Shown here: positions 1 through 64,000 of the stretch, in pieces
Position numbering within the stretch: position 1 is the stretch's first letter
Layout of the letters: each line of letters begins with the position of its first letter
Sequence record: OM386653.1
Length of the DNA: 64,000 nt
Source of the DNA: Escherichia phage vB_EcoM_ESCO8
Reading direction: 5' to 3' (one strand)
Made by a program: the position numbers and the translations under genes
Notes under the pieces: generated by a model
The model's database searches: none
Seen by the model: only the letters and a program-made list of their open reading frames with translations
What the model was told of the DNA's origin: nothing

Positions 1-1
1 C

Positions 2-475
2 AGAGCGGTAATATATCCAGACTTTGATGAAAGAGAAATATGGCTTAAGGAACACCACTATGATCCAGAAAATGTCAACTGGTGCAATCTGGATGTTGGT
101 AAGTATCCGCGAGATAAGGGCATCTTGAAATATTATGCTTGCTATACGGTGGATAACATCTATGAATACTACGTGTTTCGTAGTTTGATTATCCATCTAA
201 ATAAATTGGGTGCTCTAACAGGGGATTCTCAATTTACTCTAGGCCACTATAAACCATTTAAGAAAGGTGGAGAGCACTTTCCAAGCAATTGGATTATACA
301 AACATTAAAAGATAATTCTCGTGCTAGTGATGTTATCCCAGACAAAAAAGAAAAGTGGACATGGCATGAGCAAATGGAGTATATTATACAACATATGCCA
401 CAACGTGTATTGTATGAGGAAAAGTTGGTCAACCGTTGTGCCGAGTTAATACAGATTGTTAAAGGGTTTTACTAG
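2..475 (+). CDS. hypothetical protein, 5'-partial (frame open from the window edge; the ORF-track start at 125 is an internal TTG)
   Basis: Frame 2 is open from nt 2 to the stop at 475; no recognisable motifs. Confidence 0.45.
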   Translation, partial: RAVIYPDFDEREIWLKEHHYDPENVNWCNLDVGKYPRDKGILKYYACYTVDNIYEYYVFRSLIIHLNKLGALTGDSQFTLGHYKPFKKGGEHFPSNWIIQTLKDNSRASDVIPDKKEKWTWHEQMEYIIQHMPQRVLYEEKLVNRCAELIQIVKGFY

Positions 476-483
476 GGGGAAAT

Positions 484-960
484 ATGTCTAAACGTTTTGG
501 TCGTAATCAAAAAAGAAAGTTAAGTGCTCAACTAGCAACTTTGCAAAAAGAGGTTAACACTTTACAAAAAAGTGTTTGTGAACTTAAGGAACAAAACCAA
601 CTTGAAAAAGAGTGTATCCAGCTTACACAGGAAGTTATTGGTGAGTATTTTCCTTCACTAGTTCCTAAGAAGGTGGCTCTTAGGGAAAATCTACCTTTTA
701 CTTTATCCTTAATGCAAGCAAATGATAGATTCCAAACTGAAACTGATGATTTGATGTTTGCAATGCATCAATTACATGGTTTAGAATATACAGCACAAGT
801 GGATAAACTTCGTAACATGTTATATGTGCGGGTAGAAACACCTAAAGGTGAGACAGTAGCTTTTAATTATAATTTCCAACAGCTACCTGATCATATTATT
901 GAACAAATTTTAAAACGAGATTTTGTTCCTATGCTTGTTAAACAAATTAAGAGAGGTTGA
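484..960 (+). CDS. hypothetical protein
   Basis: 158-aa ORF with ATG start; coiled-coil-like N-terminus; no motif recognised. Confidence 0.5.
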   Translation: MSKRFGRNQKRKLSAQLATLQKEVNTLQKSVCELKEQNQLEKECIQLTQEVIGEYFPSLVPKKVALRENLPFTLSLMQANDRFQTETDDLMFAMHQLHGLEYTAQVDKLRNMLYVRVETPKGETVAFNYNFQQLPDHIIEQILKRDFVPMLVKQIKRG

Positions 961-961
961 A

Positions 962-2698
962 ATGGCTAAGAAAGAGTTGAGCTTCACTCCAACAGAAGAG
1001 CAAACAGCTATTAAGGAGGCTTTTCCAGACCATCGCTTTTTAACTATCCAAGCTAAATCTGGATCAGGCAAAACGTCAACACTTTATTTGCTGGCTAACA
1101 GTACAGAAGATCGCATTCTTTACTTAGCTTTCAATAAAAGCATGGCAGAAGAAGCACGACGTAAGATGCCACTAAATGTAGAATGCCGTACATTGCATTC
1201 TATTTGCTATCAATTCCTGGATCATCGTTTACGTGCAAAACTGTCACGACCAGAAGGACAGTATGTTAACGTTGCAGGTACAGGTAGCGAGATAGCAAAG
1301 AAATTTAAGATTAATAATCTTATTGATAAACGAGGGAAAACACTTTTAACTCGTGCTATGATCGGTTTAATGATCAAGCAAACCGTAGGTAAGTTTGAAT
1401 TTTCGGATGATCCTTTTATCAGCCGTAAACATTTTCCTAGTGTACATCTTGCAGATATTAAAAGAAAAGGTATTAACGAACACAAACTAATTACAGAAGT
1501 AGTTAAGTATGCAAAACAACTGTGGCGAGAGCGCATCGATCCTAACACAGATACTTTGATGACGCATGACACCTATGTAAAATTGTTTGAATTGTCTGGT
1601 GCTGATCTTGGTTATGATATTATTTTTGGTGATGAATTCCAGGATGTTAACCCTGCATTCTTGTCTATTCTGCGAAATGCTAAATCTGCAAAACAAGTAG
1701 TAGTGGTGGGTGACGAATATCAGAGCATCTACCAGTTCCGTGGAAGCCAAAATATGATGAAGGAAACCTCTACATATGGGGCAGAGCTTCCATTAACTGC
1801 TTGCTTCCGTTTTGGCCCCAAAGTGGCAAACATTGCCAATATGATTTTAAGCGATAAAGAACCTTTGCGTCATCCTTTGGTTGGTAAAGGCTTTGATACT
1901 GTAGTAGGTAGCTACAAATCAGATGTTGTAGACTATACAAAACCTTACACTATCATCTTTCGCAAGAATTTAACCTTGCTTATGGAGGCAATGGATCGTA
2001 TTGCAGATGGGGAAGAAATTATTATTAACGTAGATACCAGAGATTTTATCTCTATGGTAGATAGTGTTAATGCTCTTCGGAGAGGAGATATTGAGAAAGT
2101 AAAACATGAAACTGTATTACCTTACGCAGACTGGAATGAATTTGTTGAGTGTGCAGAGGCTGATCCAGATGCTAAACGCTTGTTAAACATCGTAGTTTCT
2201 GGTAAGGCGAACACTATAGCACATACACTTAGAACGCATAGAAATTCTCCTACAGCAAAAGTCACACTGACTACAGCACACAAGTCTAAAGGTTTGGAGT
2301 GGGATCAGGTTATTGTTGCTAATGATTTTCCTTCCAACTATGATAAAAAGACTGGTGAATGGATAGGACTGGAAGAGGCAGAGCGAAACCTACTGTATGT
2401 AGCGCATACCCGTTGTGTTAAATGCTTACAATGGAACACAACCGTACAGGAGATTATAGATATCAACCGTGTTGCAACAGAGAAAGTACCAACAAGCACC
2501 ACTTTACCGATCAATGGTATTAAACTTGGTGTATTTGGCGCTGGCACATCTCGAAAAGCTGTAGAAAAATTTGTTGCAGATTCTTTTGATGGTAACTATA
2601 ATCATGCACAAGCATATGAGAGTTGGTTAGAGGAAGGTGAAGGTGATTTTTTAGGTGAAATAAATCTTTTACCAGATATAAATAAACTGGTAAACTAA
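962..2698 (+). CDS. UvrD/Rep-family (SF1) DNA helicase
   Basis: Walker A AKSGSGKTST; motif II GDEFQD; motif III VVVVGDEYQSIYQFRGS typical of UvrD-like helicases; start moved to ATG 962 (MAKKELSF) behind GAGAGG, ORF-track start 923 is upstream in frame. Confidence 0.8.
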   Translation: MAKKELSFTPTEEQTAIKEAFPDHRFLTIQAKSGSGKTSTLYLLANSTEDRILYLAFNKSMAEEARRKMPLNVECRTLHSICYQFLDHRLRAKLSRPEGQYVNVAGTGSEIAKKFKINNLIDKRGKTLLTRAMIGLMIKQTVGKFEFSDDPFISRKHFPSVHLADIKRKGINEHKLITEVVKYAKQLWRERIDPNTDTLMTHDTYVKLFELSGADLGYDIIFGDEFQDVNPAFLSILRNAKSAKQVVVVGDEYQSIYQFRGSQNMMKETSTYGAELPLTACFRFGPKVANIANMILSDKEPLRHPLVGKGFDTVVGSYKSDVVDYTKPYTIIFRKNLTLLMEAMDRIADGEEIIINVDTRDFISMVDSVNALRRGDIEKVKHETVLPYADWNEFVECAEADPDAKRLLNIVVSGKANTIAHTLRTHRNSPTAKVTLTTAHKSKGLEWDQVIVANDFPSNYDKKTGEWIGLEEAERNLLYVAHTRCVKCLQWNTTVQEIIDINRVATEKVPTSTTLPINGIKLGVFGAGTSRKAVEKFVADSFDGNYNHAQAYESWLEEGEGDFLGEINLLPDINKLVN

Positions 2699-2708
2699 GG
2701 GGGTTAAA

Positions 2709-2960
2709 GTGGCAGGGTATCATTTGAAGGAGATTAGCAAAGAGGAATATGGTTCTATTGCTAAAATTCAAGAAGAGCTTTATGAACTTCAGGATGCTAT
2801 TGATCAAGATTGCAAGCTGATGCAACTTATTGAGTTATCAGATATTGTAGGCGCTGTTGAAGGTGTTCTTGAACAGCATTTTCCTGATATGACGCTTCAA
2901 GATTTGATCACTATGTCGAACATTACTAAACGTGCATTCCGCAATGGAGGTCGCTCATGA
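2709..2960 (+). CDS. small all-alpha protein, possibly MazG-like NTP pyrophosphohydrolase
   Basis: GTG start behind AAGGGGG; pattern IQEELYELQDAI...ELSDIVGAVEGVLEQ resembles the MazG/HisE EExxE...D motif; tentative. Confidence 0.3.
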   Translation: MAGYHLKEISKEEYGSIAKIQEELYELQDAIDQDCKLMQLIELSDIVGAVEGVLEQHFPDMTLQDLITMSNITKRAFRNGGRS

Positions 2961-3529
2961 ATGTTGAAGTAATAGCCCAAGCTATTGATTACTATGGTCG
3001 GTTTGCACAAATGTTGGAAGTTCCATATCTCGTGGATGCTGATATACTGGTGTACACACTACCAGAAAATAAAGAGGATCGCCCATTAGGGCATCCTAAC
3101 GGTAAATACTATGTAGCCAGTGCAGAACAATCTTTCCTGCAAATGGAGAAGGATGGTTTTGAATTTGCAGCAGGTAATCCTTATATGGCACTAACACCAT
3201 GTTACCGTACAGAAGAAAATTTAGATGATACTCATTTCAATATTTTCTTGAAATTGGAGTTGATTGAGTTCTATCCTGATGCTACAATTGAAGAGTATGC
3301 TAACTCTATGCGCTGTTTCTTCTCTACTTACTATGGAGTTAAAACATATTTAGTACCCACTAATATTGGGGTTGACGTAGAGGATGAATATGGTTTAGAA
3401 TTAGGTTCATTCGGTATGAGGGAGTCTCCAAAAGGTCATCCTTATATCTATGCAACAGGTATTGCGGAGCCTAGGGCTTCACTGGCAATAAACCGTGTTG
3501 TAAATAAGATTCAAAGCATTAGCAAATAA
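2957..3529 (+). CDS. hypothetical protein
   Basis: 190-aa ORF, start overlaps upstream stop; no motif recognised. Confidence 0.5.
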   Translation: MNVEVIAQAIDYYGRFAQMLEVPYLVDADILVYTLPENKEDRPLGHPNGKYYVASAEQSFLQMEKDGFEFAAGNPYMALTPCYRTEENLDDTHFNIFLKLELIEFYPDATIEEYANSMRCFFSTYYGVKTYLVPTNIGVDVEDEYGLELGSFGMRESPKGHPYIYATGIAEPRASLAINRVVNKIQSISK

Positions 3530-3541
3530 GAGGAGAATAGA

Positions 3542-3976
3542 ATGTCTATTGTGACACAAATGAAAGCAGATCGTATCTTAGCACGTACAACCGATAAGGG
3601 TGCTTTTGCTTTGTTAACTAATATTATTGGTGAGTTTGACCTTGCTCGTACTCAAAAGGCAAATCTAAATAAATCAGAAGACGATATTATGATTAACATT
3701 GTTAAGATTGGTATTGCACACGCTAAAGAGGAGCTAGACTCACTTAAGAAAGTTAATGCTTCCCTTAGCAAATGTGAGCGAGCTATGCGTGATATCACCA
3801 CTCTGGAAAAATATTTACCAGAAATGCTATCTGAAGATGACCTTCGAGCGATTGCTGAAGAATTTGCCTTGACAGGCAAGAAAATGCCAGATATGATGAA
3901 ACACCTTAAAGCAGAGTATCCGAATCAATATGATGGAAAACTTGCTTCTACCATTGCAAAAGAAATTTTAAACTAA
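3542..3976 (+). CDS. GatB/YqeY-domain protein
   Basis: 144 aa; C-terminal pattern EKYLPEMLSEDDLRAIAEEF...DGKLASTIAKEILN matches the YqeY-family layout. Confidence 0.5.
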   Translation: MSIVTQMKADRILARTTDKGAFALLTNIIGEFDLARTQKANLNKSEDDIMINIVKIGIAHAKEELDSLKKVNASLSKCERAMRDITTLEKYLPEMLSEDDLRAIAEEFALTGKKMPDMMKHLKAEYPNQYDGKLASTIAKEILN

Positions 3977-3993
3977 TTTAGAAGGAGAACATA

Positions 3994-4944
3994 ATGATTG
4001 CATTTTACGCTAATAAACTGGAAGTTAAAAAAGCAGCAGAAGAGATGGGTATCCTGCATATTCTTAACGAAGCAATTCACAAAAGTTTTGGTTACACGTC
4101 TGAAGCAGAAATCAATGATCTGATTCACAGTGTTAATGACTTGTTCTTCTACCCTAACTTTCTACAGCAATTAGATGGTTGTGGATTTGAATATATGGAG
4201 CTTCATCCTGAATATACATTTATGGAAGTAACACCTGAAGGTTTTCTGGAGATTATTCGTACTGAATATCTTGCTAAAGAGGATAAAGAAAAAGATATGG
4301 CTGAAAAAGTACAACTGACTGTGCATAATACGTGTTTCCTGGATACTGAGGCCACGGAAGAAAATATTAATTACTTGCTTTCCGTTTGTAATCCTCATTG
4401 TCCACAACCACATTGGAAAAATGCAGATCATTATCTAATGTATTCAACTGAAGAAAACATTACTTTCTTCGATGAAAATAGTGGTATTAATGGTGCACAT
4501 AAGAATTCTCCATATAGGAAAGATCGGTTTGTAGTTGATGTAAAAACATTTACTAAACTGTTTGAGGAGTATTATTCAAAAAATGAAAGTAAGACTGAAT
4601 CTTCACCAAAACCACGTTTTCGCCGACCGCGTAAACCTGTGCCTACTCGTTCTGTAAGTTATGTTCGTATCATTTACACTACGCAGCAGGTATATACTCT
4701 TAAGAACGTAAGTACCCTTTCTGTACAAGAAGATGTAATTAATATTGTGCGTAATAATGTTATTACAGAGGGTATTGAGGAAAAGATTATGTCTGTTATC
4801 GATCCTAAACTTGTTATGGCAATCATTATTAATGAACCAAAAGGTGTAACAACATTGTTCCGAAATATTCATGGCACTTGGGAAACTCAAGTTGACGGTT
4901 TGACTTCTGATGGTTGTACACGTATTACCAAAAACCTTGACTAA
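3994..4944 (+). CDS. hypothetical protein
   Basis: 316-aa ORF behind AAGGAG; no motif recognised. Confidence 0.5.
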   Translation: MIAFYANKLEVKKAAEEMGILHILNEAIHKSFGYTSEAEINDLIHSVNDLFFYPNFLQQLDGCGFEYMELHPEYTFMEVTPEGFLEIIRTEYLAKEDKEKDMAEKVQLTVHNTCFLDTEATEENINYLLSVCNPHCPQPHWKNADHYLMYSTEENITFFDENSGINGAHKNSPYRKDRFVVDVKTFTKLFEEYYSKNESKTESSPKPRFRRPRKPVPTRSVSYVRIIYTTQQVYTLKNVSTLSVQEDVINIVRNNVITEGIEEKIMSVIDPKLVMAIIINEPKGVTTLFRNIHGTWETQVDGLTSDGCTRITKNLD

Positions 4945-4992
4945 GATCAAGGACAATCTTACGAAAAAGATTTAAAATAAAGATCCACCCTA

Positions 4993-5020
4993 AAGCCAGC
5001 TTAATGCTGGCTTTTATTTT
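4993..5020 (+). terminator. intrinsic terminator hairpin (aaagccagc / gctggcttt) plus T-tract
   Basis: Perfect inverted repeat with 3-nt loop followed by ttatttt; the ORF-track NrdD start at 5004 lies inside it. Confidence 0.6.
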
Positions 5021-5033
5021 CCACGGAGGATTA

Positions 5034-6833
5034 ATGACCCAAAAACTATATGAGGATGTAATCGGATTCCTCGAACAAACATCCGAAGAATTTACTCGTG
5101 AAAATGCAAACAAACCTGCAATGATTGTTAATACTCACCGAGACTTACTAGCAGGTATCCTAAGCAAGCACATGGCAATGACCCATATTTTACCGGAAGA
5201 TCTGGCAGAATGGCATAAAAGTGGGTATGGTCACATTCACGATTTAGATTATTTACTCTCACCTTTAACTAATTGTTGCCTGGTAAATTACCAAGATATG
5301 CTTGAGAACGGTTTCCGTATTGGTAATGCACATATTGAAAAACCAAAATCTATCGGTGTAGCGACTACTGTCCTAACTCAAATTATTCAAGCAGTAGCTT
5401 CTAGCCAATATGGTGGACAAACTTGTGCACATGTTGATACTGGGCTTAGTCAATACGTTAAAGCAAGTTTTAATAAAATATATGCCGATGTTGGCGATTA
5501 TGATATTGCTATGCGTATGGTAGATAAACAGGTCTATGATGCAATGCAAACTTTAATCTACCAGGTGAACACTCTAATGAGTGTAAATGGTCAGTCACCT
5601 TTTATAACAATTAGTTTAGGTTTGGATACCTCTGCTTTTGGTAGAATGATCACTAAAAACTACCTAATGGTGCACAAACAAGGATTGGGAAAAGATAGGG
5701 TAACTCCTGTGTTTCCTAAAGTTATCTTCTTCTTGGAAGATGGTGTTAACATGAAAGCTGGCGATCCAAATTATGATTTGAAGCAACTGGCAATGGAGTG
5801 TTGTGCTGAACGCATTTATCCTGATTTTATCTCTGTACCTTTAAACAAAGAAGTTACAGGATCTTCAGATGGTCGCGTCACAAGCATGGGTTGCCGTAGC
5901 TTCTTGTCATACTATGCAACAGAGCAAGGTGAAAAATATGATGGTCGTTTCAACTTAGGCGTAGTTTCTTTAAACTTACCTATCATTGCAGCAGAGTCCC
6001 GTGAAAAGGGCATCTTATTTACTGAACTGTTGGAACAACATATGGAGATGGCGTATAAGGCACATATGCTACGTGTTAACCGTATTAGACATACCAAAGC
6101 ATCTCAAAACCCTACATTGTTTATGGAAGGGGCTTTAGCTCGACTAGAAGCTAATGAAGAGATTGGTAAGCTATTTGAAGGTGGTTATGCCTCTATTAGT
6201 ATCGGTTATGTAGGTTTAGCAGAAGCTATGGAGATTTTATACCCAGGTAACACCAATCCAAAAGCAATGGGTAAAAACATCCTTCAATATATGAAGGATA
6301 TCTGTGGCACATTTAAAGAACGTTCTGGTTTAGCTTTTAGTTTGTATGGAACACCAGCAGAATCCTTGTGCTATAAATTTGCCAAAGCATTAAATGATCG
6401 CTATCCTGGTTCTATTGATCGTGACTACTTGACAAACTCTTTCCATCAACCTGTGTGGATGCACACTACCCCGTTCCAAAAGTGGGATTATGAGGAAGGT
6501 TTTGCACAAATCAGTAATGGTGGGAACATAGGCTATGTAGAAACACCAAACCTTAAAAATAACTTGCAAGCACTGGAAACCCTTGTAGATTATGCCTACA
6601 ACAAAATTCCTTATTTTGGCGTGAACCAACCTGTAGATCAGTGTTTCAAATGTGGTTTTCATGGTGAATTTAAGGCAACAGCTAAAGGCTTCGAGTGTCC
6701 AAGTTGTGGCAATCATGAGGAAGAATCTATATCTGTAATCAGAAGAGTGTCAGGATACCTGTCTGCCCCTAACTCTCGCCCTTATAATAAAGGTAAAATG
6801 CAAGAGGTATTAGAAAGGGAGAAACATTTTTGA
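5034..6833 (+). CDS. nrdD: anaerobic ribonucleoside-triphosphate reductase (class III RNR), NrdD
   Basis: C-terminal zinc ribbon CFKCGFHGEF...CPSCGN followed by glycyl-radical motif RRVSGYLSA; length about 600 aa; start set at ATG 5034 behind GGAGGA. Confidence 0.9.
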   Translation: MTQKLYEDVIGFLEQTSEEFTRENANKPAMIVNTHRDLLAGILSKHMAMTHILPEDLAEWHKSGYGHIHDLDYLLSPLTNCCLVNYQDMLENGFRIGNAHIEKPKSIGVATTVLTQIIQAVASSQYGGQTCAHVDTGLSQYVKASFNKIYADVGDYDIAMRMVDKQVYDAMQTLIYQVNTLMSVNGQSPFITISLGLDTSAFGRMITKNYLMVHKQGLGKDRVTPVFPKVIFFLEDGVNMKAGDPNYDLKQLAMECCAERIYPDFISVPLNKEVTGSSDGRVTSMGCRSFLSYYATEQGEKYDGRFNLGVVSLNLPIIAAESREKGILFTELLEQHMEMAYKAHMLRVNRIRHTKASQNPTLFMEGALARLEANEEIGKLFEGGYASISIGYVGLAEAMEILYPGNTNPKAMGKNILQYMKDICGTFKERSGLAFSLYGTPAESLCYKFAKALNDRYPGSIDRDYLTNSFHQPVWMHTTPFQKWDYEEGFAQISNGGNIGYVETPNLKNNLQALETLVDYAYNKIPYFGVNQPVDQCFKCGFHGEFKATAKGFECPSCGNHEEESISVIRRVSGYLSAPNSRPYNKGKMQEVLEREKHF

Positions 6834-7300
6834 ATTACGCCGGATATGAACCTGTTGACATGCTCAACGGTGATGGTGTAAGATGCTCTTTGTGGGTGAG
6901 CGGTTGTAGCCACGGTTGCCGTGGCTGCTTTAACCAGAAAGCCTGGTCGTATAACTACGGACAAGAGTTCACTACTGAAACATTAGATCTTATCTTGAAA
7001 GATTTATCTCGACCTTTCATTAAAGGATTAACAGTTTTAGGTGGTGAACCTCTTGACAAAGAGAACATTGACACTGTAGAGTATGTTCTTGAGAAGGTAA
7101 GAGATTGTTTTGGAAACAAAAAAGATATTGTCTTATATACAGGATATCTTTTTGAAGAAATTCCAGAGAAAATTAAAAAACTGGTTGACATAGTAATAGA
7201 TGGTAAGTATGATATGACTCAACCAACAACGAAACGTTATAGAGGTTCAGATAATCAACGAATGTGGGTTAAGAAAGACAACATTTGGGAATCTGACTAA
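6830..7300 (+). CDS. nrdG: anaerobic RNR activating enzyme (radical SAM), NrdG
   Basis: CSHGCRGC (CxxxCxxC) radical-SAM cluster motif, 156 aa, directly downstream of nrdD; TTG start overlapping the nrdD stop. Confidence 0.85.
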   Translation: MNYAGYEPVDMLNGDGVRCSLWVSGCSHGCRGCFNQKAWSYNYGQEFTTETLDLILKDLSRPFIKGLTVLGGEPLDKENIDTVEYVLEKVRDCFGNKKDIVLYTGYLFEEIPEKIKKLVDIVIDGKYDMTQPTTKRYRGSDNQRMWVKKDNIWESD

Positions 7301-7320
7301 ATTAAATAGAGGAGAAAACT

Positions 7321-8481
7321 ATGTTTACAGTATTCGGCAATCAAATCTTCCTGCGTCAGAAGTCTGGTACAGATATTGAAGAAATTCCAGCAGGAACTTT
7401 TGGTGTAGGTGTTACTCAAAGTGGCGAGTTCTTCCTGTATCCTAAAAACGATATGGAAGTCCCTTCAGTAACATACGGTGATACTGATGATAAATCAGAA
7501 CGTATTATCAAGACGTTCCTTAGCCGCAAAGGTAAAAACACAGGTGTTCTCCTTGAGGGTACGAAGGGTAGCGGTAAAACTTTGCAAGCTAAAATGCTGT
7601 CTTCTGCTCTTCGTGAAATGGGTATTCCTACTATTTCTATCGGTAGTGCTTTTAATGGTGAAGGCTTTATCAATTTTATGTCTAAAATCACACAACCTGT
7701 GATGATTATGATCGATGAATTTGATAAACTGTATGCTGAAAAAGATGCACAGGATGGTTTGCTTACCCTGCTGGATGGTGTTGGTGGCTATGACAAGCTG
7801 TTTGTATTGACTAAAAATGATGGTTATGTATCAGAATTTTTGCGTAATCGCCCTAGCCGTATTTTCTACAGCTTTAACTATAAGAAACTACCTAAAGCTA
7901 CTATGGATGATTATCTGGCTAAAAATCTGGAGAACAAAGCCTTTTTACCAGATTTTGAAACGCTTTATAATCTGTCCGTGGACTTGAACTTTGATATTGT
8001 TCAGTCATTAGTAGAAGAACTTAACCGTTACCCTAATGACAAATTCTCTGATGCACTTGCATTAATGGGTATCAGTATTACTGAACACCGCTATGCTGCA
8101 AAAGAAGTTAAACTTCTGAAAGTTAACGGTGTAGATCGTACAGGAGATGTTTCGGCAGATACCGATATTGACGGTATGACAGCACAGGGTTTGTTTAGCG
8201 GTAATCGTTATGTTGTAGCTGTAGACCATAAGCTAGGAGAAGAGCATCTTCCTGAAATGGAAGGAGTCGTTACCGTAGAAGATAAAGACGAAGAAGGTGA
8301 CTACTACTGGGGTGTAGACCGTATCTTGCTGACGTATGATGAAAAACACATCCGTACAATGGGCGGTGACGGTTATCACTTTATGTTCACCGATGATAAA
8401 GGTAACAACATTGAAGTTGTTATTAAAAACAAAGAACGTAAAAACTACACAGAGTATGTGTTTGGTGGTCGTTCTTACTAA
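7321..8481 (+). CDS. P-loop/AAA-type ATPase
   Basis: Walker A GTKGSGKTLQAK and Walker B-like VMIMIDEFDKL; function not assignable. Confidence 0.6.
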   Translation: MFTVFGNQIFLRQKSGTDIEEIPAGTFGVGVTQSGEFFLYPKNDMEVPSVTYGDTDDKSERIIKTFLSRKGKNTGVLLEGTKGSGKTLQAKMLSSALREMGIPTISIGSAFNGEGFINFMSKITQPVMIMIDEFDKLYAEKDAQDGLLTLLDGVGGYDKLFVLTKNDGYVSEFLRNRPSRIFYSFNYKKLPKATMDDYLAKNLENKAFLPDFETLYNLSVDLNFDIVQSLVEELNRYPNDKFSDALALMGISITEHRYAAKEVKLLKVNGVDRTGDVSADTDIDGMTAQGLFSGNRYVVAVDHKLGEEHLPEMEGVVTVEDKDEEGDYYWGVDRILLTYDEKHIRTMGGDGYHFMFTDDKGNNIEVVIKNKERKNYTEYVFGGRSY

Positions 8482-8489
8482 GTGATAAA

Positions 8490-8514
8490 AGGAGGCGAAA
8501 GCCTCCTTTATTTG
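8490..8514 (+). terminator. intrinsic terminator (aggaggc-GAAA-gcctcct) plus T-tract
   Basis: 7-bp GC stem with GAAA tetraloop followed by ttatttg. Confidence 0.65.
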
Positions 8515-8515
8515 T

Positions 8516-8719
8516 ATGGAGGGTATTATGGATCATTATTTTGTTTTTAAAGATAAAGTTGATACCGCAGGTGGTCACGTTGCTAAAAATGATCGTGACA
8601 TTAAAGAAGTATTAGGAGATCTGATTAACATTTTAGAACAAAAAGAGTTGCTTTTAGATAAGGATATTGCTAGACTTCTTGGTGTGGGGATAAGTGACAT
8701 ACAAAGATTACCATTCTAA
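8516..8719 (+). CDS. hypothetical small protein (true start may be ATG 8528)
   Basis: 67-aa ORF immediately after the terminator; GGAGGG precedes the second ATG. Confidence 0.35.
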   Translation: MEGIMDHYFVFKDKVDTAGGHVAKNDRDIKEVLGDLINILEQKELLLDKDIARLLGVGISDIQRLPF

Positions 8720-8730
8720 AGGGGAAGAAA

Positions 8731-8886
8731 ATGCTTACAGATGATGAATATAAAGCTATCCAAGAAAAACTAACGGAACTTGAAATTCTTGCTGTCAATA
8801 TTAAAGATCAATCACATGCTGGAAAGTTACTACATCAAGAGATCAATAAAATTAAGCAGATGATATTCTTTTGGACGGAGGATTAA
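8731..8886 (+). CDS. hypothetical small protein (51 aa, absent from ORF track)
   Basis: ATG behind AAGGGGAAG; translated by hand MLTDDEYKAIQEKLTELEIL...FFWTED; fills the gap before the HAD gene. Confidence 0.3.
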   Translation: MLTDDEYKAIQEKLTELEILAVNIKDQSHAGKLLHQEINKIKQMIFFWTED

Positions 8887-8888
8887 AA

Positions 8889-9545
8889 ATGACTGTTAAG
8901 CATATTTCTTTTGATGTATGGAATACTCTTATTACTGCTAATCCTTTGTATGCAGAAGAACGCAACAAGGTTATTGCCGAGTATGCCTCTTGTTCTGAGG
9001 TAGAAGCAGCTACCGTATATAAAGAGGTAAAAACTCTCCTGGATTTAAAAGCAGAAAAAGGCATTTGTGGAACATCTAGAAATGCTTGGGAAACACTTTC
9101 TGCTCGTTTGAACATTGATCTTGATAAAGTAGATGGGTTAAAAAGAGACTGTTTAGCAATGTTTATAAAACATCCTCCAACATTAAACCCTGAACTTTGC
9201 AAGAAGTTGGAAGAGCTAAGTTCAACCTATTCTTTGAGTATTAAAAGCAATACTAATTTTGTACCTGGTAGTTTTTTAGCTGTATATTCTGGCTTGACAA
9301 AATTACCATTCGACTTTATGCATTTTTCTGACGAGTTTTGCTTGTGTAAACCAGATCCTAGGTTTTTTAAACTCTCTTTTGATGAAATGGTAACGTTTGA
9401 TCTCGCACCAGAGGAGATCTTACACGTTGGAGATAGTTTGATCTATGATGGAAAAGCTGTTGACATAGGGATGAAGTTCTGTCATATTATTAATCCAGAA
9501 GACTTGTTGGCTAAACTTAAAAAAGAGGAACTTATTAATGCGTAA
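8889..9545 (+). CDS. HAD-superfamily hydrolase (phosphatase-like)
   Basis: Motif I ISFDVWNTLI (DxWxTL variant) and motif IV VGDSLIYDGKAVD; start set at ATG 8889 behind GGAGGA. Confidence 0.6.
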   Translation: MTVKHISFDVWNTLITANPLYAEERNKVIAEYASCSEVEAATVYKEVKTLLDLKAEKGICGTSRNAWETLSARLNIDLDKVDGLKRDCLAMFIKHPPTLNPELCKKLEELSSTYSLSIKSNTNFVPGSFLAVYSGLTKLPFDFMHFSDEFCLCKPDPRFFKLSFDEMVTFDLAPEEILHVGDSLIYDGKAVDIGMKFCHIINPEDLLAKLKKEELINA

Positions 9546-10395
9546 TCAAATTCAACATTTTGCTAATACTTTTACTAACCTGAAGGAAGCAAAATTTAAC
9601 ATTGCAGATTATTCCAAGCTAAAGTTTGGTAGTAACCAGGCAGCAAAAAGAATGGGGCGCATTCTGGCTGAAAGTTTCTTTTCCAAGTATGAAGAACGAC
9701 TGGTAAATGAAAGTTTTGTTGTTATTCCATCTCCATATAACTATGTGAAAAATGCAGCTACAGTGTTATCTGAACATTTTGTAGATCACCTCAACTACCT
9801 AATCTCTATCAAAGGAGGTAAAGCAGTGGAGTGGGATATCGTTCATCGTAAAGTGAGCTATATCAATGATTATGGATTTCTTAGCAAAGAAGATCGTAAG
9901 GCTTTGATCGATGGTGACACTTTCTCTATCAATCGTGATTTCTGGGGTAATAAAACTCTGATTTTCATTGATGATGTTAATATTACAGGAACGCACGAAG
10001 AAAAACTTATTGAAATTTTAGACAAAGAAGGTGTTGAAAACGATACGTTTTTCCTGTACTTTGCAAAGTATGAAGGTACAGAAGCCAATACCGAAGCTGC
10101 ACTTAACTTCAACTATATCAATAACCTGGCAGCTTTTATTAAAATGATTAAACAAGAAACTGATGCTAAATGTTTGGTTCGTCCTATTAAGTATCTAATG
10201 AGTCAAAGCGAAGTTGATTTTAAAATTGCACTTTCACAGCTTCCTTTGTATTATGTAGAACAACTGTTCTTTGGTTGCCTTGCAGAAGGCTACAATAACA
10301 TTGAAAAATATAAAGAGAACTTTGATTTCCTACGTCAATTTTTTGAAAGCAACATTATCAACAAATCTAATGTTAAAGGGGATTATTATGTCTAA
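9538..10395 (+). CDS. phosphoribosyltransferase (PRTase)-like protein
   Basis: PRPP-binding-type motif TLIFIDDVNITGTHEE; start overlaps the HAD stop, suggesting translational coupling. Confidence 0.6.
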   Translation: MRNQIQHFANTFTNLKEAKFNIADYSKLKFGSNQAAKRMGRILAESFFSKYEERLVNESFVVIPSPYNYVKNAATVLSEHFVDHLNYLISIKGGKAVEWDIVHRKVSYINDYGFLSKEDRKALIDGDTFSINRDFWGNKTLIFIDDVNITGTHEEKLIEILDKEGVENDTFFLYFAKYEGTEANTEAALNFNYINNLAAFIKMIKQETDAKCLVRPIKYLMSQSEVDFKIALSQLPLYYVEQLFFGCLAEGYNNIEKYKENFDFLRQFFESNIINKSNVKGDYYV

Positions 10396-11104
10396 TAAAG
10401 TAATGACTTTCGGAGATCCTATCACCAATATTACAGAAAAAGATTTTGGGCGTGTAGCAACAGATAAAGATGGTGTCTTAAGAATTCGTGTACAAGGTAT
10501 TACAGCACAGGATGAATATGCTGTGTATGTTTCAGGTCTTAACTATATTGATGATCGCATTACACAAAACTTTGCACTGATCGGTGGTGTAGAGAAAATG
10601 TATTGGGAAGATGAAATTGTAACAAGTTATCCGGCAGGTATCATTGAGGTATACGGTGATCTTTTAGCAGCAGCCGAGAGAGGCGATATAGACGCTATAG
10701 CACACTGCTGTAACTGTTTTTGCACTATGGGTAGTGGTATTGCACCAAAAATTAAAAGCAAGTGGCCTGGTGCGTTTAAAGCAGATTGTGCCACTAAACA
10801 TGGTGATTATAAAAAATTAGGTACGTTTACCAAATATATAGAAAACAATTTGACAATTTATAATTTATATGGACAATATGGTTATAGTCGTCGTGAGGAA
10901 GGTAAGCGTGACCTGAATTATGAAGCTATCTACAATGCGTTAGATAGTATGGGAGACGATGTTGTATCTTCAGGCGGTAAAATTGTAGGTTTACCAATGC
11001 TTGGTTGTGGTTTGGCTGGAGGTTCTTGGAGTATTGTAAAACTTATGATCGAAGAAACTCTAGTAAACAAAGGTTTAAATGTAATTGTTTACAAACTGAA
11101 ATAA
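10388..11104 (+). CDS. macro-domain-like protein (ADP-ribose-derivative binding/processing), tentative
   Basis: DAIAHCCNCFCTMGSGIAPKI resembles the macro-domain block DAIVNAAN...GGGV.GAI; C-terminal GKIVGLPMLGCGLAGGSW resembles the second macro block; start at ATG 10388 behind AAAGGGG. Confidence 0.4.
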   Translation: MSNKVMTFGDPITNITEKDFGRVATDKDGVLRIRVQGITAQDEYAVYVSGLNYIDDRITQNFALIGGVEKMYWEDEIVTSYPAGIIEVYGDLLAAAERGDIDAIAHCCNCFCTMGSGIAPKIKSKWPGAFKADCATKHGDYKKLGTFTKYIENNLTIYNLYGQYGYSRREEGKRDLNYEAIYNALDSMGDDVVSSGGKIVGLPMLGCGLAGGSWSIVKLMIEETLVNKGLNVIVYKLK

Positions 11105-11113
11105 GGAGAAAGT

Positions 11114-11320
11114 ATGGCAGGTGTTTTAGCAGTATTAGGTTGTTTTATTGTTGTGTTTTTGATTGTGTTAATCCCTAGTTGGCTACTGCTTTTAGCATAC
11201 AACTATATGATTGACATTATCGGCTTAGACTGGCATCATGTTCCTGTAACGTTTTGGAGTGTAGTCTGTGTGACGTTCATTCTTGCGGTACTTCGTGGTA
11301 TCTTTCAATCTAACAAATAA
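11114..11320 (+). CDS. small membrane protein (two predicted TM helices)
   Basis: 68 aa, strongly hydrophobic; AAGGAGA RBS. Confidence 0.45.
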   Translation: MAGVLAVLGCFIVVFLIVLIPSWLLLLAYNYMIDIIGLDWHHVPVTFWSVVCVTFILAVLRGIFQSNK

Positions 11321-11334
11321 GAGAGGATTTTTAT

Positions 11335-11583
11335 ATGCGTAAAGTAAATGTTGAAGTGCTTGAAAAATTTAGAAACACTCGTGATTGTACTATCGGCAAG
11401 GTTTACGAGGCTATTCTCCTTGAAGATGGAGATCAAGTTCCTGCCCCGTATCACGCCTTTAATGGTCAAATCAGCAAAGTGGAAGGTGGTCTTGCTATTT
11501 GCTTTATTGATGACGTAGGTGATGCTGTAGCTTTCCCTGTCATTAACAAAGAAGATAAACTTAAAATTACAGAACTGAACTAG
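11335..11583 (+). CDS. hypothetical protein
   Basis: 82-aa ORF behind AGAGAGGA; no motif recognised. Confidence 0.5.
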   Translation: MRKVNVEVLEKFRNTRDCTIGKVYEAILLEDGDQVPAPYHAFNGQISKVEGGLAICFIDDVGDAVAFPVINKEDKLKITELN

Positions 11584-11611
11584 TTGACTTTCTTTAAAAA
11601 CAGTTTATAGT
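11584..11611 (+). promoter_or_regulatory. sigma70-like promoter (TTGACT-16-TATAGT) upstream of the TerC-family gene
   Basis: -35 at 11584-11589, -10 at 11606-11611, read directly from sequence. Confidence 0.45.
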
Positions 11612-11623
11612 ATAAGACATAGA

Positions 11624-11642
11624 GCGGAGGATTGTCCTCCGC
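11624..11642 (+). other. 5'-proximal stem-loop (gcggagga / tcctccgc) in the TerC leader
   Basis: Perfect 8-bp inverted repeat with 3-nt loop just downstream of the predicted start site; no T-tract after it. Confidence 0.4.
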
Positions 11643-11660
11643 ATTAAAGAGGAGAAAAGA

Positions 11661-12638
11661 ATGCAACTGGGTTTCCCAATTATTGATGTGGTTGTTTTAG
11701 TGGGTATTTTAGTCTTGTCGATTTGTATTGACTTCTTTGGACACAGAGAAAACAAAGAAATTTCATTTAAATCTGCAATTGGCTGGTCAATTTTCTGGAT
11801 TGGGGTATCATTAGCCTACTATGGTTTTGTATACTTCCAACACGGTGCTGATTTTGCGAGCTTGTTCTTGAGTGGGTATGTGTTGGAGAAATCTCTTTCT
11901 GTAGATAACTTAGTAGTATTTGTAGCAGTATTCGCAAGTTTTGGTATTAAAAGCACACACTTGCAGCACAAGATTCTACTTTGGGGTATTGCAGGTGCGA
12001 TTGTCTTCCGAGGTGTGTTTGTAGCAGTAGGTACTTACTTGTTGAGTTTGGGCTGGTATGTTAATATCTTCTTCGGTGCTGTCATCCTTTTCTGTGCGGC
12101 TAAAATGGTATTCGCTGGAGATAATGATGCAGAAGTTGATTACTCTAAACACTGGGCTACTCGCATTGTTCGTAAGCTGTTCCCTGTATCTGATCAGATG
12201 GATGGTGAGAAGTTCTTCACAATCAAAAATGGTGTTCGTGTAGCAACTCCGGCTCTGGTTTGTGTGTTTGTAATGGAAATGGTTGACGTAATCTTTGCAG
12301 TAGACTCTGTTCCAGCAGTAATTGCAGTGACACAAGAACCTCTGCTGGTGTTCTCTTCGATGCTCTGTGCAATCTTAGGTTTACGTGCTCTGTTCTTTGT
12401 TCTTAGTGTTGCACTGAAGTATTTGGTTCATCTGGAGAAAGCAGTTATCGTAGTCCTGGTGTTTGTGGGTGTAAAACTGATGTATCACCCGTTTGCAGAA
12501 ACTCTGCACGCAAAAGTGAGTTTCCTGCCAGCACACATTGACCCGACGATCAGTATGTATATTGTGTTAGGTACTCTTGGGCTGGGTGTTCTTGCAAGTT
12601 TAATCTTCCCTGAAAAAGAAGACCAGGCTGTTGCTTAA
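11661..12638 (+). CDS. TerC-family integral membrane protein
   Basis: Polytopic membrane protein, 325 aa, with the TerC-family signature region GYVLEKSLSVDNLVVF; strong RBS AGAGGAGAAAAG. Confidence 0.75.
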   Translation: MQLGFPIIDVVVLVGILVLSICIDFFGHRENKEISFKSAIGWSIFWIGVSLAYYGFVYFQHGADFASLFLSGYVLEKSLSVDNLVVFVAVFASFGIKSTHLQHKILLWGIAGAIVFRGVFVAVGTYLLSLGWYVNIFFGAVILFCAAKMVFAGDNDAEVDYSKHWATRIVRKLFPVSDQMDGEKFFTIKNGVRVATPALVCVFVMEMVDVIFAVDSVPAVIAVTQEPLLVFSSMLCAILGLRALFFVLSVALKYLVHLEKAVIVVLVFVGVKLMYHPFAETLHAKVSFLPAHIDPTISMYIVLGTLGLGVLASLIFPEKEDQAVA

Positions 12639-12645
12639 TTCATTA

Positions 12646-12666
12646 AGCCCCTTCGGGGGCTTTATT
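12646..12666 (+). terminator. intrinsic terminator (agcccc-TTCG-ggggct) plus T-tract
   Basis: GC stem with TTCG loop followed by ttatt, directly after the TerC stop. Confidence 0.65.
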
Positions 12667-12677
12667 GAGGTGATCTG

Positions 12678-12884
12678 ATGGTGGTTTTACGTGTTCTTTG
12701 GATTCTGTTTGAAAATATTTGTTTTGCTCTAGGTTTGTTTTGTTTGATTTTTATCTTGACAACATATATTGATAACCATACAATTACTATCAACAGGAAC
12801 GGAGAACAGATGTATTGTTTCTCTAGGGATTTTAAAAATTGTGTTGAGATTTTAAATGAGAGGGTTACAAATGAAAAACATTAA
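12678..12884 (+). CDS. hypothetical small membrane protein (uncertain)
   Basis: 68-aa hydrophobic ORF behind GAGGTGA; overlaps the lipoprotein start. Confidence 0.25.
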   Translation: MVVLRVLWILFENICFALGLFCLIFILTTYIDNHTITINRNGEQMYCFSRDFKNCVEILNERVTNEKH

Positions 12885-13461
12885 ATCTTTTATTGTTGCA
12901 GTTGTTTTAGGTAGTGCATTGCTGGTAGGTTGTGATGATTCTGAAAATGTACAAAATCAACGTTACCAACAAACACCAAATCAGATGGTAGATGAACAAT
13001 ATGTAAATCAGCCTGCACCTCAAGTTGTTCAAGCAGCACCTGCACAACCTTCAACAGTTGTTGTGCAAGGAGGCGGCAGTGGTTCTTCTGGCGTAGGTGA
13101 GTTTGCTACAGGTATGCTTCTTGGTCATATGTTGAGTGGTAATAGTGGCGGTGGTGGTTATAGAGATGGCGGTAGCAATACAACAATTATCAATAACAAC
13201 GCTGCTCCTACAACTAATAGTAAAGCATATACAACACAAAAGCATAGGTTTTATGATAAACAAGGGAATACATATACAACCACTAAACAAAACACAATTA
13301 AGCAGCAAAGTGTACAAACGTATTCACGCCCATCAACAACAAAAGTGAATAGTGATTACTCTGCTCGTAAGTCTTACTCAAGTCCTATTAGCTCTTATAG
13401 TAAGTCTTCGAAAAGTTATTCTTCGTCGAAACGTAGTTTTAGTAGCTCACGTCGTCGTTAA
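12871..13461 (+). CDS. lipoprotein with glycine-zipper-like segment and Ser-rich C-terminus
   Basis: Signal peptide MKNIKSFIVAVVLGSALLVGC with lipobox LVGC; Gly-rich stretch GGGSGSSGVGEFATGMLLGHMLSGNSGGGG; start at ATG 12871. Confidence 0.6.
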   Translation: MKNIKSFIVAVVLGSALLVGCDDSENVQNQRYQQTPNQMVDEQYVNQPAPQVVQAAPAQPSTVVVQGGGSGSSGVGEFATGMLLGHMLSGNSGGGGYRDGGSNTTIINNNAAPTTNSKAYTTQKHRFYDKQGNTYTTTKQNTIKQQSVQTYSRPSTTKVNSDYSARKSYSSPISSYSKSSKSYSSSKRSFSSSRRR

Positions 13462-13496
13462 TAATTTAATACAGATTAAATAAGAAGGAGAAACAG

Positions 13497-14348
13497 ATGA
13501 AACTAGAAGTTGGTAAAGTGTATCGCCTGGAAGGTTGGATCTTTAATCAAGAAATTCTTGAGAAGAATAAAGATGGTTTTGAGTTTGTTGGTACTACCAA
13601 GGAAAGTATGCACAATGACGAATACTGTAAATTCGTTGGTAAAAATACAGGTCAAGAACAATTTTGCTTTAAGAGCGCAATCGGTGATTATGCTTCTGTA
13701 ATGCCAACACCAGAAAAGACTTCGAAGCAATATACTGTCTTTGGTGTAAAACTTGAAGAACTTGTAGAACACCCACGTTTTGAAGAGTTCAAGGTTGCTG
13801 CAATGCGCAAGCATTCTGAAATTAAAATACATAATTTGTTTGATTTAGAAGATCGGTTTGATATCTTTATGTATGATCGCAGGGAAAAGCATTTTGATGC
13901 AACGACTTCAAAATTTGCTGCAACAGAGGATATTAAAATCCTTGATGTTGATACCTTTCTTGAGAGTGTATCGTTTGTATTCATTCCTAAATACAAAAAA
14001 CGTAGTGATCATAAACGTGTGAAAGGAACTCCTCGTAAAAAACGTACTGTAAACAAAGCAACTTTGCACTTCACTTCTGGTGATAAATATACTCTCAAAG
14101 GGTTTGAAAGTGTTTTGTATGATGCTGGAACGGGTAATATCAAGTTTATCATTAAGGCAACCTACAAAGGTACGGTATTGCACGAAGAGGCTGTTACACT
14201 ACCTGTATTCGATATCTCTCGTGTTGAGGTACGGGGTGTTAAAGAGTCCTTCGATCTGGATTTCTTAACTGCTAATACCACGGGTTATGTTAATCTGGAA
14301 GCAGATGGAGCATTTATTACTACAAATTATTTAGATATGTTTGTTTAA
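13497..14348 (+). CDS. hypothetical protein
   Basis: 283-aa ORF behind AAGAAGGAGA; no motif recognised. Confidence 0.5.
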   Translation: MKLEVGKVYRLEGWIFNQEILEKNKDGFEFVGTTKESMHNDEYCKFVGKNTGQEQFCFKSAIGDYASVMPTPEKTSKQYTVFGVKLEELVEHPRFEEFKVAAMRKHSEIKIHNLFDLEDRFDIFMYDRREKHFDATTSKFAATEDIKILDVDTFLESVSFVFIPKYKKRSDHKRVKGTPRKKRTVNKATLHFTSGDKYTLKGFESVLYDAGTGNIKFIIKATYKGTVLHEEAVTLPVFDISRVEVRGVKESFDLDFLTANTTGYVNLEADGAFITTNYLDMFV

Positions 14349-14365
14349 TACTTAACTTGTGTTAT

Positions 14366-14391
14366 GATGGTGGTATAGAAGTATCACCATC
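14366..14391 (+). other. stem-loop (gatggtg ... caccatc) between ORF 13497-14348 and the TelA-like gene
   Basis: 7-bp inverted repeat with 12-nt loop; no T-tract. Confidence 0.3.
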
Positions 14392-14416
14392 TACTAAAGA
14401 ATATGGAGGAAATTGA

Positions 14417-15520
14417 ATGTCCAGTCCTTTTATCAGTGCCGTAAAAAGCAAACCGTCTGAAATGAGTGTATTCACGGCAACAACAGAAAAAAGTAAGTCT
14501 TTGTTTGCTCCAACTGCTATGGATGCAAGTCCTGTATATGCCCCTGCTGTTGCACGACCTGTACAAATGCTGCCTCCAATGTCTCGTGAAGAGATTGAAC
14601 AGGTTGGTGCTGATGCAGGACTTACTCTTCGTAACCTTAATGCTGAAGTGCTTAAACACCAGCGTTCATCTCAGGGAGATGAAATGAGTGAACGTTTAAC
14701 TGCGCTTATTAAGCAAGCAAAGCAACTTGATCCTAACTCTATTAAACAATCTAAAGGTTTAGGTAAACTAGTTAAGAAAGTTTTAGGTATGAAAGAAGAT
14801 TTGTTTGGAGAATTTGACACCATCAATAACCGTATTGAAGGTTTGGTAAAGACACTCCAAACAGACTTGAAAAAAGAAGAAGATTCTTTACGATATCTGC
14901 AACGTTTAGAAGAGGCTATTGCAAAATATGCCCTTAGTTTAAACAGGGATATAGAGCTTCTAACAGCTACTTATGAAAAAGAAGAAATTCGCCTTAATAC
15001 ACTGCCTGAAAATGAGGTAGAAGAGCGTCAACGTACTCGTGATACTATGGATCTGCTTGAAATTCGTATTGCAGACCTGAAAGCCTTACGCTTACTATGT
15101 GTTCAGATGGGGCCACGTGTACAAAGTATGCAGAAAGTATCTGCAAGTTTGATGCGATCAGCCCGTAATATTGTGAATAATGTTATCCCTGCTTACTCTG
15201 CAAACTTTTCTATGCATATTGAAAGTCTACGCCAGAAGAAAGCAGCCGATACACAGAACAATGTACTAAATGAATTTAATGCTGCTATTGCAATGGGTAG
15301 TGATTTGGCTGCACAAAACCAAATTGAAGCTACACAACTTGCTAATCGTCAAGTATTGGATATTGAAACATTACGTCGTGATCAAGAAAACTTGGTTAAA
15401 ATGTTGGAAGAAACTAACCGAATCAACACTGAAGCCCGTGCTGCTCGTATTGATTACATTCAAGAAGTGCAATCTCTTGAAGATGGTATGATTCAAACTG
15501 TTAAACGTGGTCTACTTTAA
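14417..15520 (+). CDS. TelA-like (toxic anion resistance family) protein, tentative
   Basis: 367 aa, largely alpha-helical/coiled-coil, size and neighbourhood with TerC, TerD and vWA genes fit TelA; no diagnostic motif confirmed by eye. Confidence 0.4.
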   Translation: MSSPFISAVKSKPSEMSVFTATTEKSKSLFAPTAMDASPVYAPAVARPVQMLPPMSREEIEQVGADAGLTLRNLNAEVLKHQRSSQGDEMSERLTALIKQAKQLDPNSIKQSKGLGKLVKKVLGMKEDLFGEFDTINNRIEGLVKTLQTDLKKEEDSLRYLQRLEEAIAKYALSLNRDIELLTATYEKEEIRLNTLPENEVEERQRTRDTMDLLEIRIADLKALRLLCVQMGPRVQSMQKVSASLMRSARNIVNNVIPAYSANFSMHIESLRQKKAADTQNNVLNEFNAAIAMGSDLAAQNQIEATQLANRQVLDIETLRRDQENLVKMLEETNRINTEARAARIDYIQEVQSLEDGMIQTVKRGLL

Positions 15521-15533
15521 GGAGAAATATATT

Positions 15534-15740
15534 ATGAATATTAAAATTTACAAACTGTCTGGTTCTATGATTGCTGTTCAGTATGATAATGAAGATCGTT
15601 ATGTTCTCCTCCAGGATGCTTGGTTAGATGATCCTAATGTATTCACTGTCCTGCGAGAACTACGTTCTGTCTATACCTATTCTTCTAAAGATGGTTTTGA
15701 CAATTCAACGATGGAATTGGTAAAAGAGGAGAATGTGTAA
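15534..15740 (+). CDS. hypothetical small protein
   Basis: ATG 15534 behind AAGGAGA. Confidence 0.4.
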   Translation: MNIKIYKLSGSMIAVQYDNEDRYVLLQDAWLDDPNVFTVLRELRSVYTYSSKDGFDNSTMELVKEENV

Positions 15741-15940
15741 TGAGTAAAGATATTCACTTAACTCGTGAAGAATTGCAAACCATTATGGAAGATGCTTTCA
15801 TTGATGGTTGGAAACAAGGTCAAGAATCAGATTGGTATGATGCCGAAGATTTTTTGTATTATCATATGACTGCACCTGTAGACGAGCAAACACACTCTGA
15901 AACAACTTTGGCTTTAATTGATCTTAAGGCTGGTGTATAA
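15740..15940 (+). CDS. hypothetical small acidic protein
   Basis: 66 aa; carries motif LTREELQTIMEDAFIDGWKQG shared with the next ORF. Confidence 0.4.
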   Translation: MSKDIHLTREELQTIMEDAFIDGWKQGQESDWYDAEDFLYYHMTAPVDEQTHSETTLALIDLKAGV

Positions 15941-16503
15941 TGGGGTGTTTTAGTTTCTTGTGCAAAGAGTCTGGTAATGCTGCTCTTTCTACCTCTTTTG
16001 ATGGCTCTCCTTGCTACCTATTTCTTTTGAAAGGTGGTAAGGTTGTCGAAGAGATGTATGGGAATTATGATAGCTATGGTAGTGTTTTCTCTAACGAAGA
16101 AGATAAACATGGCAATCGTAAAAGATTTAAGTGGTCTATGCCTTGGGAAGAAGTTTGTAATTTGATGTTCTCTTCCGATCTTGGAGATGGGATTGCTCTG
16201 GTATTAGAAGAGCACTTTACAGGTGAGATCCCAACAGAAAGATCTGAAGAAGATCCTAACCAGGGTTGGGGTGATGGAGAAGAAGATCCAGATTGCTTCT
16301 TCAACACTGAAAATAATAAATTTAAACGTGTTGACAATCCTTACCACAAAGTGCATAATACTTGCATTGAGACAGAAGAAGACTCAAAGCTAGAAATTGA
16401 AGATGATTTAGTTGTAACTATCTCTTTAAACGAGTTGCAAAAAATCACTAGAGAGGCTTTCTATTTAGGTTGGAAAGTAGGTAAAGGAGGAGATAGTGCT
16501 TAA
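15940..16503 (+). CDS. hypothetical acidic protein
   Basis: 187 aa; C-terminal LNELQKITREAFYLGWKVG echoes the motif of the upstream ORF. Confidence 0.45.
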   Translation: MGCFSFLCKESGNAALSTSFDGSPCYLFLLKGGKVVEEMYGNYDSYGSVFSNEEDKHGNRKRFKWSMPWEEVCNLMFSSDLGDGIALVLEEHFTGEIPTERSEEDPNQGWGDGEEDPDCFFNTENNKFKRVDNPYHKVHNTCIETEEDSKLEIEDDLVVTISLNELQKITREAFYLGWKVGKGGDSA

Positions 16504-16765
16504 ATTTAATATCAAAGACGACAAATCAGATGAACCTAAATGTTTTGGAGAACTTGACGTAGGTGATACATTTGTATATTATGTTGCCTATCAAGATTCT
16601 GGTTTAGATACGTTCAGAAACTTAGTGTTTATTAAAGTTAATACAAACCAAGCAATGTGTCTGAACGGTTCGCAAAGAGGTCAACTTAGCTGTATTTCGT
16701 ATGATACAGAAATGGTAGAAGTGGATTTAGAAGTTACTAACATTACACTCAGAAAGGAGAAATAA
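16496..16765 (+). CDS. hypothetical protein
   Basis: GTG start behind AAAGGAGGA; 89 aa. Confidence 0.4.
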   Translation: MLKFNIKDDKSDEPKCFGELDVGDTFVYYVAYQDSGLDTFRNLVFIKVNTNQAMCLNGSQRGQLSCISYDTEMVEVDLEVTNITLRKEK

Positions 16766-16766
16766 T

Positions 16767-17561
16767 ATGTCCAATAAAATCAGTCTTAAAAAACGTCAAG
16801 AAACTCTTACCGTATCTCTGCGTAAGAAAAAGATTAACGATGTTGTTCTTCGTGTCGGTAGCGCCTTAGATATTTCGGGTAGTATGTGTGAGCTGTATCG
16901 TGATGGCACTGTTAGTGATTTTGTAGGTAAGCTACTGCCGTTTGGTATGAAGTTTGATGATAATGCACAGATTGACATGTGGGCTTTCAATAGTTCTTCT
17001 TTTGAACTGCCTCCTGCAACGGCTGATGTATATGATGATTATGTCGGCTCTTGTATGTCTAATGTTTGCATCAATGGTGGTACAGCTTATGCTCCAGTAA
17101 TGCAAGAGATCTATGATACATACTTCGGTAGTGTACCTATGAAAAATATTACACGCGAAGTCGTTGAGTATGAAGAAGTTCCGGCTAAGGGTTTCCTTGC
17201 TAAACTAACTGGTAAAAAAGAACGTGTAGAAGTTACACGTACTGTTGTAGAACAGGTTGTAGATACTGATGCACAAGTTGATCGTACTCCTGCAATGATT
17301 TTCTTCCAAACTGACGGGGAGAACATGGATACTTCAGCAGTACGTAGTTTGCTGAACAAACACCGCAACACTCCTGTTTACTGGTTTATGGTTGGTGTAG
17401 GTAATGCAAACTTTAAATTCCTGAAAGACTTGGCAAAAGAATACGATAACGTTGATTTTATCGGTATTGCAGATTTGTCCTTGTCTGACGAAGAACTTTA
17501 CGATAAACTGCTATCCGAAGAGTTTGGCGAGTGGGTTAAAAAATTTGGAGCAAAAGCGTAA
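16767..17561 (+). CDS. von Willebrand factor A (vWA) domain protein, TerY-like
   Basis: MIDAS-type motif ALDISGSM (DxSxS) near the N-terminus; 264 aa. Confidence 0.6.
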   Translation: MSNKISLKKRQETLTVSLRKKKINDVVLRVGSALDISGSMCELYRDGTVSDFVGKLLPFGMKFDDNAQIDMWAFNSSSFELPPATADVYDDYVGSCMSNVCINGGTAYAPVMQEIYDTYFGSVPMKNITREVVEYEEVPAKGFLAKLTGKKERVEVTRTVVEQVVDTDAQVDRTPAMIFFQTDGENMDTSAVRSLLNKHRNTPVYWFMVGVGNANFKFLKDLAKEYDNVDFIGIADLSLSDEELYDKLLSEEFGEWVKKFGAKA

Positions 17562-17568
17562 AAAACGC

Positions 17569-17596
17569 TTGACTTTGTAGAAAAGATTAGTAAAAT
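17569..17596 (+). promoter_or_regulatory. sigma70-like promoter (TTGACT-16-TAAAAT) driving the TerD gene
   Basis: -35 at 17569-17574, -10 at 17591-17596. Confidence 0.5.
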
Positions 17597-17633
17597 AGAC
17601 AACGTAAATTAACAACAAAGGAGATAATAAATT

Positions 17634-18230
17634 ATGACTCAGAAAATTTCCCTGAAAAAAGGTTCTAGCGAAAAAGTTTCTCTGAAAAAGATTGCACCAG
17701 CACTGAAACGCATTCGTCTGGAATTCTCTTGGAAATCTAACGAAAAACTGGATCTGGATGTTAGTGCTCTGATTTGCCGACACAATGCATCTGGTCTGCC
17801 GGAACTGTTGTCTCCTCGCCACCTGGTATGCTACGCACAGAAATTTGATCCTGAACGTTCTACTTTTGCAGGTGAAGATGTTCGTGACGGTGTAGGACAA
17901 ATGGAGCAGATTGATGTTACACTGGATAATATCTCTGCTGAAGCACAGGAAATTGCATTCGTAATCACTATTGATGACGAAACGGGTAAGAAACGCCTTG
18001 GTCACGCTACCGAAGGTTTCCTTAAAATCTTCGATGATGAACGTAACGTTGAACTGCTGGATTTTGACTTCTTGGCTCCAGAACTTGCAGGTAATACCAT
18101 TTGCCACGTTGCCTCCCTGGTGCGGGAAGATAGCGAATGGAAACTGAAAGCATATGGTGTAGGTAAAGCTGGACTTGACATTTATGATGTAGTTAAAGCG
18201 TTTGGCGCTGGCGACGATTGGTTCGAGTAA
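17634..18230 (+). CDS. TerD-domain protein
   Basis: N-terminal ISLKKGSSEKVSLKK, LDLDVSALI, GEDVRDGVG and C-terminal WKLKAYGVGKAGL blocks characteristic of TerD; strong RBS AAGGAGA; codon choice strongly biased to CTG/CGT/GGT/GAA/AAA. Confidence 0.8.
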   Translation: MTQKISLKKGSSEKVSLKKIAPALKRIRLEFSWKSNEKLDLDVSALICRHNASGLPELLSPRHLVCYAQKFDPERSTFAGEDVRDGVGQMEQIDVTLDNISAEAQEIAFVITIDDETGKKRLGHATEGFLKIFDDERNVELLDFDFLAPELAGNTICHVASLVREDSEWKLKAYGVGKAGLDIYDVVKAFGAGDDWFE

Positions 18231-18239
18231 TAAATCATA

Positions 18240-18262
18240 GCGCCCTTCGGGGCGCATATTTT
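18240..18262 (+). terminator. intrinsic terminator (gcgccc-TTCG-gggcgc) plus T-rich tail
   Basis: Perfect 6-bp GC stem with TTCG tetraloop followed by atattttaaat. Confidence 0.7.
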
Positions 18263-18282
18263 AAATAGAAGAGGAGAAAACA

Positions 18283-18885
18283 ATGGGTATTACTTTAGAA
18301 GGTCAAAAACTTATTCGCAGCGGTAATTTTCTTGTGGATATTGACAACAATGAAGATTATGCTTTAGAAGTTAGTGATGTACTGTTTAATGCTTTGCAGT
18401 CTGGTTTCAATTTTGAAGTTTATGAAGTAATCCGTGGAACTAAACTCAGAGAAACCCTTGGATCAACTAGTGATGTTTATTCTGCGATCTGGCAATATTT
18501 CGGGTTAATGGATGGTAAGACATACCTTACTGATAGTTATTCTGAAGATGTTGTTTATCTTGATATGGAAGAGTTTCGTCGTCTGTTCAAAAGTGAAGAA
18601 AATGAAGAAGAGGGTGAACTTTTTGAAGGAATTACTCTCGAAGGTAATGTTGAAATTGTGTATAAAGCAGGAAAAACATTCCACTTGCGTGAAAACGGTA
18701 AAGCAAAAGTTGATTTTGTAAACAAGACAGTAACAACTGAACATAATTATCTTAAAGATGGTCAACCAGCTTTTGAACGTGTAACAATTAAATTTAAAGT
18801 ATTGTCTGCACTAGTTACGGATCAAGAACGTATTGATTTTGTAGAAGATGGTGTAGTAACTCATACAAAGGTTTACAACATCTAA
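18283..18885 (+). CDS. hypothetical protein
   Basis: 200-aa ORF behind GAGGAGAAAA; internal echo GITLEG appears twice. Confidence 0.5.
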   Translation: MGITLEGQKLIRSGNFLVDIDNNEDYALEVSDVLFNALQSGFNFEVYEVIRGTKLRETLGSTSDVYSAIWQYFGLMDGKTYLTDSYSEDVVYLDMEEFRRLFKSEENEEEGELFEGITLEGNVEIVYKAGKTFHLRENGKAKVDFVNKTVTTEHNYLKDGQPAFERVTIKFKVLSALVTDQERIDFVEDGVVTHTKVYNI

Positions 18886-18917
18886 CAGGGTGTAAGAGGG
18901 GGATAATCCCCCTCCAC

Positions 18918-18946
18918 TTGCAAAACAGCCTCTTCTGTGTTACAAT
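18918..18946 (+). promoter_or_regulatory. sigma70-like promoter (TTGCAA-17-TGtTACAAT, extended -10)
   Basis: -35 at 18918-18923, TG at 18938-18939, -10 at 18941-18946; upstream of the SleB-like hydrolase gene. Confidence 0.5.
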
Positions 18947-18977
18947 AAAAGTTCGTTTAACAAAATAGGAGGCAAGT

Positions 18978-19487
18978 TTGTCAATAAAAACCTTTGTCGC
19001 AATTGCGTTACTATCCTTAACTGCTTTTACATTTACACCTGTTGTGGCGCAAGCCGAAGCTGCAAACGTAAAAACTGCTAAAGTAGTTCACAAGTGTACA
19101 AAGCGTGATAGTAAAGAAAATCTATTAGCTTGTGCAATCTATGCAGAAAGTCGTAATCAAGGAAAGCGAGGTATGTCTGCTGTTGGTAATGTAGTATTGA
19201 ATAGGGCTAGAGATTCATATTTCCCTGATACTATAAAAGAAGTTTTGTTTCAAAAAGGACAATTCTCTTACACAAAGACATTCAACGTTATGGAACGTGA
19301 TAAGTGGAAGGAAGCTAAGACTATAGCAGAACGTCTACGTTATCTCGATACGCATTTTCCAGAATTACGAATTGCATTAGATATTACAAAAGGAGCATTA
19401 TACTTTAAAAAATCTACAATAAGAGCACACTGGGAAAAAGATATGGTTCTAGTGTACCGCTACAAAGAACATCAATTCTATCGCTAA
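18978..19487 (+). CDS. secreted cell-wall hydrolase, SleB/CwlJ (Hydrolase_2) family
   Basis: Signal peptide ending VVAQA; conserved blocks LLACAIYAESRNQGKRGMSAVGNVVLNRA and VLFQKGQFSYT; TTG start behind AGGAGG. Confidence 0.65.
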   Translation: MSIKTFVAIALLSLTAFTFTPVVAQAEAANVKTAKVVHKCTKRDSKENLLACAIYAESRNQGKRGMSAVGNVVLNRARDSYFPDTIKEVLFQKGQFSYTKTFNVMERDKWKEAKTIAERLRYLDTHFPELRIALDITKGALYFKKSTIRAHWEKDMVLVYRYKEHQFYR

Positions 19488-19497
19488 GGAGATATAG

Positions 19498-19776
19498 ATG
19501 AAAGATGGCGTTATCGTTGCAAGTTATCTTGTTATTGGTCTTACAGAAGAGGATGTACATTACATTAGGAAACATTTAGAACAGTTTGCAATGATGTTCA
19601 TCGAAGACGAAGACAATATGGATGTTTATTCAATTGAAATGATCAATGATAACGTCTATCCTTGTATAGCTTTACGAGTCGATGAAGATGTTTGGGAACG
19701 TTTTTCACGTAGTCACGATAATGTTGAATGTTCTATGGTTATGTCACAAAGCAACATACTGGGAGTGTTACACTGA
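19498..19776 (+). CDS. hypothetical small acidic protein
   Basis: 92-aa ORF behind AGGAGA. Confidence 0.45.
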   Translation: MKDGVIVASYLVIGLTEEDVHYIRKHLEQFAMMFIEDEDNMDVYSIEMINDNVYPCIALRVDEDVWERFSRSHDNVECSMVMSQSNILGVLH

Positions 19777-20006
19777 TGGCTGATGTTATTGAAGTTAACT
19801 TTAAAACAAAAAAGAAAGTTGATAAGTATACAATCTTAAAAAATATTTGCGTTGTGTGCTTCAATTCTGTAATATATGACTCACGTAAGGGCGAAAATGA
19901 AAATGAACCTTACATCCAGATTTCTAAAGGTAAAGGGCAGTGTATCTGCAAAAACTGTGCTGTAGCAATTAAGGAGGTTGTAGATGAAAACCATTGGGAT
20001 CAATGA
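19776..20006 (+). CDS. small zinc-ribbon protein
   Basis: CVVC ... CICKNC four-Cys pattern; ATG overlaps the upstream stop (TGATG). Confidence 0.4.
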   Translation: MADVIEVNFKTKKKVDKYTILKNICVVCFNSVIYDSRKGENENEPYIQISKGKGQCICKNCAVAIKEVVDENHWDQ

Positions 20007-20178
20007 TACTGGCGAAGTTGTAAAATCTTGGGATGATCTTAGTGGTATCCCTACAGATAAATTGATTAAACTGCGTGATGTTTGTCGTGATCATCTTAAT
20101 GAAACGTATAAAGAGTATATGGAAGCACGAGATCACAGTTTAGCTATCCAAATGGAACTCGCAAAACGTAATCAATAG
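19984..20178 (+). CDS. hypothetical small protein
   Basis: 64-aa ORF behind AAGGAGG. Confidence 0.4.
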   Translation: MKTIGINDTGEVVKSWDDLSGIPTDKLIKLRDVCRDHLNETYKEYMEARDHSLAIQMELAKRNQ

Positions 20179-20235
20179 GTAAAACCATTTAGACTTTTTA
20201 GTCTAAAAATGCTAAAGTAATAATACGGAGGGAGT

Positions 20236-20799
20236 ATGATATTTCACATAACTCCCTATCTTTCTGGAGATATTGGAAAAGGTATCAATGACACAATAAG
20301 TGTCTTACCAGAAGATAGTTGGATTTGCCTAAGAGACATTGATACAATGTTTCTTCTTCCAGAACAACCTGCTTGGCTGGAATCAATAGTCCGTTCAAAT
20401 CCTGATTTTGATGTTCTTGGTGCATCTTGTAATAGATTGGGATCAACATATCAATTATTTAATAATGAAAGAAGTGAAGATCCGAATATACTACACCACA
20501 TTGAGATTGCAAAAAGAGCACATCTAGAATGGGGAAACTCAATAGAGGAAGTACCTACAGATGCTATCTTAGCAGGATTCTTTCTTCTCTTTCGTAAGAG
20601 TCTGTGGAATGAAATCCCTTTTGAGGAAAGATCAATACAGTTTGATATAATTTTCTCTAAAGCATTGCACGCTAACAATAAAAGGCTAGGTTTACTACGT
20701 GGGTTATATTTATTTCACACATACCGTTTAGGTAATGATGATCCTAGAAAAGCTATTTCACACCTTTTACATTGTCAAGACATGAATAAAATTATTTAA
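20236..20799 (+). CDS. hypothetical protein, possibly nucleotide-sugar transferase-like
   Basis: DxD-like LRDIDTMF; AT-rich codon usage; assignment weak. Confidence 0.3.
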   Translation: MIFHITPYLSGDIGKGINDTISVLPEDSWICLRDIDTMFLLPEQPAWLESIVRSNPDFDVLGASCNRLGSTYQLFNNERSEDPNILHHIEIAKRAHLEWGNSIEEVPTDAILAGFFLLFRKSLWNEIPFEERSIQFDIIFSKALHANNKRLGLLRGLYLFHTYRLGNDDPRKAISHLLHCQDMNKII

Positions 20800-20808
20800 G
20801 GAGTTATT

Positions 20809-21495
20809 TTGGAAAATACAAAAATTGGTGTTGGTGTTATTACTGTAGGTAAGCGTCCTCTTAAAGATTATCTTGTGACTGATCCTAATGCTACTTTTGT
20901 TGTACAGTATGATCGGGAGCGAAAAGGTGTTGCATATGCTCGTAATGAACTGATGAAAAAGTTTTATGATGAAGGGTATGATTACTGGTTTATTTTTGAT
21001 GATGATTGCTATCCTGTTGTTCAAGGTTGGGAAACATATTTTGTAAAACAGGCGAAGGAAAATGGTTGGGATTTCTTTGGTATGCCTGAATACTTTAAAG
21101 ATAAAGTAAAAGGTATTGAAGGGGAAGTGGTTATTTGGGAACTAGGTATGTGCCAGTTTGGTATGTATTCCCGTGCAGTTATTGAGAAAGCTGGCTATTT
21201 CCGCTCATACACCCACGGTTATGGATATGAAGATGCAGAGTGGATTCATCGCGTTCCACTGGCAGGTTTGAACCGAGGTATTCAAGGCGTGCCATGTCCT
21301 ATTCGAATTATGGCGTTTATCCATCCTGATGATGTATTTGGAGACAATCCTTTACCTTTTGCGAATCTGTCAAAAGAAGAGAAAGAACAGGGGATTGGTG
21401 TAAACTGGGAACAATATAAACAATCCTTGGAGGATCTTCGCAATGGTAAAACTTTTATCTCTTATGAGGAGGCTCAAAAATATGGTAAATCCTAA
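20809..21495 (+). CDS. glycosyltransferase, family 2-like (GT-A fold)
   Basis: Pattern GVAYARNELMKKFYDEGYDYWFIFDDDCYP matches the GT2 block (ARN...G.dY..f.DdD); TTG start behind AAGGAG. Confidence 0.5.
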   Translation: MENTKIGVGVITVGKRPLKDYLVTDPNATFVVQYDRERKGVAYARNELMKKFYDEGYDYWFIFDDDCYPVVQGWETYFVKQAKENGWDFFGMPEYFKDKVKGIEGEVVIWELGMCQFGMYSRAVIEKAGYFRSYTHGYGYEDAEWIHRVPLAGLNRGIQGVPCPIRIMAFIHPDDVFGDNPLPFANLSKEEKEQGIGVNWEQYKQSLEDLRNGKTFISYEEAQKYGKS

Positions 21496-22456
21496 TACTC
21501 CTGTACTTAAGTGTGATAATAAGTTAGGCAGTGGTTGTGATTACCATCGTATTGTAATGCCATTTGCTGGAAATACGTTTAAACCTAAGAAAGACGTTTT
21601 AGTTTTTAATAGAGTGTATTCTCGTGGAGCAGACGAGGTTAAACGCCTGAAGGCACAAGGTGTTAAGATTATTGTTGATTTAGATGACTTTTATTCACTT
21701 AATCCTGAACATTATATGGCTGGCGTATTTACTAATCATTCAAAGACTATTGTAGAGATGGTTAAGTTAGCAGATGTTGTTACTGTAACAACAGAATACC
21801 TAGCTTACAAAATTCGTCATTTAAATCGTAATGTTGTCGTAATTAGAAACGCACTACCTTACGACGAAGGTCAATTTACTTTGACAAAAGACCGTAATTC
21901 TGACACGCCTATTATCTGGGCTGGAGGAGCAAGCCACGAGCCTGATTTATCTCTTGTAGCTAATACATTTGATGATACACTATTGACAATTGCAGGGTAT
22001 GAAGTGTATCCTTCTGCACCTGTTGGAAATAACAGTCAGTATCTAACTACTGCGGAGTGGGTTAAAATAAAACGTAAAATTCCAAATGCACAGTATAAAC
22101 CAGCTATTAAAAATTTAGGTGAGTATATGTCTGTGTATGACGGTCACAGCATTGCAATTGCTCCCCTGGTAGATAATGACTTCAACAACTGTAAAAGCAA
22201 TTTGAAGATTTTGGAAGCAGGTGCAAAGGGTCTTCCTATTATCTGTTCTCCTGTGCTGCCGTACTTCAATCCGGTAGATGCAAAGGCTGTTATCTATGCA
22301 GACTCTAAAGCATCTTGGCATTATGAAGTTGTCAAGCTAATGAGGAACCCTAGATACACAGAAGATCGTGGTATGATGCTTGCAGAACACGTTCGTCTTA
22401 ATTATAATCTTGCAGATGCCAATGAACTGCGTCGTCAAGTTATTGAAAGTCTTTAA
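21482..22456 (+). CDS. glycosyltransferase (GT-B fold), paralogue 1
   Basis: C-terminal block NNCKSNLKILEAGAKGLPIICSP (GT1-type E..G.P motif); start at ATG 21482 behind GAGGAGG; clear paralogy with the next gene. Confidence 0.5.
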   Translation: MVNPNTPVLKCDNKLGSGCDYHRIVMPFAGNTFKPKKDVLVFNRVYSRGADEVKRLKAQGVKIIVDLDDFYSLNPEHYMAGVFTNHSKTIVEMVKLADVVTVTTEYLAYKIRHLNRNVVVIRNALPYDEGQFTLTKDRNSDTPIIWAGGASHEPDLSLVANTFDDTLLTIAGYEVYPSAPVGNNSQYLTTAEWVKIKRKIPNAQYKPAIKNLGEYMSVYDGHSIAIAPLVDNDFNNCKSNLKILEAGAKGLPIICSPVLPYFNPVDAKAVIYADSKASWHYEVVKLMRNPRYTEDRGMMLAEHVRLNYNLADANELRRQVIESL

Positions 22457-22467
22457 CAAGGAGTTAT

Positions 22468-23412
22468 ATGCCTAATATTATTCTTGACACACGCGGAAAT
22501 GAAAAGTATAGTGTATGTGATTTTCATAGAATCATTTTGCCATATAAACGCAAACTGACCATTAATCCTAAGCATAATATTTTTGTGTTCAATGGTGTAC
22601 CAACACGTGGAAAGCCAGGTTTCCTGGCTCTTAAACAACTTGGGTTTAAATTGGTAATGGATCTGGATGATTCTTTAATTATTCCTGAAGGACATATGCT
22701 TGAAGGACTATTTGAAAATCAAATCCGAGATGACCTAAAATGGTTTCTTGAAAGAAGCGATCTTGTAACTACAACAACTCCGGCATTAAAGGTTGAATTA
22801 AGCCAATACAATGATAATGTACATATTGTGCCTAACGGACTACCTTTTGATGAAGGACAGTTTGTTCTTACTAAAGATCGTTATTCTAAAAGTCCACTGG
22901 TTTGGGCGGGAAGTGAAACCCATAAACATGATTTAGCAATTCTTCCTGATTTTGGTAAAGATTTAACTTTATGTGGATTTCGTAGAGATCACGAAGAGTT
23001 AAGTAGTGCTCAATGGTTGCAAATTAAAGAAGATATTCAACCAGATTGTGTTTATGAAGGTATTCGTCCTTATGAGTGTTATATGGAAGCATACGATGGT
23101 CATCAAATCTCCATAGCTCCATTAGTAAATAATCATTTTAATAATGCCAAAAGTAATTTAAAAATTCTTGAAGCTGGTGCTAAAGGTTTGCCACTCGTTT
23201 GTTCGCCACGAGAGAACTATTATACTGAAGAATTTAAAGATCTAATCTTCTTTGCTGATTCAGTTAAAGAGTGGAAAGATATTGTAGAATACTTAATCGA
23301 ATCTCCTGATGTTTGTATTGAGAAAGGATTGGCTCTTGCTAAGTATGTAAGAGATAACTACAATATTGATGATTTAAATGAAACCCGCAGACTGCTTATC
23401 GAGGATTTATAA
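22468..23412 (+). CDS. glycosyltransferase (GT-B fold), paralogue 2
   Basis: Shares CD(Y/F)HRI, LTKDR, WAG, NN(C/A)KSNLKILEAGAKGLP and LNE(L/T)RR blocks with paralogue 1. Confidence 0.5.
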   Translation: MPNIILDTRGNEKYSVCDFHRIILPYKRKLTINPKHNIFVFNGVPTRGKPGFLALKQLGFKLVMDLDDSLIIPEGHMLEGLFENQIRDDLKWFLERSDLVTTTTPALKVELSQYNDNVHIVPNGLPFDEGQFVLTKDRYSKSPLVWAGSETHKHDLAILPDFGKDLTLCGFRRDHEELSSAQWLQIKEDIQPDCVYEGIRPYECYMEAYDGHQISIAPLVNNHFNNAKSNLKILEAGAKGLPLVCSPRENYYTEEFKDLIFFADSVKEWKDIVEYLIESPDVCIEKGLALAKYVRDNYNIDDLNETRRLLIEDL

Positions 23413-23681
23413 TGAACACTTTTGATTTTGAGTATAAACAAGATAATAAAGAACCTATTATTGTTGAAGTAGATTACTATTATGAAGAACCTAACCCTTT
23501 CTCACGAGAAAGTGATTGGGATTATTATGGTGGTCTTATTGTTGATGGTATTAGGTTTTATTCTGGTACAAAAGAACTTTTTGATATAGATATTTCCCCA
23601 TCGGAAATTGTTTACCAATTTAAGAAACATATGGAAGATTTGGAAATGCAATATATTATGGAGACAAACGAATCATTTTAG
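23412..23681 (+). CDS. hypothetical small acidic protein
   Basis: 89-aa ORF overlapping the upstream stop (TAATG). Confidence 0.4.
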   Translation: MNTFDFEYKQDNKEPIIVEVDYYYEEPNPFSRESDWDYYGGLIVDGIRFYSGTKELFDIDISPSEIVYQFKKHMEDLEMQYIMETNESF

Positions 23682-23693
23682 TAGGAGAATCCT

Positions 23694-25466
23694 GTGTCTT
23701 ATGTTGTAAATAAATATGGGTATAACATTGATCTAAGTCAAGAAGGACATACTGGGTGTCCTCGTTGTATGAAAGGAGGGCGTGATCGATCACAAAACAA
23801 TTTGATGGTATATGGCTTAGATGCCGATGAAGACCATCGAGGCGCACATTGTTTTTCTTGTGGCTTTACTATCCCTGATCAAAAATGGTTAAATGCACAC
23901 GGCGAAGAAATTGAAGAGGAGGATATCTTGGGTAGTGAGTTTAATCCAGAAGTACATGATAAACTAAAAGCCAGCACTGGAACTAATCCAAAAGGTTATC
24001 GCGGTATTCGTGAAGATATCTCTAAGCCTTTCGGTGTACGTTATATGTACGATGAAGCTACTGGCGAAGTAATTTCAACACTATACCCTACAACTAAAGA
24101 TTACAATATTGCTGGGTATAAACAACGTATCGATCCAAAAGATTTCTCGCATCCTATCGGTGAAACAGGAAAGGATTGTGATCTTTTTGGGGAGTTTAAA
24201 TATCGTAACCACAGCGGTACTATTCTAATCGTTGGTGGTGAACACGATATGCTGGCTGCAACACAGATGCTAAAAGATTATAACAAGGGTGGTAAATATC
24301 CTGTTCCTGCTGTAGTATCTGGTACTTGTGGCGAAACATCTCTGCATAAGCAGCTTCAACATCGTTATAAATTCTTAGATCAATTTAAAAAGATTGTTCT
24401 ATGTATGGATAATGATGAAGCTGGACGTGCAGCAGTTGAGAAATGTGTTAAAATCTTACCACGTAATAAAGTTTACGTGATGGAACTAACGGATGTTAAA
24501 GATCCTAACCAGGCACTAGTAGAAGGAAAAATTGATCATTTTATTGATCGCTTTTTCAAAGCTAAATTGTACACACCTGCTGGTGTTTACGCTTCTAACG
24601 TACTGTATGAAGCAGCCTTGGAATGCCTGGAAGCTAAAATGATCACCCTTCCTCCATTCATGCGTGTTGCTTCTAATATGTTAGGTGGAGGCTTGGTAGA
24701 AGAAGAAATTACTGTTATACTTGCAAAAACAAGTATCGGTAAGACACTGTTGGTTAACGAGATTACAAAGCACATTATTCTTGCACATCCAGAACATACT
24801 CTTGGTATTTTATCTTTGGAGGCAACGTATAAGAAGTATTCTCGTAACTTACTGTCTTCATTCTTGCATATCCCTCTTCACCGTAAAACGAAAGAAGAGA
24901 AGGAAAAGATTTTAAAAGATAATGAAGAAAAGATTCGTGATTTTTACGAACGAGAAGATGGAACACCACGTTTCTATGTTTGTGATGATCGTGGAGCTAA
25001 CGTAGATGTGATTAAAGAGAAGGTTCTGGAAATGATTATTTATTTCGGAGTAACCATTCTTGTTATCGACCCTTATTCTGATTTGCTTTCTGGTATGGAC
25101 GTGTCACAACAAGAGGAACTTGCGACGTGGCTGAAACGCATTATGAAAGAGTATGCAATAACCATTGTTGTAATTTCACACGTTAAAAAGTCTTCTAACA
25201 ATAGTAATGAACATATTGTAGAAGATGATGCAATGGGTAGTAGCTTCCTTGCTAAAGGTGCTGGTATCACAATTGCGCTGGAGCGTGATAAACAAGCTGA
25301 AGATCCTATGGAACGTAACCGCACATATTGCTACATTCTAAAGAACCGTGAGTTCTCAGAGACTGGTGCAGCAGGTAGTTTCTTCTATGAGATTAAAACA
25401 GCTACACTTCACGATTACGATCAATACACAAGTAACCCAGAGAACATCTCTGCTGGTTCTTATTAA
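23694..25466 (+). CDS. bifunctional DNA primase/helicase (T7 gp4-like)
   Basis: N-terminal zinc finger CPRCMKGG...HCFSCG, TOPRIM-like acidic blocks ILIVGGEHD / LCMDNDEAG, DnaB-type Walker A LAKTSIGKT and Walker B LVIDPYSDL; GTG start behind AGGAGA. Confidence 0.85.
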   Translation: MSYVVNKYGYNIDLSQEGHTGCPRCMKGGRDRSQNNLMVYGLDADEDHRGAHCFSCGFTIPDQKWLNAHGEEIEEEDILGSEFNPEVHDKLKASTGTNPKGYRGIREDISKPFGVRYMYDEATGEVISTLYPTTKDYNIAGYKQRIDPKDFSHPIGETGKDCDLFGEFKYRNHSGTILIVGGEHDMLAATQMLKDYNKGGKYPVPAVVSGTCGETSLHKQLQHRYKFLDQFKKIVLCMDNDEAGRAAVEKCVKILPRNKVYVMELTDVKDPNQALVEGKIDHFIDRFFKAKLYTPAGVYASNVLYEAALECLEAKMITLPPFMRVASNMLGGGLVEEEITVILAKTSIGKTLLVNEITKHIILAHPEHTLGILSLEATYKKYSRNLLSSFLHIPLHRKTKEEKEKILKDNEEKIRDFYEREDGTPRFYVCDDRGANVDVIKEKVLEMIIYFGVTILVIDPYSDLLSGMDVSQQEELATWLKRIMKEYAITIVVISHVKKSSNNSNEHIVEDDAMGSSFLAKGAGITIALERDKQAEDPMERNRTYCYILKNREFSETGAAGSFFYEIKTATLHDYDQYTSNPENISAGSY

Positions 25467-25476
25467 GGAGAAAAAT

Positions 25477-25872
25477 ATGAAAGACAACGAAAACATCCTC
25501 TATGGGGTATGCCCTTCTGCTTTAGCGTATGATTATACGAAAACTATTGCTAAGTTTAAATTTCAAGACGGATCAGAATTAGAACCATACGGTTATGCTT
25601 ATGGTGAACATTTGTGGTTTGAGGATGGTTGTCTATACCTTCTCATTCAAACTACCAGTGGTTTTGTGGGAGAGCTTGTAGATCGTATGTTGAAAAATGT
25701 CAGTGATAAAGTTATTCTTGATATCACTAGTAAGGATGAAAACATTAATAACATTGTTTCCACTTTTAATGGTTTGACAGGCACTGTTAAAATTGAACGT
25801 GTAGGCTTGAGAAATACCAATGGTGTCCCTAATTGCCTTATTAAAGTACAACTAAGTGCTGACAATAAATAA
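25477..25872 (+). CDS. hypothetical protein
   Basis: ATG 25477 behind AAGGAGAAAAA; ORF-track start 25348 overlaps the primase gene. Confidence 0.45.
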   Translation: MKDNENILYGVCPSALAYDYTKTIAKFKFQDGSELEPYGYAYGEHLWFEDGCLYLLIQTTSGFVGELVDRMLKNVSDKVILDITSKDENINNIVSTFNGLTGTVKIERVGLRNTNGVPNCLIKVQLSADNK

Positions 25873-25877
25873 CAAGA

Positions 25878-25897
25878 AGGGGCGAAAGCCCCTTTAC
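25878..25897 (+). terminator. intrinsic terminator (aggggc-GAAA-gcccct) plus ttt
   Basis: GC stem with GAAA loop after the 25477-25872 ORF; short T-tract. Confidence 0.5.
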
Positions 25898-25921
25898 AAA
25901 ACAATTAATTTGTGGTACAGT
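25893..25921 (+). promoter_or_regulatory. putative sigma70-like promoter (TTTACA-17-TGgTACAGT) upstream of the DNA polymerase gene
   Basis: -35 at 25893-25898, extended TG at 25913-25914, -10 at 25916-25921; weaker match. Confidence 0.3.
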
Positions 25922-25962
25922 ATTAACAAATTAAGACTTTAGAAATATTTTAAGGAGGGAGA

Positions 25963-28542
25963 ATGGGAGCTTTTACTTTCGACATTGAAAGTAACAACTT
26001 GCTTAATGACGAAAGTGTAGATTACTTGGCAAGTCCATATCGTTTAAAAGATAGTTTTGCAATGCACTGTATTGTGTGCGAAAGTCATGATACTGGAGAG
26101 ATTATTGCTTTCCATGATGGTGATAAATATCTTTTCGATGGTCGTCCGTATGTTGAGACTGACGGAAAGTATGAATACCGACTGGAGGAATATGAGCATT
26201 TAGAATATACCCATTTCCCTCTTAAAGATTTTCCTGATTTTGTAAATGGAACAGGTAAATTTAAAGGTAATTCAAACTATAAAATTACCAAAGTAGTTGG
26301 ACATAACATCATTAACTTTGACTTACTGGCAATTAAATTATTTTTTAAACTCAACTACAGTATTAAGTACAATACTTGGGGTAATAGTAACATTGAAATT
26401 TGTGATACTATGATCTTAAGTAAGACACTAAACCCTGATCGCTTCGGTGGTCATAGTCTGGCAGAGTTATCTAAGAAAGCTGGAGGGGATGTTAAAATTG
26501 ATTTTAGAAAAAACATTCCTGAAACTGAAAGATTTAAAACATTTGCAGCAGATATGCTGTATTACTGTATTTACGATAACAAAGCTAACACCGCAGTGTT
26601 CCGTTATTTGATGGAAGAGTGGGGTGATTATAACAAGTGGTCTGAACCATTTAACTTAGAACAACGTGTAGCTGATATTATTACACGTCAAGAGCACCGT
26701 GGCTTTGCTTTCAATATGAAACAAGCAGAAGATAATATTCGTGATCTGGATGCTCGAATGGAAGCATGTCGTTTAGAGGCAGAACCTGTGCTACCTCCTA
26801 AACCTGCTACTAAAGGTTATTTGAAATCATTCATTCCACCTAAACTACAGTTTAAAAAGAATGGTGAACCTTCAAGTAACATGATAAAGTTTGCAGAGAA
26901 ACATTCTGGTGAACTTGTACAAAAAGAAGATGGTTGGTGGCTATTTGCATTAGGTAAAGAGTTTAAACTACCTATTCCAGCAGAAGAACCTATTTGTGAT
27001 CCTACAGTACCTGCTACTTTAGACGACACTACACATATTAAAAACTGGTTAGTTGGTTTAGGTTGGAGTCCATCTGAATATAAAGATAAAGATATCACTC
27101 TTAAATCTGGCACTAAGATTAAGAAAGATGAAGCACAAATGGAGAAAGCTATTCGTGACTATGTTGATCAAACATTAGCATCTAACTTCTGCCAGGACAG
27201 ATGTGATCATCTGGAGTGCACACCAGAAACTTTGGAATGGAAACTAAGAGATCGTATTGCTAAAGCTAAAGGTCGTGGTGTTAAAGTGCTTACGAACCCT
27301 TCCTTTACAAAAGGGCAAGAGAAAGATATTTGTCCTAACTTGGAAGCACTAGGTGAAAAGTTTCCTTATGCTACGCAGATTGTGCAGTATCTTACGTATA
27401 AACACCGTAGGAACTCTATTCTAGGGGGTGGTGCTGATTGGGAAGAAGATGAAGAGGATTACGATAAAGGTTATCTGGCAGCAGTAAGGGCTGATGGTCG
27501 TATACCAACTCCTGCTGCAACGTGTGATGCAGCTACGTCTCGTATGAAACATAGGCTAGTAGCAAATATCCCACGTGTAACATCTCTGTACGGATATGAA
27601 ATGCGTAACTTATTTGGTGTAGAAGTTCCAAAATACTTCCAAATTGGTTATGACTTTGATTCTCTTGAGGCAAAAATAGAATCACACTACTGTTGGCGGT
27701 ACGAGCAGGAACCACACGAATATTGTAATGCTCTGTTATTGGAAAAACCTAATGACGTTCATACAATGATGGCTCGACGTATTTCTGACACTATTGGTCG
27801 TAAGTTTGAACGAAGCCCTGCTAAATCTGTTAAGTATGGTATTACTTATGGTGCTCAAGCTGCAAAAGTAGCAAAAACTATAGGTAGTGATATGTATACA
27901 GGACAGCTTGTATACGATGCTTTCTGGGAAGCTGCAAAACCTCTTGCGCTTCTTAAAGAACGTCTGCATGACTTTTGGGTTAAAACAGGTAAGAAATACA
28001 TTCTGGGTATTGATGGTAGGAAAGTACCTACACGATCTGCACACGCAATACTTAACTCTCTGTTCCAGAGTGGTGGTGTTATTTGTGCAAAAAGAGCAAT
28101 GGTTATCTACGACGATCTTATCGAAGAAGAAGGATTAGCTGTTGACTTTTTTGTTGATGACTGGAAAAATAAGTCATTCGTTCAACAAATGATTGCATAT
28201 CACGATGAAGCACAGCTTGAAGTAACTCGTGATCTGGTGCATTTTAAATGGTTCTCTAAAGAATCTTTAGGTTGGACTCAAGTTGATGATCCAGAAGAAC
28301 AAAAGAAAATTGATAAAGAATGTTTGGATAAAGTTAATGCCTGGAAAGAAGAGGAAGAGAAACGTACTGGCAAGATTTGGGCTAACGTACATGAATCTCC
28401 GAAAGGTGGTTGGTTTACAGCCTACAGTCGTGCTGGAGAATTAGCATCTATCGCTGTTAATAAAGCTGGTGAGTATTACAATCTTAATGTACCTCTCACT
28501 GCTGGTTACGATGTTGGTAACTCATGGGCGTCTTGTCACTGA
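25963..28542 (+). CDS. DNA polymerase, family A (T7-like) with 3'-5' exonuclease domain
   Basis: Exo I FDIESNN; Pol A motif A YDFDSLEAKI, motif B RSPAKSVKYGITYG, motif C HDE (AYHDEAQ). Confidence 0.9.
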   Translation: MGAFTFDIESNNLLNDESVDYLASPYRLKDSFAMHCIVCESHDTGEIIAFHDGDKYLFDGRPYVETDGKYEYRLEEYEHLEYTHFPLKDFPDFVNGTGKFKGNSNYKITKVVGHNIINFDLLAIKLFFKLNYSIKYNTWGNSNIEICDTMILSKTLNPDRFGGHSLAELSKKAGGDVKIDFRKNIPETERFKTFAADMLYYCIYDNKANTAVFRYLMEEWGDYNKWSEPFNLEQRVADIITRQEHRGFAFNMKQAEDNIRDLDARMEACRLEAEPVLPPKPATKGYLKSFIPPKLQFKKNGEPSSNMIKFAEKHSGELVQKEDGWWLFALGKEFKLPIPAEEPICDPTVPATLDDTTHIKNWLVGLGWSPSEYKDKDITLKSGTKIKKDEAQMEKAIRDYVDQTLASNFCQDRCDHLECTPETLEWKLRDRIAKAKGRGVKVLTNPSFTKGQEKDICPNLEALGEKFPYATQIVQYLTYKHRRNSILGGGADWEEDEEDYDKGYLAAVRADGRIPTPAATCDAATSRMKHRLVANIPRVTSLYGYEMRNLFGVEVPKYFQIGYDFDSLEAKIESHYCWRYEQEPHEYCNALLLEKPNDVHTMMARRISDTIGRKFERSPAKSVKYGITYGAQAAKVAKTIGSDMYTGQLVYDAFWEAAKPLALLKERLHDFWVKTGKKYILGIDGRKVPTRSAHAILNSLFQSGGVICAKRAMVIYDDLIEEEGLAVDFFVDDWKNKSFVQQMIAYHDEAQLEVTRDLVHFKWFSKESLGWTQVDDPEEQKKIDKECLDKVNAWKEEEEKRTGKIWANVHESPKGGWFTAYSRAGELASIAVNKAGEYYNLNVPLTAGYDVGNSWASCH

Positions 28543-28569
28543 CATCTCTTTGATTTTAAAGGAGTTTTT

Positions 28570-29166
28570 ATGCTTACCGTATATGGTGAAGGTATTAATG
28601 ATTTGGAAGGCGAGAGTACGCTACCTGGTAGTAAGAAACTAACGCCGCATTATATGAAATGGATGGCTATGTTGGGGAGGTGTTACTCCCCTTGTCAACA
28701 AGAACGTGATCCTTGTTATAATGGGGTGACGGTTTGTGAAGAATGGAAACTGTTCTCCAATTTCTACTCCTGGTTGCAAACTTGGGATAACTGGGAAAAC
28801 TTAGAACTTGATAAAGATATTATAGGAGGGAGAGTTTACTCTCCCGATACCTGTCTTTTAGTAACAGGAGATCTTAACAAGTTCTTAGCTTATAGAGTAA
28901 GTAAAAGATCTCATGGGACTATGGTAGGATGTAGTTACGAAAAAGATCGTAAAAAGTATAAAGCCCATATTCAACGTGATGGACGTATTATAACGCTGGG
29001 ACGTTTTAATACTGAAATTGAAGCGCATCTTTGCTGGTTGAAAGCTAAGGCAGAGCAGCTTACAAAATTCTTTGAAACTGAAGATGAAAGAGTTGTTCCA
29101 CATCTTAAAGCACTATATAATGAAATGCTTGAGTATGTAGAACAACACAAAGAGTGGACACGATAG
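28570..29166 (+). CDS. homing-endonuclease-like protein with AP2-type DNA-binding domain
   Basis: C-terminal block YKAHIQRDGRIITLGRFNTEIEAHLCWLKAKAE resembles AP2 domains of phage homing endonucleases; sits between DNA polymerase and the next gene. Confidence 0.4.
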   Translation: MLTVYGEGINDLEGESTLPGSKKLTPHYMKWMAMLGRCYSPCQQERDPCYNGVTVCEEWKLFSNFYSWLQTWDNWENLELDKDIIGGRVYSPDTCLLVTGDLNKFLAYRVSKRSHGTMVGCSYEKDRKKYKAHIQRDGRIITLGRFNTEIEAHLCWLKAKAEQLTKFFETEDERVVPHLKALYNEMLEYVEQHKEWTR

Positions 29167-29174
29167 GAGAAAAT

Positions 29175-29768
29175 ATGAATATTGAAGATCAAAAAGTACG
29201 AGCTTTAGAAGTATTACGTATGTGCCAACTGGTAGATCCGTTTGCAATTGTAGCTGGCGGCGCTGTACGTGATTGGCGATTAGAGAAACCTGCGCAAGAT
29301 ATTGACATTTACTTGCGTATGCCTAACCACAATACACTCGTACTAGTAGAGAAATTTTTGATGTTGGGTGTTGGTGCACGTAATGTTAAACAACTTACTA
29401 AGCAAACAGAACACACTTATGCCGAACTACCACATTTGAAATGGGTATTTGAAGCATACTATAAAGATCTTAAGTTTAACTTTATGATCATGGAAGAGGG
29501 TGTACGCAGTGAAATCGTATGGAACTTTGATGTGGCTATTTGCCTGTGTTACTGGGATGGTCAAAATTATGTATATCATCCAGACTTTGAATTTGCACTG
29601 AAAACTAATATTTGTACTATTAATCACCGATACACAGGTAAGGAAGCACACGTCCGTAAAATGGCAGAACGTTTCCCTATGTTCCGCTTTGTAAAAGACG
29701 TTTTCATTCCCAAAGAACCAGAAGTACGTACACTGGATTCATTTAACAACGAAGAATTTAAGATTTAA
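29175..29768 (+). CDS. Pol-beta-superfamily nucleotidyltransferase, CCA-adding/poly(A) polymerase head-domain-like
   Basis: Motif AIVAGGAVRDW followed by DIDIYL (GGxVRD ... DxD); only about 197 aa, so head domain only; start at ATG 29175 behind AGGAGA. Confidence 0.5.
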   Translation: MNIEDQKVRALEVLRMCQLVDPFAIVAGGAVRDWRLEKPAQDIDIYLRMPNHNTLVLVEKFLMLGVGARNVKQLTKQTEHTYAELPHLKWVFEAYYKDLKFNFMIMEEGVRSEIVWNFDVAICLCYWDGQNYVYHPDFEFALKTNICTINHRYTGKEAHVRKMAERFPMFRFVKDVFIPKEPEVRTLDSFNNEEFKI

Positions 29769-29771
29769 GTG

Positions 29772-29801
29772 TTGACAAACATTATAATTATGTGTTATTA
29801 T
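29772..29801 (+). promoter_or_regulatory. sigma70-like promoter (TTGACA-18-TGtTATTAT, extended -10)
   Basis: -35 at 29772-29777, TG at 29793-29794, -10 at 29796-29801; precedes ORF 29812. Confidence 0.5.
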
Positions 29802-29811
29802 GAGGACTTGA

Positions 29812-30210
29812 ATGACAGATAATCGTTCTAAAATCTTAGTCGAGACGTTCTACAGTAGAGAAACTAACCGTCTTGAGCTAACTAAAAAAGATGTTGAACC
29901 TCAAGATAATACCTTTTTTATTCAAATACTATGTCTCTTTGGTGGATACAACCGTTTAACAGTGCGGGTAGAAAACAAAGAGATATCTGAAACCACTATC
30001 ACAAAACGTGAGCTTATGTTACTACAGGATACAATACGAGATGTTTTGGATAATCCTGGAAAAGCAAAAGTAATTAACCTTGGTGGAGAAAAGATACAAA
30101 TCCTCCATTTCGAAAGTGGTGAAATAGGATTTGGTATTGGTCTTGGTAAATACCTGTTGGAAGAAACTGACGCTACTCTTTTACGAGAGTTTTGTGTTAA
30201 AGTAATGTAA
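29812..30210 (+). CDS. hypothetical protein
   Basis: 132-aa ORF downstream of the promoter. Confidence 0.45.
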   Translation: MTDNRSKILVETFYSRETNRLELTKKDVEPQDNTFFIQILCLFGGYNRLTVRVENKEISETTITKRELMLLQDTIRDVLDNPGKAKVINLGGEKIQILHFESGEIGFGIGLGKYLLEETDATLLREFCVKVM

Positions 30211-30226
30211 TTATAGAGGAGAATTT

Positions 30227-31174
30227 ATGCCAGTAATTAATTCTGAAATCGACCGTCGTACTAAAAAAGAAGCATTCTGGGCTGAAGGTATCGTTGAATA
30301 TGTCAAACTGGATAAGTTTGATGAAATGAAAGTCTCTTATATTAAGGTTGCAGGTCAGCCAGATAAGAAAATTGAATCAACTCACAAAGCATCTCTGCTT
30401 ATTAAAGAGAAAGGTGCTAGTGCTGATGATAAAGGTGTTTGGGTTAGCCTAGGTGAAGTTAAACTGCATCCAGAACATGAAAACCTGCAAGTTAAAGATG
30501 GTGACAAGTGGGTTACTATCGAAAAAGGTGTAGAACTAACTATGGATGTTAAACCTTCTGAATGGAATGGCAAAACATACTACAATTCCTCTAAAGGTAA
30601 AATCACTATTCTTTCAACAGAAGGTGTTCAGCAAGCACAATCTTCTTCAAAAGGTGGAAATAAGCCATCTAATAACGAAGGTAGCAAGCCTAACTACAAA
30701 AAACGTGATACCGTAGGGATTGAAACAGGACACGCTGTAAACGGCGCTCTGGAGCTTCTACGTGCTGGTGTGAAAGGTGATGCTTTCGACTTGGCTGGTG
30801 TGGTACAATCTGCAACTGTTACTCTGAAAGCAGAAATTGCTAAAGATCGTGGCGTTGATGTGACTGACTATGATCTTGGTGCTTCAGTTGGACACGCAAT
30901 TCTTAACGCTTGTCGTGATCATACAGGTAAAACTGTAACGGCAGAAGAGATTATTGAAGCTGCTCGTGAAGTTCTTGCTTTGTCTGATAAAGTAGCTGCT
31001 GCTATCCGTGGAATGTCTACCCCAGTACAAGAAGTTAAGAAAGAAACTAAAAAAGTAGAGAAGAAAGAGCCAGCACCGAAAGAACCAGAACCTGTTGTTC
31101 AAGATTTCGATGATGATATCCCATTTGCTCCTATTGGTTTGCAGTATGGTCGAAACTTCCTGCACTGTTTCTAA
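30227..31174 (+). CDS. SSB-like protein carrying an E. coli SSB C-terminal tip motif (DFDDDIPF) followed by a 15-aa extension
   Basis: Acidic, Pro-rich linker ...KKEPAPKEPEPVVQDFDDDIPF then APIGLQYGRNFLHCF; N-terminal region compatible with an OB fold but not confirmed. Confidence 0.35.
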   Translation: MPVINSEIDRRTKKEAFWAEGIVEYVKLDKFDEMKVSYIKVAGQPDKKIESTHKASLLIKEKGASADDKGVWVSLGEVKLHPEHENLQVKDGDKWVTIEKGVELTMDVKPSEWNGKTYYNSSKGKITILSTEGVQQAQSSSKGGNKPSNNEGSKPNYKKRDTVGIETGHAVNGALELLRAGVKGDAFDLAGVVQSATVTLKAEIAKDRGVDVTDYDLGASVGHAILNACRDHTGKTVTAEEIIEAAREVLALSDKVAAAIRGMSTPVQEVKKETKKVEKKEPAPKEPEPVVQDFDDDIPFAPIGLQYGRNFLHCF

Positions 31175-31198
31175 TAGTTAAATATTGTGTAAATATAA

Positions 31199-31222
31199 GG
31201 AGCCTAACGGCTCCTTTTCTTT
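31199..31222 (+). terminator. intrinsic terminator (ggagcc-TAAC-ggctcc) plus T-tract
   Basis: 6-bp stem followed by ttttctttg after the SSB-like gene. Confidence 0.6.
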
Positions 31223-31234
31223 GAAGGAGATATA

Positions 31235-31966
31235 ATGAGCGAATTTGTAAACAACACCGCGTTAAACTACCTGCAAACCCTCGAAAGCAATAGTGTAGAT
31301 TTGATTCTTACTGACCCACCATATGCTATTTCTCGTGACACAAATTTTCAATCTGGAGAGCCTACTGGAAAAGATACAGATAGATTCCGTGTATCTTACA
31401 ACTTTGGGGATTGGGATGTTGTAGATATTCCTTACTTTAAAGAAGTATTCAAAGAAGCCTATAGGGTGCTTAGAAAAGGTGGTACTTGCATAGTTTGGTA
31501 TGATATCTGGAAGATCCAGGAGCTACGTGAAATCCTTGAACCGCTTGGTTTTCGTATGTTCCGTACTATTGAATGGATTAAAACAAACCCTGTACCCATC
31601 AACAGTGGTGTTAACTACCTTAGTAACGCTAAAGAGATGGCTATTGTTTGTGTTAAAGGTTCTAAGCCAACCTTCAATGCCTCCTACCACAAGGGTGTGT
31701 TTGAGTATCCTATCTATCAAGGAGCAGATCGTTTTCATCCGACACAAAAACACTTGACTTTGTTTTGTGACCTTATTAATATACATACCAACGAAGGAGA
31801 TGTAGTCTTAGACTTCTTCTCTGGAAGTGCAACAACACAAGTTGCGGCACTTTTAACAGGTAGAGAATACTTAGGCTGTGAAGCCGATGTAAATATTTTT
31901 AAGCAAGCGGAGGAACGACTAAATGAGTACACTGAACAGCAAAATCACCCTGAAAGCACTGATTAA
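31235..31966 (+). CDS. DNA methyltransferase, beta-class (N6-adenine or N4-cytosine)
   Basis: Motif IV ILTDPPYA near the N-terminus and AdoMet motif I VVLDFFSGSATT near the C-terminus (IV-before-I order). Confidence 0.75.
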   Translation: MSEFVNNTALNYLQTLESNSVDLILTDPPYAISRDTNFQSGEPTGKDTDRFRVSYNFGDWDVVDIPYFKEVFKEAYRVLRKGGTCIVWYDIWKIQELREILEPLGFRMFRTIEWIKTNPVPINSGVNYLSNAKEMAIVCVKGSKPTFNASYHKGVFEYPIYQGADRFHPTQKHLTLFCDLINIHTNEGDVVLDFFSGSATTQVAALLTGREYLGCEADVNIFKQAEERLNEYTEQQNHPESTD

Positions 31967-32354
31967 CAACGGTATGAACCTGGACTCTGGTCTGTCTCCA
32001 AAGATTTCTATGGCACGACTAGAACAAGTTACTGGTCTTCGTCAAGTAAGTAATGGCGGTAAGATTATTCGTGATGACGCTGTACCTTTTAATAAATTTC
32101 AGATTGAACGTCATTACGATCCTGTAACTGCAAGTCTCACTGGTGTAACTTTCTCAGGTTATCGTACTGCCGGATACCAACGTAAGGTTGTAGCTGAACG
32201 TATTAAAAATCGCAAACAGAAAATTGCAACATTGAAGAAACTAGTAGAGAAAGATGTTTCAGAACTTCTTAACCTGTATGAAACTCTTGAGACAAAAGGT
32301 GAAGATCATAAACTCTTCTCTAAAGAAGATGTGAGCGTAATTTTCACTGATTAA
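31923..32354 (+). CDS. hypothetical protein
   Basis: 143-aa ORF behind GGAGGA; overlaps the methyltransferase 3' end in another frame. Confidence 0.4.
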   Translation: MSTLNSKITLKALINNGMNLDSGLSPKISMARLEQVTGLRQVSNGGKIIRDDAVPFNKFQIERHYDPVTASLTGVTFSGYRTAGYQRKVVAERIKNRKQKIATLKKLVEKDVSELLNLYETLETKGEDHKLFSKEDVSVIFTD

Positions 32355-32361
32355 GATAAAA

Positions 32362-32385
32362 GAAAAGGAGCCTATTGGCTCCTTT
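32362..32385. terminator. bidirectional terminator (aaaaggagcc-TATT-ggctcctttt) between the convergent blocks
   Basis: Perfect 10-bp inverted repeat with its own A/T tracts, placed between the last plus-strand and last minus-strand gene. Confidence 0.7.
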
Positions 32386-32389
32386 TTGT

Positions 32390-34276
32390 TTATGTAACAT
32401 TGACTGTAAATCTGACAAGAGGTGATAACACGTCATTATCAGCATCATAGTGTGCAACATCAAACACTGCTGTACCTGCTGCAAACCCGTATTGTTCAAC
32501 CTGATCTGCATAAGTAAATGTGTAAGTGTTAGTATCAAGAGTTTGTTCTGTAAGAATTGCTGCTGTGAGGACGTTTACATTTCGGAAGTAATGTTTGGTA
32601 TATCCTGCTGGTTCCCAAGAAATAATTGCATCTTGGTTAGCTTGTCTTACAGCGGCTCCTCCTGTTGGAACAGACATATCAACCCAAACAGGTGGTGTTG
32701 ATGTTAAATCTGTACCGTCTGCTGCTGATTTAGCAAGTTTTGTAGCTGCTGTTTGATATACAGAAGAAATATAATGGATACGACCATCAATACCTTCTTC
32801 ATAAACATAACCACTGTAACGTTCAGCACCATCTACCCAAGAACCAATGATAACATCATCACGTGCTGTAGAGATGGTTCTTTGTACATTTCTGTACTTC
32901 TGCCAATCCACACCATTAACTTCTACACCATATAAATAAGAACGTCCTAGGATCTGCCAAACAATTTTTGCTTGAGAAGCAGGAACTATTGTACGCATCT
33001 TATCAAAGATAGCTATCGTAGCATCATGGTAACGTGTAGTGTTACTGTACCTACCTGCAACAGTCGAAGATGCTGATACAGCATCATTTTCACCTTGTCC
33101 CCAAATAATTGCTTTAACCTTACTTGCATAAGGTGTGACTTTAGTGATAAAGTTAGTTAAGCATGGCCCATCTGCTGTGTTATCCAGATCATACCAGTAG
33201 TTGTCTGGTGTACCTGTTCCAGCTTTATCGTCAGCATATTTATCTGCTGCTGATGATCCAGAAGCTGTATTTAACGGAAGAACTTCAGCATTTGCTAAAC
33301 CACGTTGCGTAGCATATGCATTACGGGTTGTTGTGCTACTCATTACTGCTTTATTTGCACCAGATAATTCTGTAAAGTGTGCATTTACGTTATCTTGTCC
33401 AGCAAAGACAATAACTTCTTTAATGAACGAATCATCTGTAGCTATTGAGTTATTAAAGATAACGGCTGCTGCTTTGGTGCTCTTAACGCTAATTTTAAGG
33501 TATGTTGGAGCAAACCCATAAAGAGGAATAGAGTCAGAGATATCAAAGTAAGCGTAAGTATTCGTGGTTGTTGTAGTCCACTGAACACTATTATCACTTA
33601 AATCTAATACTTCTACAGTATAAGTATCACCGTCTAGTGGATCAGTTACATCCCAAGCAACACGAACGTCTCCATAACTGTTTGCCACGGCTGTTACATT
33701 AGAAATAACAGGAATAGCATTAACACCTAAATAAGAACTATCAGAGGCCACAACTGTTCCTTGATACGTTGCAGTACAACCTATACGGCAATTGCCATCT
33801 TTAAGAGCAGTTATTAATCCTGTAGGGCTTACAGTAGCTACTTCTGGATCTGTTGTGGTGTATGTAATTACCATATCTGGAAGGTCTTTAGCACCTTCTG
33901 GACTGATTGTAGCAACCAACTGTTGAGTAGTGCCTACATCCATAGCCGATAGACTTTCAGTGTACACACTTAATTCTGAAGCATAACCACCAGATTGATC
34001 AGTTAAGACAGCACCTAAATTATTTTTAGCTGTCATTATTGCATCAAAACCACCTTCAGCAACAAACTCCATCATACCATTATTATCTATAACCATTTTG
34101 GTATTATCTGAAGATGAAAAAGCTATATCAAATAACGCACCATCTTCGGGTGTAACTGTATATGTCAGTTGTTTTTTACTACCAACTATTGCAATGCCAA
34201 TAGAGGAAGTGGTTATAGATGTAGCTGTTACTACTGAAGCTGATGTTGTTGACATAAATAAAGGAATAGGATACAT
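32390..34276 (-). CDS. tail-associated protein with Ig-like (Big_2-type) domains and a SASA/SGNH-like carbohydrate-esterase-like domain
   Basis: Big_2-like pattern VITYTTTDPEVATVSPTGLITALKDGNCRIGCTA; esterase-like blocks VIVFAGQDNVNA and AIIWGQGENDAVS (compare SASA GQSNM and QGESD). Confidence 0.5.
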   Translation of the reverse strand: MYPIPLFMSTTSASVVTATSITTSSIGIAIVGSKKQLTYTVTPEDGALFDIAFSSSDNTKMVIDNNGMMEFVAEGGFDAIMTAKNNLGAVLTDQSGGYASELSVYTESLSAMDVGTTQQLVATISPEGAKDLPDMVITYTTTDPEVATVSPTGLITALKDGNCRIGCTATYQGTVVASDSSYLGVNAIPVISNVTAVANSYGDVRVAWDVTDPLDGDTYTVEVLDLSDNSVQWTTTTTNTYAYFDISDSIPLYGFAPTYLKISVKSTKAAAVIFNNSIATDDSFIKEVIVFAGQDNVNAHFTELSGANKAVMSSTTTRNAYATQRGLANAEVLPLNTASGSSAADKYADDKAGTGTPDNYWYDLDNTADGPCLTNFITKVTPYASKVKAIIWGQGENDAVSASSTVAGRYSNTTRYHDATIAIFDKMRTIVPASQAKIVWQILGRSYLYGVEVNGVDWQKYRNVQRTISTARDDVIIGSWVDGAERYSGYVYEEGIDGRIHYISSVYQTAATKLAKSAADGTDLTSTPPVWVDMSVPTGGAAVRQANQDAIISWEPAGYTKHYFRNVNVLTAAILTEQTLDTNTYTFTYADQVEQYGFAAGTAVFDVAHYDADNDVLSPLVRFTVNVT

Positions 34277-34295
34277 TTAATCTCCTTAAACAATA

Positions 34296-34311
34296 AGCCC
34301 CCGAAGGGGCT
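34296..34311 (-). terminator. hairpin (agcccc-TTCG-ggggct on the minus strand) between fibre genes
   Basis: GC stem with tetraloop after the 34316-36277 stop, followed by a weak T-rich stretch before the next RBS. Confidence 0.4.
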
Positions 34312-34315
34312 TTGA

Positions 34316-36277
34316 TTATGTGCGTTTAGCAACAATAGCATCCACGTAATCACCAACACCACAATATGTTAGTTGTAGTATTGTTACTCCGTTAGGATCT
34401 GTATTAATATCACTAGAACCAATTACTTTATAAGATGGATCTAAAGTAACAGTACGACCTCCAGTGGCATCTTGGATAAGATAAACTATTGCAGAGAATG
34501 GTTTAGGTTTTGTGCTATCTTCGACACCAGGCCATGCTTTTATAGTAGAGTTACCAGTAAGATTCAACACATTCATGTTATGTGTTCCTGGAGGTGTCCA
34601 GTCACCTGTAACAGAGTTGTTGGTATATGCTGTAACCTCTATAAAATTAGTTGTTACTTTTGTTGGAACTATATCTTGACCATCTACAGAACTGGTGAGT
34701 TCTTCCCATGCTCCATCTTTACGAGCATAGATCTTACCGTCACTAGGTGCATCTGTAATGCTAGGTAGTGTACCTTGAGAAGTCCAGACAGTTGCAGATG
34801 TTTTTAAGAACACCTCGCCAGTGGAGATATTAAAGGCATAATCCCCTTGTTTACCATCACTAGAGATTGGATCTGTTGTTTTAACAATCCAAGTTGCACC
34901 GTCTGTACCGTTAGTACCAGCGTCACCTTTCTCACCCTTATCACCTTTCAAACTGCCCATATCTACATATTCAGCAGTTTGAGTTTGTTCATCATAGGTG
35001 TAAATGTAAAGATGACCTGTGTCTTCCGTTAGATAAGCATCACCGTAATTGGATGTAGGAGGAAGTGCACTTGCAGACGCAACGTGTCCTTTTGCAGTGA
35101 TTGGAGTACCAGCTAAACGACCAACATTTGTCCACTGTGTGGCTCCTTGCAACCAAACCCAAAGTTCATTATTGATCAGATAACCATCACCATCTTCTCC
35201 AGTTTGTGGTAGTTCAGAAGTGTCAGTCAGAATATCAATAATGGTCAACCCTGCACCAGTTGGCCCCGTCAAGCCTTGTATACCCTGCTCACCTTGATCA
35301 CCCTTGTCTCCCTTATCACCTTTTTCTCCTTTCAGAGAGGCAATATATTCGTCAATAGTACCAACGTTACCAGCGTTTAACCAGACTTGATAAGCTGAAT
35401 CACCAGTGTTACCCTTATCTCCTTTGTCGCCTTTATCTCCTTTTGGCCCCACTATAGCACCCATATTGATCCATTCTACACCGTTTGACACGTATAGATA
35501 TGTACCAATACTCCATGCTTGAGATGTGTTTCCAGGAGATGCAGAAGGAAGATCTGAAACGGAATTAGCTGCACCTTGGTAATCAAAACCATTAGCATTG
35601 TTACCTGGTACACCTTGTGGCCCCTCTGGGCCAGGCTCCCCTTTATCACCTTTAATTGAAGCAAGATAATCTAGTTCTGTACCTTGGTTTCCTGCTGCAA
35701 GCCAAACTTGATAAGCTGATTTACCTTCTGGCCCCTGTGAGTTTACTTTTCTCCAAGCAGTACCATCCCAAGCATACATATTCTCGCCTACAATCCATGC
35801 ATCTCCTGCATTGTTTCCAGTTGTAGGTAATTGGTTGGTATTAGATAGCGTCCCTAGCAGCTTTAATGGAGCACCTGGATCACCTTTTAAAGAAGCCAAC
35901 CACTCTGTCTCAGTACCTTGGAAACCATTGTCTACGGCAATCTGGTAAGCTGATTTACCAGCTTCTGGAATGGATTCTCTAAGATCTTCAATTTCAGCTT
36001 CAATAGCATCTAATTCTGATTCTATTTGAGCAATGTCATCTGCATTACCCACATTTTTCCAAGCTGTATCTGAAATACCTCCAGTAGATGTAGGAGTAGA
36101 GTTAGCAGGTACAACTTTAGGTAGAGAACCTTTCCACTGATAGTAGTTACCGTCAGTTTCAAAGAGCAATGCTTCACGAGCATCTCTTAAGGTAAAACCA
36201 CTTGCAAAACTTCTACGCTTTCTATAGCGAGACTCTACCATGTCTGCAATGGCACTATTTGGACGTGTTAAAATCAC
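34316..36277 (-). CDS. tail fibre protein with collagen-like G-X-Y repeat blocks
   Basis: GPKGDKGDKGDKGNTGDS, KGEKGDKGDKGDQGEQGIQGLTGPTGAG and GDKGEKGDAGTNGTDG tracts; coiled-coil-like N-terminus. Confidence 0.6.
   Translation of the reverse strand: MILTRPNSAIADMVESRYRKRRSFASGFTLRDAREALLFETDGNYYQWKGSLPKVVPANSTPTSTGGISDTAWKNVGNADDIAQIESELDAIEAEIEDLRESIPEAGKSAYQIAVDNGFQGTETEWLASLKGDPGAPLKLLGTLSNTNQLPTTGNNAGDAWIVGENMYAWDGTAWRKVNSQGPEGKSAYQVWLAAGNQGTELDYLASIKGDKGEPGPEGPQGVPGNNANGFDYQGAANSVSDLPSASPGNTSQAWSIGTYLYVSNGVEWINMGAIVGPKGDKGDKGDKGNTGDSAYQVWLNAGNVGTIDEYIASLKGEKGDKGDKGDQGEQGIQGLTGPTGAGLTIIDILTDTSELPQTGEDGDGYLINNELWVWLQGATQWTNVGRLAGTPITAKGHVASASALPPTSNYGDAYLTEDTGHLYIYTYDEQTQTAEYVDMGSLKGDKGEKGDAGTNGTDGATWIVKTTDPISSDGKQGDYAFNISTGEVFLKTSATVWTSQGTLPSITDAPSDGKIYARKDGAWEELTSSVDGQDIVPTKVTTNFIEVTAYTNNSVTGDWTPPGTHNMNVLNLTGNSTIKAWPGVEDSTKPKPFSAIVYLIQDATGGRTVTLDPSYKVIGSSDINTDPNGVTILQLTYCGVGDYVDAIVAKRT
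34897..35455 (-). repeat. three blocks of collagen-like (Gly-X-Y) triplet repeats within the fibre gene
   Basis: Seen on the plus strand as ccttt(a/g)tc(a/t)cc units at about 34921-34945, 35281-35330 and 35411-35450. Confidence 0.6.
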
Positions 36278-36296
36278 TTTACTACTCCTTTTATAA

Positions 36297-36316
36297 AGGG
36301 GCTTTCGCCCCTTTTT
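36297..36316. terminator. hairpin (aggggc-TTTC-gcccct) with flanking A/T tracts between tailspike and fibre genes
   Basis: Inverted repeat with T5 on the plus side and AT-rich on the minus side. Confidence 0.4.
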
Positions 36317-36318
36317 AA

Positions 36319-38733
36319 TTAAGCATTATTGACAGTAACAAAAGTAACAGGATTCAGAGCTTTAATTTGTGTATTCTCTGCTGTAGGTGTTACAATTGGA
36401 TCTGCAATATCTATTGTGTACAAACTATTTGTCACGTATGTAGCACGTGCTATAGTTGTCACAAGATCGCCGCCATTTGCACCTGCACCTGGAATAACAA
36501 TCTTAGTACCTGCTGCTTTAGCGTAGCCATTACTAGCCCAGTTTAAAGCATTAGACTGTAGATAGGTTTGACCTGTAACAGTTGCTTTTATTTTCTCGTT
36601 GGCACTAAAGAAAGCACCACCTACTGTAACAACATGTTTTTTACCGCTTGCACAATGAATAACTGTTCCAGTAGGGAATTCACGCCCACCTGGGAATTCA
36701 TCATAAGCTGTAAAATATTGTTCAGAAATAGTAGTTAAAACTGGCCCACGATGACCTGTACCATCAACAGCAGTTGGAACACCAAAGTTATTTCCAACCT
36801 GATCGCAACGATCAGTGTAGATTTTAGCAAAAGAAACTGTTGTTTCATCTCCGCTAAGTGCTGTACATCCTACCCACTTCATATACGTGAATTGGCTGCG
36901 AGTATAGAAACCGCCACCACTTCCTTCTCCGCTTCCGTGTTGACCAATAAAGTCAATACTACGGCAACGAATATTATTAAAGGTAGAGCTAGATGGTAGC
37001 CCACGCCATTTAAAAACATTACAATTGATGTTACTAACAATTGTAGAGTTTTCCCAGGCATCTGATCCAGCCGTTGCAATCTCAATTGAAGATTCTGGAA
37101 TATCCAAATTCTTAATTGTAAAGTTAATTGGTGGCCCCGCATATCTTCCACTGTTAACACCCCAGTCAATAAAGACCATGCGTGTTGAAACAGACGGATC
37201 ATTAAGCAGATAACCAGTTAAACCATCAACTTCAAAATCTTGGCATCCGTATAATGCAACACCACAAGTAGTTAAACCTGTACCTGTTGAAACTGCTGTG
37301 TTAGGATAAACTTCGTTATCACGTATTGTGAAGTTTTTACCCATTTCAACGTGTAGACATTGACGGCAATTGTAAACCCTATTCCCAACGATACTGAAAT
37401 TACGTACATATTGTGAGTCAGGAACATCAACACCATATGGGCCACTACCTGCTACACCAATACCAATACCCCAGTTTGCCCCTTGTCCAGAAGCATCTAC
37501 GTTAGCAATGTGGTTATTCTCGATAATCAAACCTTCAGTGTAGTGTTTTTGAACTACGTTAAGTTCAATAGCATCACCTTTAATATCGTGAATATAGTTG
37601 TTAGAGTAACGCCCGTAGGTCATTACTTCTCCAGTACCTTGTTGCAGGATCGCATATTTACAACCATACATTTCGTTGTAACTGAAGTCCAACGTACCTT
37701 CACTTGTCATTGCTTGCATTAAGAATGCTGCTGTAGATGTTGCGTTGGAGAAGATATTACGATAGAATCGGCAATCACCACCTAACATCTTAACATAACA
37801 TTTTTCAAAGCGAACGTTTTCCATCCAACAGGACACAGTAGAAATCATTGTTCCACCGTTACCAGTGAATGTACCACCATACCAACGAATACCAGACATA
37901 GCAATTGAGCTTGTGAATCTATAATTCTTATCTGCACGTACTTGAATGTTATTCGTGTTAGCGAAAGTAATAGTTTTTAAAATTGCTTGAGTATCATCGG
38001 TAACTCCATCACCAATTGCACCAAACTGCTCAGGCGTTACAAAGTATTGAGCTTGTAACAGGTTGCCTCCAGATGGAAGACCAACCATTGCTGCACCAGT
38101 GGTAGATGACAAAAGGTTTTTCTCTACGTAAGAAGTAGAGGCTGTTGTTTTACCAATAAAAGCAAACAATTTGTTAGGTAGACCAGTAGACGGATCTAAA
38201 CCTAATGGTTCTGCCAGAATAATTTTACTATCTCTGATAGTAAATGCTTCACCTTGAATCTGAATTACACCGTTAATGGTGACAATAGCATTATCAAAGA
38301 TATAAGGAGGACTGATTTCTGTTTCATATCCTGTAGCACCTTTAAAATACCAAGGATACACATCTGAAGCTAACTGTTCAGTTTTAAGAGCGTATAGAGT
38401 CCAGTTACTGTCTCCTACAGGTGTACCCTGCATAGGTACAGGGTTCGCAGTAGTGGCAGATGGGGCATAATAGTACCCACTCAAGATACCGTTTTCAAAA
38501 TAACGTAACTGGTTAAATACAGTTTCAGTTGATCCTGCTGACCAAGCAACAGGACTCTTAAAGAAGAAGTTATCAACAAGTGCTTTACGCAGTGTAGGTA
38601 TTAAACCTGTTTCGGTTTCTACAGTTGCTGTAGCATCTCCATTAATAACATCATGCATCTGGTTAGACGAGAATATAACAAGATCAACACCTTGTTCTAG
38701 TGTCGTAGCAGGATATGTTGGAAAATTCGCCAT
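36319..38733 (-). CDS. tailspike-like protein (probable right-handed beta-helix, depolymerase-like)
   Basis: 804 aa; long central region rich in Asn/Gly/Thr with periodic hydrophobic repeats typical of pectate-lyase-like beta-helices; fold assignment is inference. Confidence 0.45.
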   Translation of the reverse strand: MANFPTYPATTLEQGVDLVIFSSNQMHDVINGDATATVETETGLIPTLRKALVDNFFFKSPVAWSAGSTETVFNQLRYFENGILSGYYYAPSATTANPVPMQGTPVGDSNWTLYALKTEQLASDVYPWYFKGATGYETEISPPYIFDNAIVTINGVIQIQGEAFTIRDSKIILAEPLGLDPSTGLPNKLFAFIGKTTASTSYVEKNLLSSTTGAAMVGLPSGGNLLQAQYFVTPEQFGAIGDGVTDDTQAILKTITFANTNNIQVRADKNYRFTSSIAMSGIRWYGGTFTGNGGTMISTVSCWMENVRFEKCYVKMLGGDCRFYRNIFSNATSTAAFLMQAMTSEGTLDFSYNEMYGCKYAILQQGTGEVMTYGRYSNNYIHDIKGDAIELNVVQKHYTEGLIIENNHIANVDASGQGANWGIGIGVAGSGPYGVDVPDSQYVRNFSIVGNRVYNCRQCLHVEMGKNFTIRDNEVYPNTAVSTGTGLTTCGVALYGCQDFEVDGLTGYLLNDPSVSTRMVFIDWGVNSGRYAGPPINFTIKNLDIPESSIEIATAGSDAWENSTIVSNINCNVFKWRGLPSSSTFNNIRCRSIDFIGQHGSGEGSGGGFYTRSQFTYMKWVGCTALSGDETTVSFAKIYTDRCDQVGNNFGVPTAVDGTGHRGPVLTTISEQYFTAYDEFPGGREFPTGTVIHCASGKKHVVTVGGAFFSANEKIKATVTGQTYLQSNALNWASNGYAKAAGTKIVIPGAGANGGDLVTTIARATYVTNSLYTIDIADPIVTPTAENTQIKALNPVTFVTVNNA

Positions 38734-39074
38734 TAATTTTTGTCCTTACTTTGTGTGCGCTTTGTAATCTCCTCTAGCATTAATTGAACAGGAGCATTTT
38801 TTAAATCCATTATTTTTTCAATCTTCTGTTCTAAGGCAGTATTATTTGCCATTAATGTAGAGTTGATCTGGTTAAGCATTTGAGCAAGTTCTGCTTTGGT
38901 AGCATAAGTGGATTCAACAAACACCAACTTCTTTTCTAGTTCGCGGTATTTGTCTTCCATTTTATCCAAATCACTTGCCATATCATCTATCTTCTGTTTG
39001 AAGACCACCCAGATTACGCCAATAAGAGGGATAATCGCCTCTTTAGCGATATCCCATACTTCTGTTAGCTCCAT
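38733..39074 (-). CDS. membrane-anchored coiled-coil protein (function unknown)
   Basis: N-terminal hydrophobic segment AIIPLIGVIWVVF then charged coiled coil. Confidence 0.35.
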   Translation of the reverse strand: MELTEVWDIAKEAIIPLIGVIWVVFKQKIDDMASDLDKMEDKYRELEKKLVFVESTYATKAELAQMLNQINSTLMANNTALEQKIEKIMDLKNAPVQLMLEEITKRTQSKDKN

Positions 39075-39083
39075 ACATTGCCC

Positions 39084-39635
39084 CTATTTCTTAGGTCTTG
39101 TAGGCCAAGTTATATTAGGTGCATCTTCAACGTTAATTTGAATTAATGTTGCACGATAGAGTTTAACTTTTCCTAACCAATCTTTTTGTTCTTCAGATAA
39201 ACCTTGTAATTCCTCTAAATCTTGAATCGCAGACACTTGATTCGTAGCCCAAGTTAGCTCCTTTTCTAACTTAAGAGTAGCATCTTCAATAGCAAGATTA
39301 TTGTGAGGAACAAACTTACCTTCAACATATTGCCAAGAGCCAATGTTACTTTCATCTTCTATTTTATCTGGTACATTATATGTAACTAAAATAGATTGTC
39401 CGGCAGGGAAATAGGTAGTAACATCTTTAGTAGCACCACGTACAATATTATTATCATCTAAGGTAATAAAATAAGCGTCGGGATATTCTACCATCAAAGT
39501 TTTTTGAAGCTGATACCAGTCGTTACCATCTTTGTCTTGCAAAAAACCACCACCAACAGAAAGATAAAGAATATTTTCTTCTGTTAACTCTGGTTCATAC
39601 AATTCAAAACCTGTAAAAATAACGTCTTTTTTCAT
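39084..39635 (-). CDS. tail fibre assembly chaperone-like protein
   Basis: 183 aa directly downstream of a fibre gene; C-terminal ...LYRATLIQINVEDAPNITWPTRP resembles Tfa-family tails. Confidence 0.4.
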   Translation of the reverse strand: MKKDVIFTGFELYEPELTEENILYLSVGGGFLQDKDGNDWYQLQKTLMVEYPDAYFITLDDNNIVRGATKDVTTYFPAGQSILVTYNVPDKIEDESNIGSWQYVEGKFVPHNNLAIEDATLKLEKELTWATNQVSAIQDLEELQGLSEEQKDWLGKVKLYRATLIQINVEDAPNITWPTRPKK

Positions 39636-39644
39636 AGACTCTCC

Positions 39645-40628
39645 TTACGAAACGTTGGTTACTGTTATCCAGCTACCATTAATATAATATTGTAGCGGGG
39701 CTGACCAATACCAAGCACCACGAAGTTCTTTCTTGTCACCAAAACCCCAACCTGTGATCACGTGACCAGCATAGAAACGAGACTCAGATACACCAGCTTG
39801 GATACGTGTTCCAAGACGGATAGCAGACACAACAGAAGAAACTCTATTGTTAATGCTATTAATTTGGCCTTGCAAGTTACTATTAACGTTGTTAATATTA
39901 TTTTGCAGTGTGCTTTGCAATGAGTTTAGTCTGGAGTTAAGATAATCTAATCTTACAAGAGCATTACCATTGCCAGTATCTTGACCAGAATTAGAACGAG
40001 GATTGTCTATTAAAACATAACCTGCATCATACAAACGGACTCCACAAGATGTTCCTCCAGTAGATGGATTTATTCTATAAATATAGAGTTGACCACCTGC
40101 ACCTGGTTCAGAAGACATATTGCCTACTGTTTGTCCATTATAGTTTCTAAAAAATAATGTTGCAGGATCTGTAGCACCTGTACCACAAGTGTAAATATCA
40201 CCTGCATAGATAGCACCACCATTATCACGCTTAACAAGGACATTCCCTACAACTTGGTTTGATGTTGCGTCTGTAATGTTAGCTGATAAGTGATTATGGC
40301 TGTTATCTACTACTTGAATAGATAATGTTACAGCAGCATTACCATTCCATGTGACTTCACCTGTAGCATCACCTGCCATTGTAATTTTAGTACCGACTAT
40401 AGGAAGATATGTAGTAGGCAATGTTGGGAAGAATTCATCTTGCATATAGCGAATCCAAGACCCAATATTGTTTAAGATCCAGTTCATTTCTTCACAAGTC
40501 ATAATCTGACCAAAGTCCATACCAACATTACGGATGGTTTCTTTTGGTCTAATCTTGTTTGTGTTTCCCGTTCCTGGGAGGGTTACTGTTTGTGTCGCCC
40601 AGTCAGGGTAGTATTGTGGCTTTGCCAT
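39645..40628 (-). CDS. tail fibre protein
   Basis: 327 aa, Asn/Gly/Thr/Ser-rich with NxxN repeats; position upstream of the Tfa-like gene. Confidence 0.45.
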   Translation of the reverse strand: MAKPQYYPDWATQTVTLPGTGNTNKIRPKETIRNVGMDFGQIMTCEEMNWILNNIGSWIRYMQDEFFPTLPTTYLPIVGTKITMAGDATGEVTWNGNAAVTLSIQVVDNSHNHLSANITDATSNQVVGNVLVKRDNGGAIYAGDIYTCGTGATDPATLFFRNYNGQTVGNMSSEPGAGGQLYIYRINPSTGGTSCGVRLYDAGYVLIDNPRSNSGQDTGNGNALVRLDYLNSRLNSLQSTLQNNINNVNSNLQGQINSINNRVSSVVSAIRLGTRIQAGVSESRFYAGHVITGWGFGDKKELRGAWYWSAPLQYYINGSWITVTNVS

Positions 40629-40641
40629 TAAGAGTAACTCC

Positions 40642-41271
40642 TTATTCTATTTGAGCTATCAGCATAGTCATTCGCCCTGTATCATCTCCTTCAGCCTCGG
40701 TGTAAAGAGAACCTAAACCACCTATACCATGAGGTGGAGTTGTGGCATAATAGGAAGTGAAACCAAAGGCTGCACCCGCTTTCGCACCTAAGCGATAACT
40801 ACTTAGGATCGGGAAAACGTTAAGTAACTGTGCTACTGCCTGATCGGATTGTAGACACAAATTATAAAAGAATACGTCGAATGTTTTATTTAATCCAACG
40901 TATGTATTGATCGTTTCTTTTTCTGTTCCTGTAAAACGAGCGAACATATCAATGATATCATCTCGCGTACCAGAAGACGCAACACGATAAGCCCTGATTT
41001 TTAATATTGTACGATACTCTTCATCTGTAGCACCATTTCTTTCCATTCCCATCTCTTCACCAATAAGATCTAAATACTTACCAGTTGCAGTAGAGATTAA
41101 GCGGTGTTTGGCAAGATAGATCATTGCCTGATCTATCTTTTGTTTTTCGCTAGAAATGATATAGAGTAGTTTGACAATGTTCGGAGAAGATTTAAAATCT
41201 TCAATCAGTAGGTCTTTAACATCTTCATTGATACTATCCCACGTTGTCACATGGTCAACACTCACTGCCAT
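40642..41271 (-). CDS. baseplate/tail structural protein (unassigned)
   Basis: 209-aa ORF inside the structural operon. Confidence 0.35.
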   Translation of the reverse strand: MAVSVDHVTTWDSINEDVKDLLIEDFKSSPNIVKLLYIISSEKQKIDQAMIYLAKHRLISTATGKYLDLIGEEMGMERNGATDEEYRTILKIRAYRVASSGTRDDIIDMFARFTGTEKETINTYVGLNKTFDVFFYNLCLQSDQAVAQLLNVFPILSSYRLGAKAGAAFGFTSYYATTPPHGIGGLGSLYTEAEGDDTGRMTMLIAQIE

Positions 41272-41273
41272 TT

Positions 41274-42761
41274 TTAGACTCCGTACTCGTAGGAAATATT
41301 ATCAAGGTCAAAGGATGGTACAACATTGTACGCTGGAGTGATATCTCCCTCATTATATTTACTGTCATCCTCAGTATTAAGTTTAACATAAACACGGAGA
41401 GAAGTCAAGCGTCCGAACGCAAGTGCAGAATAAATTACACCTTTTATCTGATCGTTAGTTACTGTTGACCCTAGCTCAAAATAAGCCTGTAAGTTTGCAA
41501 GAGCAGAAACAATATTTTCCCTTTCTGTTGTACTTAGCACACTACCATTGCCAGTTTGATACACCAGTTTAAGTGAATATTCAGCATTGTCACCAGGAGA
41601 AAAACGAATTACTTCTTGACCGCCATCTTCTGTTACGATAGTAATTGCTGTTGTACCATAGGTTAAGGTGTTAATAGGCTTAGTATTATAAATAACCTGT
41701 GCAACTTCTTCTGCTGTACCACCATACACAATAGTCTGGAATGTCATAGCTGGAGCATGTTCCTGATCATGTAATGTAGGGTTATCATAAATCTTAACCT
41801 TTGTCACACCATCTGTCAGTAGCAGAGCTTTAACAATAGCAGCACGAGTAGCAGCATTAGCTTCATCCATATTATCATTGAAACGAGAACGGAATTCTGC
41901 ATCTGTTTCAACATCTGTACCTGGAGAGAATGGATAGAAGTTACCTGTATCTAAAAAGCCTGTAAACGTTGAAGAAATACCTGTGATACTTTCTGTACCT
42001 ACTGGATTATAACCAACGTCTGAACACGTAACTGGAATTTCACTCCATTTTGTACCAATTGCAATAGATGCGTAAAATTTCACTGGTGTTACTAGACCTA
42101 TTGGGTTAACATTATCTTCTGGATTATAACCCATATAAACATTACTAGCATCATTCCATACTAAAGCACGATCTGTTGTTGATACGTTAGCTTTAATGAA
42201 ATTCGTGAGATCTAAAATAAAGTTTGTATTGCTAGGACTTAATGTTTTACTGTTAAGACCACCATCAATAGCACTTTGAATGTAGAAAGTAATAGAAGTT
42301 TCACCAGAAGCTGTTGCGTTTGCTTTAGAAATGGTGTATGCTCCAATCTTAGCATTCAACATTGTTGGTGCACTGATATAATATGTCAAATCGTTATCGG
42401 CATTAAAATAAACATCTGTGCTTAGTTCATAAGTCCAAGCTGCCTTATTGTTAGATTTAACATAAGCATAACCACTACCAGCAGAAGCAGCTTTACGATA
42501 AAAACCTCTTTTAGAGAAGATTTCATCAAGGTAAATACCTTCTGCACCATCTAAGGTTTGGGTATTGTAAACACCTTGCATACCTTCCCAAAGGGTGTAA
42601 TCTGTATATGCAATAATACGAAACAGTTGACCAAAGACAGTATCTTCAGATGTAGCTGTATCTGCACCGAAAGTGTTTTTCAATGCTGTCATATAATTAT
42701 TTAAAATATCATCAAACGTTGGAATTACAAAACCAGCATCTGTTAAACCATAATCTGCCAT
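41274..42761 (-). CDS. baseplate/tail structural protein (unassigned)
   Basis: 495 aa; translationally coupled to the upstream small ORF (TAATG overlap). Confidence 0.35.
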   Translation of the reverse strand: MADYGLTDAGFVIPTFDDILNNYMTALKNTFGADTATSEDTVFGQLFRIIAYTDYTLWEGMQGVYNTQTLDGAEGIYLDEIFSKRGFYRKAASAGSGYAYVKSNNKAAWTYELSTDVYFNADNDLTYYISAPTMLNAKIGAYTISKANATASGETSITFYIQSAIDGGLNSKTLSPSNTNFILDLTNFIKANVSTTDRALVWNDASNVYMGYNPEDNVNPIGLVTPVKFYASIAIGTKWSEIPVTCSDVGYNPVGTESITGISSTFTGFLDTGNFYPFSPGTDVETDAEFRSRFNDNMDEANAATRAAIVKALLLTDGVTKVKIYDNPTLHDQEHAPAMTFQTIVYGGTAEEVAQVIYNTKPINTLTYGTTAITIVTEDGGQEVIRFSPGDNAEYSLKLVYQTGNGSVLSTTERENIVSALANLQAYFELGSTVTNDQIKGVIYSALAFGRLTSLRVYVKLNTEDDSKYNEGDITPAYNVVPSFDLDNISYEYGV

Positions 42762-43006
42762 TAATTATCCTCCTTATCAGGGGCAGGTGATCTGCCCCAA
42801 CGTAAATCTATTAAATTCTTCATTAGTCTGGATGGTGTGATCATAAAAACAAAAGCCCAGCCCATCCATTCAGGAATTTCTTTATCAATTCCCAAATAAA
42901 TAAACATACTGGACATAACAATCATACCAATAGCATTCCAAACTTTAGTAGAACTGACTTTATTATCAGGATATGTACAGAACATACCTATTAAAAATTT
43001 TCTCAT
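42761..43006 (-). CDS. small membrane protein (two TM segments)
   Basis: 81-aa hydrophobic ORF; contains the RBS AAGGAGG of the next gene. Confidence 0.4.
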   Translation of the reverse strand: MRKFLIGMFCTYPDNKVSSTKVWNAIGMIVMSSMFIYLGIDKEIPEWMGWAFVFMITPSRLMKNLIDLRWGRSPAPDKEDN

Positions 43007-43144
43007 GGTGCGTTCTCATTACTTTTTAAATCACGATATACAGCTAATTCCCCAAGGTCTACAGAACCCGCTGAATGCACAAGTACAGCAGCACTAAGAC
43101 TAAAAGCAGTTCACCTGATTCATTCATAATATTACCGTAATTGT

Positions 43145-43161
43145 GCCCCCAATTCGGGGGC
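43145..43161 (-). terminator. GC-rich hairpin (gccccc / gggggc) downstream of the tailspike gene
   Basis: 6-bp GC stem; the U-rich tail is better on the plus side, so function is uncertain. Confidence 0.3.
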
Positions 43162-43173
43162 TTAGTGCTTATT

Positions 43174-45408
43174 TTAAAATATCATATTTCCTGTAGTTAC
43201 TATTGCGGATGAGTTTGTTGGTTCATTCACTCTTGTAACACCACGTTCCACATTACCTGTATGGTTCAAATAACTACCACCTGACGGAACAGTAGTCTGG
43301 AACTCAATACTACCACCCTGAAAGGTGTTCCCCGTAGAGTGTACACGGAAGACCCCCACTCCATTACTCAAACGATATGCTTTCGTACCGGTGGGGAGAA
43401 AAGCTACGTTGTTTTTATAGCTAAAGGTTATAGGACCAGAACCTTCGTCATCTTTATCAAGGCTAAAGTGACTGTTCAATCCGCTGGCACCAGTACCAAT
43501 CTGGCTCAACCCATGTACTTTAACTACCTGCTCCTTCGTTCCCTGGAATGAGAACCCAGTATTAGCCAAACTACCACCATTAATAGTAAATCTAATAGCT
43601 TGAACTATATTCTCCGGCGATGAACCTGAACCTACCAATTCGCAATCTATGAATGAAACCGCTGAACCACCAATGTAAGCAGAGTTGAAGTTTCTTACGT
43701 AGGTATTATCAAACACTACATGCTGTGTGAGCACATCAGGTAATGCCATCCCGCTCTGAGTGCTCAATATCACATCACCACCAGTGACTTTTGCGCCTCT
43801 ACCATAAACATTGGAACTCTGTGTGAATCTAAGTCCTTTATCGGCATCAGAGCTGTTGGCTCCAACGGTTACGTCGTTCAGAGTGTTTGCATCATTGTTT
43901 ACTCTAGCACCCTTAGTGAATACAGCTTGCTCAATATGCAGATTTGTTACTTTTGCCGTTGCAATTAAGTAATCACCAAAGTGGTTGGCTACGTGTATAG
44001 AGTCGGCTGAACTACCGTAATATTCGCCTGAGTTTGCGAAAGATAATAGTCCGTAGCAATTCTCGTAAGACAAATGATGCTCAAAAATACCATGCGTAGT
44101 GAATGCCCCATTTCTGGTGCCAGTTTCACCACAGTTCCTTACATTACAATAACTAGCCCCACTGAAATCTACGATATGTCGACCAGAGATATTGTATAAA
44201 TTCTCACAACGGCATTGATATGCATTGTTGAATTGGACAACATGGTCGCTACCGGGAACTCTAGGGAAGTTAGTAGTCGTATCGTGGACAAACACTTTTC
44301 GCACATAAGCTGTTACAACCATAGGGTATGGGTGGTCGTAGCCATCGCCAAGTGATACGTCTGCATTGTTAACGTACTCAAGAGAGACTAGTGCGCATGA
44401 TTGAGCACTAGCAAATGCATCACCGGAGCCAGTAGCATCAGTTATATTTTGGTTCCACCTAACGCCTTTCACCTTTATTTTTATATTTTCTAAAGGAGTA
44501 ACCTCTCGATAGCTTAGTGAACGACCGACAGATAAAGGCCACCCGGTCTTATAATCCACCCTTAACTGAGTTACCGCACCCCCGCTCCCTTGCACCTGCG
44601 TCATGACATTAATTTCACGACCAATGGTTCCGCTGCCTACATCAGAACTCATAATGACCCATTGCCGCTGGGTAAAGAGAGTGTTGTTTGTACACCAATA
44701 GGTGGTATCACCCTTGCTTATCTGGTTTGTTAACACAAAAGAGTCTATCAAGTTTCCAACACTTCCCCTGAACGCAATAATACCGGGGAAACGGTAGTTT
44801 GTGGTGTTAGAAGAACCAGTCCTGTCAGGGATATGTCCTTCAGGTGCGTTCCACAAAATAATGGTGTTCGGCAGCCATAGCTCCAAGTCACCACGCGTGA
44901 TTACGATATTATCTGTAAGGATTATCTCAGAGAGGTTGGAACTCAATTTCGTGATGGAACTGTTTACCGCCCGACGGAAAACGTCAGTTGCGTCAACCCC
45001 GGTGCGTGCTCCGAAGTCTTCTAGACTTGCTTCATTGGTATTAACGCAAACCCAAGCATAACCACTAGTTGTGGTAAAGATTGTCCCGCCGTTATCCACA
45101 AGTCCAGGGGTGTTAGAGCTTCGGAATAATCTGTTGCCACCTGATTCTATATCAGAATAGTAACTTTTAAGGCGGATAACTTGCCCCGGAAAATCCGGTT
45201 CAATAGTTCGAAGAGTAGCCACATCTGGACACTCACCTATAAACTTATATCCATCTGTATCTTTCAACTGGGTGGCTAAAACCACCCCAGTGTCAGTAAG
45301 AAAGTTGGAAACTGTGCTTTTAACAGTTTTATCAGATTGATCTAAAACCAGGTAATCTGAACCATTAACTTTTGATGTTTCGGGTAAATTAGTAATTGTA
45401 GTTGACAT
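43174..45408 (-). CDS. tailspike protein, apparently chimeric (phage-like N-terminal anchor plus GC-richer distal domain)
   Basis: 744 aa; N-terminus MSTTITNLPETSKVNGSDYLVLDQSDKTVKSTVSNF typical of fibre/spike anchors; central and C-terminal coding sequence visibly richer in G/C than neighbours. Confidence 0.5.
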   Translation of the reverse strand: MSTTITNLPETSKVNGSDYLVLDQSDKTVKSTVSNFLTDTGVVLATQLKDTDGYKFIGECPDVATLRTIEPDFPGQVIRLKSYYSDIESGGNRLFRSSNTPGLVDNGGTIFTTTSGYAWVCVNTNEASLEDFGARTGVDATDVFRRAVNSSITKLSSNLSEIILTDNIVITRGDLELWLPNTIILWNAPEGHIPDRTGSSNTTNYRFPGIIAFRGSVGNLIDSFVLTNQISKGDTTYWCTNNTLFTQRQWVIMSSDVGSGTIGREINVMTQVQGSGGAVTQLRVDYKTGWPLSVGRSLSYREVTPLENIKIKVKGVRWNQNITDATGSGDAFASAQSCALVSLEYVNNADVSLGDGYDHPYPMVVTAYVRKVFVHDTTTNFPRVPGSDHVVQFNNAYQCRCENLYNISGRHIVDFSGASYCNVRNCGETGTRNGAFTTHGIFEHHLSYENCYGLLSFANSGEYYGSSADSIHVANHFGDYLIATAKVTNLHIEQAVFTKGARVNNDANTLNDVTVGANSSDADKGLRFTQSSNVYGRGAKVTGGDVILSTQSGMALPDVLTQHVVFDNTYVRNFNSAYIGGSAVSFIDCELVGSGSSPENIVQAIRFTINGGSLANTGFSFQGTKEQVVKVHGLSQIGTGASGLNSHFSLDKDDEGSGPITFSYKNNVAFLPTGTKAYRLSNGVGVFRVHSTGNTFQGGSIEFQTTVPSGGSYLNHTGNVERGVTRVNEPTNSSAIVTTGNMIF

Positions 45409-45416
45409 TTTTACTC

Positions 45417-47576
45417 CTATATATAAAATTTTTGTGTTGTTACTAAATCTTCTCCAGATTTAGTGGCTAATGTAATTCCGCTTATAGTAGCAATCGTAAC
45501 ATTTACCTGTTTAAGAGTGATATCTTGCAAATAGCAATTCAAAGGCACATTACCCATATAAAAAACTTGGGATTTTGAATTAAGAACAGTTATTGAATCA
45601 TGCATTATTTGTGGATAAGCCCATATGTATTGATATAAACCAACAAACTTCTGGTCATTCAATACAATATTACCTATAATCATTTTCCACAAATATGTTC
45701 TGTAGTCTGATTCAGGATCAAAGCCATATAATGGTGCTAGAGGTGCATCTGGAACAAACCCTGCAAGATAATGTATCTTATCATAACTAAAACCTAGTTG
45801 CTCATTAGGTATTGTGATAGCGTCAAAAGATCTTTCCATCTTACCTTCCAACAACCAATCATAACATTCTGAACAATAAAAGTCAAAGTTTTCTGGGATA
45901 TAATAATCTTTAGGGAAGTTAACAAATTCCATCATACCGTTACCTAAGATGGATGGTACAAATGGTAACAATGTAACTTTTGCTCCAGGATATGCTAATC
46001 TAGTATCTGTTGCAAATTTAGCAACACGCAGTCCTAATGTTTTAGATAGGAATGCATAATATTCATCATATGGTGTACCAGTTTTATAATTCTTAACTGT
46101 ACCAACATCTTGTGCATATAATCCAGTTTCATTATTAAATGCAACTTTGGTTGCATAATCATAAATACACGGGAGATTGGTAGCTGTGTTATACCACCAC
46201 CACGGTTCACCAACCTGAATAATAACCGGAAGATCATTAGCAGCGGATATAGAAGCTATCTTATTTATTACACCTTGTAAATAATTCATCCCTTCATCAA
46301 TTGAAGGAGATAAAACATAACTTGGTGGCTCATAACCTGTAGCAGCAAGATCATCATTCCAAGCATGTTGTACCCATTCTACAGGACACACTGTACTCAT
46401 AAGTTCAAAACTTAAGGAGTTCATTACTGTGTAGCCCATAGCTTTTGCATTAGCGTGGAAATTATCAAACCAGGCTTCTGTTGCTGGGTTTAAATATTCT
46501 GTTCTGTTCAAAGCCCATTTATTAGATCCAGCATCCCAACTAAATTGATAATAGTGTGACATACCATTATAATGGTTAATCATATCTCTATAACCTAATC
46601 TATAGGTGTTAGAAATAACTCGCTCTGGGGTCAGGTTATACATATCATCATAAGATGTACACATTCTTATGGTGTGTGCTGGAACATTTAAATTACCCAT
46701 ATTCATCATACTGTAACCAGTATCAGGCTCCAGTATGGTAAACTTAAAGGAAAGATCCTCATTATCTACAGGTATAACATCTTCAATTTCTTGATACCTC
46801 GTTGAGATCAAAGAGAAGAACATGTTATCTATCTGTGTAGTGTCAACAACAATATCATTTTCTGACCCAGATTTTAAATTTGAGAAATCTAATTTGATTA
46901 TTGCTGTTTTACCGTCCTCTGAAACTTCTTCTGCATAAAAGTTTAGAGATACATAATGAACTGTTTCATCCTTCAGTGTCACTGTTAAGGATGGCATTAA
47001 TTTTTCTTCTTTTAACCCAGGAACACCTTGACTAAGTTCCATTTTAAACCAAAGTTTTTCTTTACTTAAATCAGAATGTTCTTGGTAGCCTAATCCTTTG
47101 TGATCATATTTATCGTAAGTTGACCAAATAATCCCAGCAAGACCAGCCACTGTCCTATTAACCATTCTTGCTGTGAAAGAATCACCATTAGAGATAATAG
47201 AACAACTCTCTGTTGCTTGAGAATCTATTGTCCAAAACTTAGGATCAAACATTCTAGACTTCACAACAGGCCAAGTTAGCGGGGTTGTATTCGATTGATT
47301 AGTCGTAATAACACAACGAATTTCTTCATTGATCATCATGTTATTTTGACTTATGCTAGTAATCTCAAGAGTAAAATAAAGATCTAAAGAGTTTGCCGGA
47401 CGTTCATATACATCAACCACTACAGTAACAGAATCTGCATCAGAAGGGAACGTTACTGTTCCCTGTTTAGCTACATAATCTCTACCAGCGACCGCCGTTC
47501 CATCGACGGTCTTATAGCTGAATGAACTGGCATTTACTCTCGTATTTCGAGTTACAGTAAAAATAGCCTGTTTCAT
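45417..47576 (-). CDS. large tail-associated protein (fibre/spike-like)
   Basis: 719-aa ORF in the tail region; no motif recognised. Confidence 0.4.
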   Translation of the reverse strand: MKQAIFTVTRNTRVNASSFSYKTVDGTAVAGRDYVAKQGTVTFPSDADSVTVVVDVYERPANSLDLYFTLEITSISQNNMMINEEIRCVITTNQSNTTPLTWPVVKSRMFDPKFWTIDSQATESCSIISNGDSFTARMVNRTVAGLAGIIWSTYDKYDHKGLGYQEHSDLSKEKLWFKMELSQGVPGLKEEKLMPSLTVTLKDETVHYVSLNFYAEEVSEDGKTAIIKLDFSNLKSGSENDIVVDTTQIDNMFFSLISTRYQEIEDVIPVDNEDLSFKFTILEPDTGYSMMNMGNLNVPAHTIRMCTSYDDMYNLTPERVISNTYRLGYRDMINHYNGMSHYYQFSWDAGSNKWALNRTEYLNPATEAWFDNFHANAKAMGYTVMNSLSFELMSTVCPVEWVQHAWNDDLAATGYEPPSYVLSPSIDEGMNYLQGVINKIASISAANDLPVIIQVGEPWWWYNTATNLPCIYDYATKVAFNNETGLYAQDVGTVKNYKTGTPYDEYYAFLSKTLGLRVAKFATDTRLAYPGAKVTLLPFVPSILGNGMMEFVNFPKDYYIPENFDFYCSECYDWLLEGKMERSFDAITIPNEQLGFSYDKIHYLAGFVPDAPLAPLYGFDPESDYRTYLWKMIIGNIVLNDQKFVGLYQYIWAYPQIMHDSITVLNSKSQVFYMGNVPLNCYLQDITLKQVNVTIATISGITLATKSGEDLVTTQKFYI

Positions 47577-47584
47577 TATTTTCC

Positions 47585-50461
47585 TTATTTGGTTACATCA
47601 ACACTAATATCATTCATAGTTAGAACAGTTAGTGTTGGTATGTTACTATTATCCAAAATTGGTAAAGCGTTTTGAGGGTTTAGTTTACGATACAAGGCAT
47701 ATAAACCAAAACCACGTAATAGTTCTCCAGCATGGAAACCAAAGAACATTCCGTTATCTGAATCTGGGCGTGGTGCAACACTCCAGGAACCATTCATCGG
47801 ATGGTTAGGGGAAAGCACAATATAGTTTTGCTGAATCAGATCAAAACATCTGTCTGCTACAATACCAATGTTTGGAATTTGTGAATCATAACCTGCCAAG
47901 CCCATGATTGAACAACCCGCCATAAACAGTGCAGACATATGACTAGTAAAGTCATCTATAGGCGCAAGAACTGTACCATCTGGGTTAAAGATAGTTGGTG
48001 TTCTTCCATCATTATTGTCTTGGAACCATTTAAGGTAGTTGATCCAATTTTTACAAACAGTTACTAGTTTTTCAGGAGGTGTTTCTCCTCTTTGTACAAG
48101 TTCGTATACAGCATGACAAGCACAGTAGAATGCACGAGCTTCATAACCATCCCACGCTTTTTCATTCCAGTGTTTCATAGTAAACGTATTAGGTTCACCG
48201 TATTTTCTTGCATCCCAACGATCCCACACATATGCTTGTGCCATAGGCCCAGGCATCACAGGATCAAACGTGTTATAAAACCACATTTGAGCATCATACA
48301 AGAAATCAATACTGTTGTTTAAACGTGTCCAATCAATATCCCTACCTGCGAAACAGTATAAGGAAGGATACTGGTATCCTGGGTATGGAATACCACGCCA
48401 TCCATCGTATAATGCAGTGTTTGGGTCACTGATATTAGAGAATGGAATTATTCCTGGTGTGTAATTAAGACTATTTAACTTATAGTCAATAATAGTACAA
48501 TCACCTAACTTAGCAGTATGAGGACTTGAAGCCTGTACAGTAATACGGAAGTACATGGTATAATCATCACCAGAAGATGACGAATATCTTTCAGGTACAT
48601 CGTTAATACAATAGAAATCTATTGTTCCTGTTAAACCATTGACAGGAGCCGTATCAAGAACTAAATTTACCTGATCTACAGCAGTAAGATTTATTGCTGA
48701 AGGTTTAGGATCTGTTTCTGGATGATTAGGCTGGTAAGCACTTAACTTAAAAGCAGAGGCTGATAAAGTCTTCGTACTCCATGCCCCTTGCGTTTTAGGC
48801 AGCATAGCCCACCATCTCCAACCTTGAGCATCCGTGATAGTCATGTTAAAGTCATCTTCATATGTTCTATATGTAATAGACTTAACATTAGCTTTTGATG
48901 TAGGAGTTAACCAAAAACCAACAGTAACACCACCATCCGTATCCATTGATGCAGTAACAATCTGGTCATTATTAGTTCCAGCAATACCTGTTACATACTT
49001 ATATTGTACCACAGTATTGTCACCCCAGTCAACAATAATTCGCGGATCTGCGATAATATATGTTCCACCATTTGGAGGGGTACTTCTCATAAAGCTGGAT
49101 AATGGAATATCCATGCTTGTCATATTCGCTGTACCTAGTGGTAAGCCACAACGGTAAGTTACTGTGTTATTTTCATCTTTGGTCTTACTTAGCTCCAATT
49201 CTGGACGGAAAAGGATACCATGTCCTGCGTCATCTACACCTTGGAACTGAACTCGTAACTTAGAGTTCTGATCAACTTTAAACCAAATAGATTGCTGTTC
49301 TAATGTTGTTTGAGCAGCAACATCTTGTCTAATAACAATATAACCTAAAGTATCTCTTGAATATTTAGGTATTGCTGTAGATGGATACGAATAATCGTAA
49401 GAGATGCCATCTGTAAACGGAATAGTTGCATATGTAGACTTACGGAAGAATTTATCAAACATATCAATGTTTGAATAATCTTGACACACTAACAGTGAAG
49501 ACTGCCAGCATAGCCAATATTTTCTTTCCCCTGTAATTTGGTACATCAGGTAATTAGCATCACACCACCAAGTTTCGGCATCTGACGCATTATCCTGAAA
49601 GCCCATTTCTACCGGAACGTTAACTGGTCTGTTATGCCACATAGTGTTACGCTCCATTAAATAACCACCGTGTTCAACAGGGTTACAAGTCGCGTAGTTA
49701 AATTTATATGTACCGTTTACAGAAGTATTTTTTAGTTGAACTGTTCCGTATTGAGATGTTGGAAAACCTTCTTCTAAGATATTTCCATCCCAATCAACTT
49801 TACGTCCTAGACGATCAATGATCCAATCAACATCCCATTGATCTCCATTCTTAGACCAATCTGTTGTACCATCTGCATTAACAGCATATACTGTAGCGTT
49901 TACAGAGTTCCATCCTAGATTACCATTAAAAGCAAACCATGCTTTGTCAAGGTATTCTCCCCAATGTGGAGCACCATGAGGAATAACTGTTCTACCGTTA
50001 GTCCACGTCATTAAGCTACCCTTGAAACCTCCGTGTGTAGGGTAGCCATCATCTGTAAGAGGATAATGTGCAAGGCGTGGTTCTTTACCGTTAATAATCC
50101 AATTAGGGCGATATTTTGCTGGCGGATCTGGGATAGGTTGACCGCCAAAGAAGTAATCTATATAGGCTTGCCAATATTTTTTAGCAGAGTCTAAATACTT
50201 TGTATCGCCGGAAGCTAGGTATGCATAAGCGCAACCAAGAATAAGCACGGATTGACCTTCTGTTGTAGCATCCCCGTTTGGTTGCCCTTCTTGAGCAGTC
50301 CAGTTTATAAAGTGTCTGTTATTAGCTAGAACGTTTTGTGGGTTTAATACATAGTGTTGCACTGTAGGATCTACAGTTAAACCTGTATTACGATCTAAGA
50401 ACTGAATATGTCCATCGATCAGTTGAAAAACATTGTCAATTCTGTGCTTAATTCTTGACAT
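47585..50461 (-). CDS. large tail-associated protein, possibly carbohydrate-active (fibre or depolymerase)
   Basis: 958 aa, Trp/Tyr-rich; no motif confirmed. Confidence 0.4.
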   Translation of the reverse strand: MSRIKHRIDNVFQLIDGHIQFLDRNTGLTVDPTVQHYVLNPQNVLANNRHFINWTAQEGQPNGDATTEGQSVLILGCAYAYLASGDTKYLDSAKKYWQAYIDYFFGGQPIPDPPAKYRPNWIINGKEPRLAHYPLTDDGYPTHGGFKGSLMTWTNGRTVIPHGAPHWGEYLDKAWFAFNGNLGWNSVNATVYAVNADGTTDWSKNGDQWDVDWIIDRLGRKVDWDGNILEEGFPTSQYGTVQLKNTSVNGTYKFNYATCNPVEHGGYLMERNTMWHNRPVNVPVEMGFQDNASDAETWWCDANYLMYQITGERKYWLCWQSSLLVCQDYSNIDMFDKFFRKSTYATIPFTDGISYDYSYPSTAIPKYSRDTLGYIVIRQDVAAQTTLEQQSIWFKVDQNSKLRVQFQGVDDAGHGILFRPELELSKTKDENNTVTYRCGLPLGTANMTSMDIPLSSFMRSTPPNGGTYIIADPRIIVDWGDNTVVQYKYVTGIAGTNNDQIVTASMDTDGGVTVGFWLTPTSKANVKSITYRTYEDDFNMTITDAQGWRWWAMLPKTQGAWSTKTLSASAFKLSAYQPNHPETDPKPSAINLTAVDQVNLVLDTAPVNGLTGTIDFYCINDVPERYSSSSGDDYTMYFRITVQASSPHTAKLGDCTIIDYKLNSLNYTPGIIPFSNISDPNTALYDGWRGIPYPGYQYPSLYCFAGRDIDWTRLNNSIDFLYDAQMWFYNTFDPVMPGPMAQAYVWDRWDARKYGEPNTFTMKHWNEKAWDGYEARAFYCACHAVYELVQRGETPPEKLVTVCKNWINYLKWFQDNNDGRTPTIFNPDGTVLAPIDDFTSHMSALFMAGCSIMGLAGYDSQIPNIGIVADRCFDLIQQNYIVLSPNHPMNGSWSVAPRPDSDNGMFFGFHAGELLRGFGLYALYRKLNPQNALPILDNSNIPTLTVLTMNDISVDVTK

Positions 50462-50934
50462 TAAATCACTCCTGCCATCACTAAACTACCTATCCAGGTA
50501 GCTCCATTATCATAACTAACAAATTCAAAAATATCTGTAGCTCCCTGTTTATAACTCAAAACAGGAGCGCGACCAAAACTCCATTTAACAGATTGAGGCC
50601 ACGTTACTTTATTTGCTCCACTGCCTTGACGTAGGGATAGTGTAAAGTTTTGAACAATGTTAGTTGTAACTGGAACATTACTAAATGAAATACTGCAAGT
50701 TGGACTAGATAAAGTGGCAGAGAAATACTCTGCCGTGCTAATATCTAAAGCTAGGGTATTTGTAACAGTACCCCTTGCAGAAAGACGGTTTCGTGTAACA
50801 CCAGCACCCGCAAGAAGAACACGTAATGATGTTTTCTTAGTGATGCCTGATTGATCTGTTACAAAATAATCTGTGTCTGAAACAGATGTTGTTACAGGTA
50901 GATCAGACACCTTGATTGTAGTTAAATCAGCCAT
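50461..50934 (-). CDS. tail/baseplate structural protein
   Basis: 157-aa ORF, overlapping coupled starts. Confidence 0.4.
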   Translation of the reverse strand: MADLTTIKVSDLPVTTSVSDTDYFVTDQSGITKKTSLRVLLAGAGVTRNRLSARGTVTNTLALDISTAEYFSATLSSPTCSISFSNVPVTTNIVQNFTLSLRQGSGANKVTWPQSVKWSFGRAPVLSYKQGATDIFEFVSYDNGATWIGSLVMAGVI

Positions 50935-51562
50935 TATTATTTGTAGCTCCCATTGTTGCTGTTATAGCATAGTTGTAATTGGTTGCAAGACCTTTATTGG
51001 CTTCGTTAACAAGGTATTTTTCAATCAATGCCTCGTTAGACCACTCATTCCACCAAGTAGAATAAGTATCTTTAGGAAGACCAACAATGTTAATAAAGCG
51101 ATAGAGTCTATTTGCAGATTCAACAATTTCAAATGCTTCACAAGTGATTGCTGCATTATCATCACCAGCTTCTGGATAGATATATTCTTCAGACGGCTGT
51201 GTACTGAATAGAGCACTAACAACTTGTTCACCAACTGTAACAGTAACGTTCATTGAGTAATACCTATCATCTCTATCATAAGAGGATGTGTAGGAATTAA
51301 TATTATCTATATAAACATTACTTGCGATAGTTGATAAGAAAATGCGATCAACAATCTCTTTCTTCTTGGCAACACCAATAATCTCTTGCAGATATGGAAC
51401 CCCAAAATTAGAGTTGAGGAACCATTCTCCACGGAAAGTTCTAAGTGTTATTCCAAGCGTCTGTGCTGCAATTTCACTTTTAGTTGTGGTTAGTGTTAAA
51501 TCACCATCCACCATTACTAAATCGTTAGAACCATCAAGTTTTAAATCAAATGGTATTCCCAT
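50927..51562 (-). CDS. baseplate protein (unassigned)
   Basis: 211-aa ORF downstream of the spike-like gene. Confidence 0.35.
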   Translation of the reverse strand: MGIPFDLKLDGSNDLVMVDGDLTLTTTKSEIAAQTLGITLRTFRGEWFLNSNFGVPYLQEIIGVAKKKEIVDRIFLSTIASNVYIDNINSYTSSYDRDDRYYSMNVTVTVGEQVVSALFSTQPSEEYIYPEAGDDNAAITCEAFEIVESANRLYRFINIVGLPKDTYSTWWNEWSNEALIEKYLVNEANKGLATNYNYAITATMGATNNNG

Positions 51563-51565
51563 CTG

Positions 51566-52303
51566 TTAACCTCCATTTGGTTTGTCGGAAGTAACAGTGC
51601 CACCACCAGTTTCAACACCGCGTACAGGGTGTGTATGTGTGTGTAAACCAATGCCACCACTATCTGTCATACGACCGTCAGGTGTGATTGTTAAACCGTT
51701 TAAATTTACAGTACCACCTTTATATGTCATAGTCCCACCTTGCAGTGTAAGTTTTCCTCCTCCTGCATCGGTAAGGACAATACTGTTTGGTGTCATATCT
51801 ATTTTCATACCTTGTGTGTTGTACACAGATATATTACCGTTAGGATCAAACGAAGCGTAAGTTTGCTTATTATTTGAGATAACAACTTTTTCAGAATCTA
51901 CTTCTTCTGAAGAATCTGTAGCTGTTGCTATCTTAGGAATAAAACAGGCGGGATACAAACCACAAGGTTGAATTAATGTTCCGCTGCTGGCTGTATCTCC
52001 ATCTGTCTGGAAAGCATTCGACGGATCTCTTTCTGAAAAGACAACAACACCAATATCTCCTGCTTTAATTGGAAATGAAATTCTACCTGTACCACCACCA
52101 TTTACCATAAAAGGAACATCGTGGAATGTTGGGTAATCTATTTCATCTTCAGTAGACCTGGTGTTTTTTACAATAGATTCTAAAGTTACTGTCTTAGATC
52201 CATAATCTACACCAATTACCCTTACAGGTAAAGATGTATGTACTTCCGCAACTTGCTCGTTGATTAATCCACGGATTGCTGTTACAAAATTTAAAGCATC
52301 CAT
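51566..52303 (-). CDS. baseplate central spike-like protein
   Basis: 245 aa; Gly-rich C-terminal beta-strand repeats GGTMTYKGGTVNLNG and an HxH-type tip LHTHTHPV, as in metal-binding myovirus spike apexes. Confidence 0.45.
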   Translation of the reverse strand: MDALNFVTAIRGLINEQVAEVHTSLPVRVIGVDYGSKTVTLESIVKNTRSTEDEIDYPTFHDVPFMVNGGGTGRISFPIKAGDIGVVVFSERDPSNAFQTDGDTASSGTLIQPCGLYPACFIPKIATATDSSEEVDSEKVVISNNKQTYASFDPNGNISVYNTQGMKIDMTPNSIVLTDAGGGKLTLQGGTMTYKGGTVNLNGLTITPDGRMTDSGGIGLHTHTHPVRGVETGGGTVTSDKPNGG

Positions 52304-52305
52304 TT

Positions 52306-53316
52306 CTAGCCCTTCTTAATAATTGCAGATACAGATACAGACTCTACTTCAGTTGTCCAGTCTTTACCTTCCCTATCTCCTGTATGAACAACAGACACCA
52401 CCTTAAAACCACCATCATAGTTATGACTCTTGAGCCAAACAGTTTTTTCTGGTAAGATAGCACCGTTCATTTCACATCTGAACTTAACACCATCTGTAGG
52501 CTTTTTAGCTTTCTTAGAAGATTTAGTTACTTTTTGTGTTGGTTTAATATCATTGTGGAAAGGTTCTGGACTACCAATTAAACCTGTTTCTGCACTAATA
52601 TATGCGCATCTTGCACTAGACATTTGTGATCTTGGTGTTACGTAAACAGATCCATCTTGTATCGACACATTGTGATCAATACCTTTACAGATACTTTCTA
52701 AGTAATGTGATGTGTTACCACACATAGCTGTTGCAGATGATAAAGTTTGCTCTGTGTCTACGTGAATATTACCTTCTGTAGTACCTAAATCTTTAACTAA
52801 GTCTTTAACAACTTTACTTACTTTTGTACCTTTCGGATAACTTCGGCTTGTCCTTGCTTCGGAGATGTTAATACCACCATCCAGACAATGTAACACTGTA
52901 CGTCTGTCTGTATTGTTAAACGTATCACTCACCCATTGCACCGTTCCCTTAAAGATCATAATTAACTCTTGACCTTCATAACCTACCGCTAAAGCAACAG
53001 CCAAGTTGTTACGAATACCCTTGTTAATATAATTAACAGTATCATCACTTAGGTTATAAATAGTTATCTCAGCTTGATTAGGATCTTTATTATTATCTTT
53101 TCTTATTGTGAAAGATATTTGGTGCTCCGTAATAACATACAAATTAGGGGTTGATTTTTTAGCATCCCCTAGTTTAGTATCTAAGTCTACTGTAGATTTG
53201 AAAGAGGAATTTTTTGTCCTTTTTTCTTTAGTATTAGTAGCTGTACCTATTAACAGTTTGTATGCTCTGTTTAGATTGGGTGCAGGAGCTTTTGTATAAT
53301 CTCTTTTTTCTGCCAT
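52306..53316 (-). CDS. baseplate hub-like structural protein
   Basis: 336 aa, position between putative tail-completion genes and the spike. Confidence 0.3.
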   Translation of the reverse strand: MAEKRDYTKAPAPNLNRAYKLLIGTATNTKEKRTKNSSFKSTVDLDTKLGDAKKSTPNLYVITEHQISFTIRKDNNKDPNQAEITIYNLSDDTVNYINKGIRNNLAVALAVGYEGQELIMIFKGTVQWVSDTFNNTDRRTVLHCLDGGINISEARTSRSYPKGTKVSKVVKDLVKDLGTTEGNIHVDTEQTLSSATAMCGNTSHYLESICKGIDHNVSIQDGSVYVTPRSQMSSARCAYISAETGLIGSPEPFHNDIKPTQKVTKSSKKAKKPTDGVKFRCEMNGAILPEKTVWLKSHNYDGGFKVVSVVHTGDREGKDWTTEVESVSVSAIIKKG

Positions 53317-53331
53317 TTAAAACTCCTTTTA

Positions 53332-53751
53332 TCATGCTTGATATGGAAGAGCGTCGATATAAACCAAAGCAAATCTTTTATCTACACCTGTGTCATAGTA
53401 ATTAGGTCTACCGTTTATTTTAACAGTATCTACCAAATAAAGTTGACCATCCGGTACAGATTCTATATACTTATATGGTTCTAGAAGATCTAAACCATTG
53501 GTTACTTTAAAAGTTACACTAGGATTATCTCCTGATAAGCCTAATTGCATTTGCCACGACTGATCTCTTGTATTCCACCTCAAACGTATATCATAATCTA
53601 CTCCATCGAGAGTTACTGTATATGTTTGATCTGGATACTGTTCTGTAGGTAAGTACCAAGAATAGTAGCCTAAAGTTCGATCAATAAATACTGCATTGTA
53701 GCCACTATTAGATGTGCTTCTACTGATCTTTGAATAAGATGAAATAGCCAA
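53332..53751 (-). CDS. structural protein (unassigned)
   Basis: 139-aa ORF. Confidence 0.4.
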   Translation of the reverse strand: MAISSYSKISRSTSNSGYNAVFIDRTLGYYSWYLPTEQYPDQTYTVTLDGVDYDIRLRWNTRDQSWQMQLGLSGDNPSVTFKVTNGLDLLEPYKYIESVPDGQLYLVDTVKINGRPNYYDTGVDKRFALVYIDALPYQA

Positions 53752-53762
53752 AAATTTTCTCC

Positions 53763-63382: not shown

Positions 63383-63913
63383 TTATTTCTGGGCTTTTTT
63401 AAGTTCAGCAGCTTTTTGACGAATCAGTTCAGAAGCAGATTTAGCAACAGGTTCTTTGTTTTCAACATCAACACCTACTTCTTTGCCAAATTCTTTCTTA
63501 ACTGTTTCAACTTCTTCGCGAGCTTTTTCAAATGCGGTAACAACAGTTTCAGCAATTTCTTTGTTATCTACTAGGTATTTAACAAGTGCTTCAACTTTGT
63601 CTTCTTCAACATAGCCATAAGACTTAATTACATTGGTATAGTCTTCTTCGATACGAGCAATCTCTGCTTTACGAAGTTCTTCGGCTTCTGCCTTAGCTTT
63701 GTTGATTTCTTCCTGTGCTTTAGCTTCTGCCTCTGCACGAGCTTCAGCAGCAGCTTTTTCTACCGCTTCTGCAATCTGTGCTTTAATAAGGTCTTGCACC
63801 TCAGCAGATTTCAGGAATTCTTCTTTGTTAATATTTTCCAAAGGGGTATCTCCTTTATTTATATCGGTTGTGTTTGCAGATTCAAGATCTGCTGGATTAT
63901 CCTCTGCAATCAC
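63383..63913 (-). CDS. scaffolding protein-like (Ala/Glu/Lys-rich coiled coil)
   Basis: EAVEKAAAEARAEAEAKAQEEINKAKAEAEELRKAEIARIEE low-complexity coiled coil immediately upstream of decoration and capsid genes. Confidence 0.5.
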   Translation of the reverse strand: MIAEDNPADLESANTTDINKGDTPLENINKEEFLKSAEVQDLIKAQIAEAVEKAAAEARAEAEAKAQEEINKAKAEAEELRKAEIARIEEDYTNVIKSYGYVEEDKVEALVKYLVDNKEIAETVVTAFEKAREEVETVKKEFGKEVGVDVENKEPVAKSASELIRQKAAELKKAQK

Positions 63914-64000
63914 AGAGTCTTTATTAGTACGAGCTTCGTGAGCTTTTACTAAATAATCTTTTACGTGATCAAACTTAATTGCGCTCTTAACTAAATCACC

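Follow-up and report, generated by a model that had tools for sequence, protein, structure and literature searches.

Ter loci of bacteria and their plasmids inhibit phages and make cells resistant to colicins (Whelan 1995, cited by PMC8115787 and PMC8386662). Comparative genomics has linked Ter proteins to phosphoribosyltransferases (PRTases) and HAD enzymes proposed to make a nucleoside-like metabolite (PMC7824862; PMC8115787), a link that the first-pass annotation of the DNA studied here had rightly pointed to. Phage Ter systems with PRTase and HAD enzymes for "signal biosynthesis" were described by Iyer, Anantharaman, Krishnan, Burroughs and Aravind in 2021, from whom the idea of superinfection exclusion by such systems also stems (PMC7824862). 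Subsets of terC, terD, terF and telA were noted in phiKp34 (PMC8386662) and PhiPsa374 (PMC9796965), and an "alx-like ter cluster" of phage phi92 has been mentioned (PMC11162368). In phi92 and its relatives, the very block studied here has been annotated since 2012, its genes under the names tellurite resistance, TerC, stress protein, phosphoribosyltransferase, hydrolase and phosphatase. No experimental data for any phage Ter gene were found in the literature.

The locus analysed here occupies positions 8731-18262 of the window, the whole stretch of 64,000 nucleotides from Escherichia phage vB_EcoM_ESCO8. It is a phage-adapted, reduced Ter gene set plus a HAD-PRTase_3 cassette, interleaved with unrelated genes, and it was already known and discussed in the literature, contrary to the novelty implied at first. 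The window matches Escherichia phage outra (MN850645.1) at 100% identity; this lytic phage of E. coli is a Justusliebigvirus of the phi92 group. The phi92-like phages are a lytic group of myoviruses. At least 80% of the block is covered in 53 phage records, and its GC content is that of the remaining phage sequence, with no shift. All named genes are co-directional on the + strand and lie where they had first been placed. NrdD and NrdG are encoded directly upstream, so that the block does stand beside nucleotide-metabolism genes; glycosyltransferase, primase/helicase and DNA polymerase genes follow downstream in this nucleotide-metabolism/replication arm. Terminator-like hairpins on the + strand are found at both borders: one at 8488..8509, 3' of an AAA ATPase gene and at a position where phage Paula has an annotated terminator, and a GC-rich one, GCGCCCTTCGGGGCGC, at 18240..18255. 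The intergenic region before terC contains a sigma-70-like promoter (TTGACT-16-TATAGT, 11584-11611, +), matching the site of an annotated promoter in phAPEC8, and a stem-loop (11624-11642, +). A second sigma-70-like promoter before terD (TTGACT-16-TAAAAT, 17569..17596, +) is a consensus match only. Neither promoter-like sites (46 versus 40.1) nor terminator-like sites (8 versus 6.4) were enriched relative to shuffled sequence.

When Pfam bit scores were compared with the gathering cut-off for each ORF, all seven assignments of the first-pass annotation (HAD, PRTase, macro, TerC, TelA, vWA and TerD) exceeded it, HAD being borderline, and every motif it had quoted was present in the translations. 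The HAD-superfamily hydrolase (8889..9545, +, with a start at 8871 or 8889; PF00702, 27.0 versus 26.4) carries the motifs FDVWNTL and GDSLIYDG. Its motif I is non-canonical (D-V-W-N-T), with Trp in place of the general acid Asp+2; FDVWNTL is identical in the nearest PDB entry, 2om6, and is kept in loci L009, L010 and L011. Without the general acid that HAD phosphatases have at Asp+2, a nucleotide-to-nucleoside step is uncertain. The gene overlaps by 8 nt with that of a type I PRTase of the PRTase_3 (ComF-like) family (9538..10395, +; 143.5 versus 28.7), which has a C-terminal helical domain and the motif IFIDDVNITGT. Residues D145, D146, T150 and G151 of its PRPP loop are invariant among 36 homologues, and its AF2 model (pLDDT 91.7) gave Foldseek matches to HG(X)PRT, ComF and PyrR. 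From these invariant residues and the high-confidence type I PRTase fold of the model, the enzyme looks active. In all 27 loci the HAD gene immediately precedes PRTase_3, and the two-enzyme cassette probably makes a ribose-linked small molecule.

The TerC/Alx-family integral membrane protein (11661..12638, +; Pfam TerC, 133 versus 27.8) has at least eight hydrophobic segments and both conserved acidic motifs, EKSLSVDN at residue 76 and DSVPA at 215, are intact. The TelA-family protein (14417..15520, +; 118 versus 30) is all-helical and lacks a TM segment; its AF2 model, of low confidence, consists of long helices throughout. The set is completed by a vWA protein of the TerF C-terminal type (16767..17561, +; vWA-TerF-like, 134.5 versus 29.4) and a single-domain TerD protein (17634..18230, +; 98 versus 25.3). 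The Pfam searches showed the block to lack TerB as well as the TerA/Z/E/F paralogues known from the resistance operon, and no PADLOC defence model matched the Ter proteins.

The lipoprotein and the small acidic ORFs (pI 4.2-4.9) reported by the first-pass annotation are also present. The lipoprotein (12871-13461, +; lipobox LVGC) is Ser/Gln-rich with a pI of ~10 and is conserved in phAPEC8 (36%); the Asp at +2 after LVGC implies retention in the inner membrane. Two small membrane proteins, one with two TM segments (11114-11320, +) and one with a single TM segment (12678-12884, +), are 60% and 49% identical, respectively, in phAPEC8. A protein of 283 aa (13497..14348, +) is restricted to Stephanstirmvirinae, with homologues in related loci only, and gave no Pfam, NCBIfam or credible PADLOC match. 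Acidic translations were obtained, all from the + strand, for ORFs of 67 aa (8516-8719; 49% identical to its phAPEC8 counterpart), 51 aa (8731-8886; counterpart absent in phAPEC8) and 82 aa (11335-11583) and for a group of 68, 66, 187 and 89 aa (15534..16765). The 187-aa protein has an N-terminal domain without a family name that recurs widely among phage contigs devoid of Ter genes; the gene itself is lacking in L018, a Justusliebigvirus block that is otherwise intact. The acidic ORFs, at first listed alongside the set, are thus lineage-specific filler and no Ter components. Just beyond the reported range, an acidic protein of 200 aa (18283..18885, +) is encoded that is absent from phAPEC8. 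In an unrelated viral contig, a protein homologous to its C-terminal half is encoded between terC and a vWA gene, and the 200-aa product could conceivably be an accessory protein.

We tentatively favour the reading that the Ter proteins form a ligand-tuned complex at the inner membrane which would safeguard the membrane and ion homeostasis and keep secondary invaders out. Its membrane-proximal effectors would be the Alx-type TerC in the inner membrane and the soluble TerD, TelA and TerF-type vWA proteins, among whose genes those of the lineage-specific small membrane proteins and the putative inner-membrane lipoprotein are situated. The HAD-PRTase_3 pair would use PRPP for a ribose-5-phosphate-linked compound, which the HAD enzyme would then process, most likely to a nucleotide- or nucleoside-like ligand. 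This PRPP-derived molecule, for which TerD is the likeliest receptor, may adjust the activity of the Ter proteins or switch them on. From the position of the genes in the replication/nucleotide-metabolism arm and the sigma-70-like promoters, we infer expression before lysis. The inner membrane and ion balance of the infected cell would be kept intact until programmed lysis, and superinfecting phages and membrane-damaging colicins would be shut out. Several findings speak against this reading: the Trp in motif I of the HAD enzyme, the loss of most acidic residues from the TerD Ca2+ site, HAD-PRTase_3 pairs and TerC genes that occur apart from each other, the lack of enrichment of promoter-like and terminator-like sites, and the absence of a PADLOC match for the Ter proteins.

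A role in the handling of metal ions, and not in exclusion, would also draw on the Ter proteins. The phage TerC scored 323 versus 246 with NCBIfam TIGR03718, the Alx subfamily ("TerC/Alx family metal homeostasis membrane protein"). A Mn2+ exporter function has been described for Alx of E. coli (PMC10197570), TerC proteins of B. subtilis have been described as metal chaperones (PMC12096827), and TerC of Klebsiella contributes to zinc resistance (PMC12054061). An Alx-type TerC might be an exporter of Mn2+ (or Zn2+/Ca2+), or might load metal onto proteins on the periplasmic side. Together with TerD and the vWA MIDAS site, which would bind divalent cations, it could set the cytoplasmic metal level to suit phage enzymes or provide metal for those phage proteins that are exported. 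The intact MIDAS motif (DISGS, residue 35, within the quoted DISGSM), the SleB-type cell-wall hydrolase gene directly downstream of the block and the occurrence of TerC without PRTase in several other phage groups are consistent with this. Metal handling is nevertheless unlikely to be the purpose of the module: the canonical Ca2+-binding motif of TerD is degenerate, with most acidic site residues lost; the phage terC has no Mn-sensing leader of the kind that precedes bacterial alx/ykoY genes, no riboswitch having been found in 11584..11642; and the partnership with TelA and a PRPP-using enzyme pair would be left unexplained.

The same partnership makes another reading rather improbable, namely that independent genes (HAD-PRTase, macro, Ter and filler) merely form a mosaic in a hypervariable early region, with no joint function. 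Some of its genes do go their own way. The macro gene and the 187-aa ORF are distributed independently, and several ORFs differ between the sister genera Justusliebigvirus and Phapecoctavirus. HAD-PRTase_3 occurs without a nearby Ter gene in Rhizobium phages, Rhizobium plasmid pRL10 and several viral contigs and, since TerC is likewise found without detected PRTase_3, the two parts are separable. Against a mosaic, Ter genes lie at most 10 kb from HAD-PRTase_3 in eight viral contigs outside Stephanstirmvirinae, in at least five gene orders, while only ~0.3% of phage records have TerD or TerC at all. TerD is immediately 3' of PRTase_3 in three of these contigs (L010, L022 and L028), and L026 holds a compact, Pfam-verified cluster of 7.8 kb (TerC-x-vWA-x-TerD-TerD-x-TelA-HAD-PRTase_3). 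Such linkage across unrelated contigs with shuffled orders makes the Ter genes and HAD-PRTase_3 a genuine module; in the 27 loci, Ter membrane-stress proteins are the only recurrent partners of the cassette. Even genomes in which the cassette is unlinked have a TerD gene, at a distance of 27 kb in CcrColossus and 165 kb in XaC1. Block order is kept in Phapecoctavirus (phAPEC8), and the genes are not unrelated singletons. Identities between the two genera are 81% for TerD, 78% for TelA, 71% for TerC, 67% for vWA and 65% for PRTase; NrdD, at 81%, falls in the range of TerD and TelA. TerD is 100% identical across many Justusliebigvirus phages whose blocks differ by ~2% in DNA. Judged by these comparisons, the block genes are under strong purifying selection.

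The first-pass annotation had treated the whole set as one module, which holds for TerC, TelA, vWA and TerD with HAD and PRTase, but not for the macrodomain gene (10388..11104, +; Pfam Macro, 29 versus 22). The C-terminal ~150 aa of its product are TARG1/DarG-like and homologous to T4 Tk.4 (AdfM; 31% identity, E 3e-17), the closest PDB classes being TARG1/DarG/SCO6735 macrodomains. Macro was found in 2,890 phage records versus 156 for PRTase_3 and 143 for TerD, and the presence of Tk.4/AdfM homologues in ~2,900 records argues for a function separate from the Ter set. T4 Tk.4 was shown by experiment to be the anti-DarTG2 factor AdfM (bioRxiv 10.1101/2025.11.20.689424). The macro gene is probably a separate counter-defence gene and most likely, from its sequence, encodes an AdfM/Tk.4-type ADP-ribosyl hydrolase countering DarT-type DNA ADP-ribosylation.

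With macro explained separately as an AdfM homologue, little remains of the first-pass annotation's extended proposal that PRTase and HAD, with or without macro, make a ribosylated molecule for DNA modification or against nucleotide-signal defences. The position next to NrdDG in the nucleotide-metabolism/replication arm and a PRTase core like those of purine/pyrimidine PRTases agree with it; the 27 loci, however, contain no recurrent DNA-modifying or signal-degrading enzyme partners, nothing ties the cassette to DNA modification or the breakdown of defence signals, and we consider it very improbable. A lead towards NAD salvage, a "cytidyltransferase" near the cassette in a Rhizobium phage, proved to be a NUDIX protein. 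That the genes are cargo for the host's benefit, protecting it from tellurite or xenobiotics, might be suggested by how the families are named and by the tellurite phenotype that ter operons have in bacteria. This has next to no likelihood, since TerB and the TerA/Z/E/F paralogues are absent, a lytic carrier offers no lasting host to benefit, and the PhiPsa374 authors decided likewise for their own phage (PMC9796965). Overall, what the first-pass annotation observed is confirmed and its interpretation is partly supported.

Compared with known systems, phi92 gp172-gp187 and the Justusliebigvirus and Phapecoctavirus (Stephanstirmvirinae) copies are the same locus. Block DNA is 97.5-100% identical among the Justusliebigvirus records listed (phi92, 98.0%), and nothing substantive differs in phi92-type blocks; the outra record labels most genes "hypothetical protein". 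In Phapecoctavirus, neither the AAA gene nor the 200-aa ORF is present, and macro has no N-terminal extension; this region of ~90 aa, found only in Justusliebigvirus, also sets the block protein apart from T4 Tk.4/AdfM. The terZABCDEF-terWXY loci of IncHI2 R478, E. coli O157:H7 and Klebsiella share TerC, the TerD fold, a TerF/TerY-type vWA and the "nucleoside-like metabolite" biosynthetic gene set with the phage block, which lacks TerB, has one TerD instead of the TerZ/A/D/E/F paralogues and adds a TelA of the telAB/yceH lineage. PRTase_3 homologues were not detectable in enterobacterial ter plasmids, plasmid matches being limited to Rhizobium, Sinorhizobium and Hymenobacter. The TerD of the phage block is only distant kin of Klebsiella TerD (2kxt; E 9e-15), GDNRTGEGDGDDE giving way to GEDVRDGVGQMEQ in the alignment. 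The yceCDEFGH operon of Bacillus subtilis, with three TerD proteins, TerC, YceG and TelA/YceH, likewise combines TerD, TerC and TelA without TerB; the phage block has one TerD instead of three and adds the TerF-type vWA and HAD-PRTase_3. E. coli Alx belongs to the same NCBIfam subfamily as the phage TerC, whose gene is preceded by a 78-nt gap with a promoter-like site and a hairpin instead of a regulatory leader. The systems of Iyer et al. (2021) in Acinetobacter phage vB_AbaM_ME3 and Caulobacter jumbo phages have an identical parts list (PRTase, HAD, TerD, TerC, TerF-type vWA and TelA), and the role proposed for them, competition with superinfecting phages, is the one proposed here. Unlike those jumbo phages, the present carrier is a non-jumbo phage of 145 kb that infects E. 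coli K-12, and its module is split by lineage-specific ORFs and an AdfM-type macro gene.

The block at 8731-18262 of vB_EcoM_ESCO8 is real and was correctly observed in the first-pass annotation, the interpretation of which is partly right. All seven named families, encoded on the + strand, reach the Pfam gathering score: a HAD hydrolase (8889-9545; 27.0 bits against a cut-off of 26.4, and thus borderline), a 'ComF-like' phosphoribosyltransferase of the PRTase_3 family (PF15610; 9538-10395; 143.5 against 28.7 bits), a macro protein (10388-11104; 29 against 22 bits), TerC (PF03741; 11661-12638; 133 against 27.8 bits), TelA (PF05816; 14417-15520; 118 against 30 bits), a vWA-TerF-like protein (PF10138; 16767-17561; 134.5 against 29.4 bits) and TerD (PF02342; 17634-18230; 98.2 against 25.3 bits). 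The lipoprotein (12871-13461) was also confirmed. It carries the lipobox LVGC followed by Asp, a residue that at this position is an inner-membrane retention signal in E. coli. The small open reading frames are indeed acidic, with pI values of 4.2-4.9.

The 9.5-kb block is 100% identical in Escherichia phage outra (MN850645.1) and 97.5-99% identical in the remaining Justusliebigvirus genomes listed (98.0% in phi92). In phi92 this locus comprises gp172-gp187, and its Ter system is already known: several of these records label the genes as tellurite/toxic-anion resistance protein, TerC, stress protein, VWA protein, phosphoribosyltransferase, hydrolase and phosphatase/macrodomain. The block has the GC content of the rest of the phage and lies within a long co-directional arm for replication and nucleotide metabolism. 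It is preceded by genes for a UvrD helicase, tRNA-synthetase-like proteins, NrdD/NrdG and an AAA ATPase, and followed by those for a SleB-type cell-wall hydrolase, glycosyltransferases, primase/helicase, DNA polymerase and Dam methylase. phAPEC8, of the sister genus Phapecoctavirus, lacks a counterpart of the AAA-type ATPase (7321-8481, encoded between NrdG and the block) and of the 51-aa, 82-aa, 77-aa and 200-aa ORFs. In the locus of PaulScherrer (Bas60), a close relative, the flanking DNA polymerase and UvrD/Rep helicase are annotated as intein-containing precursors (17716-21030, 44294-47068). Five records of 'Campylobacter phages' (host Campylobacter jejuni; MG065639, MG065645, MG065656, MG065689 and MG065650) closely match E. 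coli phages. Four of them are 97.8% identical to the block and the fifth (B15) has TerC, TerD and PRTase_3 genes of the Phapecoctavirus type. TerD and PRTase_3 genes of this type were also seen in 'Acinetobacter' phage ABPW7 and 'Pseudomonas' phage PsgM04F, respectively. The host labels of all these records look doubtful.

The role of phage Ter genes is called unknown in phage papers (PMC11162368, PMC9796965), and no experiment on any such gene was found in the literature. Of the readings considered, the one with the most support draws on Iyer et al. (2021; PMC7824862) together with the phenotypes of plasmid ter loci, namely phage inhibition and colicin resistance, as summarised in PMC8115787 and PMC8386662. 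In an infected cell, the phage would place a reduced Ter complex at the inner membrane, a PRPP-derived ligand would tune this complex, and the complex would guard the membrane and ion homeostasis and shut out secondary invaders until lysis. In our judgement, this reading comes close to an even chance of being correct.

TerC scores 323 bits with the NCBIfam model TIGR03718 of the Alx subfamily (cut-off 246). Eight or more hydrophobic segments are present in the protein, along with the two conserved acidic motifs of the family, EKSLSVDN at 76 and DSVPA at 215. A role in metal homeostasis, centred on this Alx-type TerC, would be another way to read the block. Many bacterial TerC/Alx members have a metal- or pH-responsive leader upstream. 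The gap upstream of the phage terC measures just 78 nt, no Rfam family reached its gathering score across the whole window, and neither a yybP-ykoY riboswitch nor an alx leader was found before the gene. A metal-centred function is conceivable, if rather unlikely. The TerC proteins of the Phapecoctavirus members Mt1B1_P17, tuntematon, SKA64 and phiWec179 are 93-95% identical to that of Justusliebigvirus, the value for most other members being 71%, which suggests that terC has been exchanged between the two genera.

TelA is matched over its full length (profile positions 13-330 of 332). Its AF2 model, built with 20 homologues, is poor (pLDDT 57.6); a Foldseek search with it reached E ≤ 1e-3 for no structure and listed just generic bundles of long helices such as BAR domains and AhlC/ClyA, and a profile search of the PDB returned only coiled-coil noise. 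In the vWA protein the MIDAS is intact, with DISGS at residue 35 and the downstream T (GGTAYAP) and D (QTDGEN). Two solved structures of TerD proteins, 2kxt and 3ibz, align to residues 5-180 of the phage TerD. From structural work on Klebsiella TerD, the canonical acidic Ca2+-binding motif is reportedly GDN(R/L)TG(E/A)GDGDDE. The phage protein aligns well with Klebsiella TerD, but most of the acidic residues of the motif are replaced, the segment reading GEDVRDGVGQMEQ; the TerD of a viral contig with a distant homologue of the pair (L009) retains GDNRTGAGAGDDE at the motif. Directly 3' of TerD, four unrelated viral contigs encode a conserved protein of ~300-350 aa that has no Pfam match (L010, 11518-12429; L011, 1505-2554; L022, 11436-12386; L028, 11515-12465), and L009 and contig L031 share a different protein of ~300 aa in the same position. 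No counterpart of either was found in the window.

Judged by its conservation and predicted fold, the PRTase_3 protein very probably works as a PRPP-using enzyme. The high-confidence AF2 model (pLDDT 91.7) consists of a type I PRTase core followed by a family-specific C-terminal helical domain, and its nearest Foldseek neighbours are hypoxanthine-guanine-xanthine PRTases (HGXPRT), H. pylori ComF and PyrR (E 2e-6 to 1e-3). Residues D145, D146, T150 and G151 of the acidic PRPP loop, as well as ~40 further positions, are invariant among 36 diverse homologues. No solved or characterised close relative was found, the best sequence match in the PDB having an E value of 0.086. A part for PRTase_3 in NAD salvage was considered and rejected: the Rhizobium-phage 'cytidyltransferase' near the HAD-PRTase_3 cassette proved to be a NUDIX protein, and no recurrent partner resembles NMNAT. 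Motif I of HAD phosphatases is DxDx(T/V), in which the second Asp acts as general acid/base. In the phage HAD it reads D-V-W-N-T, with Trp in place of Asp+2, while motif IV (GDSLIYDG) is canonical. The Trp is also present in distant homologues (L009-L011) and in the nearest solved protein, PDB 2om6. As the Asp+2 general acid is missing, the role given to the HAD in the literature, a phosphatase turning a nucleotide into a nucleoside, is not secure.

The order of the block is kept in phAPEC8: NrdD-NrdG-small ORF-HAD-PRTase-macro-TM protein-TerC-TM protein-lipoprotein-...-TelA-...-187-aa ORF-89-aa ORF-vWA-...-TerD-SleB. Amino-acid identity between the two genera is 81% for TerD, the same as for NrdD, which was taken for comparison, 78% for TelA, 71% for TerC, 67% for vWA, 65% for the PRTase, 50% for HAD and 49% for the macro protein. 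TerD is 100% identical across many Justusliebigvirus genomes. Genes conserved in this way are under strong constraint. PRTase_3 loci were then gathered from phage and plasmid collections, contigs encoding distant homologues and a scan of IMG/VR, and all block proteins were placed on them by iterative HMM searches. In 27 of 27 loci, the gene directly upstream of PRTase_3 encodes a HAD of the same subfamily, and the two genes often overlap; the loci include phages of Xanthomonas, Rhizobium, Caulobacter and Brevundimonas as well as plasmid pRL10 of Rhizobium. Outside the Stephanstirmvirinae, TerC, TerD, TelA and/or a TerF-type vWA occur within 10 kb of the pair in eight viral contigs; the gene orders fall into five or more different arrangements, and in three contigs TerD comes directly after PRTase_3. 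One contig, L026, has a compact, Pfam-confirmed cluster of 7.8 kb (TerC-x-vWA-x-TerD-TerD-x-TelA-HAD-PRTase_3). Since TerD was detectable in just 143 and TerC in 176 of 50,697 phage records (~0.3%), this co-location goes far beyond chance. The genes are thus not unrelated singletons, as the conserved association in Phapecoctavirus, the eight further contigs and L026 demonstrate, and it is improbable that the block genes have no joint function at all. The Ter part and the HAD-PRTase_3 part are nevertheless separable. Some loci have the pair and no nearby Ter gene, among them those of CcrColossus and XaC1, which yet encode TerD elsewhere in their genomes, and TerC is present in phage groups in which PRTase_3 was not detected. 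On pRL10 of Rhizobium johnstonii, a conjugative rhizobial megaplasmid, the pair forms a stand-alone two-gene unit ~900 bp from repA (9370-10843 of the locus examined); its PRTase is 42% identical to that of the phage. Fifteen Rhizobium plasmids carry the pair.

Hairpins at 8488-8509 and, GC-rich, at 18240-18255 flank the block. Just two intergenic gaps are of appreciable size, and in these sigma-70-like sites precede terC (11584-11611) and terD (17569-17596). Promoter and terminator consensus sites were not enriched over shuffled sequence, so the picture of transcription units is supported solely by the intergenic placement of the sites, which are only suggestive.

The macro gene, which the first-pass annotation had counted as part of the set, does not belong to it. 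The C-terminal ~150 residues of the macro protein form a macrodomain of the TARG1/DarG/SCO6735 class (PDB matches 5e3b, 2fg1, 4j5q and 5m31) that is 31% identical to T4 Tk.4 (BLASTP, E 3e-17). The PADLOC DarG model gives 47 bits; the NCBIfam DarG equivalog gives 48 bits, far under its cut-off of 250, and the protein is not DarG itself. Relatives were found in 2,890 phage records, some twenty-fold the number with Ter or PRTase genes. A 2025 preprint identified Tk.4 as the anti-DarTG2 factor AdfM, using transposon sequencing together with a clean knockout (bioRxiv 10.1101/2025.11.20.689424). Protection against DarTG2 was demonstrated for T4 Tk.4 only, and the block protein is likened to it by homology. 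From this homology, the wide distribution and the AdfM result, the best reading of the macro gene is that of an independent AdfM-type gene for counter-defence, located by chance between the PRTase gene and terC. Its N-terminal extension of ~90 residues (10388-10660) had no family match and was seen only in records of the Justusliebigvirus type; 69 of the 2,890 matches cover at least 80% of the protein.

The 283-aa ORF (13497-14348) and the other small ORFs are restricted to the lineage. The acidic 187-aa ORF (15940-16503) is 76% conserved between the genera and missing from one otherwise intact block (L018). It was rejected as a Ter component because its homologues, through the N-terminal domain, are common in unrelated phage contexts lacking Ter genes. 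This highly conserved domain of ~135 residues (starting MGCFSFLC...) belongs to no Pfam family. Hundreds of phage proteins from metagenomes, marine and food samples among them, carry it at 50-65% identity, in varied contexts of early or replication genes. The 66-aa ORF (15740-15940) and the C-terminus of the 187-aa protein (16420-16503) share a short motif, ..ELQ.I...AF..GWK.G, which a 136-aa ORF of phAPEC8 matches twice. The 283-aa and 200-aa ORFs are unrelated to each other and had no profile support as hidden TerD or TerB paralogues; Cas12g matches of the former in PADLOC (E ~2e-3, 15 bits) are noise. A homologue of the C-terminal half of the 200-aa ORF (18283-18885, just downstream of the block) sits inside the L026 Ter cluster, weakly suggesting that this ORF may encode an accessory protein.

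The first-pass annotation had proposed that a ribosylated molecule might serve DNA modification or counter defence based on nucleotide signals. The recurrent neighbours of the pair are Ter genes, and we regard DNA modification or signal interference as quite improbable. No PADLOC defence-system model hits the Ter, HAD or PRTase proteins of the block. Tellurite resistance as a benefit to the host, despite the labels in the records, is hardly credible. Beyond the reduced, ligand-tuned Ter complex, a bolder proposal is that HAD-PRTase_3, distributed over phages of gamma- and alpha-proteobacteria and rhizobial plasmids, would be a self-contained mobile pathway of two enzymes for a PRPP-derived small molecule, which in Ter phages would act as a virus-made second messenger read by TerD and switching a TerC/TelA/vWA effector; this we consider rather doubtful. 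That the effector would exclude rival phages or delay premature lysis is speculative to the same degree. If true, the signalling system would be owned by the virus and not by the host, and would provide a first biochemical way into the function of Ter systems.

Ter systems are widespread in pathogens and their function has been an unsolved question for about three decades. The phi92-like version is minimal, with one TerD, one TerC, TelA, one vWA and a two-gene biosynthetic cassette. A carrier of it plates on E. coli K-12, and relatives are present in the BASEL collection (PaulScherrer, Bas60), which together make it well suited to genetic and biochemical work on identifying the predicted metabolite and the membrane phenotype. 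The phi92 genome has offered this opportunity ever since its publication, so little is new in the finding, and its modest value is mainly that of a tractable model for an old question. Added here are the macro gene as a separate AdfM-type gene, the invariant HAD-PRTase_3 order, and the non-canonical HAD and TerD motifs, which weaken the textbook reading of the chemistry of these two proteins.

Compared with known systems, the block does not simply reproduce the terZABCDEF tellurite-resistance operon. That operon has TerB and the TerD paralogues TerZ, A, D, E and F; the block has a single TerD-domain gene, none of its ORFs matched the TerB profile, and it has TelA instead and lacks an alx-type leader. 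By tblastn, PRTase_3 homologues were not detectable on enterobacterial ter plasmids. The block is a Ter system in the sense of Anantharaman, Iyer and Aravind, who describe a membrane complex accompanied by genes for metabolite biosynthesis, in that TerC, TerD, TelA and vWA are conserved with PRTase and HAD genes. Ter systems with these two enzymes have been described in phages by the Aravind group (Iyer et al. 2021), and terC/terD/terF/telA subsets have been noted in the phages phiKp34 (PMC8386662) and PhiPsa374 (PMC9796965).

What the first reader, a model, noticed from the sequence alone, without database searches (positions are those of the whole stretch)
8889..11104. Translationally coupled HAD-PRTase-macro triad: candidate pathway for a phosphoribosylated metabolite
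The HAD stop overlaps the PRTase start (9538-9545), and the macro-like start at 10388 overlaps the PRTase 3' end, so the three are likely made in fixed ratio. A PRTase makes a ribose-5-phosphate adduct, a HAD phosphatase could remove the phosphate, and a macro domain typically binds or processes ADP-ribose derivatives. The chemistry suggests a nucleoside-like product or degradation of an ADP-ribose-derived signal. The macro assignment is tentative and the N-terminal 100 aa of that protein are unexplained.
Basis: inference. Interest (0 to 1): 0.6.

Follow-up and report, generated by a model that had tools for sequence, protein, structure and literature searches.

The report
Phage Ter-system enzyme pair plus macrodomain
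The three overlapping genes are real, but they are a known two-enzyme unit (HAD hydrolase plus ComF-like phosphoribosyltransferase) of a phage-borne tellurite-resistance-type (Ter) cluster, followed by a separate ADP-ribose-removing macrodomain that sits next to the pair only in this phage lineage.

Summary
Three + strand genes lie at 8889-9545 (HAD), 9538-10395 (Pfam PRTase_3, E 1e-41) and 10388-11104 (macro), each joined to the next by an 8-nt ATGNNTAA overlap. The window is Escherichia phage outra, a phi92-like Justusliebigvirus. Public records already annotate the three genes this way.

The triad reading is only partly supported. In 46 of 47 PRTase_3 loci from phages, Rhizobium plasmids and Bacteroidales, the HAD gene lies directly upstream. 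Its stop overlaps the PRTase start in 32 of 44 evaluable loci. TerC, TelA, vWA-TerF and TerD follow within 8 kb. So the pair is the two-gene "nucleoside-like metabolite" module of Ter systems (Anantharaman 2012; Iyer 2021).

The macro is a TARG1/DarG/SCO6735-class ADP-ribosylhydrolase with the SCO6735 H/N/Q signature. It is adjacent to the pair only in the phi92-like clade (within 10 kb in 1 of 36 other loci). Its homologues in jumbo phages sit by NAD-salvage genes instead.

Its N-terminal ~83 aa is an orphan beta-domain. In sister phages that domain heads a separate MazG-like protein, so the window gene is a deletion fusion.

The HAD has an invariant Trp where phosphatases have the Asp+2 general acid, so its phosphatase role is unproven. 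This is ordinary to modestly interesting.

The parts
8889..9545 (+). HAD-superfamily hydrolase (218 aa), subfamily IA-like. Motif I reads SFDVWNT: the nucleophile Asp9 is present and Asp+2 is replaced by Trp11. Motif II is S120-N121, motif III is K154-P155, and motif IV is G181-D182...D187.
   Evidence: Pfam PF00702 E 6.5e-6 and phrog_14393 'hydrolase' E 2.5e-119. Motif conservation was measured across 41 homologues that sit next to PRTase_3. The nearest solved structure, 2om6, has the same FDVWNTL motif. The gene lies directly upstream of PRTase_3 in 46 of 47 loci.
9538..10395 (+). ComF-like type I phosphoribosyltransferase (285 aa, Pfam PRTase_3). It has an invariant PRPP loop, D145-D146-V-x-I-T-G-T-H-E, and a C-terminal all-helical extension (aa ~185-277) with no solved relative.
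10388..10636 (+). N-terminal ~83-aa beta-rich orphan domain of the third protein. It is homologous to the N-terminal domain of a 184-aa beta-domain + MazG-like protein encoded between PRTase_3 and the macro gene in sister phages.
   Evidence: BLASTP E 2e-7 against L003:7457-8008 and alignment A3. AF2 pLDDT is low, 29-62. Only 6 hits were found among 1.84 billion representatives, two of them spurious matches to repeat proteins.
10637..11104 (+). Macrodomain of the ALC1-like (TARG1/DarG/SCO6735) class, SCO6735/BT1257 subgroup. H106, N109 and Q163 correspond to SCO6735 H24, N27 and Q85. The TARG1 catalytic residues K84 and D125 are replaced by Q163 and A210.
   Evidence: PF01661 E 1.1e-6. PDB phmmer finds SCO6735 5e3b at E 7e-16 and BT1257 at E 2.5e-15. 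Foldseek finds TARG1 at TM 0.90, plus DarG and Poa1p. The NCBIfam DarG model scores E 9.5e-13, below its cutoff. N109 and Q163 are invariant and H106 nearly invariant across 60 homologues.
11114..11583 (+). Two small ORFs (68-aa hydrophobic, 82 aa) between the macro gene and TerC. They are conserved in the phi92-like clade and have no assigned family.
11661..12638 (+). TerC/Alx-family integral membrane protein.
   Evidence: PF03741 E 1.2e-38. NCBIfam TIGR03718 TerC/Alx E 2.1e-96, above its cutoff.
14417..15520 (+). TelA (toxic anion resistance protein family).
   Evidence: PF05816 E 5.7e-34.
16767..17561 (+). vWA-TerF-like protein.
   Evidence: PF10138 E 7.2e-39.
17634..18230 (+). TerD-domain protein.
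   Evidence: PF02342 E 5.1e-28.
8488..8509 (+). Terminator-like hairpin upstream of the unit, just after the AAA ATPase gene. The next hairpin is at 11624-11642, before TerC, and another follows TerD at 18240-18255. This is consistent with 8516-11583 being one transcription unit, but these are consensus matches only.
   Evidence: Site counts are not above the shuffled expectation.

Best explanation
The locus is a composite of two functional units.

(1) HAD (8889-9545) and PRTase_3 (9538-10395) are the conserved, translationally coupled two-gene biosynthetic module of a phage-borne Ter system. The rest of that system lies downstream: TerC/Alx, TelA, vWA-TerF and TerD at 11.6-18.2 kb. By inference, the PRTase transfers ribose-5-phosphate from PRPP to an unidentified base-like acceptor. 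The HAD then processes that nucleotide, probably by dephosphorylation, although it lacks the usual Asp+2 general acid. The resulting nucleoside-like small molecule is thought to act on or through the TerD/TerC/TelA/vWA membrane-associated complex. In the phage this could serve superinfection exclusion, envelope or metal homeostasis during infection, or both.

(2) The third gene (10388-11104) is an independent ADP-ribosylhydrolase of the SCO6735/TARG1/DarG class. It most likely removes ADP-ribose from DNA or protein as a counter-measure to host ADP-ribosyltransferases such as DarT2. It sits next to the module only in phi92-like phages. In the window-type phages it has become fused to an orphan beta-domain, through loss of the MazG-like half of a neighbouring gene.

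Shown here: domain and fold identities, motif states, gene-order statistics, and the Ter context. Inferred: substrates, product, biological role, and the functional independence of the macro.
For: Pair as the unit. The HAD gene is directly upstream of PRTase_3 in 46 of 47 loci, spanning phi92-like and unrelated large phages, Rhizobium/Ensifer plasmids, Bacteroidales, Peribacteria and an actinobacterium. The HAD stop overlaps the PRTase start in 32 of 44 evaluable loci.

Ter context. TerC, TelA, vWA-TerF and TerD are in the window. Ter genes lie near the pair in 13 of 36 loci outside the clade.

Literature. The Ter biosynthetic module always contains a PRTase and a HAD and comes in two-gene and five-gene forms, with a predicted pyrimidine-derived ribonucleoside product (PMC11994780). 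Ter systems with PRTase and HAD have been noted in jumbo phages and 'related smaller tailed phages' (PMC7824862).

Active PRTase. The PRPP loop is invariant and there are 55 invariant columns in the alignment. The fold is ComF/HGPRT-like.

Macro class and signature. SCO6735 cleaves thymidine-linked ADP-ribose on DNA and ADP-ribose on protein, and its Q85, N27 and H24 were probed by mutagenesis; Q85A abolished activity and N27S nearly abolished it (PMC9411070). A phage macro, AdfM, counters DarTG2 (PMC13309987).

Macro independence. It is absent from 35 of 36 non-clade PRTase_3 loci. It lies 10.5 kb away in L037/L052. Its homologues sit in NAD-salvage neighbourhoods without PRTase_3 or Ter genes. 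The junction with the PRTase varies within the clade.
Against: No biochemical data exist for PRTase_3 or its HAD partner; no paper on PF15610 was found. The HAD has Trp at Asp+2 in 38 of 39 homologues, so simple phosphatase chemistry is not assured.

The macro stays in the same gene block as the Ter cluster throughout the phi92-like clade. It is also within about 3-10 kb of Ter genes in two further phage lineages, L034 and L052. In sister phages a MazG-like nucleotide pyrophosphatase lies between the PRTase and the macro. A lineage-specific functional link to nucleotide chemistry therefore cannot be excluded.

SCO6735 K34, mutated in the DNA-activity analysis of PMC9411070, is Ser116 here. No TerB was found near the module, although TerB is reported to accompany biosynthetic modules. 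Many PRTase_3 loci show no Ter genes within 10 kb, so the pair may also work independently of Ter.
Confidence: 0.6

Rival explanations
1. HAD, PRTase and macro form one three-step pathway made in fixed ratio. The PRTase makes a ribose-5-phosphate adduct, the HAD dephosphorylates it, and the macro binds or processes the ADP-ribose-like product, or degrades an ADP-ribose-derived immune signal.
For: The genes are consecutive with 8-nt overlaps. The order PRTase then macro is kept throughout the phi92-like clade. A MazG-like nucleotide pyrophosphatase is intercalated in sister phages. Macro relatives such as Poa1p act on small ADP-ribose-1''-phosphate.
Against: Macro linkage is confined to one clade, whose PRTases are at least 65% identical, so shared descent explains the synteny. 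Outside the clade a macro lies within 10 kb in 1 of 36 loci and is never adjacent. The PRTase/macro junction is not conserved, with gaps of 0-1 nt or an extra gene. Overlaps are common in this genome, at 15 of 42 junctions. Homologous macros occur without PRTase_3. The catalytic signature matches a macromolecular de-ADP-ribosylase.
Confidence: 0.15
2. HAD + PRTase_3 is a self-contained nucleotide-metabolism or antimetabolite module that does not depend on Ter proteins. It might make a modified nucleoside or nucleotide for the phage's own nucleotide pool, for DNA modification or as a toxin. Its proximity to Ter genes would then be incidental clustering of accessory genes.
For: The pair occurs alone within +/-10 kb on Rhizobium/Ensifer plasmids and in several phages. 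The window has glycosyltransferases, including a weak hit to TET-associated glycosyltransferase, a few kb downstream. NrdD and NrdG lie just upstream.
Against: Ter genes flank the pair in independent lineages: phages L034, L037, L039, L041, L042, L046, L049 and L051, plus Bacteroidales and an actinobacterium. This matches the published Ter association.
Confidence: 0.15
3. PRTase_3 is not a small-molecule enzyme. Like ComF, it is a PRTase-fold protein acting on or binding nucleic acid or protein, and the HAD acts as a partner subunit rather than a phosphatase.
Against: The PRPP-binding loop and many polar residues are invariant, as expected of an active PRPP-using enzyme. The HAD keeps its nucleophile Asp, the motif III Lys and the motif IV acidic residues.
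Confidence: 0.07

Closest known systems
Ter-associated biosynthetic module, two-gene form (PRTase + HAD), of Ter stress-response/anti-phage systems (Anantharaman, Iyer & Aravind 2012, as summarised in PMC11994780 and PMC7824862)
   Same: It has a PF15610 PRTase with an adjacent HAD, embedded among TerC, TelA, vWA-TerF and TerD. A phage-borne example was already described, in the jumbo phage vB_AbaM_ME3 and 'related smaller tailed phages'.
   Different: This one is in a 145-kb phi92-like coliphage. No TerB was detected nearby. A macrodomain gene is appended to the pair. The product and role of the module remain untested anywhere.
SCO6735 (Streptomyces coelicolor macrodomain, PDB 5e3b) and BT1257 (2fg1/2afc)
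   Same: These are the best sequence matches among solved structures (E 7e-16 and 2.5e-15). The H-x-x-N...Q signature is shared, and the TARG1 Lys/Asp dyad is absent in both. SCO6735 hydrolyses thymidine-linked ADP-ribose on ssDNA and ADP-ribose on protein.
   Different: Identity is only about 30%. SCO6735 K34 is Ser116 here and V25 is Cys107. The phage protein carries an extra N-terminal beta-domain. Its activity is untested.
AdfM, the chimallivirus DarG2-like macrodomain that counters DarTG2 (PMC13309987), and the DarG antitoxin macrodomain
   Same: It is a phage-encoded macrodomain of the same ALC1-like class, and the fold matches DarG 5m3e. It offers a plausible role as a reverser of host ADP-ribosylation.
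   Different: AdfM and DarG use a catalytic Lys (K78 and K80); the window protein has Gln at that position. It has no DarT-binding C-terminal domain. No test against DarT has been done.
TARG1/OARD1 (human terminal ADP-ribose glycohydrolase, PDB 4j5r)
   Same: It is the best structural match (TM 0.90 over the target, 28% identity).
   Different: The catalytic K84 and D125 are replaced by Q163 and A210.
ComF and classical type I PRTases (HGPRT, UPRT, OPRT)
   Same: The Rossmann-like PRTase core and the acidic PRPP loop followed by T-G-T are shared.
   Different: Identity is 12% or less to 17% at most. There is a unique ~90-aa helical C-terminal domain. The acceptor substrate is unknown.

Membership tests
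Ter-associated two-gene biosynthetic module (PRTase + HAD) | A PRTase of the Ter-associated ComF-like family (Pfam PF15610) | tested here: met
   PF15610 E 1.1e-41, covering 251 of 264 profile positions.
Ter-associated two-gene biosynthetic module (PRTase + HAD) | A HAD-superfamily gene adjacent to the PRTase | tested here: met
   The HAD gene is directly upstream with an 8-nt overlap. The same arrangement holds in 46 of 47 loci.
Ter-associated two-gene biosynthetic module (PRTase + HAD) | Neighbourhood contains core Ter genes (TerD, TerC, TelA, vWA-TerF/TerY) | tested here: met
   TerC, TelA, vWA-TerF and TerD all pass Pfam cutoffs within 8 kb downstream.
Ter-associated two-gene biosynthetic module (PRTase + HAD) | TerB present (reported to accompany biosynthetic modules) | tested here: inconclusive
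   No TerB Pfam hit was found in the 20 neighbouring ORFs scanned over 7.3-23.4 kb. Two small ORFs (15740-15940 and 16496-16765) and the rest of the genome were not scanned.
Ter-associated two-gene biosynthetic module (PRTase + HAD) | Makes a nucleoside-like metabolite | not testable with these tools
   This is a prediction from the literature only. No experimental paper was found.
Type I phosphoribosyltransferase | PRTase fold and an acidic PRPP-binding loop (hydrophobic-D-D-x-x-T-G-x-T) | tested here: met
HAD phosphatase | Motif I nucleophile Asp; motif II Ser/Thr; motif III Lys; motif IV acidic residues | tested here: met
   D9, S120, K154 and D182/D187 are conserved in at least 93% of 41 homologues.
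HAD phosphatase | Asp at nucleophile+2 acting as general acid/base (DxD) | tested here: not met
   Motif I is D-V-W. The position is Trp in 38 of 39 homologues and Tyr in 1. The same motif occurs in the uncharacterised structure 2om6.
Macrodomain, ALC1-like class (TARG1/DarG/SCO6735) | Macro fold with best matches in this class | tested here: met
   Foldseek finds TARG1 at TM 0.90, plus BT1257 and DarG. phmmer finds SCO6735 and BT1257.
TARG1-type hydrolase | Catalytic Lys84/Asp125 dyad | tested here: not met
   The aligned residues are Q163 and A210.
SCO6735-type hydrolase | His24, Asn27 and Gln85 equivalents (Q85A abolished and N27S nearly abolished activity in PMC9411070) | tested here: met
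   H106, N109 and Q163. N109 and Q163 are invariant and H106 is nearly invariant in 60 homologues.
SCO6735-type hydrolase | DNA-positioning lysines K34/K89 | tested here: not met
   K34 aligns with S116 and K89 with S167, although R168 and R169 are adjacent.
DarG antitoxin / AdfM anti-DarT factor | Catalytic Lys (K80/K78); a DarT-binding domain (DarG); reversal of DarT2 modification | tested here: not met
   Gln occupies the Lys position. The NCBIfam DarG model scores 48 bits against a cutoff of 250, and only over the macro part. Activity cannot be tested here.

The most novel reading that the evidence does not exclude
In phi92-like phages the macro, and the MazG-like enzyme of sister phages, have been recruited into the Ter biosynthetic module. 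The PRTase/HAD product, or a precursor made from an ADP-ribose or NTP-derived substrate, would be trimmed, sensed or recycled by these appended enzymes. They share the same orphan N-terminal beta-domain, which would act as a docking module to the PRTase-HAD complex. That would amount to an expanded, phage-specific pathway for a new ribosylated signalling molecule.
Probability: 0.1. Interest if true: 0.65.

Novelty: new member of a known kind. Interest (0 to 1): 0.3.

Why it matters
The chemistry of the Ter system's PRTase-HAD module has been an untested prediction since 2012. This coliphage carries it in its minimal two-gene form, in a genetically tractable E. coli K-12 phage from the BASEL-type collections. 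That makes it a convenient system for identifying the metabolite and asking why lytic phages carry Ter genes.

The conserved HAD/PRTase overlap and the invariant Asp+2-to-Trp change are concrete hints for that work: a likely complex, and a non-canonical HAD step.

Separately, the macro is a candidate SCO6735-type (Gln rather than Lys) phage de-ADP-ribosylase. If active against DarT2-type defence, it would extend the recently found AdfM class to coliphages.

None of this is very surprising to a specialist.

Tried and rejected
- Riboswitch upstream of the phage TerC/Alx gene, such as yybP-ykoY: an Rfam gathering-threshold scan of the whole window found nothing.
- Second TerD paralogue at 18283-18885: no similarity to the TerD at 17634-18230 and no Pfam hit.
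- Identity of the N-terminal domain of the macro protein: Pfam, NCBIfam and PDB give nothing significant. There are only weak, non-significant hits to the hemocyanin beta-sandwich (E 0.036). An exhaustive HMMER scan of 1.84 billion representatives gave 6 hits, the largest being spurious matches to repeat proteins. The AF2 confidence is too low for a fold search.
- Transcription-unit definition: counts of promoter-like and terminator-like sites are not above the shuffled expectation, so I use them only as weak hints.
- Anantharaman et al. 2012 (PMC4104200) is not held. Its content is cited second-hand from PMC11994780 and PMC7824862.
- A literature search for experimental work on PF15610 or ComF-like Ter PRTases found nothing relevant.
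- The idea that the overlaps prove a fixed-ratio triad is rejected. Overlaps occur at 15 of 42 junctions in this genome, and the PRTase/macro overlap is not conserved.
- One Pfam call failed on a bad coordinate.
Full report
**What is there.**
The window is 100% identical over the finding to Escherichia phage outra (MN850645). This is a phi92-like Justusliebigvirus of the Stephanstirmvirinae. Sixty-seven phage records carry the region at 95% nucleotide identity or more.

| Gene | Coordinates | Length |
|---|---|---|
| HAD | 8889-9545 | 218 aa |
| PRTase | 9538-10395 | 285 aa |
| Third gene | 10388-11104 | 238 aa |

The two junctions are 8-nt overlaps, ATGCGTAA and ATGTCTAA. Each start also has its own Shine-Dalgarno sequence.

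Pfam assigns Hydrolase/HAD (E 6.5e-6), PRTase_3 'PRTase ComF-like' (E 1.1e-41), and Macro over aa 106-217 (E 1.1e-6). All three are above the gathering scores. BASEL-collection GenBank records already call the genes 'putative HAD-like', 'putative phosphoribosyltransferase' and 'putative macrodomain protein'.

**Folds.**

The macro part of the third protein (aa 84-238) is modelled at pLDDT above 90. It superposes on TARG1 (TM 0.90), BT1257, DarG and Poa1p.

A Ter cluster lies downstream on the same strand:

| Gene | Coordinates | Evidence |
|---|---|---|
| TerC/Alx | 11661-12638 | PF03741 E 1e-38; TIGR03718 above cutoff |
| TelA | 14417-15520 | E 6e-34 |
| vWA-TerF-like | 16767-17561 | E 7e-39 |
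| TerD | 17634-18230 | E 5e-28 |

The literature describes Ter systems as including a biosynthetic module of two or five enzymes. That module always contains a PRTase and a HAD, and is predicted to make a nucleoside-like, probably pyrimidine-derived, metabolite (PMC11994780). Such systems have also been noted in jumbo and 'related smaller tailed' phages (PMC7824862). The HAD-PRTase pair here is that module in its two-gene form.

**What is the conserved unit?**
I collected 47 PRTase_3 loci. They come from phi92-like phages, unrelated 55-500-kb phage contigs, Rhizobium/Ensifer plasmids, Bacteroidales, a Peribacteria MAG and an actinobacterium.

- Profile searches of their six-frame ORFs find the HAD directly upstream in 46 of 47 loci.
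- The HAD stop overlaps the PRTase start in 32 of 44 evaluable loci. The overlaps are 4-32 nt and include the rhizobial and Bacteroidales loci.
- Ter genes lie within 10 kb in every clade member with enough flanking sequence, and in 13 of 36 loci outside the clade.
- The rhizobial plasmids and several phages have the pair alone.

Overlaps in themselves are common in this genome, at 15 of 42 junctions. It is the cross-taxon conservation of the HAD/PRTase overlap that supports translational coupling, and probably a complex.

**The macro is not part of that unit.**
A macro lies within 10 kb of PRTase_3 in 11 loci.

- Ten of the 11 belong to the phi92-like clade, whose PRTases are at least 65% identical to the window's. 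The eleventh (L034) has it 7 kb away.
- In a 153-kb phage the macro homologue lies 10.5 kb from the pair and 3 kb upstream of TerC.
- Within the clade the junction varies. The window type has an 8-nt overlap, L002 and L048 have gaps of 0-1 nt, and L003, L004, L032 and L033 have an extra 184-aa gene.
- Macro homologues at 45-48% identity in jumbo phages sit beside NAMPT, Nudix and SIR2 genes, with no PRTase_3 or Ter genes nearby.

**What kind of macro?**
The best sequence matches among solved structures are SCO6735 (E 7e-16) and BT1257, followed by TARG1.

- The TARG1 catalytic residues K84 and D125 align with Q163 and A210.
- SCO6735 H24, N27 and Q85 align with H106, N109 and Q163. N109 and Q163 are invariant and H106 is nearly invariant in 60 homologues.
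- SCO6735 removes thymidine-linked ADP-ribose from ssDNA, which is the DarT product, and also removes ADP-ribose from proteins. Q85A abolishes that activity and N27S nearly abolishes it (PMC9411070).
- A phage macro, AdfM, was recently shown to defeat DarTG2 (PMC13309987). It has the DarG-type Lys rather than Gln.
- SCO6735 K34 is Ser116 here, so activity on DNA is not assured.

**The unexplained N-terminus.**
Residues 1 to about 83 are beta-rich and modelled with low confidence. They are homologous (E 2e-7) to the N-terminal domain of the 184-aa protein encoded between PRTase_3 and a standalone 152-aa macro in sister phages.

The C-terminal half of that 184-aa protein carries an ExxE...ExxD motif. 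It gives sub-threshold MazG hits in 17 of 20 members, and one source names it an NTP pyrophosphatase. The window gene is therefore a deletion fusion of the beta-domain to the macro, with the MazG-like half lost.

The domain itself is an orphan. It has only 6 hits among 1.84 billion representatives, and the largest of those are spurious.

**A caveat on the HAD.**
Motif I reads SFDxWxT. The nucleophile Asp is conserved, but the Asp+2 general acid/base of HAD phosphatases is Trp in 38 of 39 homologues. Motifs II to IV are intact. The nearest solved structure (2om6) shares the motif but is uncharacterised. 'HAD removes the 5'-phosphate' is therefore plausible but unproven.

**Verdict.**
The best reading (confidence 0.6) has two parts:

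- a known Ter-type HAD + PRTase_3 metabolite module, tightly coupled and carried by a coliphage;
- an adjacent, independently evolving SCO6735-class de-ADP-ribosylase, probably used for counter-defence.

A lineage-specific recruitment of the macro, and of the MazG-like enzyme, into the module cannot be excluded; I put that at about 0.1-0.15.

Novelty: a new member of a known kind. Interest is modest at 0.3. It rests mainly on this being a tractable system for finally identifying the Ter metabolite.

Noticed in passing
window 11661-18230: A near-complete Ter cluster (TerC/Alx, TelA, vWA-TerF-like, TerD) sits in a strictly lytic phi92-like coliphage. It is interspersed with conserved small membrane and lipoprotein-like ORFs: 12678-12884, 12856-13461 (Ser/Gly-rich lipoprotein-like) and 13497-14348 (283 aa, no family). 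Most public records annotate these genes as hypothetical.
   Followed up: partly
L003:7457-8011 and homologues P0241-P0267 (sister phages; absent from the window): A 184-aa protein made of an orphan beta-domain plus a probable MazG-like NTP pyrophosphatase (ExxE...ExxD motif) is encoded between PRTase_3 and the macro gene. The window phage keeps only the beta-domain, fused to the macro.
   Followed up: yes
window 8889-9545 and 41 homologues; PDB 2om6: This is a HAD subfamily with invariant Trp at the Asp+2 position (motif FDVWNTL). An uncharacterised Pyrococcus structural-genomics protein shares the motif. The chemistry of this DxW subgroup appears unstudied.
   Followed up: partly
window 20809-23412: A run of glycosyltransferase-like genes. 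One (20809-21495) gives a sub-threshold hit to TET-associated glycosyltransferase (PF20691, E 3.9e-5). Relatives annotate the genes as 'disaccharide synthase'. They might concern DNA or surface glycan modification.
   Followed up: no
window 7321-8481: A 386-aa AAA-type ATPase (PF00004 E 1.2e-6) lies just upstream of the module. It is conserved only within the phi92-like clade and is followed by a terminator-like hairpin at 8488-8509.
   Followed up: partly
one search hit list: Four records labelled as Campylobacter phages (host C. jejuni) share at least 95% nucleotide identity with this E. coli phage region. This suggests mislabelled or contaminant records.
   Followed up: no
L001:3225-5999 (relative; corresponds to the extreme left end of the window): The UvrD/Rep-family helicase of the related phage JohannJBalmer is annotated as intein-containing.
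   Followed up: no
L005:3997-16450 and L007/L008: Jumbo-phage neighbourhoods of the homologous macro gene combine NAMPT, Nudix, SIR2, a second macro, HAD_SAK_2, NT5C and a PRPP-synthetase-like gene. This looks like an NAD/ADP-ribose counter-defence island.
   Followed up: no
window ~32000: GC skew changes sign near 32 kb. All ORFs of 80 aa or more from 5 to 32 kb that look like genes are on the + strand, which is consistent with a switch in transcription direction there.
   Followed up: no

Follow-up and report, generated by a model that had tools for sequence, protein, structure and literature searches.

Based on its sequence, we conclude that the open reading frame at 17634-18230 is the TerD gene of a phage Ter module in a Justusliebigvirus (phi92-like) coliphage and is probably built for very high output. 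The gene lies in the window analyzed here, a stretch of 64,000 nucleotides of Escherichia phage vB_EcoM_ESCO8 (OM386653.1; features in Table 1). Capsid-level codon usage, a bias held across orthologues, the same signature in plasmid-borne TerD and TerE, an open initiation region and a tandem stop (TAA TAA, 18228-18233) support the proposal of a first-pass annotation that TerD is needed in large amounts, all of this support being in silico. The gene and its family are already known, and the locus is otherwise ordinary, with a known type of phage module and standard expression signals.

Table 1. Coordinates of the Ter module, the TerD expression signals and the antisense frame in the window.
Feature	Position	Strand	Remarks
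HAD hydrolase	8889-9545	+	Ter module
PRTase_3	9538-10395	+	Ter module
Macro-domain protein	10388-11104	+	Ter module
TerC unit	11584..12677	+	predicted promoter TTGACT-16-TATAGT 11584-11611; 5' hairpin 11624-11642
TerC CDS	11661-12638	+	Pfam TerC, 1.2e-38
TerC terminator hairpin (predicted)	within 39-nt gap 12639-12677	+	
TelA-family gene	14417..15520	+	Pfam PF05816, 5.7e-34; PHROG family 'tellurite resistance'
vWA-TerF-like gene	16767..17561	+	just upstream of TerD; Pfam PF10138, 7.2e-39
Predicted sigma70-type promoter TTGACT-16 nt-TAAAAT	17569..17596	+	-35 17569-17574; -10 17591-17596; 10/12 match
Shine-Dalgarno sequence AAGGAGA	17618..17624	+	10 nt from AGGAG to ATG (17634)
TerD CDS	17634..18230	+	198 aa; second in-frame TAA 18231-18233
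GC hairpin GCGCCC-UUCG-GGGCGC with weak U-tract AUAUUUUAAAU	18240..18266	+	stem-loop 18240-18255
Antisense ORF	17511..18257	-	248 aa; not a gene

The translated frame matched the Pfam TerD family (PF02342) with an E-value of 5.1e-28 and 98.2 bits (cut-off 25.3), residues 5-180 being aligned to profile positions 3-178 of 187. Its counterpart in phi92 is gp172, a protein 100% identical to window TerD, and the 12 nucleotide differences between the two genes cause no protein change. The same protein, at 100% identity, is also encoded by the Escherichia phage outra and by further members of Justusliebigvirus; 'general stress protein 16U' is the name given to phage TerD in some GenBank records. An AF2 model, predicted from an alignment without PDB sequences (pLDDT 88.5, pTM 0.88), was searched with Foldseek and matched 3ibz (9.4e-13), 2kxt (5.6e-12) and 9a6r_B (8.1e-16), all with a probability of 1.0. 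The top structural match, chain B of 9a6r, is labelled 'SCP2' (TM 0.83). The model predicts the beta-sandwich fold of 2KXT and 3IBZ. For the TerD family, work on Klebsiella TerD defines an acidic Ca2+-binding loop, GDN(R/L)TGEGDGDDE, and a DxD(A)SA motif. The Ca2+ site was compared at the motif level only: phage TerD keeps DLDVSA, and the acidic loop GDNRTGEGDGDDE is changed to GEDVR--DGVGQME throughout the phage clade, being two residues shorter than in Klebsiella TerD, with three Asp replaced. Since the loop is remodelled, the biochemistry of Klebsiella TerD cannot simply be carried over to the phage protein. Compared with enterobacterial TerD, the phage clade also has insertions and deletions of its own, with extra loops, conserved Cys residues and a C-terminal helical extension.

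A module of approximately 9.4 kb (8889-18230) ends with TerD, which follows genes for HAD, PRTase, Macro, TerC, TelA and vWA-TerF proteins. The co-location that defines a Ter system is found here, with TerC, TelA, a vWA-TerF-like protein, PRTase_3 and HAD, and the same neighbours occur in relatives. The HAD, PRTase_3 and Macro genes (8889..11104) are predicted to form the metabolite-making part of the module. A search with the PADLOC defence models gave no match to any Ter-module protein. Ter systems occur widely, in bacteria as well as on plasmids and in large phages; phage-borne modules have been described (PMC7824862; PMC8386662). Those of Caulobacter jumbo phages, Acinetobacter phage ME3 and Klebsiella phage phiKp34 likewise comprise TerC, TelA, TerF-vWA and TerD, to which PRTase and HAD are added in the window; between window TerD and its counterparts in the Caulobacter jumbo phages, identity is only about 26%. 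With enterobacterial TerD and TerE (terZABCDEF; Klebsiella TerD, PDB 2KXT), phage TerD shares the Pfam family, the beta-sandwich fold, the DLDxSA motif, the linkage to TerC and a TerF-type vWA protein, and the top codon adaptation in the operon. However, it is only about 23-31% identical to them, is a single gene where bacterial operons carry several TerD paralogues, and is encoded by a virulent phage. In the Bacillus subtilis stress operon yceCDEFGH, YceC (SCP2) and YceD (general stress protein 16U) are TerD proteins, YceF is TerC and YceH is TelA-like. The triad of TerD, TerC and TelA is thus common to both, whereas the identity is 23% and the operon belongs to a bacterial envelope-stress regulon and not to a phage module.

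Codon adaptation was calculated for the 75 window genes of our own gene calls. With Sharp-Li weights, the window genes have an average CAI of 0.288 (sd 0.083); TerD reaches 0.519 and ranks third, after the genes for the major head protein (0.586) and head decoration (0.578). A second weight set, derived from 30 MG1655 ribosomal-protein, elongation-factor and rpoA genes, left the gene order unchanged (TerD 0.619; median of those E. coli genes 0.681). A reference-free PCA of RSCU placed TerD second on PC1, which correlates with E. coli CAI (r = 0.91), and according to log-likelihood ratios, TerD alone among 73 non-capsid genes is fitted better by a capsid codon model than by a bulk model. In the whole genome of outra, TerD is again third for E. 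coli codon adaptation, after two capsid genes. The shift away from the codon choice of the neighbouring genes and towards that of the major capsid gene, which had been noticed by eye in the first-pass annotation, is therefore borne out quantitatively. The codon usage of TerD is that of a translationally selected, highly expressed gene, and its profile matches the phage's own head and head-decoration genes; in contrast to the codon-optimized major capsid genes known from large lytic coliphages, TerD lies outside the structural gene block. Within the Ter module, the second-highest CAI belongs to vWA-TerF (0.406 in the window; 0.37-0.62 in the four orthologous loci in which it was scored).

The codons concerned are those of abundant host tRNAs. 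CTG accounts for 71% of the Leu codons in TerD, compared to 14% when the other window genes are pooled, and CGT/CGC, GGT, GAA, AAA, TCT, CAG, CAC and TTC are used likewise. Avoided by TerD, but used in bulk phage genes, are TTA, ACA, GGA, CAA and TCA. The phage encodes 16 tRNAs, among them Leu-TAA, Thr-TGT, Gly-TCC, Gln-TTG and Ser-TGA, and the codons avoided by TerD and the capsid genes are those read by the phage's own tRNAs.

The bias is conserved. TerD was present and syntenic in the Stephanstirmvirinae lineages sampled, and these orthologues, 72-84% identical at the protein level, have CAI values of 0.54-0.59; the Phapecoctavirus orthologues retain the bias as well. A 51%-identical relative shows a much weaker bias (0.37), yet its TerD is still top of its locus, and TerD has the highest CAI of the neighbourhood in every locus except that of L011, in which it is second to vWA-TerF. 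At conserved residues, 42-49% of the codons differ between lineages. The first-pass annotation had also considered a recent acquisition from a host-like background, in which case the host-like codons would be left over from a TerD captured from E. coli or a plasmid. The GC content of TerD (0.441) indeed exceeds that of the whole window (0.38), and enterobacterial ter operons are common on plasmids (2246 matching plasmid records). However, neither high identity to host or plasmid proteins nor a host-like composition was found. In a database of 5.8 billion proteins, phage relatives of 72-99% identity and one match of 51% are followed by proteins of at most 33%, which include the nearest bacterial TerD proteins; the best plasmid-borne TerD is approximately 31% and enterobacterial TerX 29% identical. 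GC3 of TerD is 0.355 compared to about 0.50-0.51 in E. coli genes, and TerD favours optimal codons with A/T at the end (GAA, AAA, GCT/GCA, GTT/GTA, TCT). The insertions, deletions and C-terminal extension specific to the phage clade point in the same direction. Bias kept in diverged orthologues despite heavy synonymous turnover, bacterial TerD proteins of 33% identity or less, and a GC3 of 0.36 argue for long-term translational selection rather than recent host capture as the source of the bias; recent acquisition is refuted by the present evidence and has hardly any probability left. It would be even more far-fetched to assume that the codons of TerD are constrained by a real overlapping gene on the opposite strand. 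The antisense ORF is longer than TerD itself, but TerD contains no TTA, CTA or TCA codons, which by itself leaves the antisense frame free of stops, and this frame is interrupted in four of the six orthologues checked (KP2025, phiWec181, L011 and L008).

The near-consensus sigma70-type promoter proposed earlier (TTGACT-16-TAAAAT) could be located upstream of TerD, with an A-rich stretch just 5' of it. It lies within the 72-nt gap between vWA-TerF and TerD, with 37 nt separating its end from the ATG; transcription is predicted to start near 17603, which would give a 5' UTR of approximately 30 nt. The hexamers, a spacing in the 16-18 nt range and the location upstream of a gene are those of sigma70 promoters. 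Since 10/12 matches are common (47 in the window on both strands, the scan total being not far above shuffles), support for this candidate comes from its position and conservation and not from its score. Hexamers and 16-nt spacing are invariant in the three lineages of window/phi92, L011 and Klebsiella phage KP2025, whereas spacer and flanks have diverged, and conservation is thus above background. A comparison of loci revealed no intergenic promoter before TerD in Phapecoctavirus relatives, in which TerD has a start/stop overlap with a small upstream ORF. As the codon bias is found there too, whatever maintains it does not require the promoter. The Shine-Dalgarno sequence is strong, as had been claimed, but generic for this phage: its anti-SD duplex energy of -8.7 kcal/mol (phage mean -8.4) ranks 38th of 75, and the 10-nt spacing is rather long. 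By this rank, the RBS was ruled out as a distinguishing feature of TerD. Hardly any structure is predicted for the initiation region (MFE -3.0, rank 9 of 75).

The hairpin 3' of TerD comprises six GC pairs and a UUCG loop (dG -13.6 kcal/mol, z -2.9 compared to shuffles), and the tail that follows contains only four consecutive U. L011 and KP2025 have hairpins of unrelated sequence at the same place. The space in front of the next gene (18283-18885) is too short to hold a separate promoter and, hence, the hairpin must leak. The hairpin probably either terminates transcription intrinsically, with leakage, or stabilises the 3' end. Of the 'clean GC-stem terminator' described previously, the strong stem stands, but the weak U-tract and the read-through needed by the next gene do not agree with clean termination. 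An AAGCGU/ACGCUU stem at the vWA-TerF stop was rejected as a terminator (weak, -7.8 kcal/mol, z -1.6, no U-tract), and checking for hairpins and U-tracts gave no convincing terminator between vWA-TerF and the TerD promoter. The description of TerD as a self-contained unit consequently needs to be relaxed: promoter and hairpin do flank the gene, but it is open to transcription from upstream, the hairpin leaks, and Phapecoctavirus lacks the intergenic promoter.

One could go further and deny TerD any dedicated transcription unit. In this case, the promoter would be weak or a chance match, the hairpin an RNA-stability or processing element, and output would result from translation alone in a long operon. 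The frequency of 10/12 matches, the Phapecoctavirus arrangement and the weak U-tract are in line with this, as are the GC hairpins that separate many co-oriented genes of the phage, with promoterless genes downstream. Nevertheless, we regard it as unlikely, given the invariance of hexamers and spacing amid diverged sequence, a chance of roughly 1% (estimated from site density) that a sense-strand site of at least 10/12 falls into the 72-nt gap, and the same layout of promoter, gene and hairpin at TerC, the other core Ter gene. Quite unlikely, too, is that codon choice reflects timing and not amount, i.e., that TerD is tuned to host tRNAs in order to be translated before the 16 phage tRNAs accumulate, without being exceptionally abundant. 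A host sigma70-type promoter, the position of TerD in the replication (early) arm of the genome and the exact match between phage tRNAs and TerD-avoided codons would fit such a role. However, genes of the same arm beside sigma70-like promoters are not optimized (TerC, CAI 0.35; gene 29812-30210, CAI 0.21), the same codon profile occurs only in the capsid genes, for which late and very abundant expression is to be expected, and plasmid TerD and TerE share the bias without phage tRNAs.

For the preferred reading of a gene built for very high output, the following model is proposed. Long-term translational selection would keep TerD on the codons of abundant host tRNAs and off those of the phage tRNAs. 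The host sigma70-type promoter would add transcripts to the read-through from vWA-TerF, and the unstructured ribosome-binding region and the tandem stop would aid TerD output. The stable UUCG hairpin would lower transcription into the next gene or shield the mRNA at its 3' end. Acting jointly, these elements should create a local peak of TerD expression within a longer early or middle operon. The Ter module would be tellurite-resistance-like and linked to membrane and metal stress; it probably reshapes envelope or divalent-cation physiology during infection, perhaps in order to exclude competing phages. Within it, we infer that TerD acts stoichiometrically and not catalytically, as a soluble partner of TerC, vWA-TerF and TelA. 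The core of bacterial Ter systems is made up of TerC and TerD. Transcript or protein measurements were not found in the literature for any phage of the subfamily, including Justusliebigvirus and Phapecoctavirus, and gp172 is not mentioned in the 2026 paper on the phi92 virion structure.

Known systems are consistent with such a role. In a canonical plasmid terZABCDEF operon, TerD (0.544) and TerE (0.522) lead the CAI ranking, the other genes having values of 0.24-0.49; when TerD and TerE were expressed from a low-copy clone, each gave four spots on 2-D gels (PMC3823874). A minimal functional unit consisting of TerC and TerD has been described, and insertions in terC, terD or terZ abolish phage inhibition (PMC12054061). 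For phage Ter systems, superinfection exclusion has been proposed (PMC7824862). A codon or expression signature of phage Ter modules was not reported in the literature searched. TerD shows the strongest high-expression signature among the non-structural genes of the phage, and plasmid TerD and TerE carry the same one. Its presence in both phage and plasmid argues for a stoichiometric binder, buffer or scaffold rather than an enzyme or regulator, and the signature offers a simple, testable handle in a tractable E. coli phage. A bolder version, which we consider unlikely, is that TerD exceeds all other non-structural proteins of phi92-like phages in abundance and has a bulk mode of action. It would then sequester a ligand or a cation, or build a lattice with vWA-TerF, TelA and TerC beneath the membrane, the altered loop would confer a ligand specificity unlike that of bacterial TerD, and the purpose would be to block superinfecting phages or to neutralize a host response. 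If this were true, codon adaptation could flag proteins that phages need stoichiometrically in conflict with hosts or rivals.

Around TerD, the window is 100% identical to the genome of outra, and simple coordinate mapping between the two fails distally. Our gene calls also contain an extra gene of 744 aa at 43174-45408.

The region around TerD (window 16500–19500) is 100.0% identical to the reverse strand of phage outra (MN850645.1), where the TerD gene is outra_91, and shares 98–99.7% identity with phi92 and some 50 further Justusliebigvirus phages (Stephanstirmvirinae). The phi92 counterpart, gp172, is annotated as “putative stress protein”, and other records name the protein “putative TerD family protein”, “TerD-like protein” or “general stress protein 16U”; gp172 was already given as TerD in a 2015 metagenome paper (PMC4690881). 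The TerD gene, the TerD family and phage Ter modules are known already; the new element is a quantitative signature of expression, which suggests a stoichiometric role for TerD. The product matches Pfam TerD (e-value 5.1e-28), and an AlphaFold model of the phage protein (pLDDT 88.5) superposes with probability 1.0 on the TerD structures 3IBZ, 2KXT and 9a6r_B (B. subtilis-type “SCP2” TerD protein). The phage proteins form a divergent subfamily which retains DLDVSA and the TerD fold, has an acidic loop reading GEDVR--DGVGQME instead of the canonical GDNRTGEGDGDDE, and carries additional loops, conserved cysteines and a helical extension at the C terminus. The top structural match is 9a6r chain B (TM 0.83), part of an integrative model of the TerD-family protein SCP2 complexed with GlpD, a hint that proteins of the TerD type may dock onto enzymes associated with the membrane. 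GenBank entries MG065639, MG065689 and MG065650 (“Campylobacter phage A150/A110a/B15”) carry a TerD 100% or 81% identical to that of coliphages in genomes of Stephanstirmvirinae size, and are probably coliphage genomes, either mislabelled or present as contamination.

Codon statistics were computed for 75 genes called in the window. Using the Sharp-Li E. coli weights, the codon adaptation index (CAI) of TerD is 0.519 against a window mean of 0.288 (sd 0.083; z = 2.8), ranking third of 75 behind the major head and head-decoration genes. With weights re-derived from 30 MG1655 genes (ribosomal proteins, elongation factors and rpoA), TerD scored 0.619 with the ranking unchanged (r = 0.99), while the medians of the 30 reference genes and of ordinary E. 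coli genes were 0.681 and 0.35, respectively. A reference-free principal component analysis of relative synonymous codon usage placed TerD second on PC1 (24% of variance; r = 0.91 with CAI, only 0.46 with GC3). CTG makes up 71% of its leucine codons compared to 14% pooled across the other window genes, and TerD alone among 73 non-capsid genes is better explained by capsid codons than by those of the rest of the window (+0.136 nats per codon). In the full 145-kb outra genome, it again has CAI rank 3 and is the best-adapted non-structural gene. Based on these ranks, the main observation of the first-pass annotation, a codon choice shifted from that of the neighbours and resembling the major capsid gene, is correct and strong.

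The 16 phage tRNA genes clustered in outra (MN850645.1, 19618–22535, outside the window) include Leu-TAA, Leu-TAG, Ser-TGA, Thr-TGT, Gly-TCC, Gln-TTG and Pro-TGG. Their anticodons match codons ending in A, which the bulk of the phage genes prefer but TerD and the capsid genes avoid; however, the cluster has no tRNA-Arg for AGA, the strongest “bulk” codon. Separately, a 315-aa gene at 30227–31174(+) (phrog_4477, no Pfam match) ranks fourth in the window (CAI 0.455), is among only four window genes whose codon usage lies nearer to that of highly expressed E. coli genes than to that of ordinary ones, and is followed by a GGAGCC hairpin. It may encode another abundant non-structural protein.

Two explanations of the TerD bias had been offered, recent acquisition from a host-like background or a need for large amounts of protein. 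Recent transfer is refuted. The nearest plasmid-borne TerD is only about 31% identical and enterobacterial TerX 29%, and in a 5.8-billion-protein database identity falls from 72–99% in phage relatives to one 51% match and then to ≤33%. GC3 of TerD is 0.355 vs. about 0.50–0.51 in E. coli genes, and it prefers optimal codons ending in A or T (GAA 88%, AAA 88%, GCT+GCA 88%, GTT+GTA 92%, TCT 62%), as E. coli genes with high expression typically do. All orthologues examined retain the bias (CAI 0.535 in phAPEC8, 0.583 in Klebsiella phage KP2025, 0.586 and 0.581 in two relatives from metagenomes, and 0.367 in the relative with 51% identity). TerD has the top CAI of its neighbourhood in every orthologous locus scored except in L011, where it is second to the upstream gene vWA-TerF; in the window and three of the four relatives scored, vWA-TerF is second in the module. 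Because the bias survives a synonymous turnover in which lineages use different codons at 42–49% of conserved residues, it is under selection. Between window and phi92, the gene has 12 nucleotide differences and the protein is 100% identical.

A need for large amounts, on the other hand, is well supported in silico by this capsid-level, selected adaptation, which plasmid genes echo. In a canonical enterobacterial plasmid terZABCDEF operon, TerD (CAI 0.544) and TerE (0.522) show the strongest adaptation (others 0.24–0.49), and each formed four 2-D gel spots when a low-copy clone was expressed (PMC3823874). It therefore seems that Ter systems in general need TerD-type protein in large quantity. 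The reading that the bias reflects early timing rather than abundance is weakened, as neighbouring promoter-proximal genes are not codon-optimised and the bias is common to capsid genes and plasmid TerD/TerE. TerD would be made in very large amounts, with promoter and hairpin shaping a local transcript peak, and would act in stoichiometric amounts, together with TerC, vWA-TerF and TelA, on the physiology of the envelope or of divalent cations; the effect of the module is possibly superinfection exclusion.

Window coordinates of the Ter module, the TerC and TerD signals and the capsid genes
Feature	Position	Strand	Remark
HAD hydrolase	8889-9545	+	Ter module
PRTase_3 (ComF-like)	9538-10395	+	Ter module
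Macro domain protein	10388-11104	+	Ter module
TerC promoter TTGACT-16-TATAGT	11584-11611	+	TerC unit 11584-12677
Stable hairpin GCGGAGGAttgTCCTCCGC	11624-11642	+	would be extreme 5′ end of TerC mRNA
TerC	11661-12638	+	Ter module
TelA	14417-15520	+	Ter module
vWA-TerF-like	16767-17561	+	Ter module
-35 TTGACT	17569-17574	+	read from sequence
-10 TAAAAT, after 16-nt spacer	17591-17596	+	read from sequence
Shine-Dalgarno AAGGAGA	17618-17624	+	ATG at 17634
TerD	17634-18230	+	Ter module
Tandem stop TAA TAA	18228-18233	+	end of TerD
Hairpin GCGCCC-UUCG-GGGCGC	18240-18255	+	−13.6 kcal/mol, z −2.9
Major head gene	61949-62950	−	CAI 0.586
Head-decoration gene	62972-63364	−	CAI 0.578

The promoter, ribosome binding site, start codon and hairpin assigned to TerD were all found in place. 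Sigma70 matches of 10/12 are not rare (47 in the window on both strands; local scan total 67 vs. 52 ± 7 in shuffles, a modest excess), so support for the promoter comes from position and conservation. It is the lone candidate in the 72 nt between vWA-TerF and TerD, where a sense-strand site this good is expected by chance in roughly 1% (estimated from the 47-site density). Hexamers and 16-nt spacing are conserved in three lineages (TTGACT...TAAAAT in window and phi92, TTGACT...TAGAAT in L011, TTGACA...TAGAAT in KP2025), with spacer and flanks diverged. In Phapecoctavirus (phAPEC8, phiWec181, L009/L010), no intergenic gap precedes TerD; one or two small ORFs abut it, and in L009 the stop of the upstream ORF overlaps the TerD start. 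A dedicated promoter is therefore limited to some lineages and dispensable for the codon bias, and it is possible that TerD has no dedicated transcription unit.

The “strong” ribosome binding site is present but not distinctive: its duplex energy ranks 38/75 (spacing 10 nt), and the majority of annotated genes in the phi92 stretch carry AGGAG or GGAGG. The initiation region is unusually open (MFE −3.0 kcal/mol, rank 9/75). Of the “clean” terminator, the stable GC stem holds, and hairpins of other sequence at the same position in L011 and KP2025 argue for a function; however, its U-tract is weak, and the next gene, 18283–18885(+), begins 27 nt past the hairpin, leaving no room for a promoter. 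Consequently, the hairpin either leaks some transcription or is a 3′ stabiliser. GC hairpins frequently separate co-oriented genes of this phage, and no convincing terminator was found upstream of the TerD promoter. Calling TerD self-contained was overstated; it would best be described as an expression peak within a longer operon rather than as a closed cassette.

TerD closes a Ter module of roughly 9.4 kb. HAD, PRTase_3 and Macro (8889–11104) are predicted to form the nucleoside-like-metabolite branch of Ter systems; with this branch just 5′ of TerC, the phage has a nearly complete module, of the “relatively complete” kind which Iyer et al. proposed to act against superinfecting phages (PMC7824862). 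A similar cluster was reported in Klebsiella phage phiKp34 (PMC8386662). TerC, followed by the hairpin GCCCC-UUCG-GGGGC, has the same promoter-gene-hairpin layout as TerD, which agrees with reports of TerC-TerD as the minimal functional unit and of phage inhibition being lost upon insertion into terC, terD or terZ (PMC12054061). In KP2025, TerD is preceded by a 5′-UTR hairpin similar to that of the window TerC.

An antisense ORF at 17511–18257(−) (248 aa), longer than TerD, was refuted as a real gene, since its frame is broken in four of six orthologues checked; it is open because TerD lacks TTA, CTA and TCA codons. A simple longest-ORF gene caller takes it over TerD. The downstream gene 18283–18885 (200 aa, phrog_22473), located between TerD and SleB in Justusliebigvirus, is the most variable of the neighbourhood (95.5% nucleotide identity to phi92). 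KP2025 and L011 have similar-sized genes there (208 and 214 aa), and Phapecoctavirus has no gene at the equivalent position.

In the structural gene block, 294 nt without annotated gene (56569–56862, minus strand) hold only a weak 75-aa TTG-start ORF without ribosome binding site. The distal part of the window is not colinear with outra, despite 100% identity around TerD. Within 43007–45408, a 744-aa gene was called at 43174–45408(−) (GC 0.434, GC3 0.38), to which no annotated outra gene is comparable in size. It lies among tail-fibre genes, beside 167 nt of non-coding sequence, and may represent an exchanged cassette for receptor binding or depolymerase activity.

Follow-up and report, generated by a model that had tools for sequence, protein, structure and literature searches.

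A predicted Sec-exported SleB/CwlJ-type cell-wall hydrolase as a possible accessory lysin of phi92-like coliphages

Introduction

SleB and CwlJ of Bacillus are the reference enzymes for the Hydrolase_2 type of cell-wall hydrolase. [quoted passage not shown] Proteins with a SleB-like domain are also encoded by phages, in which they are found together with other lysis genes. In Vequintavirinae, a separate lysozyme or peptidase is encoded as well, and spanins adjoin the terminase gene (PMC7344957, PMC3606486, PMC12210895), and in rV5 the lysozyme-family protein gp89 (Phage_lysozyme) was named as the lysin (PMC3606486). For the SleB-like homologue of Pectobacterium phage CB7 a signal peptide was reported, and the protein was described as toxic when expressed in E. 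coli (data not shown), while Cronobacter phage CR3_087 was said to be implicated in lysis (PMC7344957). In T5-like phages the endolysin is an M15 peptidase adjoining the holin (PMC11180984, PMC3326045), and in PAK_P3 the putative endolysin is gp28, followed by ORFs which were treated as holin/spanin candidates (PMC5563952). The SleB-domain protein of PA5oct was not detected in virions (PMC7318152), and the phi92 virion structure paper does not mention the homologue gp170. For a Phapecoctavirus, the presence of two lysins is already on record (PMC10793346; also PMC12210895). Our literature search yielded neither transcriptome nor experimental papers that address when a phage SleB-like protein is made or how active it is.

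Two further types of phage lysin reach the wall compartment via Sec and without a holin pore, as represented by Lys44, a Sec-exported endolysin from Oenococcus phage fOg44, and by Lyz of P1, a SAR endolysin. Here, the gene of a predicted exported SleB/CwlJ-type hydrolase from a phi92-like phage was compared with these systems. The gene lies in a 64,000-nt stretch of DNA which was analysed as a whole and is called the window below; coordinates refer to the window, and features are on the + strand unless marked otherwise.

Results

The source of the window was examined by database comparison. At positions 17000-21000, identity was 100% with Escherichia phage outra, 99.5% with ALITA, and 98-99.7% with about 50 further Justusliebigvirus isolates (Stephanstirmvirinae, phi92/phAPEC8 group). 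The top match of positions 61000-64000 was VEcB (99.7%), and for positions 39001-64000 the best database coverage was just 91%, at 98.9% identity. Judged by these matches, the window's phage belongs to the Justusliebigvirus species cluster and is a mosaic in its tail-fibre region. Since different parts of the window matched different records, genes outside it could be described via stand-ins only, and outra (MN850645) and ALITA (PP359570) were adopted as close ones; the lysis genes outside the window reported below were thus seen in these sibling genomes and not in the window's own genome.

The hydrolase is encoded at 18978..19487 as a protein of 169 aa, which is predicted to be exported and to cleave peptidoglycan by a SleB/CwlJ-type (Hydrolase_2) domain. 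No in-frame start is possible ahead of the TTG at 18978, and a Shine-Dalgarno sequence AGGAGG (18967..18972) lies 5 nt upstream of it and was present in all six aligned relatives; the phi92 record marks a ribosome-binding site at this AGGAGG. The records of phi92, phAPEC8, ALITA and outra contain the identical ORF with the identical start, and the TTG codon and Shine-Dalgarno sequence were conserved in the relatives examined. The ORF is a real gene. It is the same gene as gp170 of phi92 (98% identical) and gp067 of phAPEC8 (74%), and in phi92, phAPEC8, ALITA and outra the gene has the same TTG start, the same ribosome-binding site and the same place between a gp171 homologue and small ORFs followed by glycosyltransferase genes. 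The phi92 and phAPEC8 genes also share the promoter and hairpin described below. No difference of substance was found. The gene is named Phi92_gp170 in phi92, "putative cell wall hydrolase" in outra, and "endolysin" in ALITA, alia and phAPEC8 (gp067). Gene and annotation are already public, about 130 related coliphages being annotated with it.

The family assignment was supported by sequence profiles and by structure prediction. Residues 61-168 matched Pfam Hydrolase_2 (PF07486) over profile positions 2-100 of 100, with a score of 70.1 bits (cut-off 27; E=2.7e-19). The protein also matched PHROG 938 "endolysin" (E=1.9e-20) and, at E about 1e-5, the catalytic domains of SleB (4f55, 4fet). The AF2 model had a mean pLDDT of 83, with residues 33-169 mostly above 90 and residues 1-32 below 50. 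In a Foldseek search of this model, 4fet and 4f55 were the top PDB entries with a probability of 1.00, and the superposition with 4fet_B gave a target-normalised TM-score of 0.77 and an rmsd of 2.3 A over 132 columns; SleB catalytic domains were the sole significant PDB matches, the next unrelated one having E >2. The predicted catalytic glutamate, Glu57 in the motif YAESR (codon 19146..19148), aligned with the Glu of the SleB YGESRGE motif in 4f55 and 4fet and was invariant in 162/162 homologues. Arg76 was likewise invariant in this alignment, and Asn75, Gln95, Phe96, Trp152 and His165 were nearly so. The original prediction of a SleB-type hydrolase with conserved SleB/CwlJ blocks was thus borne out by the profile match, the invariant Glu57 and the fold.

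The fold of the catalytic domain and the invariant Glu are shared with Bacillus SleB and CwlJ, and the single-domain layout is shared with CwlJ. With the SleB equivalog model of NCBIfam (TIGR02869), the hydrolase scored 51.1 bits against a cut-off of 236.5, covering only model positions 81-199, which is the catalytic part. No PG_binding match was obtained in the Pfam search of the hydrolase, in contrast to SleB with its N-terminal PG_binding_1 domain. Given the score far under the cut-off and the lack of the N-terminal peptidoglycan-binding domain, a SleB orthologue was ruled out, and the protein is, from its domain content, a CwlJ-like single-domain enzyme plus an export signal. It also differs from the Bacillus enzymes in lacking both a spore context and a YpeB or GerQ partner, and its substrate would be ordinary Gram-negative murein.

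Residues 1-26 (18978..19055) have the features of a Sec signal peptide, with a predicted cleavage AQA|EA. The n-region MSIK is followed by the h-region TFVAIALLSLTAFTFTPVV, with a mean Kyte-Doolittle value of 1.95, and then by A24-Q25-A26|E27. The h-region has 19 residues, a G+A+S+T fraction of 0.42 and no Gly; a Pro is placed at -6, and the segment contains no Cys and hence no lipobox. Among homologues with as little as about 35% identity, a small-x-small site was kept while the residues themselves varied, the variants being AQA, ATA, VYA, VHA, ALA, SLA, AHA and VQA. The Pro ahead of the site was also kept across homologues. A hydrophobic N-terminus was found in 140/169 retrieved proteins, a set made up of close relatives and the best-scoring family representatives, and the rV5-like and T5-like homologues likewise possess one. 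These results agree with the Sec signal peptide (...PVVAQA) proposed from the sequence earlier: the n-, h- and c-region features and the conservation of the site were all seen, and the cleavage itself is predicted by sequence rules. After this cleavage the mature hydrolase would have 143 aa and a pI of 9.8.

Just before the catalytic Glu, a C-x11-C pair is formed by Cys40 (19095-19097) and Cys52 (19131-19133), spanning 19095..19133 and flanking the start of the catalytic helix. Both residues were nearly invariant in the closest clade and recurred in distant exported homologues. In most other family members of the 162-homologue alignment, the Cys pair is placed at positions 49 and 87. Such conserved pairs fit an oxidising compartment, i.e. 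the periplasm, and a putative periplasmic disulfide Cys40-Cys52 is suggested by the alignment.

Upstream of the gene, a sigma-70-type extended -10 promoter is located at 18918..18946, comprising TTGCAA (18918-18923), a 17-nt spacer, TG (18938-18939) and TACAAT (18941-18946), from which transcription would start near 18953. A promoter scanner gave 9/12 matches with the TG present. In 14 kb, 56 promoter-like sites were counted versus 46 +/- 6 expected, so the motif in one sequence was not above chance. Its conservation was therefore evaluated in five divergent orthologous intergenic regions, namely those of phi92, phAPEC8 and three metagenomic relatives (all but phi92 with a protein identity of 61-74%). 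The key positions, i.e. TTG of the -35 box, TG, and TA and the final T of the -10 box, were invariant (8/8), compared with 10/45 of the other columns from the -35 box to the Shine-Dalgarno sequence (Fisher p=5e-5). The spacer was always 17 nt, and the aligned regions followed the pattern TTGCnn-17-TGnTAnnnT. This conservation indicates that the promoter is very probably functional without any phage factor, and the element TTGCAA-17-TGtTACAAT was found exactly as originally described. Sites of the form TTG-N17-TGnTAnnnT numbered 14 versus 5 expected; a repeated promoter family of this form was rejected, as most of the other sites were inside coding sequence by eye. The motif CTAAATACCC, a late-promoter motif of rV5/PVP-SE1-like phages, gave 2 matches versus 4 expected in a one-mismatch search, and a search for the late-promoter motif TATAAATA gave 6 matches versus 6.5 expected, none of them near the hydrolase gene.

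A GC-rich hairpin (GAGGGGG-ATAAT-CCCCCTC, 18896..18914) follows the upstream stop (18885) and abuts the -35 box. A 34-nt stretch containing the hairpin folded with -17.3 kcal/mol (z=-3.9), and the corresponding regions of four relatives, each folded separately, gave -14.9 to -16.9 kcal/mol with differing stem and loop sequences. The hairpin was not reported by the terminator scan because no T run follows the stem. Although it lacks a U-tract, the upstream transcript probably ends at this hairpin. Downstream, the next ORF begins after a gap of 10 nt from the hydrolase stop, and no terminator-like site was detected by the scan on the + strand between 19487 and 25438. Given the short gap and the lack of a terminator, the promoter probably drives a multi-gene unit consisting of the hydrolase, three small ORFs (19498-19776, about 19776-20006 and 19984-20178; none with membrane segments or a family assignment) and then glycosyltransferase genes. 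In this way, the earlier statement that the hydrolase has its own promoter held for the conserved promoter itself, which probably serves the whole unit and not the hydrolase alone.

The surrounding genes on the + strand encode TelA, vWA, TerD, glycosyltransferases, a primase-helicase and DNA polymerase, with the TelA/vWA/TerD genes on one side of the hydrolase and four glycosyltransferase genes on the other. In one relative, L014, the glycosyltransferases are missing. The ORFs flanking the hydrolase had no membrane segment and no lysis-family match. A location among early/middle genes, here represented by replication and metabolism genes, and the lack of an adjoining holin or spanin had been noted earlier, and both were supported. 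A holin was sought by scanning all six-frame ORFs for membrane segments; the candidates 42761-43006(-), 11114-11320(+), 12678-12884(+) and 38733-39074(-) were compared with PHROGs and Pfam, and no small membrane protein matched a holin family.

Separate lysis genes were detected in the sibling genomes. Outra and ALITA encode a soluble T4 e-type lysozyme of 166 aa (Pfam Phage_lysozyme, E=5e-12) which has no hydrophobic N-terminus. It was 52% identical to T4 lysozyme, and its Glu/Asp/Thr aligned to E11, D20 and T26. Immediately upstream of TerL, the large terminase gene, an overlapping Rz/Rz1-type spanin pair was found, in which the i-spanin (phrog_4297, 1.9e-40) combines a TMD at its N-terminus with a coiled coil and the o-spanin is a lipoprotein with the lipobox LMMTG|C (phrog_1267, 2e-20), its ORF being unannotated in outra. 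By tblastn, the e-type lysozyme and the spanins were absent from the window. The lysis genes of outra and ALITA are scattered as in T4 and form no cassette. A separate holin-endolysin-spanin cassette together with a lack of lytic activity of the hydrolase had been named as the finding that would speak against the original reading. Of this, the other lysis genes, namely the lysozyme and the spanins, were seen in the siblings. For the SleB-like gene, 54 matches at 95-99% identity and 77 at 60-80% were counted, and for the e-type lysozyme 55 at >=95% and 77 at 60-90%. From these nearly equal counts, it seems that the two wall enzymes occur in the same ~131 Stephanstirmvirinae records and that both are core genes of the subfamily.

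A SleB-like domain was detected by tblastn in 1142 phage records. The Vequintavirinae homologues (CB7_83, Cronobacter phage CR3_087, PVP-SE1 gp243 and MaxBurger bas54_0065), about 40% identical to the window's hydrolase, resemble it in having a signal peptide, a single Hydrolase_2 domain and the C-x11-C pair. In rV5-like phages, the SleB-like gene has the same Cys pair but a GTG start and directly precedes rIIA/rIIB, and in CB7 it is overlapped by a 2-TMD holin-like ORF (PMC7344957), whereas no such ORF is present in the window. The "cell wall hydrolase SleB" of T5-like phages (DaisyDussoix bas31_0078, AKFV33 ORF81) is likewise an exported single-domain Hydrolase_2 protein of the early region, but it shows ~35% identity over the catalytic domain only, an ATG start and the Cys pair 49/87 instead of 40/52. 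The Nankokuvirus homologue (LSL4) has genes for DNA ligase, dCMP deaminase and DprA around it. In rV5-, T5- and PAK_P3-like phages, the combination of a separate endolysin with an exported SleB-like enzyme encoded outside the structural region thus recurs.

Discussion

The protein departs from a canonical cytoplasmic endolysin, as a hydrophobic segment and an AXA site are present at its N-terminus and its gene has no holin/spanin linkage. A virion-associated lysin was also rejected, the gene being a stand-alone 169-aa ORF in a replication and metabolism block. We consider it about an even bet (probability roughly 0.5) that the gene product is an accessory Sec-exported periplasmic lytic transglycosylase and not the main lysis enzyme. 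The lytic transglycosylase chemistry on E. coli murein is suggested by the SleB-type catalytic domain. SleB itself requires muramic-delta-lactam in the spore cortex, so action of the phage enzyme on ordinary E. coli murein is an assumption.

It is unlikely that the hydrolase is the principal endolysin, exported through Sec with a signal peptide as is Lys44 of fOg44 and held inactive until the proton-motive force is lost through a holin or pinholin, with the e-type lysozyme being redundant or otherwise used. Such a role would be in line with the exported muralytic domain indicated by Pfam, signal features and fold, with the label "endolysin" given by RefSeq/Pharokka-type records and PHROGs, and with the implication of CR3_087 in lysis, the toxicity of the CB7 homologue and the overlapping holin-like ORF of CB7 (PMC7344957). 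However, a complete e-type lysozyme with its catalytic triad is equally conserved, apparently in the same ~131 genomes, no holin-like ORF adjoins the gene in the window, and the T5-like and PAK_P3-like phages with an exported SleB-like gene keep a separate endolysin beside holin or holin-candidate ORFs. Lys44 and P1 Lyz share the Sec route to the wall compartment with the hydrolase, but they are the endolysin of their phage and belong to different catalytic families, whereas a soluble e-type lysozyme is also encoded here. The earlier idea of a holin-independent signal-peptide endolysin therefore retained its exported hydrolase and the missing holin neighbour, and was weakened as to the main-lysin role by the e-type lysozyme and spanins of the siblings. 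Tethering by an uncleaved SAR domain, with the enzyme inactive until released on depolarisation as in P1 Lyz and phage 21 R, is very improbable. In its favour, Ala, Ser and Thr make up a fair share of the 19-residue h-region, the N-terminal hydrophobic segment of the Nankokuvirus LSL4 homologue is longer and shows no obvious cleavage site by eye, and in surveys of lysins from Gram-negative phages predicted signal peptides are taken to indicate SAR export (PMC8223927). Against this, the small-x-small site with its upstream Pro is maintained among homologues with otherwise varying residues, no Gly-rich stretch is present, and the G+A+S+T fraction is below 0.53 of P1 Lyz and 0.63 of R21.

A role outside lysis is also doubtful, in which the enzyme would be an early/middle periplasmic wall remodeller of an envelope-modifying block with Ter-type proteins, a lipoprotein and glycosyltransferases; loosening of the sacculus for cell enlargement, a change of murein against superinfecting phages, or recycling of muropeptides are possible functions. 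The host-type promoter that requires no phage factor, the position between TelA/vWA/TerD and the four glycosyltransferase genes, the conserved weak TTG start, and the location of the homologues next to rIIA/rIIB in rV5-like phages and in the early region in T5-like phages would agree with it. This evidence is drawn from context, however, and the neighbourhood varies between lineages, as illustrated by L014. Gene position also does not fix the timing of expression, and T4 gene e is itself located among early genes. Taken together, an earlier or auxiliary role in the wall seems to fit the comparative picture better than that of a holin-independent main endolysin, because the gene is found in early/replication regions of rV5-, T5- and PAK_P3-like phages, which also have a different endolysin.

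For the accessory lysin, the following course of events may be proposed. Unmodified host RNA polymerase would transcribe from the conserved extended -10 sigma-70 promoter, with the hydrolase at the head of a transcription unit that lies within the replication and envelope-gene block; with a host-type promoter, transcription can begin early and independently of a holin. The conserved weak TTG start would keep the enzyme dose low. The product would be exported through the Sec pathway, signal peptidase would remove the first 26 residues, and the mature enzyme would build up in the periplasm of infected E. coli, probably stabilised by the Cys40-Cys52 disulfide. The pre-positioned accessory lysin might then nick or thin the host sacculus, and the final lysis would be carried out by the soluble T4 e-type lysozyme, via a putative holin, together with the Rz/Rz1-type spanin pair. 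This division of labour between two wall enzymes is a conjecture. An early-exported wall enzyme should carry a risk of premature lysis, and the weak start codon is the sole safeguard seen.

For annotation, the gene is better labelled as an exported SleB/CwlJ-type cell-wall hydrolase than taken for "the endolysin". A T4 e-type lysozyme and a spanin pair are likewise encoded by these phages. As a small, basic, single-domain enzyme it could be of interest for lysin screening. The current understanding of phage lysis is unchanged, and the two-lysin layout is already published. Several unrelated virulent coliphage groups keep an extra exported murein-cleaving enzyme in their early/replication regions. 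A tentative explanation, which we regard as somewhat unlikely, is that exported SleB-like transglycosylases form a widespread early/middle class in unrelated virulent phages, devoted to a programmed change of the sacculus and not to terminal lysis. If so, the class would span phi92/phAPEC8-like, rV5-like, T5-like, PAK_P3-like and some jumbo phages, each with its own endolysin, and its job would be to condition the wall for abrupt lysis, to block superinfection or to support envelope remodelling. In the phi92/phAPEC8 clade, the host-type promoter and the weak TTG start would then set a low, early dose of the enzyme.

Genes and hairpins upstream of the SleB-like gene

A Ter-type stress-response cluster was observed directly 5' of the SleB-like gene (18978-19487, + strand), which encodes the predicted exported Hydrolase_2 enzyme of this virulent coliphage. 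The cluster occupied 14417-18230 on the + strand and continued further upstream, and comprised genes for TelA (14417-15520, +; Pfam match 5.7e-34), a vWA/TerF-like protein (16767-17561, +) and TerD (17634-18230, +; match 5e-28). In the sibling genome ALITA, a TerC membrane protein was annotated farther upstream than these three genes. Also upstream of them, a predicted lipoprotein of 201 aa with the motif MRGLQMKNIKSFIVAVVLGSALLVG-C was encoded at 12856-13461 (+; phrog_21570).

Strong GC hairpins separated consecutive genes of the block upstream of the SleB-like gene. The hairpin at 18240-18255 (GCGCCCTTCGGGGCGC) was followed by a T-rich tail, and that at 18896-18914 (GAGGGGGATAATCCCCCTC) carried no T run. 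The latter directly abutted the -35 box of the SleB-like gene promoter, and comparison of the orthologous regions revealed that its position was kept in relatives while its sequence varied.

Candidate holin and spanin genes

A gene within the tail-fibre module (42761-43006, - strand; phrog_1322, 'membrane protein') encodes an 81-aa product that contains two hydrophobic segments and ends in a charged C-terminus. This protein gave no match in the Pfam search and is a possible class II holin. A holin-like topology has also been mentioned for an 81-residue protein of the related phage BME3 (PMC12210895). Further small membrane proteins were encoded by two 68-aa ORFs of the early or metabolic block, one with two strongly hydrophobic segments (11114-11320, +; phrog_16065) and one with a single such segment (12678-12884, +; phrog_17591).

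A 113-aa protein (38733-39074, - strand), composed of an N-terminal membrane segment and then a coiled coil, lacked a lipobox despite its annotation as 'lipoprotein', and was weakly matched to the Rz-like spanin family phrog_739 (E=5e-4). Its gene is flanked by tail-fibre genes. Outside the window, an o-spanin ORF of 109 aa with the lipobox LMMTG-C (phrog_1267, 2e-20) was detected in the sibling genome outra (6996-7325 of sequence stretch L006, corresponding to about 23995-24324 of MN850645). The ORF and the 3' end of outra_39, the i-spanin gene, overlap, and the outra record leaves the ORF unannotated.

Relationship to other phages and cysteine pairs of the enzyme

Judged by sequence comparison, the phage is a mosaic Justusliebigvirus isolate, because the structural half of the window (39001-64000) had no complete match among database phages (the best covered 91% at 98.9% identity), while 17000-21000 was 100% identical to outra. 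A difference probably lies in the tail-fibre genes.

In the alignment of 162 homologues, the exported Hydrolase_2 proteins contained either of two alternative conserved Cys pairs. The pair at positions 40/52 was found in the clade of the window's SleB-like protein and in rV5-like phages. Of the remaining aligned homologues, most carried the pair 49/87, as did the T5-like sequence examined. These alternative pairs suggest two independent disulfide solutions for a periplasmic enzyme.

Follow-up and report, generated by a model that had tools for sequence, protein, structure and literature searches.

A four-gene glycosyltransferase cassette in phi92-like coliphages and a possible rhamnose-containing glycan on their virion proteins

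Four adjacent genes of Escherichia phage vB_EcoM_ESCO8 (sequence record OM386653.1), a phi92-like Justusliebigvirus, all encode glycosyltransferases (GTs). The explanation that suits them best, which we put forward tentatively as a serious possibility, is the stepwise assembly of a short, rhamnose-containing hetero-oligosaccharide on phage structural (virion) proteins, not on DNA. An earlier note on this DNA described two GT-A genes and a duplicated GT-B pair in the replication arm of a lytic phage, and this structural part of its interpretation stands; the functional reading it preferred, in which the enzymes add sugars to DNA, is not supported. The gene content is not new, as the phi92 record already annotates all four as GT folds, and is therefore no discovery in itself whichever reading holds.

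The genes lie in a window of 64,000 nucleotides (the whole stretch of DNA that was analysed), with replication genes and a DNA methyltransferase as neighbours:

Gene A, 20236..20799, + strand: minimal GT-A-fold glycosyltransferase, 187 aa, orthologue of phi92 gp166
Gene B, 20809..21495, + strand: GT-A (GT2-like) glycosyltransferase, 228 aa, TTG start, orthologue of phi92 gp165
Gene C, 21482..22456, + strand: GT4-like GT-B glycosyltransferase, 324 aa, orthologue of phi92 gp164
Gene D, 22468..23412, + strand: GT4-like GT-B glycosyltransferase, 314 aa, orthologue of phi92 gp163
Neighbour, 23694-25466: primase/helicase
Neighbour, 25963-28542: DNA polymerase
Neighbour, about 31235-31966: Dam-like methyltransferase

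Gaps at the A-D locus measure 9, -14, 11 and -1 nt, with 12 nt more to the primase/helicase gene, a layout that fits a single operon. The positions given in the earlier note agree exactly with the open reading frame (ORF) list, all the motifs it quoted are found (CDYHRI/CDFHRI, LTKDR, NN[CA]KSNLKILEAGAKGLP and ANELRR/LNETRR, with ARN...FDDDCYP in B), and the replication genes and methyltransferase it saw nearby are the three neighbours listed. The slot is flanked by a cell-wall hydrolase gene and the primase/helicase gene, and a Ter-type module (PRTase_3, HAD, Macro, TerC, TelA, vWA-TerF and TerD) lies 2-11 kb upstream on the same strand. The cassette sits in the replication and nucleotide-metabolism arm, outside the late structural genes, a location that counts against a glycan on the virion.

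The two GT-A proteins have a single Rossmann-like fold each, and hhalign finds no relationship between the A and B families. A, the first gene of the cassette, has invariant DxD-type residues (D34 and D36) in its family. B has GT-A-type matches in Pfam and in PHROGs (PHROG 2456, E 2e-79); N46, D64-D65-D66, Y138-G139 and E141-D142 are invariant in its family and R45 nearly so, and 11 of 19 members match Glyco_transf_7C and 11 of 19 match GT2. No NCBIfam match was found for any of the four proteins, and sequence and profile searches of the PDB with A, B and D gave no meaningful match.

C and D are true paralogues, as the earlier note held: BLASTP aligns them at 41% identity over 324 columns with an E-value of 8e-82, far beyond chance. 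Both have the two Rossmann-like domains of the GT4-type fold. D reaches 26.8 bits against PF13524 (cut-off 25), while C stays below threshold both there (14.4 bits) and against PF13692 (17.9 bits, cut-off 27), and matches PHROG 7162 at E 6e-149. The C-terminal nucleotide-sugar-binding residues (Lys/Arg and Glu of the EX7E-type region) are conserved, with K228, S229, K232 and E235 unchanged across 41 sequences, and this region aligns with the C-terminal helix region of TreT; a PDB search with the C/D profile returned weak GT4 C-terminal matches and nothing else. The longest ORF for C begins at 21443, but the ATG at 21482 is the better start, since a GAGGAGG Shine-Dalgarno sequence stands 8 nt before it and the phi92 record places the start of its orthologue at the same codon. 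Resemblance to the bacterial retaining GT4 enzymes (PglA/PglH, BshA, PimA/B, sucrose-phosphate synthase and TreT) goes no further than 9-16% identity, and those proteins run to 360-400 aa, longer than either C or D.

Comparison of related phages shows how the locus varies. The cluster is intact, at 95% nucleotide identity or more, in 53 of 56 matching phage records, and it recurs in Phapecoctavirus at 66-77% amino-acid identity. The same syntenic slot holds two GT genes in Klebsiella phage phi1_175008 (A and C), three in Klebsiella phage 05F01 (A, B and one GT-B) and all four in the E. coli Justusliebigvirus and Phapecoctavirus, a modular pattern expected of glycan-building cassettes, in which A and C form the conserved core. 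The C/D family is small (57 clusters at 90% identity), and the longest contigs examined are mostly phage-like. The single GT-B genes compared are all nearer to C: 67% identity to C and 38% to D in phi1_175008, 44% and 35% in a Burkholderia contig, and the same leaning in metagenomic phages. C is the ancestral copy and D the derived paralogue.

The four-gene form also co-occurs with a phage rmlABCD operon for dTDP-rhamnose, which Justusliebigvirus carries. Complete rmlA, rmlB, rmlC and rmlD genes are annotated in phage EmilieFrey (bas61_0211-0214), outside the 64-kb window, and an RmlA homologue is present in the phi92 record and in the other E. coli Stephanstirmvirinae records listed; among Klebsiella-labelled records, RmlA appears in at most 2, as against 10 with the GT-B. 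This co-occurrence of D and rmlA is the whole of the link between D and dTDP-rhamnose, and makes D a candidate rhamnosyltransferase.

What, then, is the acceptor? Its identity is not readable from GT4 or GT-A folds, and the gene neighbourhoods of homologues offer another kind of clue. A matches the C-terminal domain of gp42 of Cellulophaga phage phi17:1, whose gene lies between portal/MuF and protease/major capsid genes and beside a Methyltransf_24 gene. A-like genes also head clusters of several other GT-type genes together with genes for sugar-modifying enzymes (methyltransferase, deacetylase, GLF, DegT and epimerase; L009 and L013), and one such cluster adjoins portal and capsid genes. A C-like gene and a B-like GT-A gene form a pair directly ahead of the small terminase, terminase, portal and capsid genes of a 36-kb phage (L007). 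The only non-enterobacterial phage relatives of B are 351 mycobacteriophage records found by tblastn (25-27% identity, E about 1e-7), the similarity falling on the N-terminal GT-A domain of their cassette GT; an example is Hamulus gene 101, in a right-end cassette syntenic with Che8 genes 108-110. In Burkholderia dolosa, a C-like gene (44% identity) follows an inverse-autotransporter adhesin gene in the same gene string, suggesting that a protein may be the acceptor there. Relatives of A, B and C within head-assembly modules, in multi-GT clusters, in the mycobacteriophage cassette slot and behind an adhesin gene are what leads to the protein-glycan reading. These contexts come from distant relatives, at 25-45% identity, and cannot fix the acceptor.

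Two kinds of known system resemble the proposed arrangement. Among mycobacteriophages, glycans are reported on the capsid proteins of Che8 and Rita, both of cluster F1 (PMC11256854). Like the cassettes of Che8 type, the one described here is a small set of two to four phage GT-A and GT-B genes, differing in number and type from one close relative to the next, and B resembles the GT at the syntenic F1 position (E about 1e-7; Hamulus gene 101). The differences are considerable. B itself has no detectable similarity to Che8 gp108-110, the A and C/D profiles find nothing significant in these proteins, and direct homology of the cassette to the studied Che8 enzymes is accordingly not claimed. In addition, this cassette belongs to a phage of a Gram-negative host, occupies the replication arm and not the genome end, and is accompanied by a phage-encoded dTDP-rhamnose pathway. 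Among eukaryotic viruses, the chloroviruses (PBCV-1 A064R) and mimiviruses encode their own machinery for capsid or fibril glycosylation. They too carry several GTs and their own nucleotide-sugar synthesis, rhamnose included, and homologue clusters of the cassette in other phages also contain sugar methyltransferases, a feature shared with PBCV-1; these are giant viruses of eukaryotes, however, and the likeness is at the level of folds only.

A working model can be drawn from these observations. The cassette would supply soluble GTs whose likeliest acceptor is one or more virion proteins. A and C would lay the inner sugars from host nucleotide sugars, and B and D, the genes seen to be gained and lost, would act as add-on modules that lengthen the glycan or give it branches. 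The phage rmlABCD operon would provide dTDP-L-rhamnose, with D as the best candidate user because D and rmlA occur in the same genomes. Acceptor, donors and order of action are all conjectural in this scheme. A sugar coat of this kind would alter the virion surface, and with it stability, stickiness and recognition by antibodies or host factors, as in glycosylated mycobacteriophage capsids. Taken more widely, the proposal is that coliphages of the phi92-like and phAPEC8-like groups make an oligosaccharide containing rhamnose and cover their own virion proteins with it, with the capsid and the Ig-like/collagen-like lateral fibres as candidate acceptors; this we regard as possible but rather doubtful. 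The literature searched contains no report of glycosylated phi92-like (Stephanstirmvirinae) virions, and the capsid, sheath and tube candidates in the window show no convincing Ser/Thr-rich tails like those glycosylated in mycobacteriophages. The collagen-like fibre at 34316-36277 was considered as an acceptor by analogy with the rhamnosylated BclA of Bacillus anthracis, and was set aside because it has short Gly-X-Y runs that are rich in Lys and not in Thr.

Could the glycan belong to the host, or to a small molecule, instead? The enzymes might act at the inner membrane face on undecaprenyl-phosphate-linked or lipid A-core intermediates, changing the LPS core, O-antigen, ECA, colanic acid or the NGR receptor glycan, and so remodelling the infected cell's surface in a way that might prevent superinfection, for instance, or keep progeny off debris. 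L-rhamnose is a common O-antigen sugar. The best structural matches of D include PglA, PglH, PimA/B, HepE, WbnH and WaaG, which use lipid-linked or polysaccharide acceptors, the PHROGs category of all four proteins is 'moron, auxiliary metabolic gene and host takeover', and phi92-like phages recognise several host glycans with many tailspikes. Yet the known phage-driven modification of surface glycans is typical of temperate phages with membrane proteins of the GtrABC type, whereas this phage is lytic, and the negative GRAVY of all four proteins suggests that they are soluble. A role at the envelope would also leave unexplained the homologues of small phages that sit inside head-assembly modules, and overall the homologue contexts point more towards phage or surface proteins. 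The host surface glycan, which the earlier note gave as its alternative, is conceivable, though unlikely. Otherwise the enzymes could glycosylate something soluble inside the infected cell, whether a small molecule or some host protein; they might, for example, inactivate a defence signal or an antibiotic, or decorate a metabolite of the nearby Ter/PRTase/HAD module. Enzymes that act on small soluble acceptors (sucrose-phosphate synthase, BshA, TreT, GlgM and MshA) are indeed among the top structural matches of D, the BASEL annotation of C and D is 'putative disaccharide synthase', and the Ter-type module is close by on the same strand. However, four different GTs and a dedicated rhamnose pathway exceed the needs of a simple disaccharide, the relatives adjoin capsid/portal or adhesin genes and not metabolic ones, and no conserved gene for small-molecule biosynthesis accompanies the cassette, so that a soluble target is improbable.

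DNA as the acceptor is not a new idea, glycosylation having been proposed for phi92-like phages in 2020 (PMC7552041) and questioned in 2021; a literature search turned up no nucleoside analysis for the genus. The enzymes would in this case place rhamnose or other sugars on a modified base, perhaps at few, sequence-specific sites, general sensitivity to restriction being kept. All known phage DNA GTs (T4 alpha-GT of GT72, T4 beta-GT of GT63, the T2/T6 beta-glucosyl-HMC alpha-GT and TAGT, PF20691) depend on a hydroxylated base, which comes from a ThyA homologue or from a C5-methyltransferase with TET; neither route was found here. No base hydroxymethylase lies in the window, as the earlier note stated, and the rest of the genome yielded none either: the genome parts covered show neither a ThyA-type dCMP/dUMP hydroxymethylase nor a 5-hydroxy-dCMP synthase, whether by annotation or by search, and the only thymidylate synthase homologue is of the ThyX type (Thy1, PF02511). 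Pfam scans found no TET/JBP dioxygenase among hypothetical proteins of at least 190 aa over about 120 kb of the genome, outside the structural-gene region that takes up roughly the first 24 kb in EmilieFrey. A Dcm-like methyltransferase gene does occur, about 60 kb from the cassette, but with no TET/JBP in the scanned proteins the TAGT-type genomic pairing of a C5 cytosine methyltransferase with a TET/5mYOX dioxygenase is absent from them, and the homologue gene contexts examined contain no base-hydroxylating enzyme.

The enzymes themselves point the same way. By neither sequence nor structure are T4-type DNA GTs the closest relatives of the cassette GTs; T4 alpha-GT ranks 17th and T4 beta-GT 32nd among the structural matches of D, which lies nearer to generic GT4 enzymes. 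B falls below the gathering threshold of TAGT: 17 of the 19 B-family members match PF20691 weakly, with a top score of 24.1 bits where the cut-off is 27.5, and the match of B, also the best by E-value among the 19, is confined to profile positions 37-100 of 205, which make up the generic DxD half. The active-site motifs of TAGT are R...DDD...EDY/F (Pyle et al. 2023). B has R45/N46...D64-D65-D66...E141-D142-A, the third motif ending in Ala or another residue and not in Tyr or Phe, and GT2 enzymes commonly share such motifs. The acidity of A, B and D (pI 5.1-5.6), atypical of DNA-binding enzymes, is a weak further point. The phages also behave unlike those with glycosylated DNA, which resists restriction: phi92-like phages are 'exceptionally susceptible' to six restriction-modification (RM) systems (PMC8594841), and the Durham phi92-like phage Paula seems to stand outside the modified phages sensitive to BrxU (type IV). 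With no enzyme found to make a hydroxyl acceptor, susceptibility to RM systems, the generic GT4 character of D and the sub-threshold TAGT score of B, sugar modification of DNA bases, the function favoured by the earlier note, is unsupported; we disfavour it and consider it very unlikely. Modification of DNA without any known hydroxylated base would be new chemistry, which the evidence makes unlikely.

Phages of Justusliebigvirus and Phapecoctavirus infect a very broad range of hosts and are frequently put forward for therapy. If a phage-built glycan does cover their virions, it would bear on how antibodies recognise them and on their clearance, stability and adsorption, effects already reported for glycosylated mycobacteriophages, and the variants of the locus with two, three and four GTs would amount to different glycan 'serotypes' among therapeutic-candidate phages. 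It would account for the complete dTDP-rhamnose pathway in a lytic coliphage, a puzzle raised in 2020, and would make these the first E. coli phages with a described glycosylated virion.

The span 20236-23412 is identical (100%) to Escherichia phage outra (MN850645.1) and recurs at 98-99% identity in more than 50 other phi92-like phages (genus Justusliebigvirus, subfamily Stephanstirmvirinae). Replication and nucleotide-metabolism genes occupy about 0.5-32 kb on the plus strand, and tail, fibre and head genes occupy 32-64 kb on the minus strand. The four open reading frames (ORFs) lie exactly where the earlier note placed them, and all the sequence motifs it quoted are present.

The glycosyltransferase (GT) cassette
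20236-20799, plus strand: gene A, 187 aa
20809-21495, plus strand: gene B, 228 aa, TTG start
21482-22456, plus strand: gene C, 324 aa
22468-23412, plus strand: gene D, 314 aa

The longest ORF for C begins at 21443, and a GAGGAGG Shine-Dalgarno sequence stands 8 nt 5' of the ATG at 21482, the same ATG at which the phi92 record places the start. Successive gaps of 9, -14, 11 and -1 nt, followed by 12 nt to the primase/helicase gene, make the cassette look like one transcription unit. The 57-nt gap that precedes the ribosome-binding site of A contains an AT-rich inverted repeat (TAGACT-TTTT-AGTCTA, 20192-20207), which may have a regulatory or promoter-associated role. Further upstream is a complete Ter-type stress module (8871-18230, plus strand), its genes interspersed with several for uncharacterized proteins; it is also present in a Klebsiella relative.

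The Ter-type module
8871-9545, plus strand: HAD hydrolase
9538-10395, plus strand: ComF-like PRTase_3
10271-11104, plus strand: Macro domain
11661-12638, plus strand: TerC
14417-15520, plus strand: TelA
16767-17561, plus strand: vWA-TerF
17634-18230, plus strand: TerD

Some related records differ in other ways. The DNA polymerase gene of phi92 (NC_023693.1, 96335-99649) measures 3315 nt against 2580 nt here (25963-28542), and its nrdD (118797-120875) is annotated as split and spliced where this phage has one intact ORF of 609 aa (5004-6833); phi92 apparently has insertions (intein, intron or homing element) where outra has none. Four "Campylobacter phage" records with host Campylobacter jejuni (A145, A110a, A150 and B15; accessions MG065645.1, MG065689.1, MG065639.1 and MG065650.1) contain the cassette and rmlA. 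The first three show 98-99% amino-acid identity to phi92-like coliphages and B15 matches phapecoctaviruses; an erroneous host label is probable, or else contamination of the samples.

Each of the four proteins is a glycosyltransferase, as the earlier note's four-gene cluster implied; A and B are of the GT-A type, C and D of the GT-B type. C and D are real paralogues, as it also held, since they share 41% identity over their full length (E 8e-82). B is GT-A by sequence: DDD (64-66) and E141-D142 are invariant in its family, whose members give weak Pfam matches to the TET-associated GT family TAGT (PF20691; 17/19), Glyco_transf_7C (11/19) and GT2 (11/19). Clustering at 90% identity yields 57 clusters for the small C/D family, mostly phage-like among the longest contigs examined; the B family counts 18 clusters and the A family 47. 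A D/GT-B homologue is split in LR597654.1 (phAPEC8_ev052, 111074-111984, two BLAST pieces) and MW394390.1 (Klebsiella phage FBKp34), and in both records the matched stretch is annotated as two hypothetical proteins; the gene may be disrupted, hence dispensable, in some lab-propagated phages.

Across Stephanstirmvirinae, the cassette takes three forms at one site, flanked by a cell-wall hydrolase gene on one side and the primase/helicase gene on the other.

Cassette versions
A+C: Klebsiella phage phi1_175008 (74% identity for A, 67% for C)
A+B+one GT-B: Klebsiella phage 05F01
A+B+C+D: E. coli genera of Stephanstirmvirinae

Outgroup GT-Bs are always nearer C than D, which makes D the derived copy. 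The E. coli phages carry RmlA homologues, whereas at most two Klebsiella-labelled records have one, against ten with a GT-B; the dTDP-L-rhamnose pathway thus tracks the four-gene version, and the rhamnose step would most simply be assigned to D. In the close relative EmilieFrey (MZ501063.1), the rmlD, rmlC, rmlA, rmlB operon (116028-119289, which is 1029-4290 of locus L005) adjoins glutaredoxin and class I ribonucleotide reductase genes, about 70 kb along the record from the cassette.

Could the acceptor be DNA, as the earlier note favoured? Olsen et al. (2020) described phi92-like phages and phapecoctaviruses as having the complete dTDP-rhamnose pathway and proposed that hydroxymethylated nucleotides are rhamnosylated (PMC7552041). 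Maffei et al. (2021; PMC8594841) found that, "despite a putative dTDP glycosylation machinery", these phages are "exceptionally susceptible" to RM systems. All known routes by which phages glycosylate their DNA depend on a base hydroxyl, which comes from a ThyA homologue (hmC, hmU or 5-hydroxyC) or else from a C5 methyltransferase paired with a TET/5mYOX enzyme. Annotation of about 120 kb of EmilieFrey, with a Pfam scan of unannotated proteins of at least 190 aa, yielded rmlABCD and a Dcm-like methyltransferase and no TET/JBP domain. The earlier note would have sought a dCMP or dUMP hydroxymethylase in the rest of the genome; those 120 kb of EmilieFrey contain a 323-aa "thymidylate synthase" (9840-10811, minus strand, of the EmilieFrey locus L005), a divergent ThyX-type protein (Thy1 PF02511, only 36.9 bits) and not ThyA. 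Nor was a base-hydroxylating enzyme found in the homologue neighbourhoods examined outside Stephanstirmvirinae. B scores 24.1 bits against TAGT, under the cut-off of 27.5, in a match confined to the half of the model that contains DxD. The arrangement R...DDD...ED in B is similar to R...DDD...EDY/F, the motif of DNA GT-A enzymes, without the aromatic residue. All 13 BrxU-sensitive (modified-DNA) phages of the Durham collection belong to the Straboviridae, and Paula, the phi92-like Durham phage, which the paper does not name, would appear to be absent from them. DNA glycosylation thus lacks every supporting feature among those testable here and is the least probable reading considered, keeping some small chance because sparse site-specific modification would escape RM assays.

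Gene contexts outside Stephanstirmvirinae are mutually consistent and point away from DNA, towards protein glycosylation. In Cellulophaga phage phi17:1, A has a match in the C-terminal domain of gp42, whose gene is flanked by portal/MuF and protease/major capsid genes and adjoined by a Methyltransf_24 gene. A-like genes also head clusters of several GT genes that include sugar methyltransferases, a deacetylase, UDP-galactopyranose mutase, DegT and epimerases; one such cluster adjoins genes for portal and capsid. A 36-kb phage has a C-like gene together with a B-like GT-A directly 5' of its small terminase, terminase, portal and capsid genes, and a separate C/D relative opens a five-GT cluster with sugar-nucleotide-modifying enzymes. 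The only other phage relatives of B are 351 mycobacteriophage records, such as Hamulus gene 101, which lies in a cassette at the right genome end, in synteny with Che8 genes 108-110. On a Burkholderia dolosa chromosomal contig (JAIMDN010000082.1, 3025-8440), an invasin/intimin-like inverse-autotransporter adhesin (IAT_beta, Invasin_D3, Big_1) is followed by a 571-aa protein without a Pfam match and a 411-aa C homologue (44% identity), a string that may be an adhesin glycosylation system.

The tentatively preferred reading, held at somewhat under even odds, is that the cassette would build a short hetero-oligosaccharide stepwise on protein, the most plausible acceptor being one or more virion proteins, with A and C as core enzymes, B and D as add-ons, and dTDP-L-rhamnose supplied by the phage rmlABCD operon. 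Capsid-protein glycans are reported in the cluster F1 phages Che8 and Rita (PMC11256854). B shows no detectable direct homology to the Che8 enzymes, a weak point of the virion-protein reading, as is the cassette's place in the replication arm. A scan of the window's structural proteins found no obvious Ser/Thr-rich acceptor tail, and a literature search found no experiment showing glycans on phi92-like virions. Modification of a host envelope glycan, the earlier note's alternative, is unlikely, and a soluble acceptor, whether small molecule or host protein, is less likely still. Four short collagen-like Gly-X-Y runs, among them GDKGEPGPEGPQGVPG and GEKGDKGDKGDQGEQGIQGLTGPTGAG, lie in the lateral tail fibre protein (34316-36277, minus strand); phi17:1 likewise pairs an A-like GT with a collagen-repeat fibre, and the fibre is a possible but unsupported target.

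The cassette genes and their glycosyltransferase nature were annotated before: the phi92 genome gives gp163-166 as predicted GT folds, RefSeq calls all four "glycosyltransferase", and BASEL gives C and D as "putative disaccharide synthase". The DNA hypothesis, too, has been published and then challenged. What is added here is the structural confirmation of A as GT-A, the division into core genes (A and C) and add-on genes (B and D), the association of the four-gene version with rml, and the homologue-context pattern leading from DNA towards protein glycosylation. The locus is a phage glycosyltransferase cassette whose candidate acceptor is protein.
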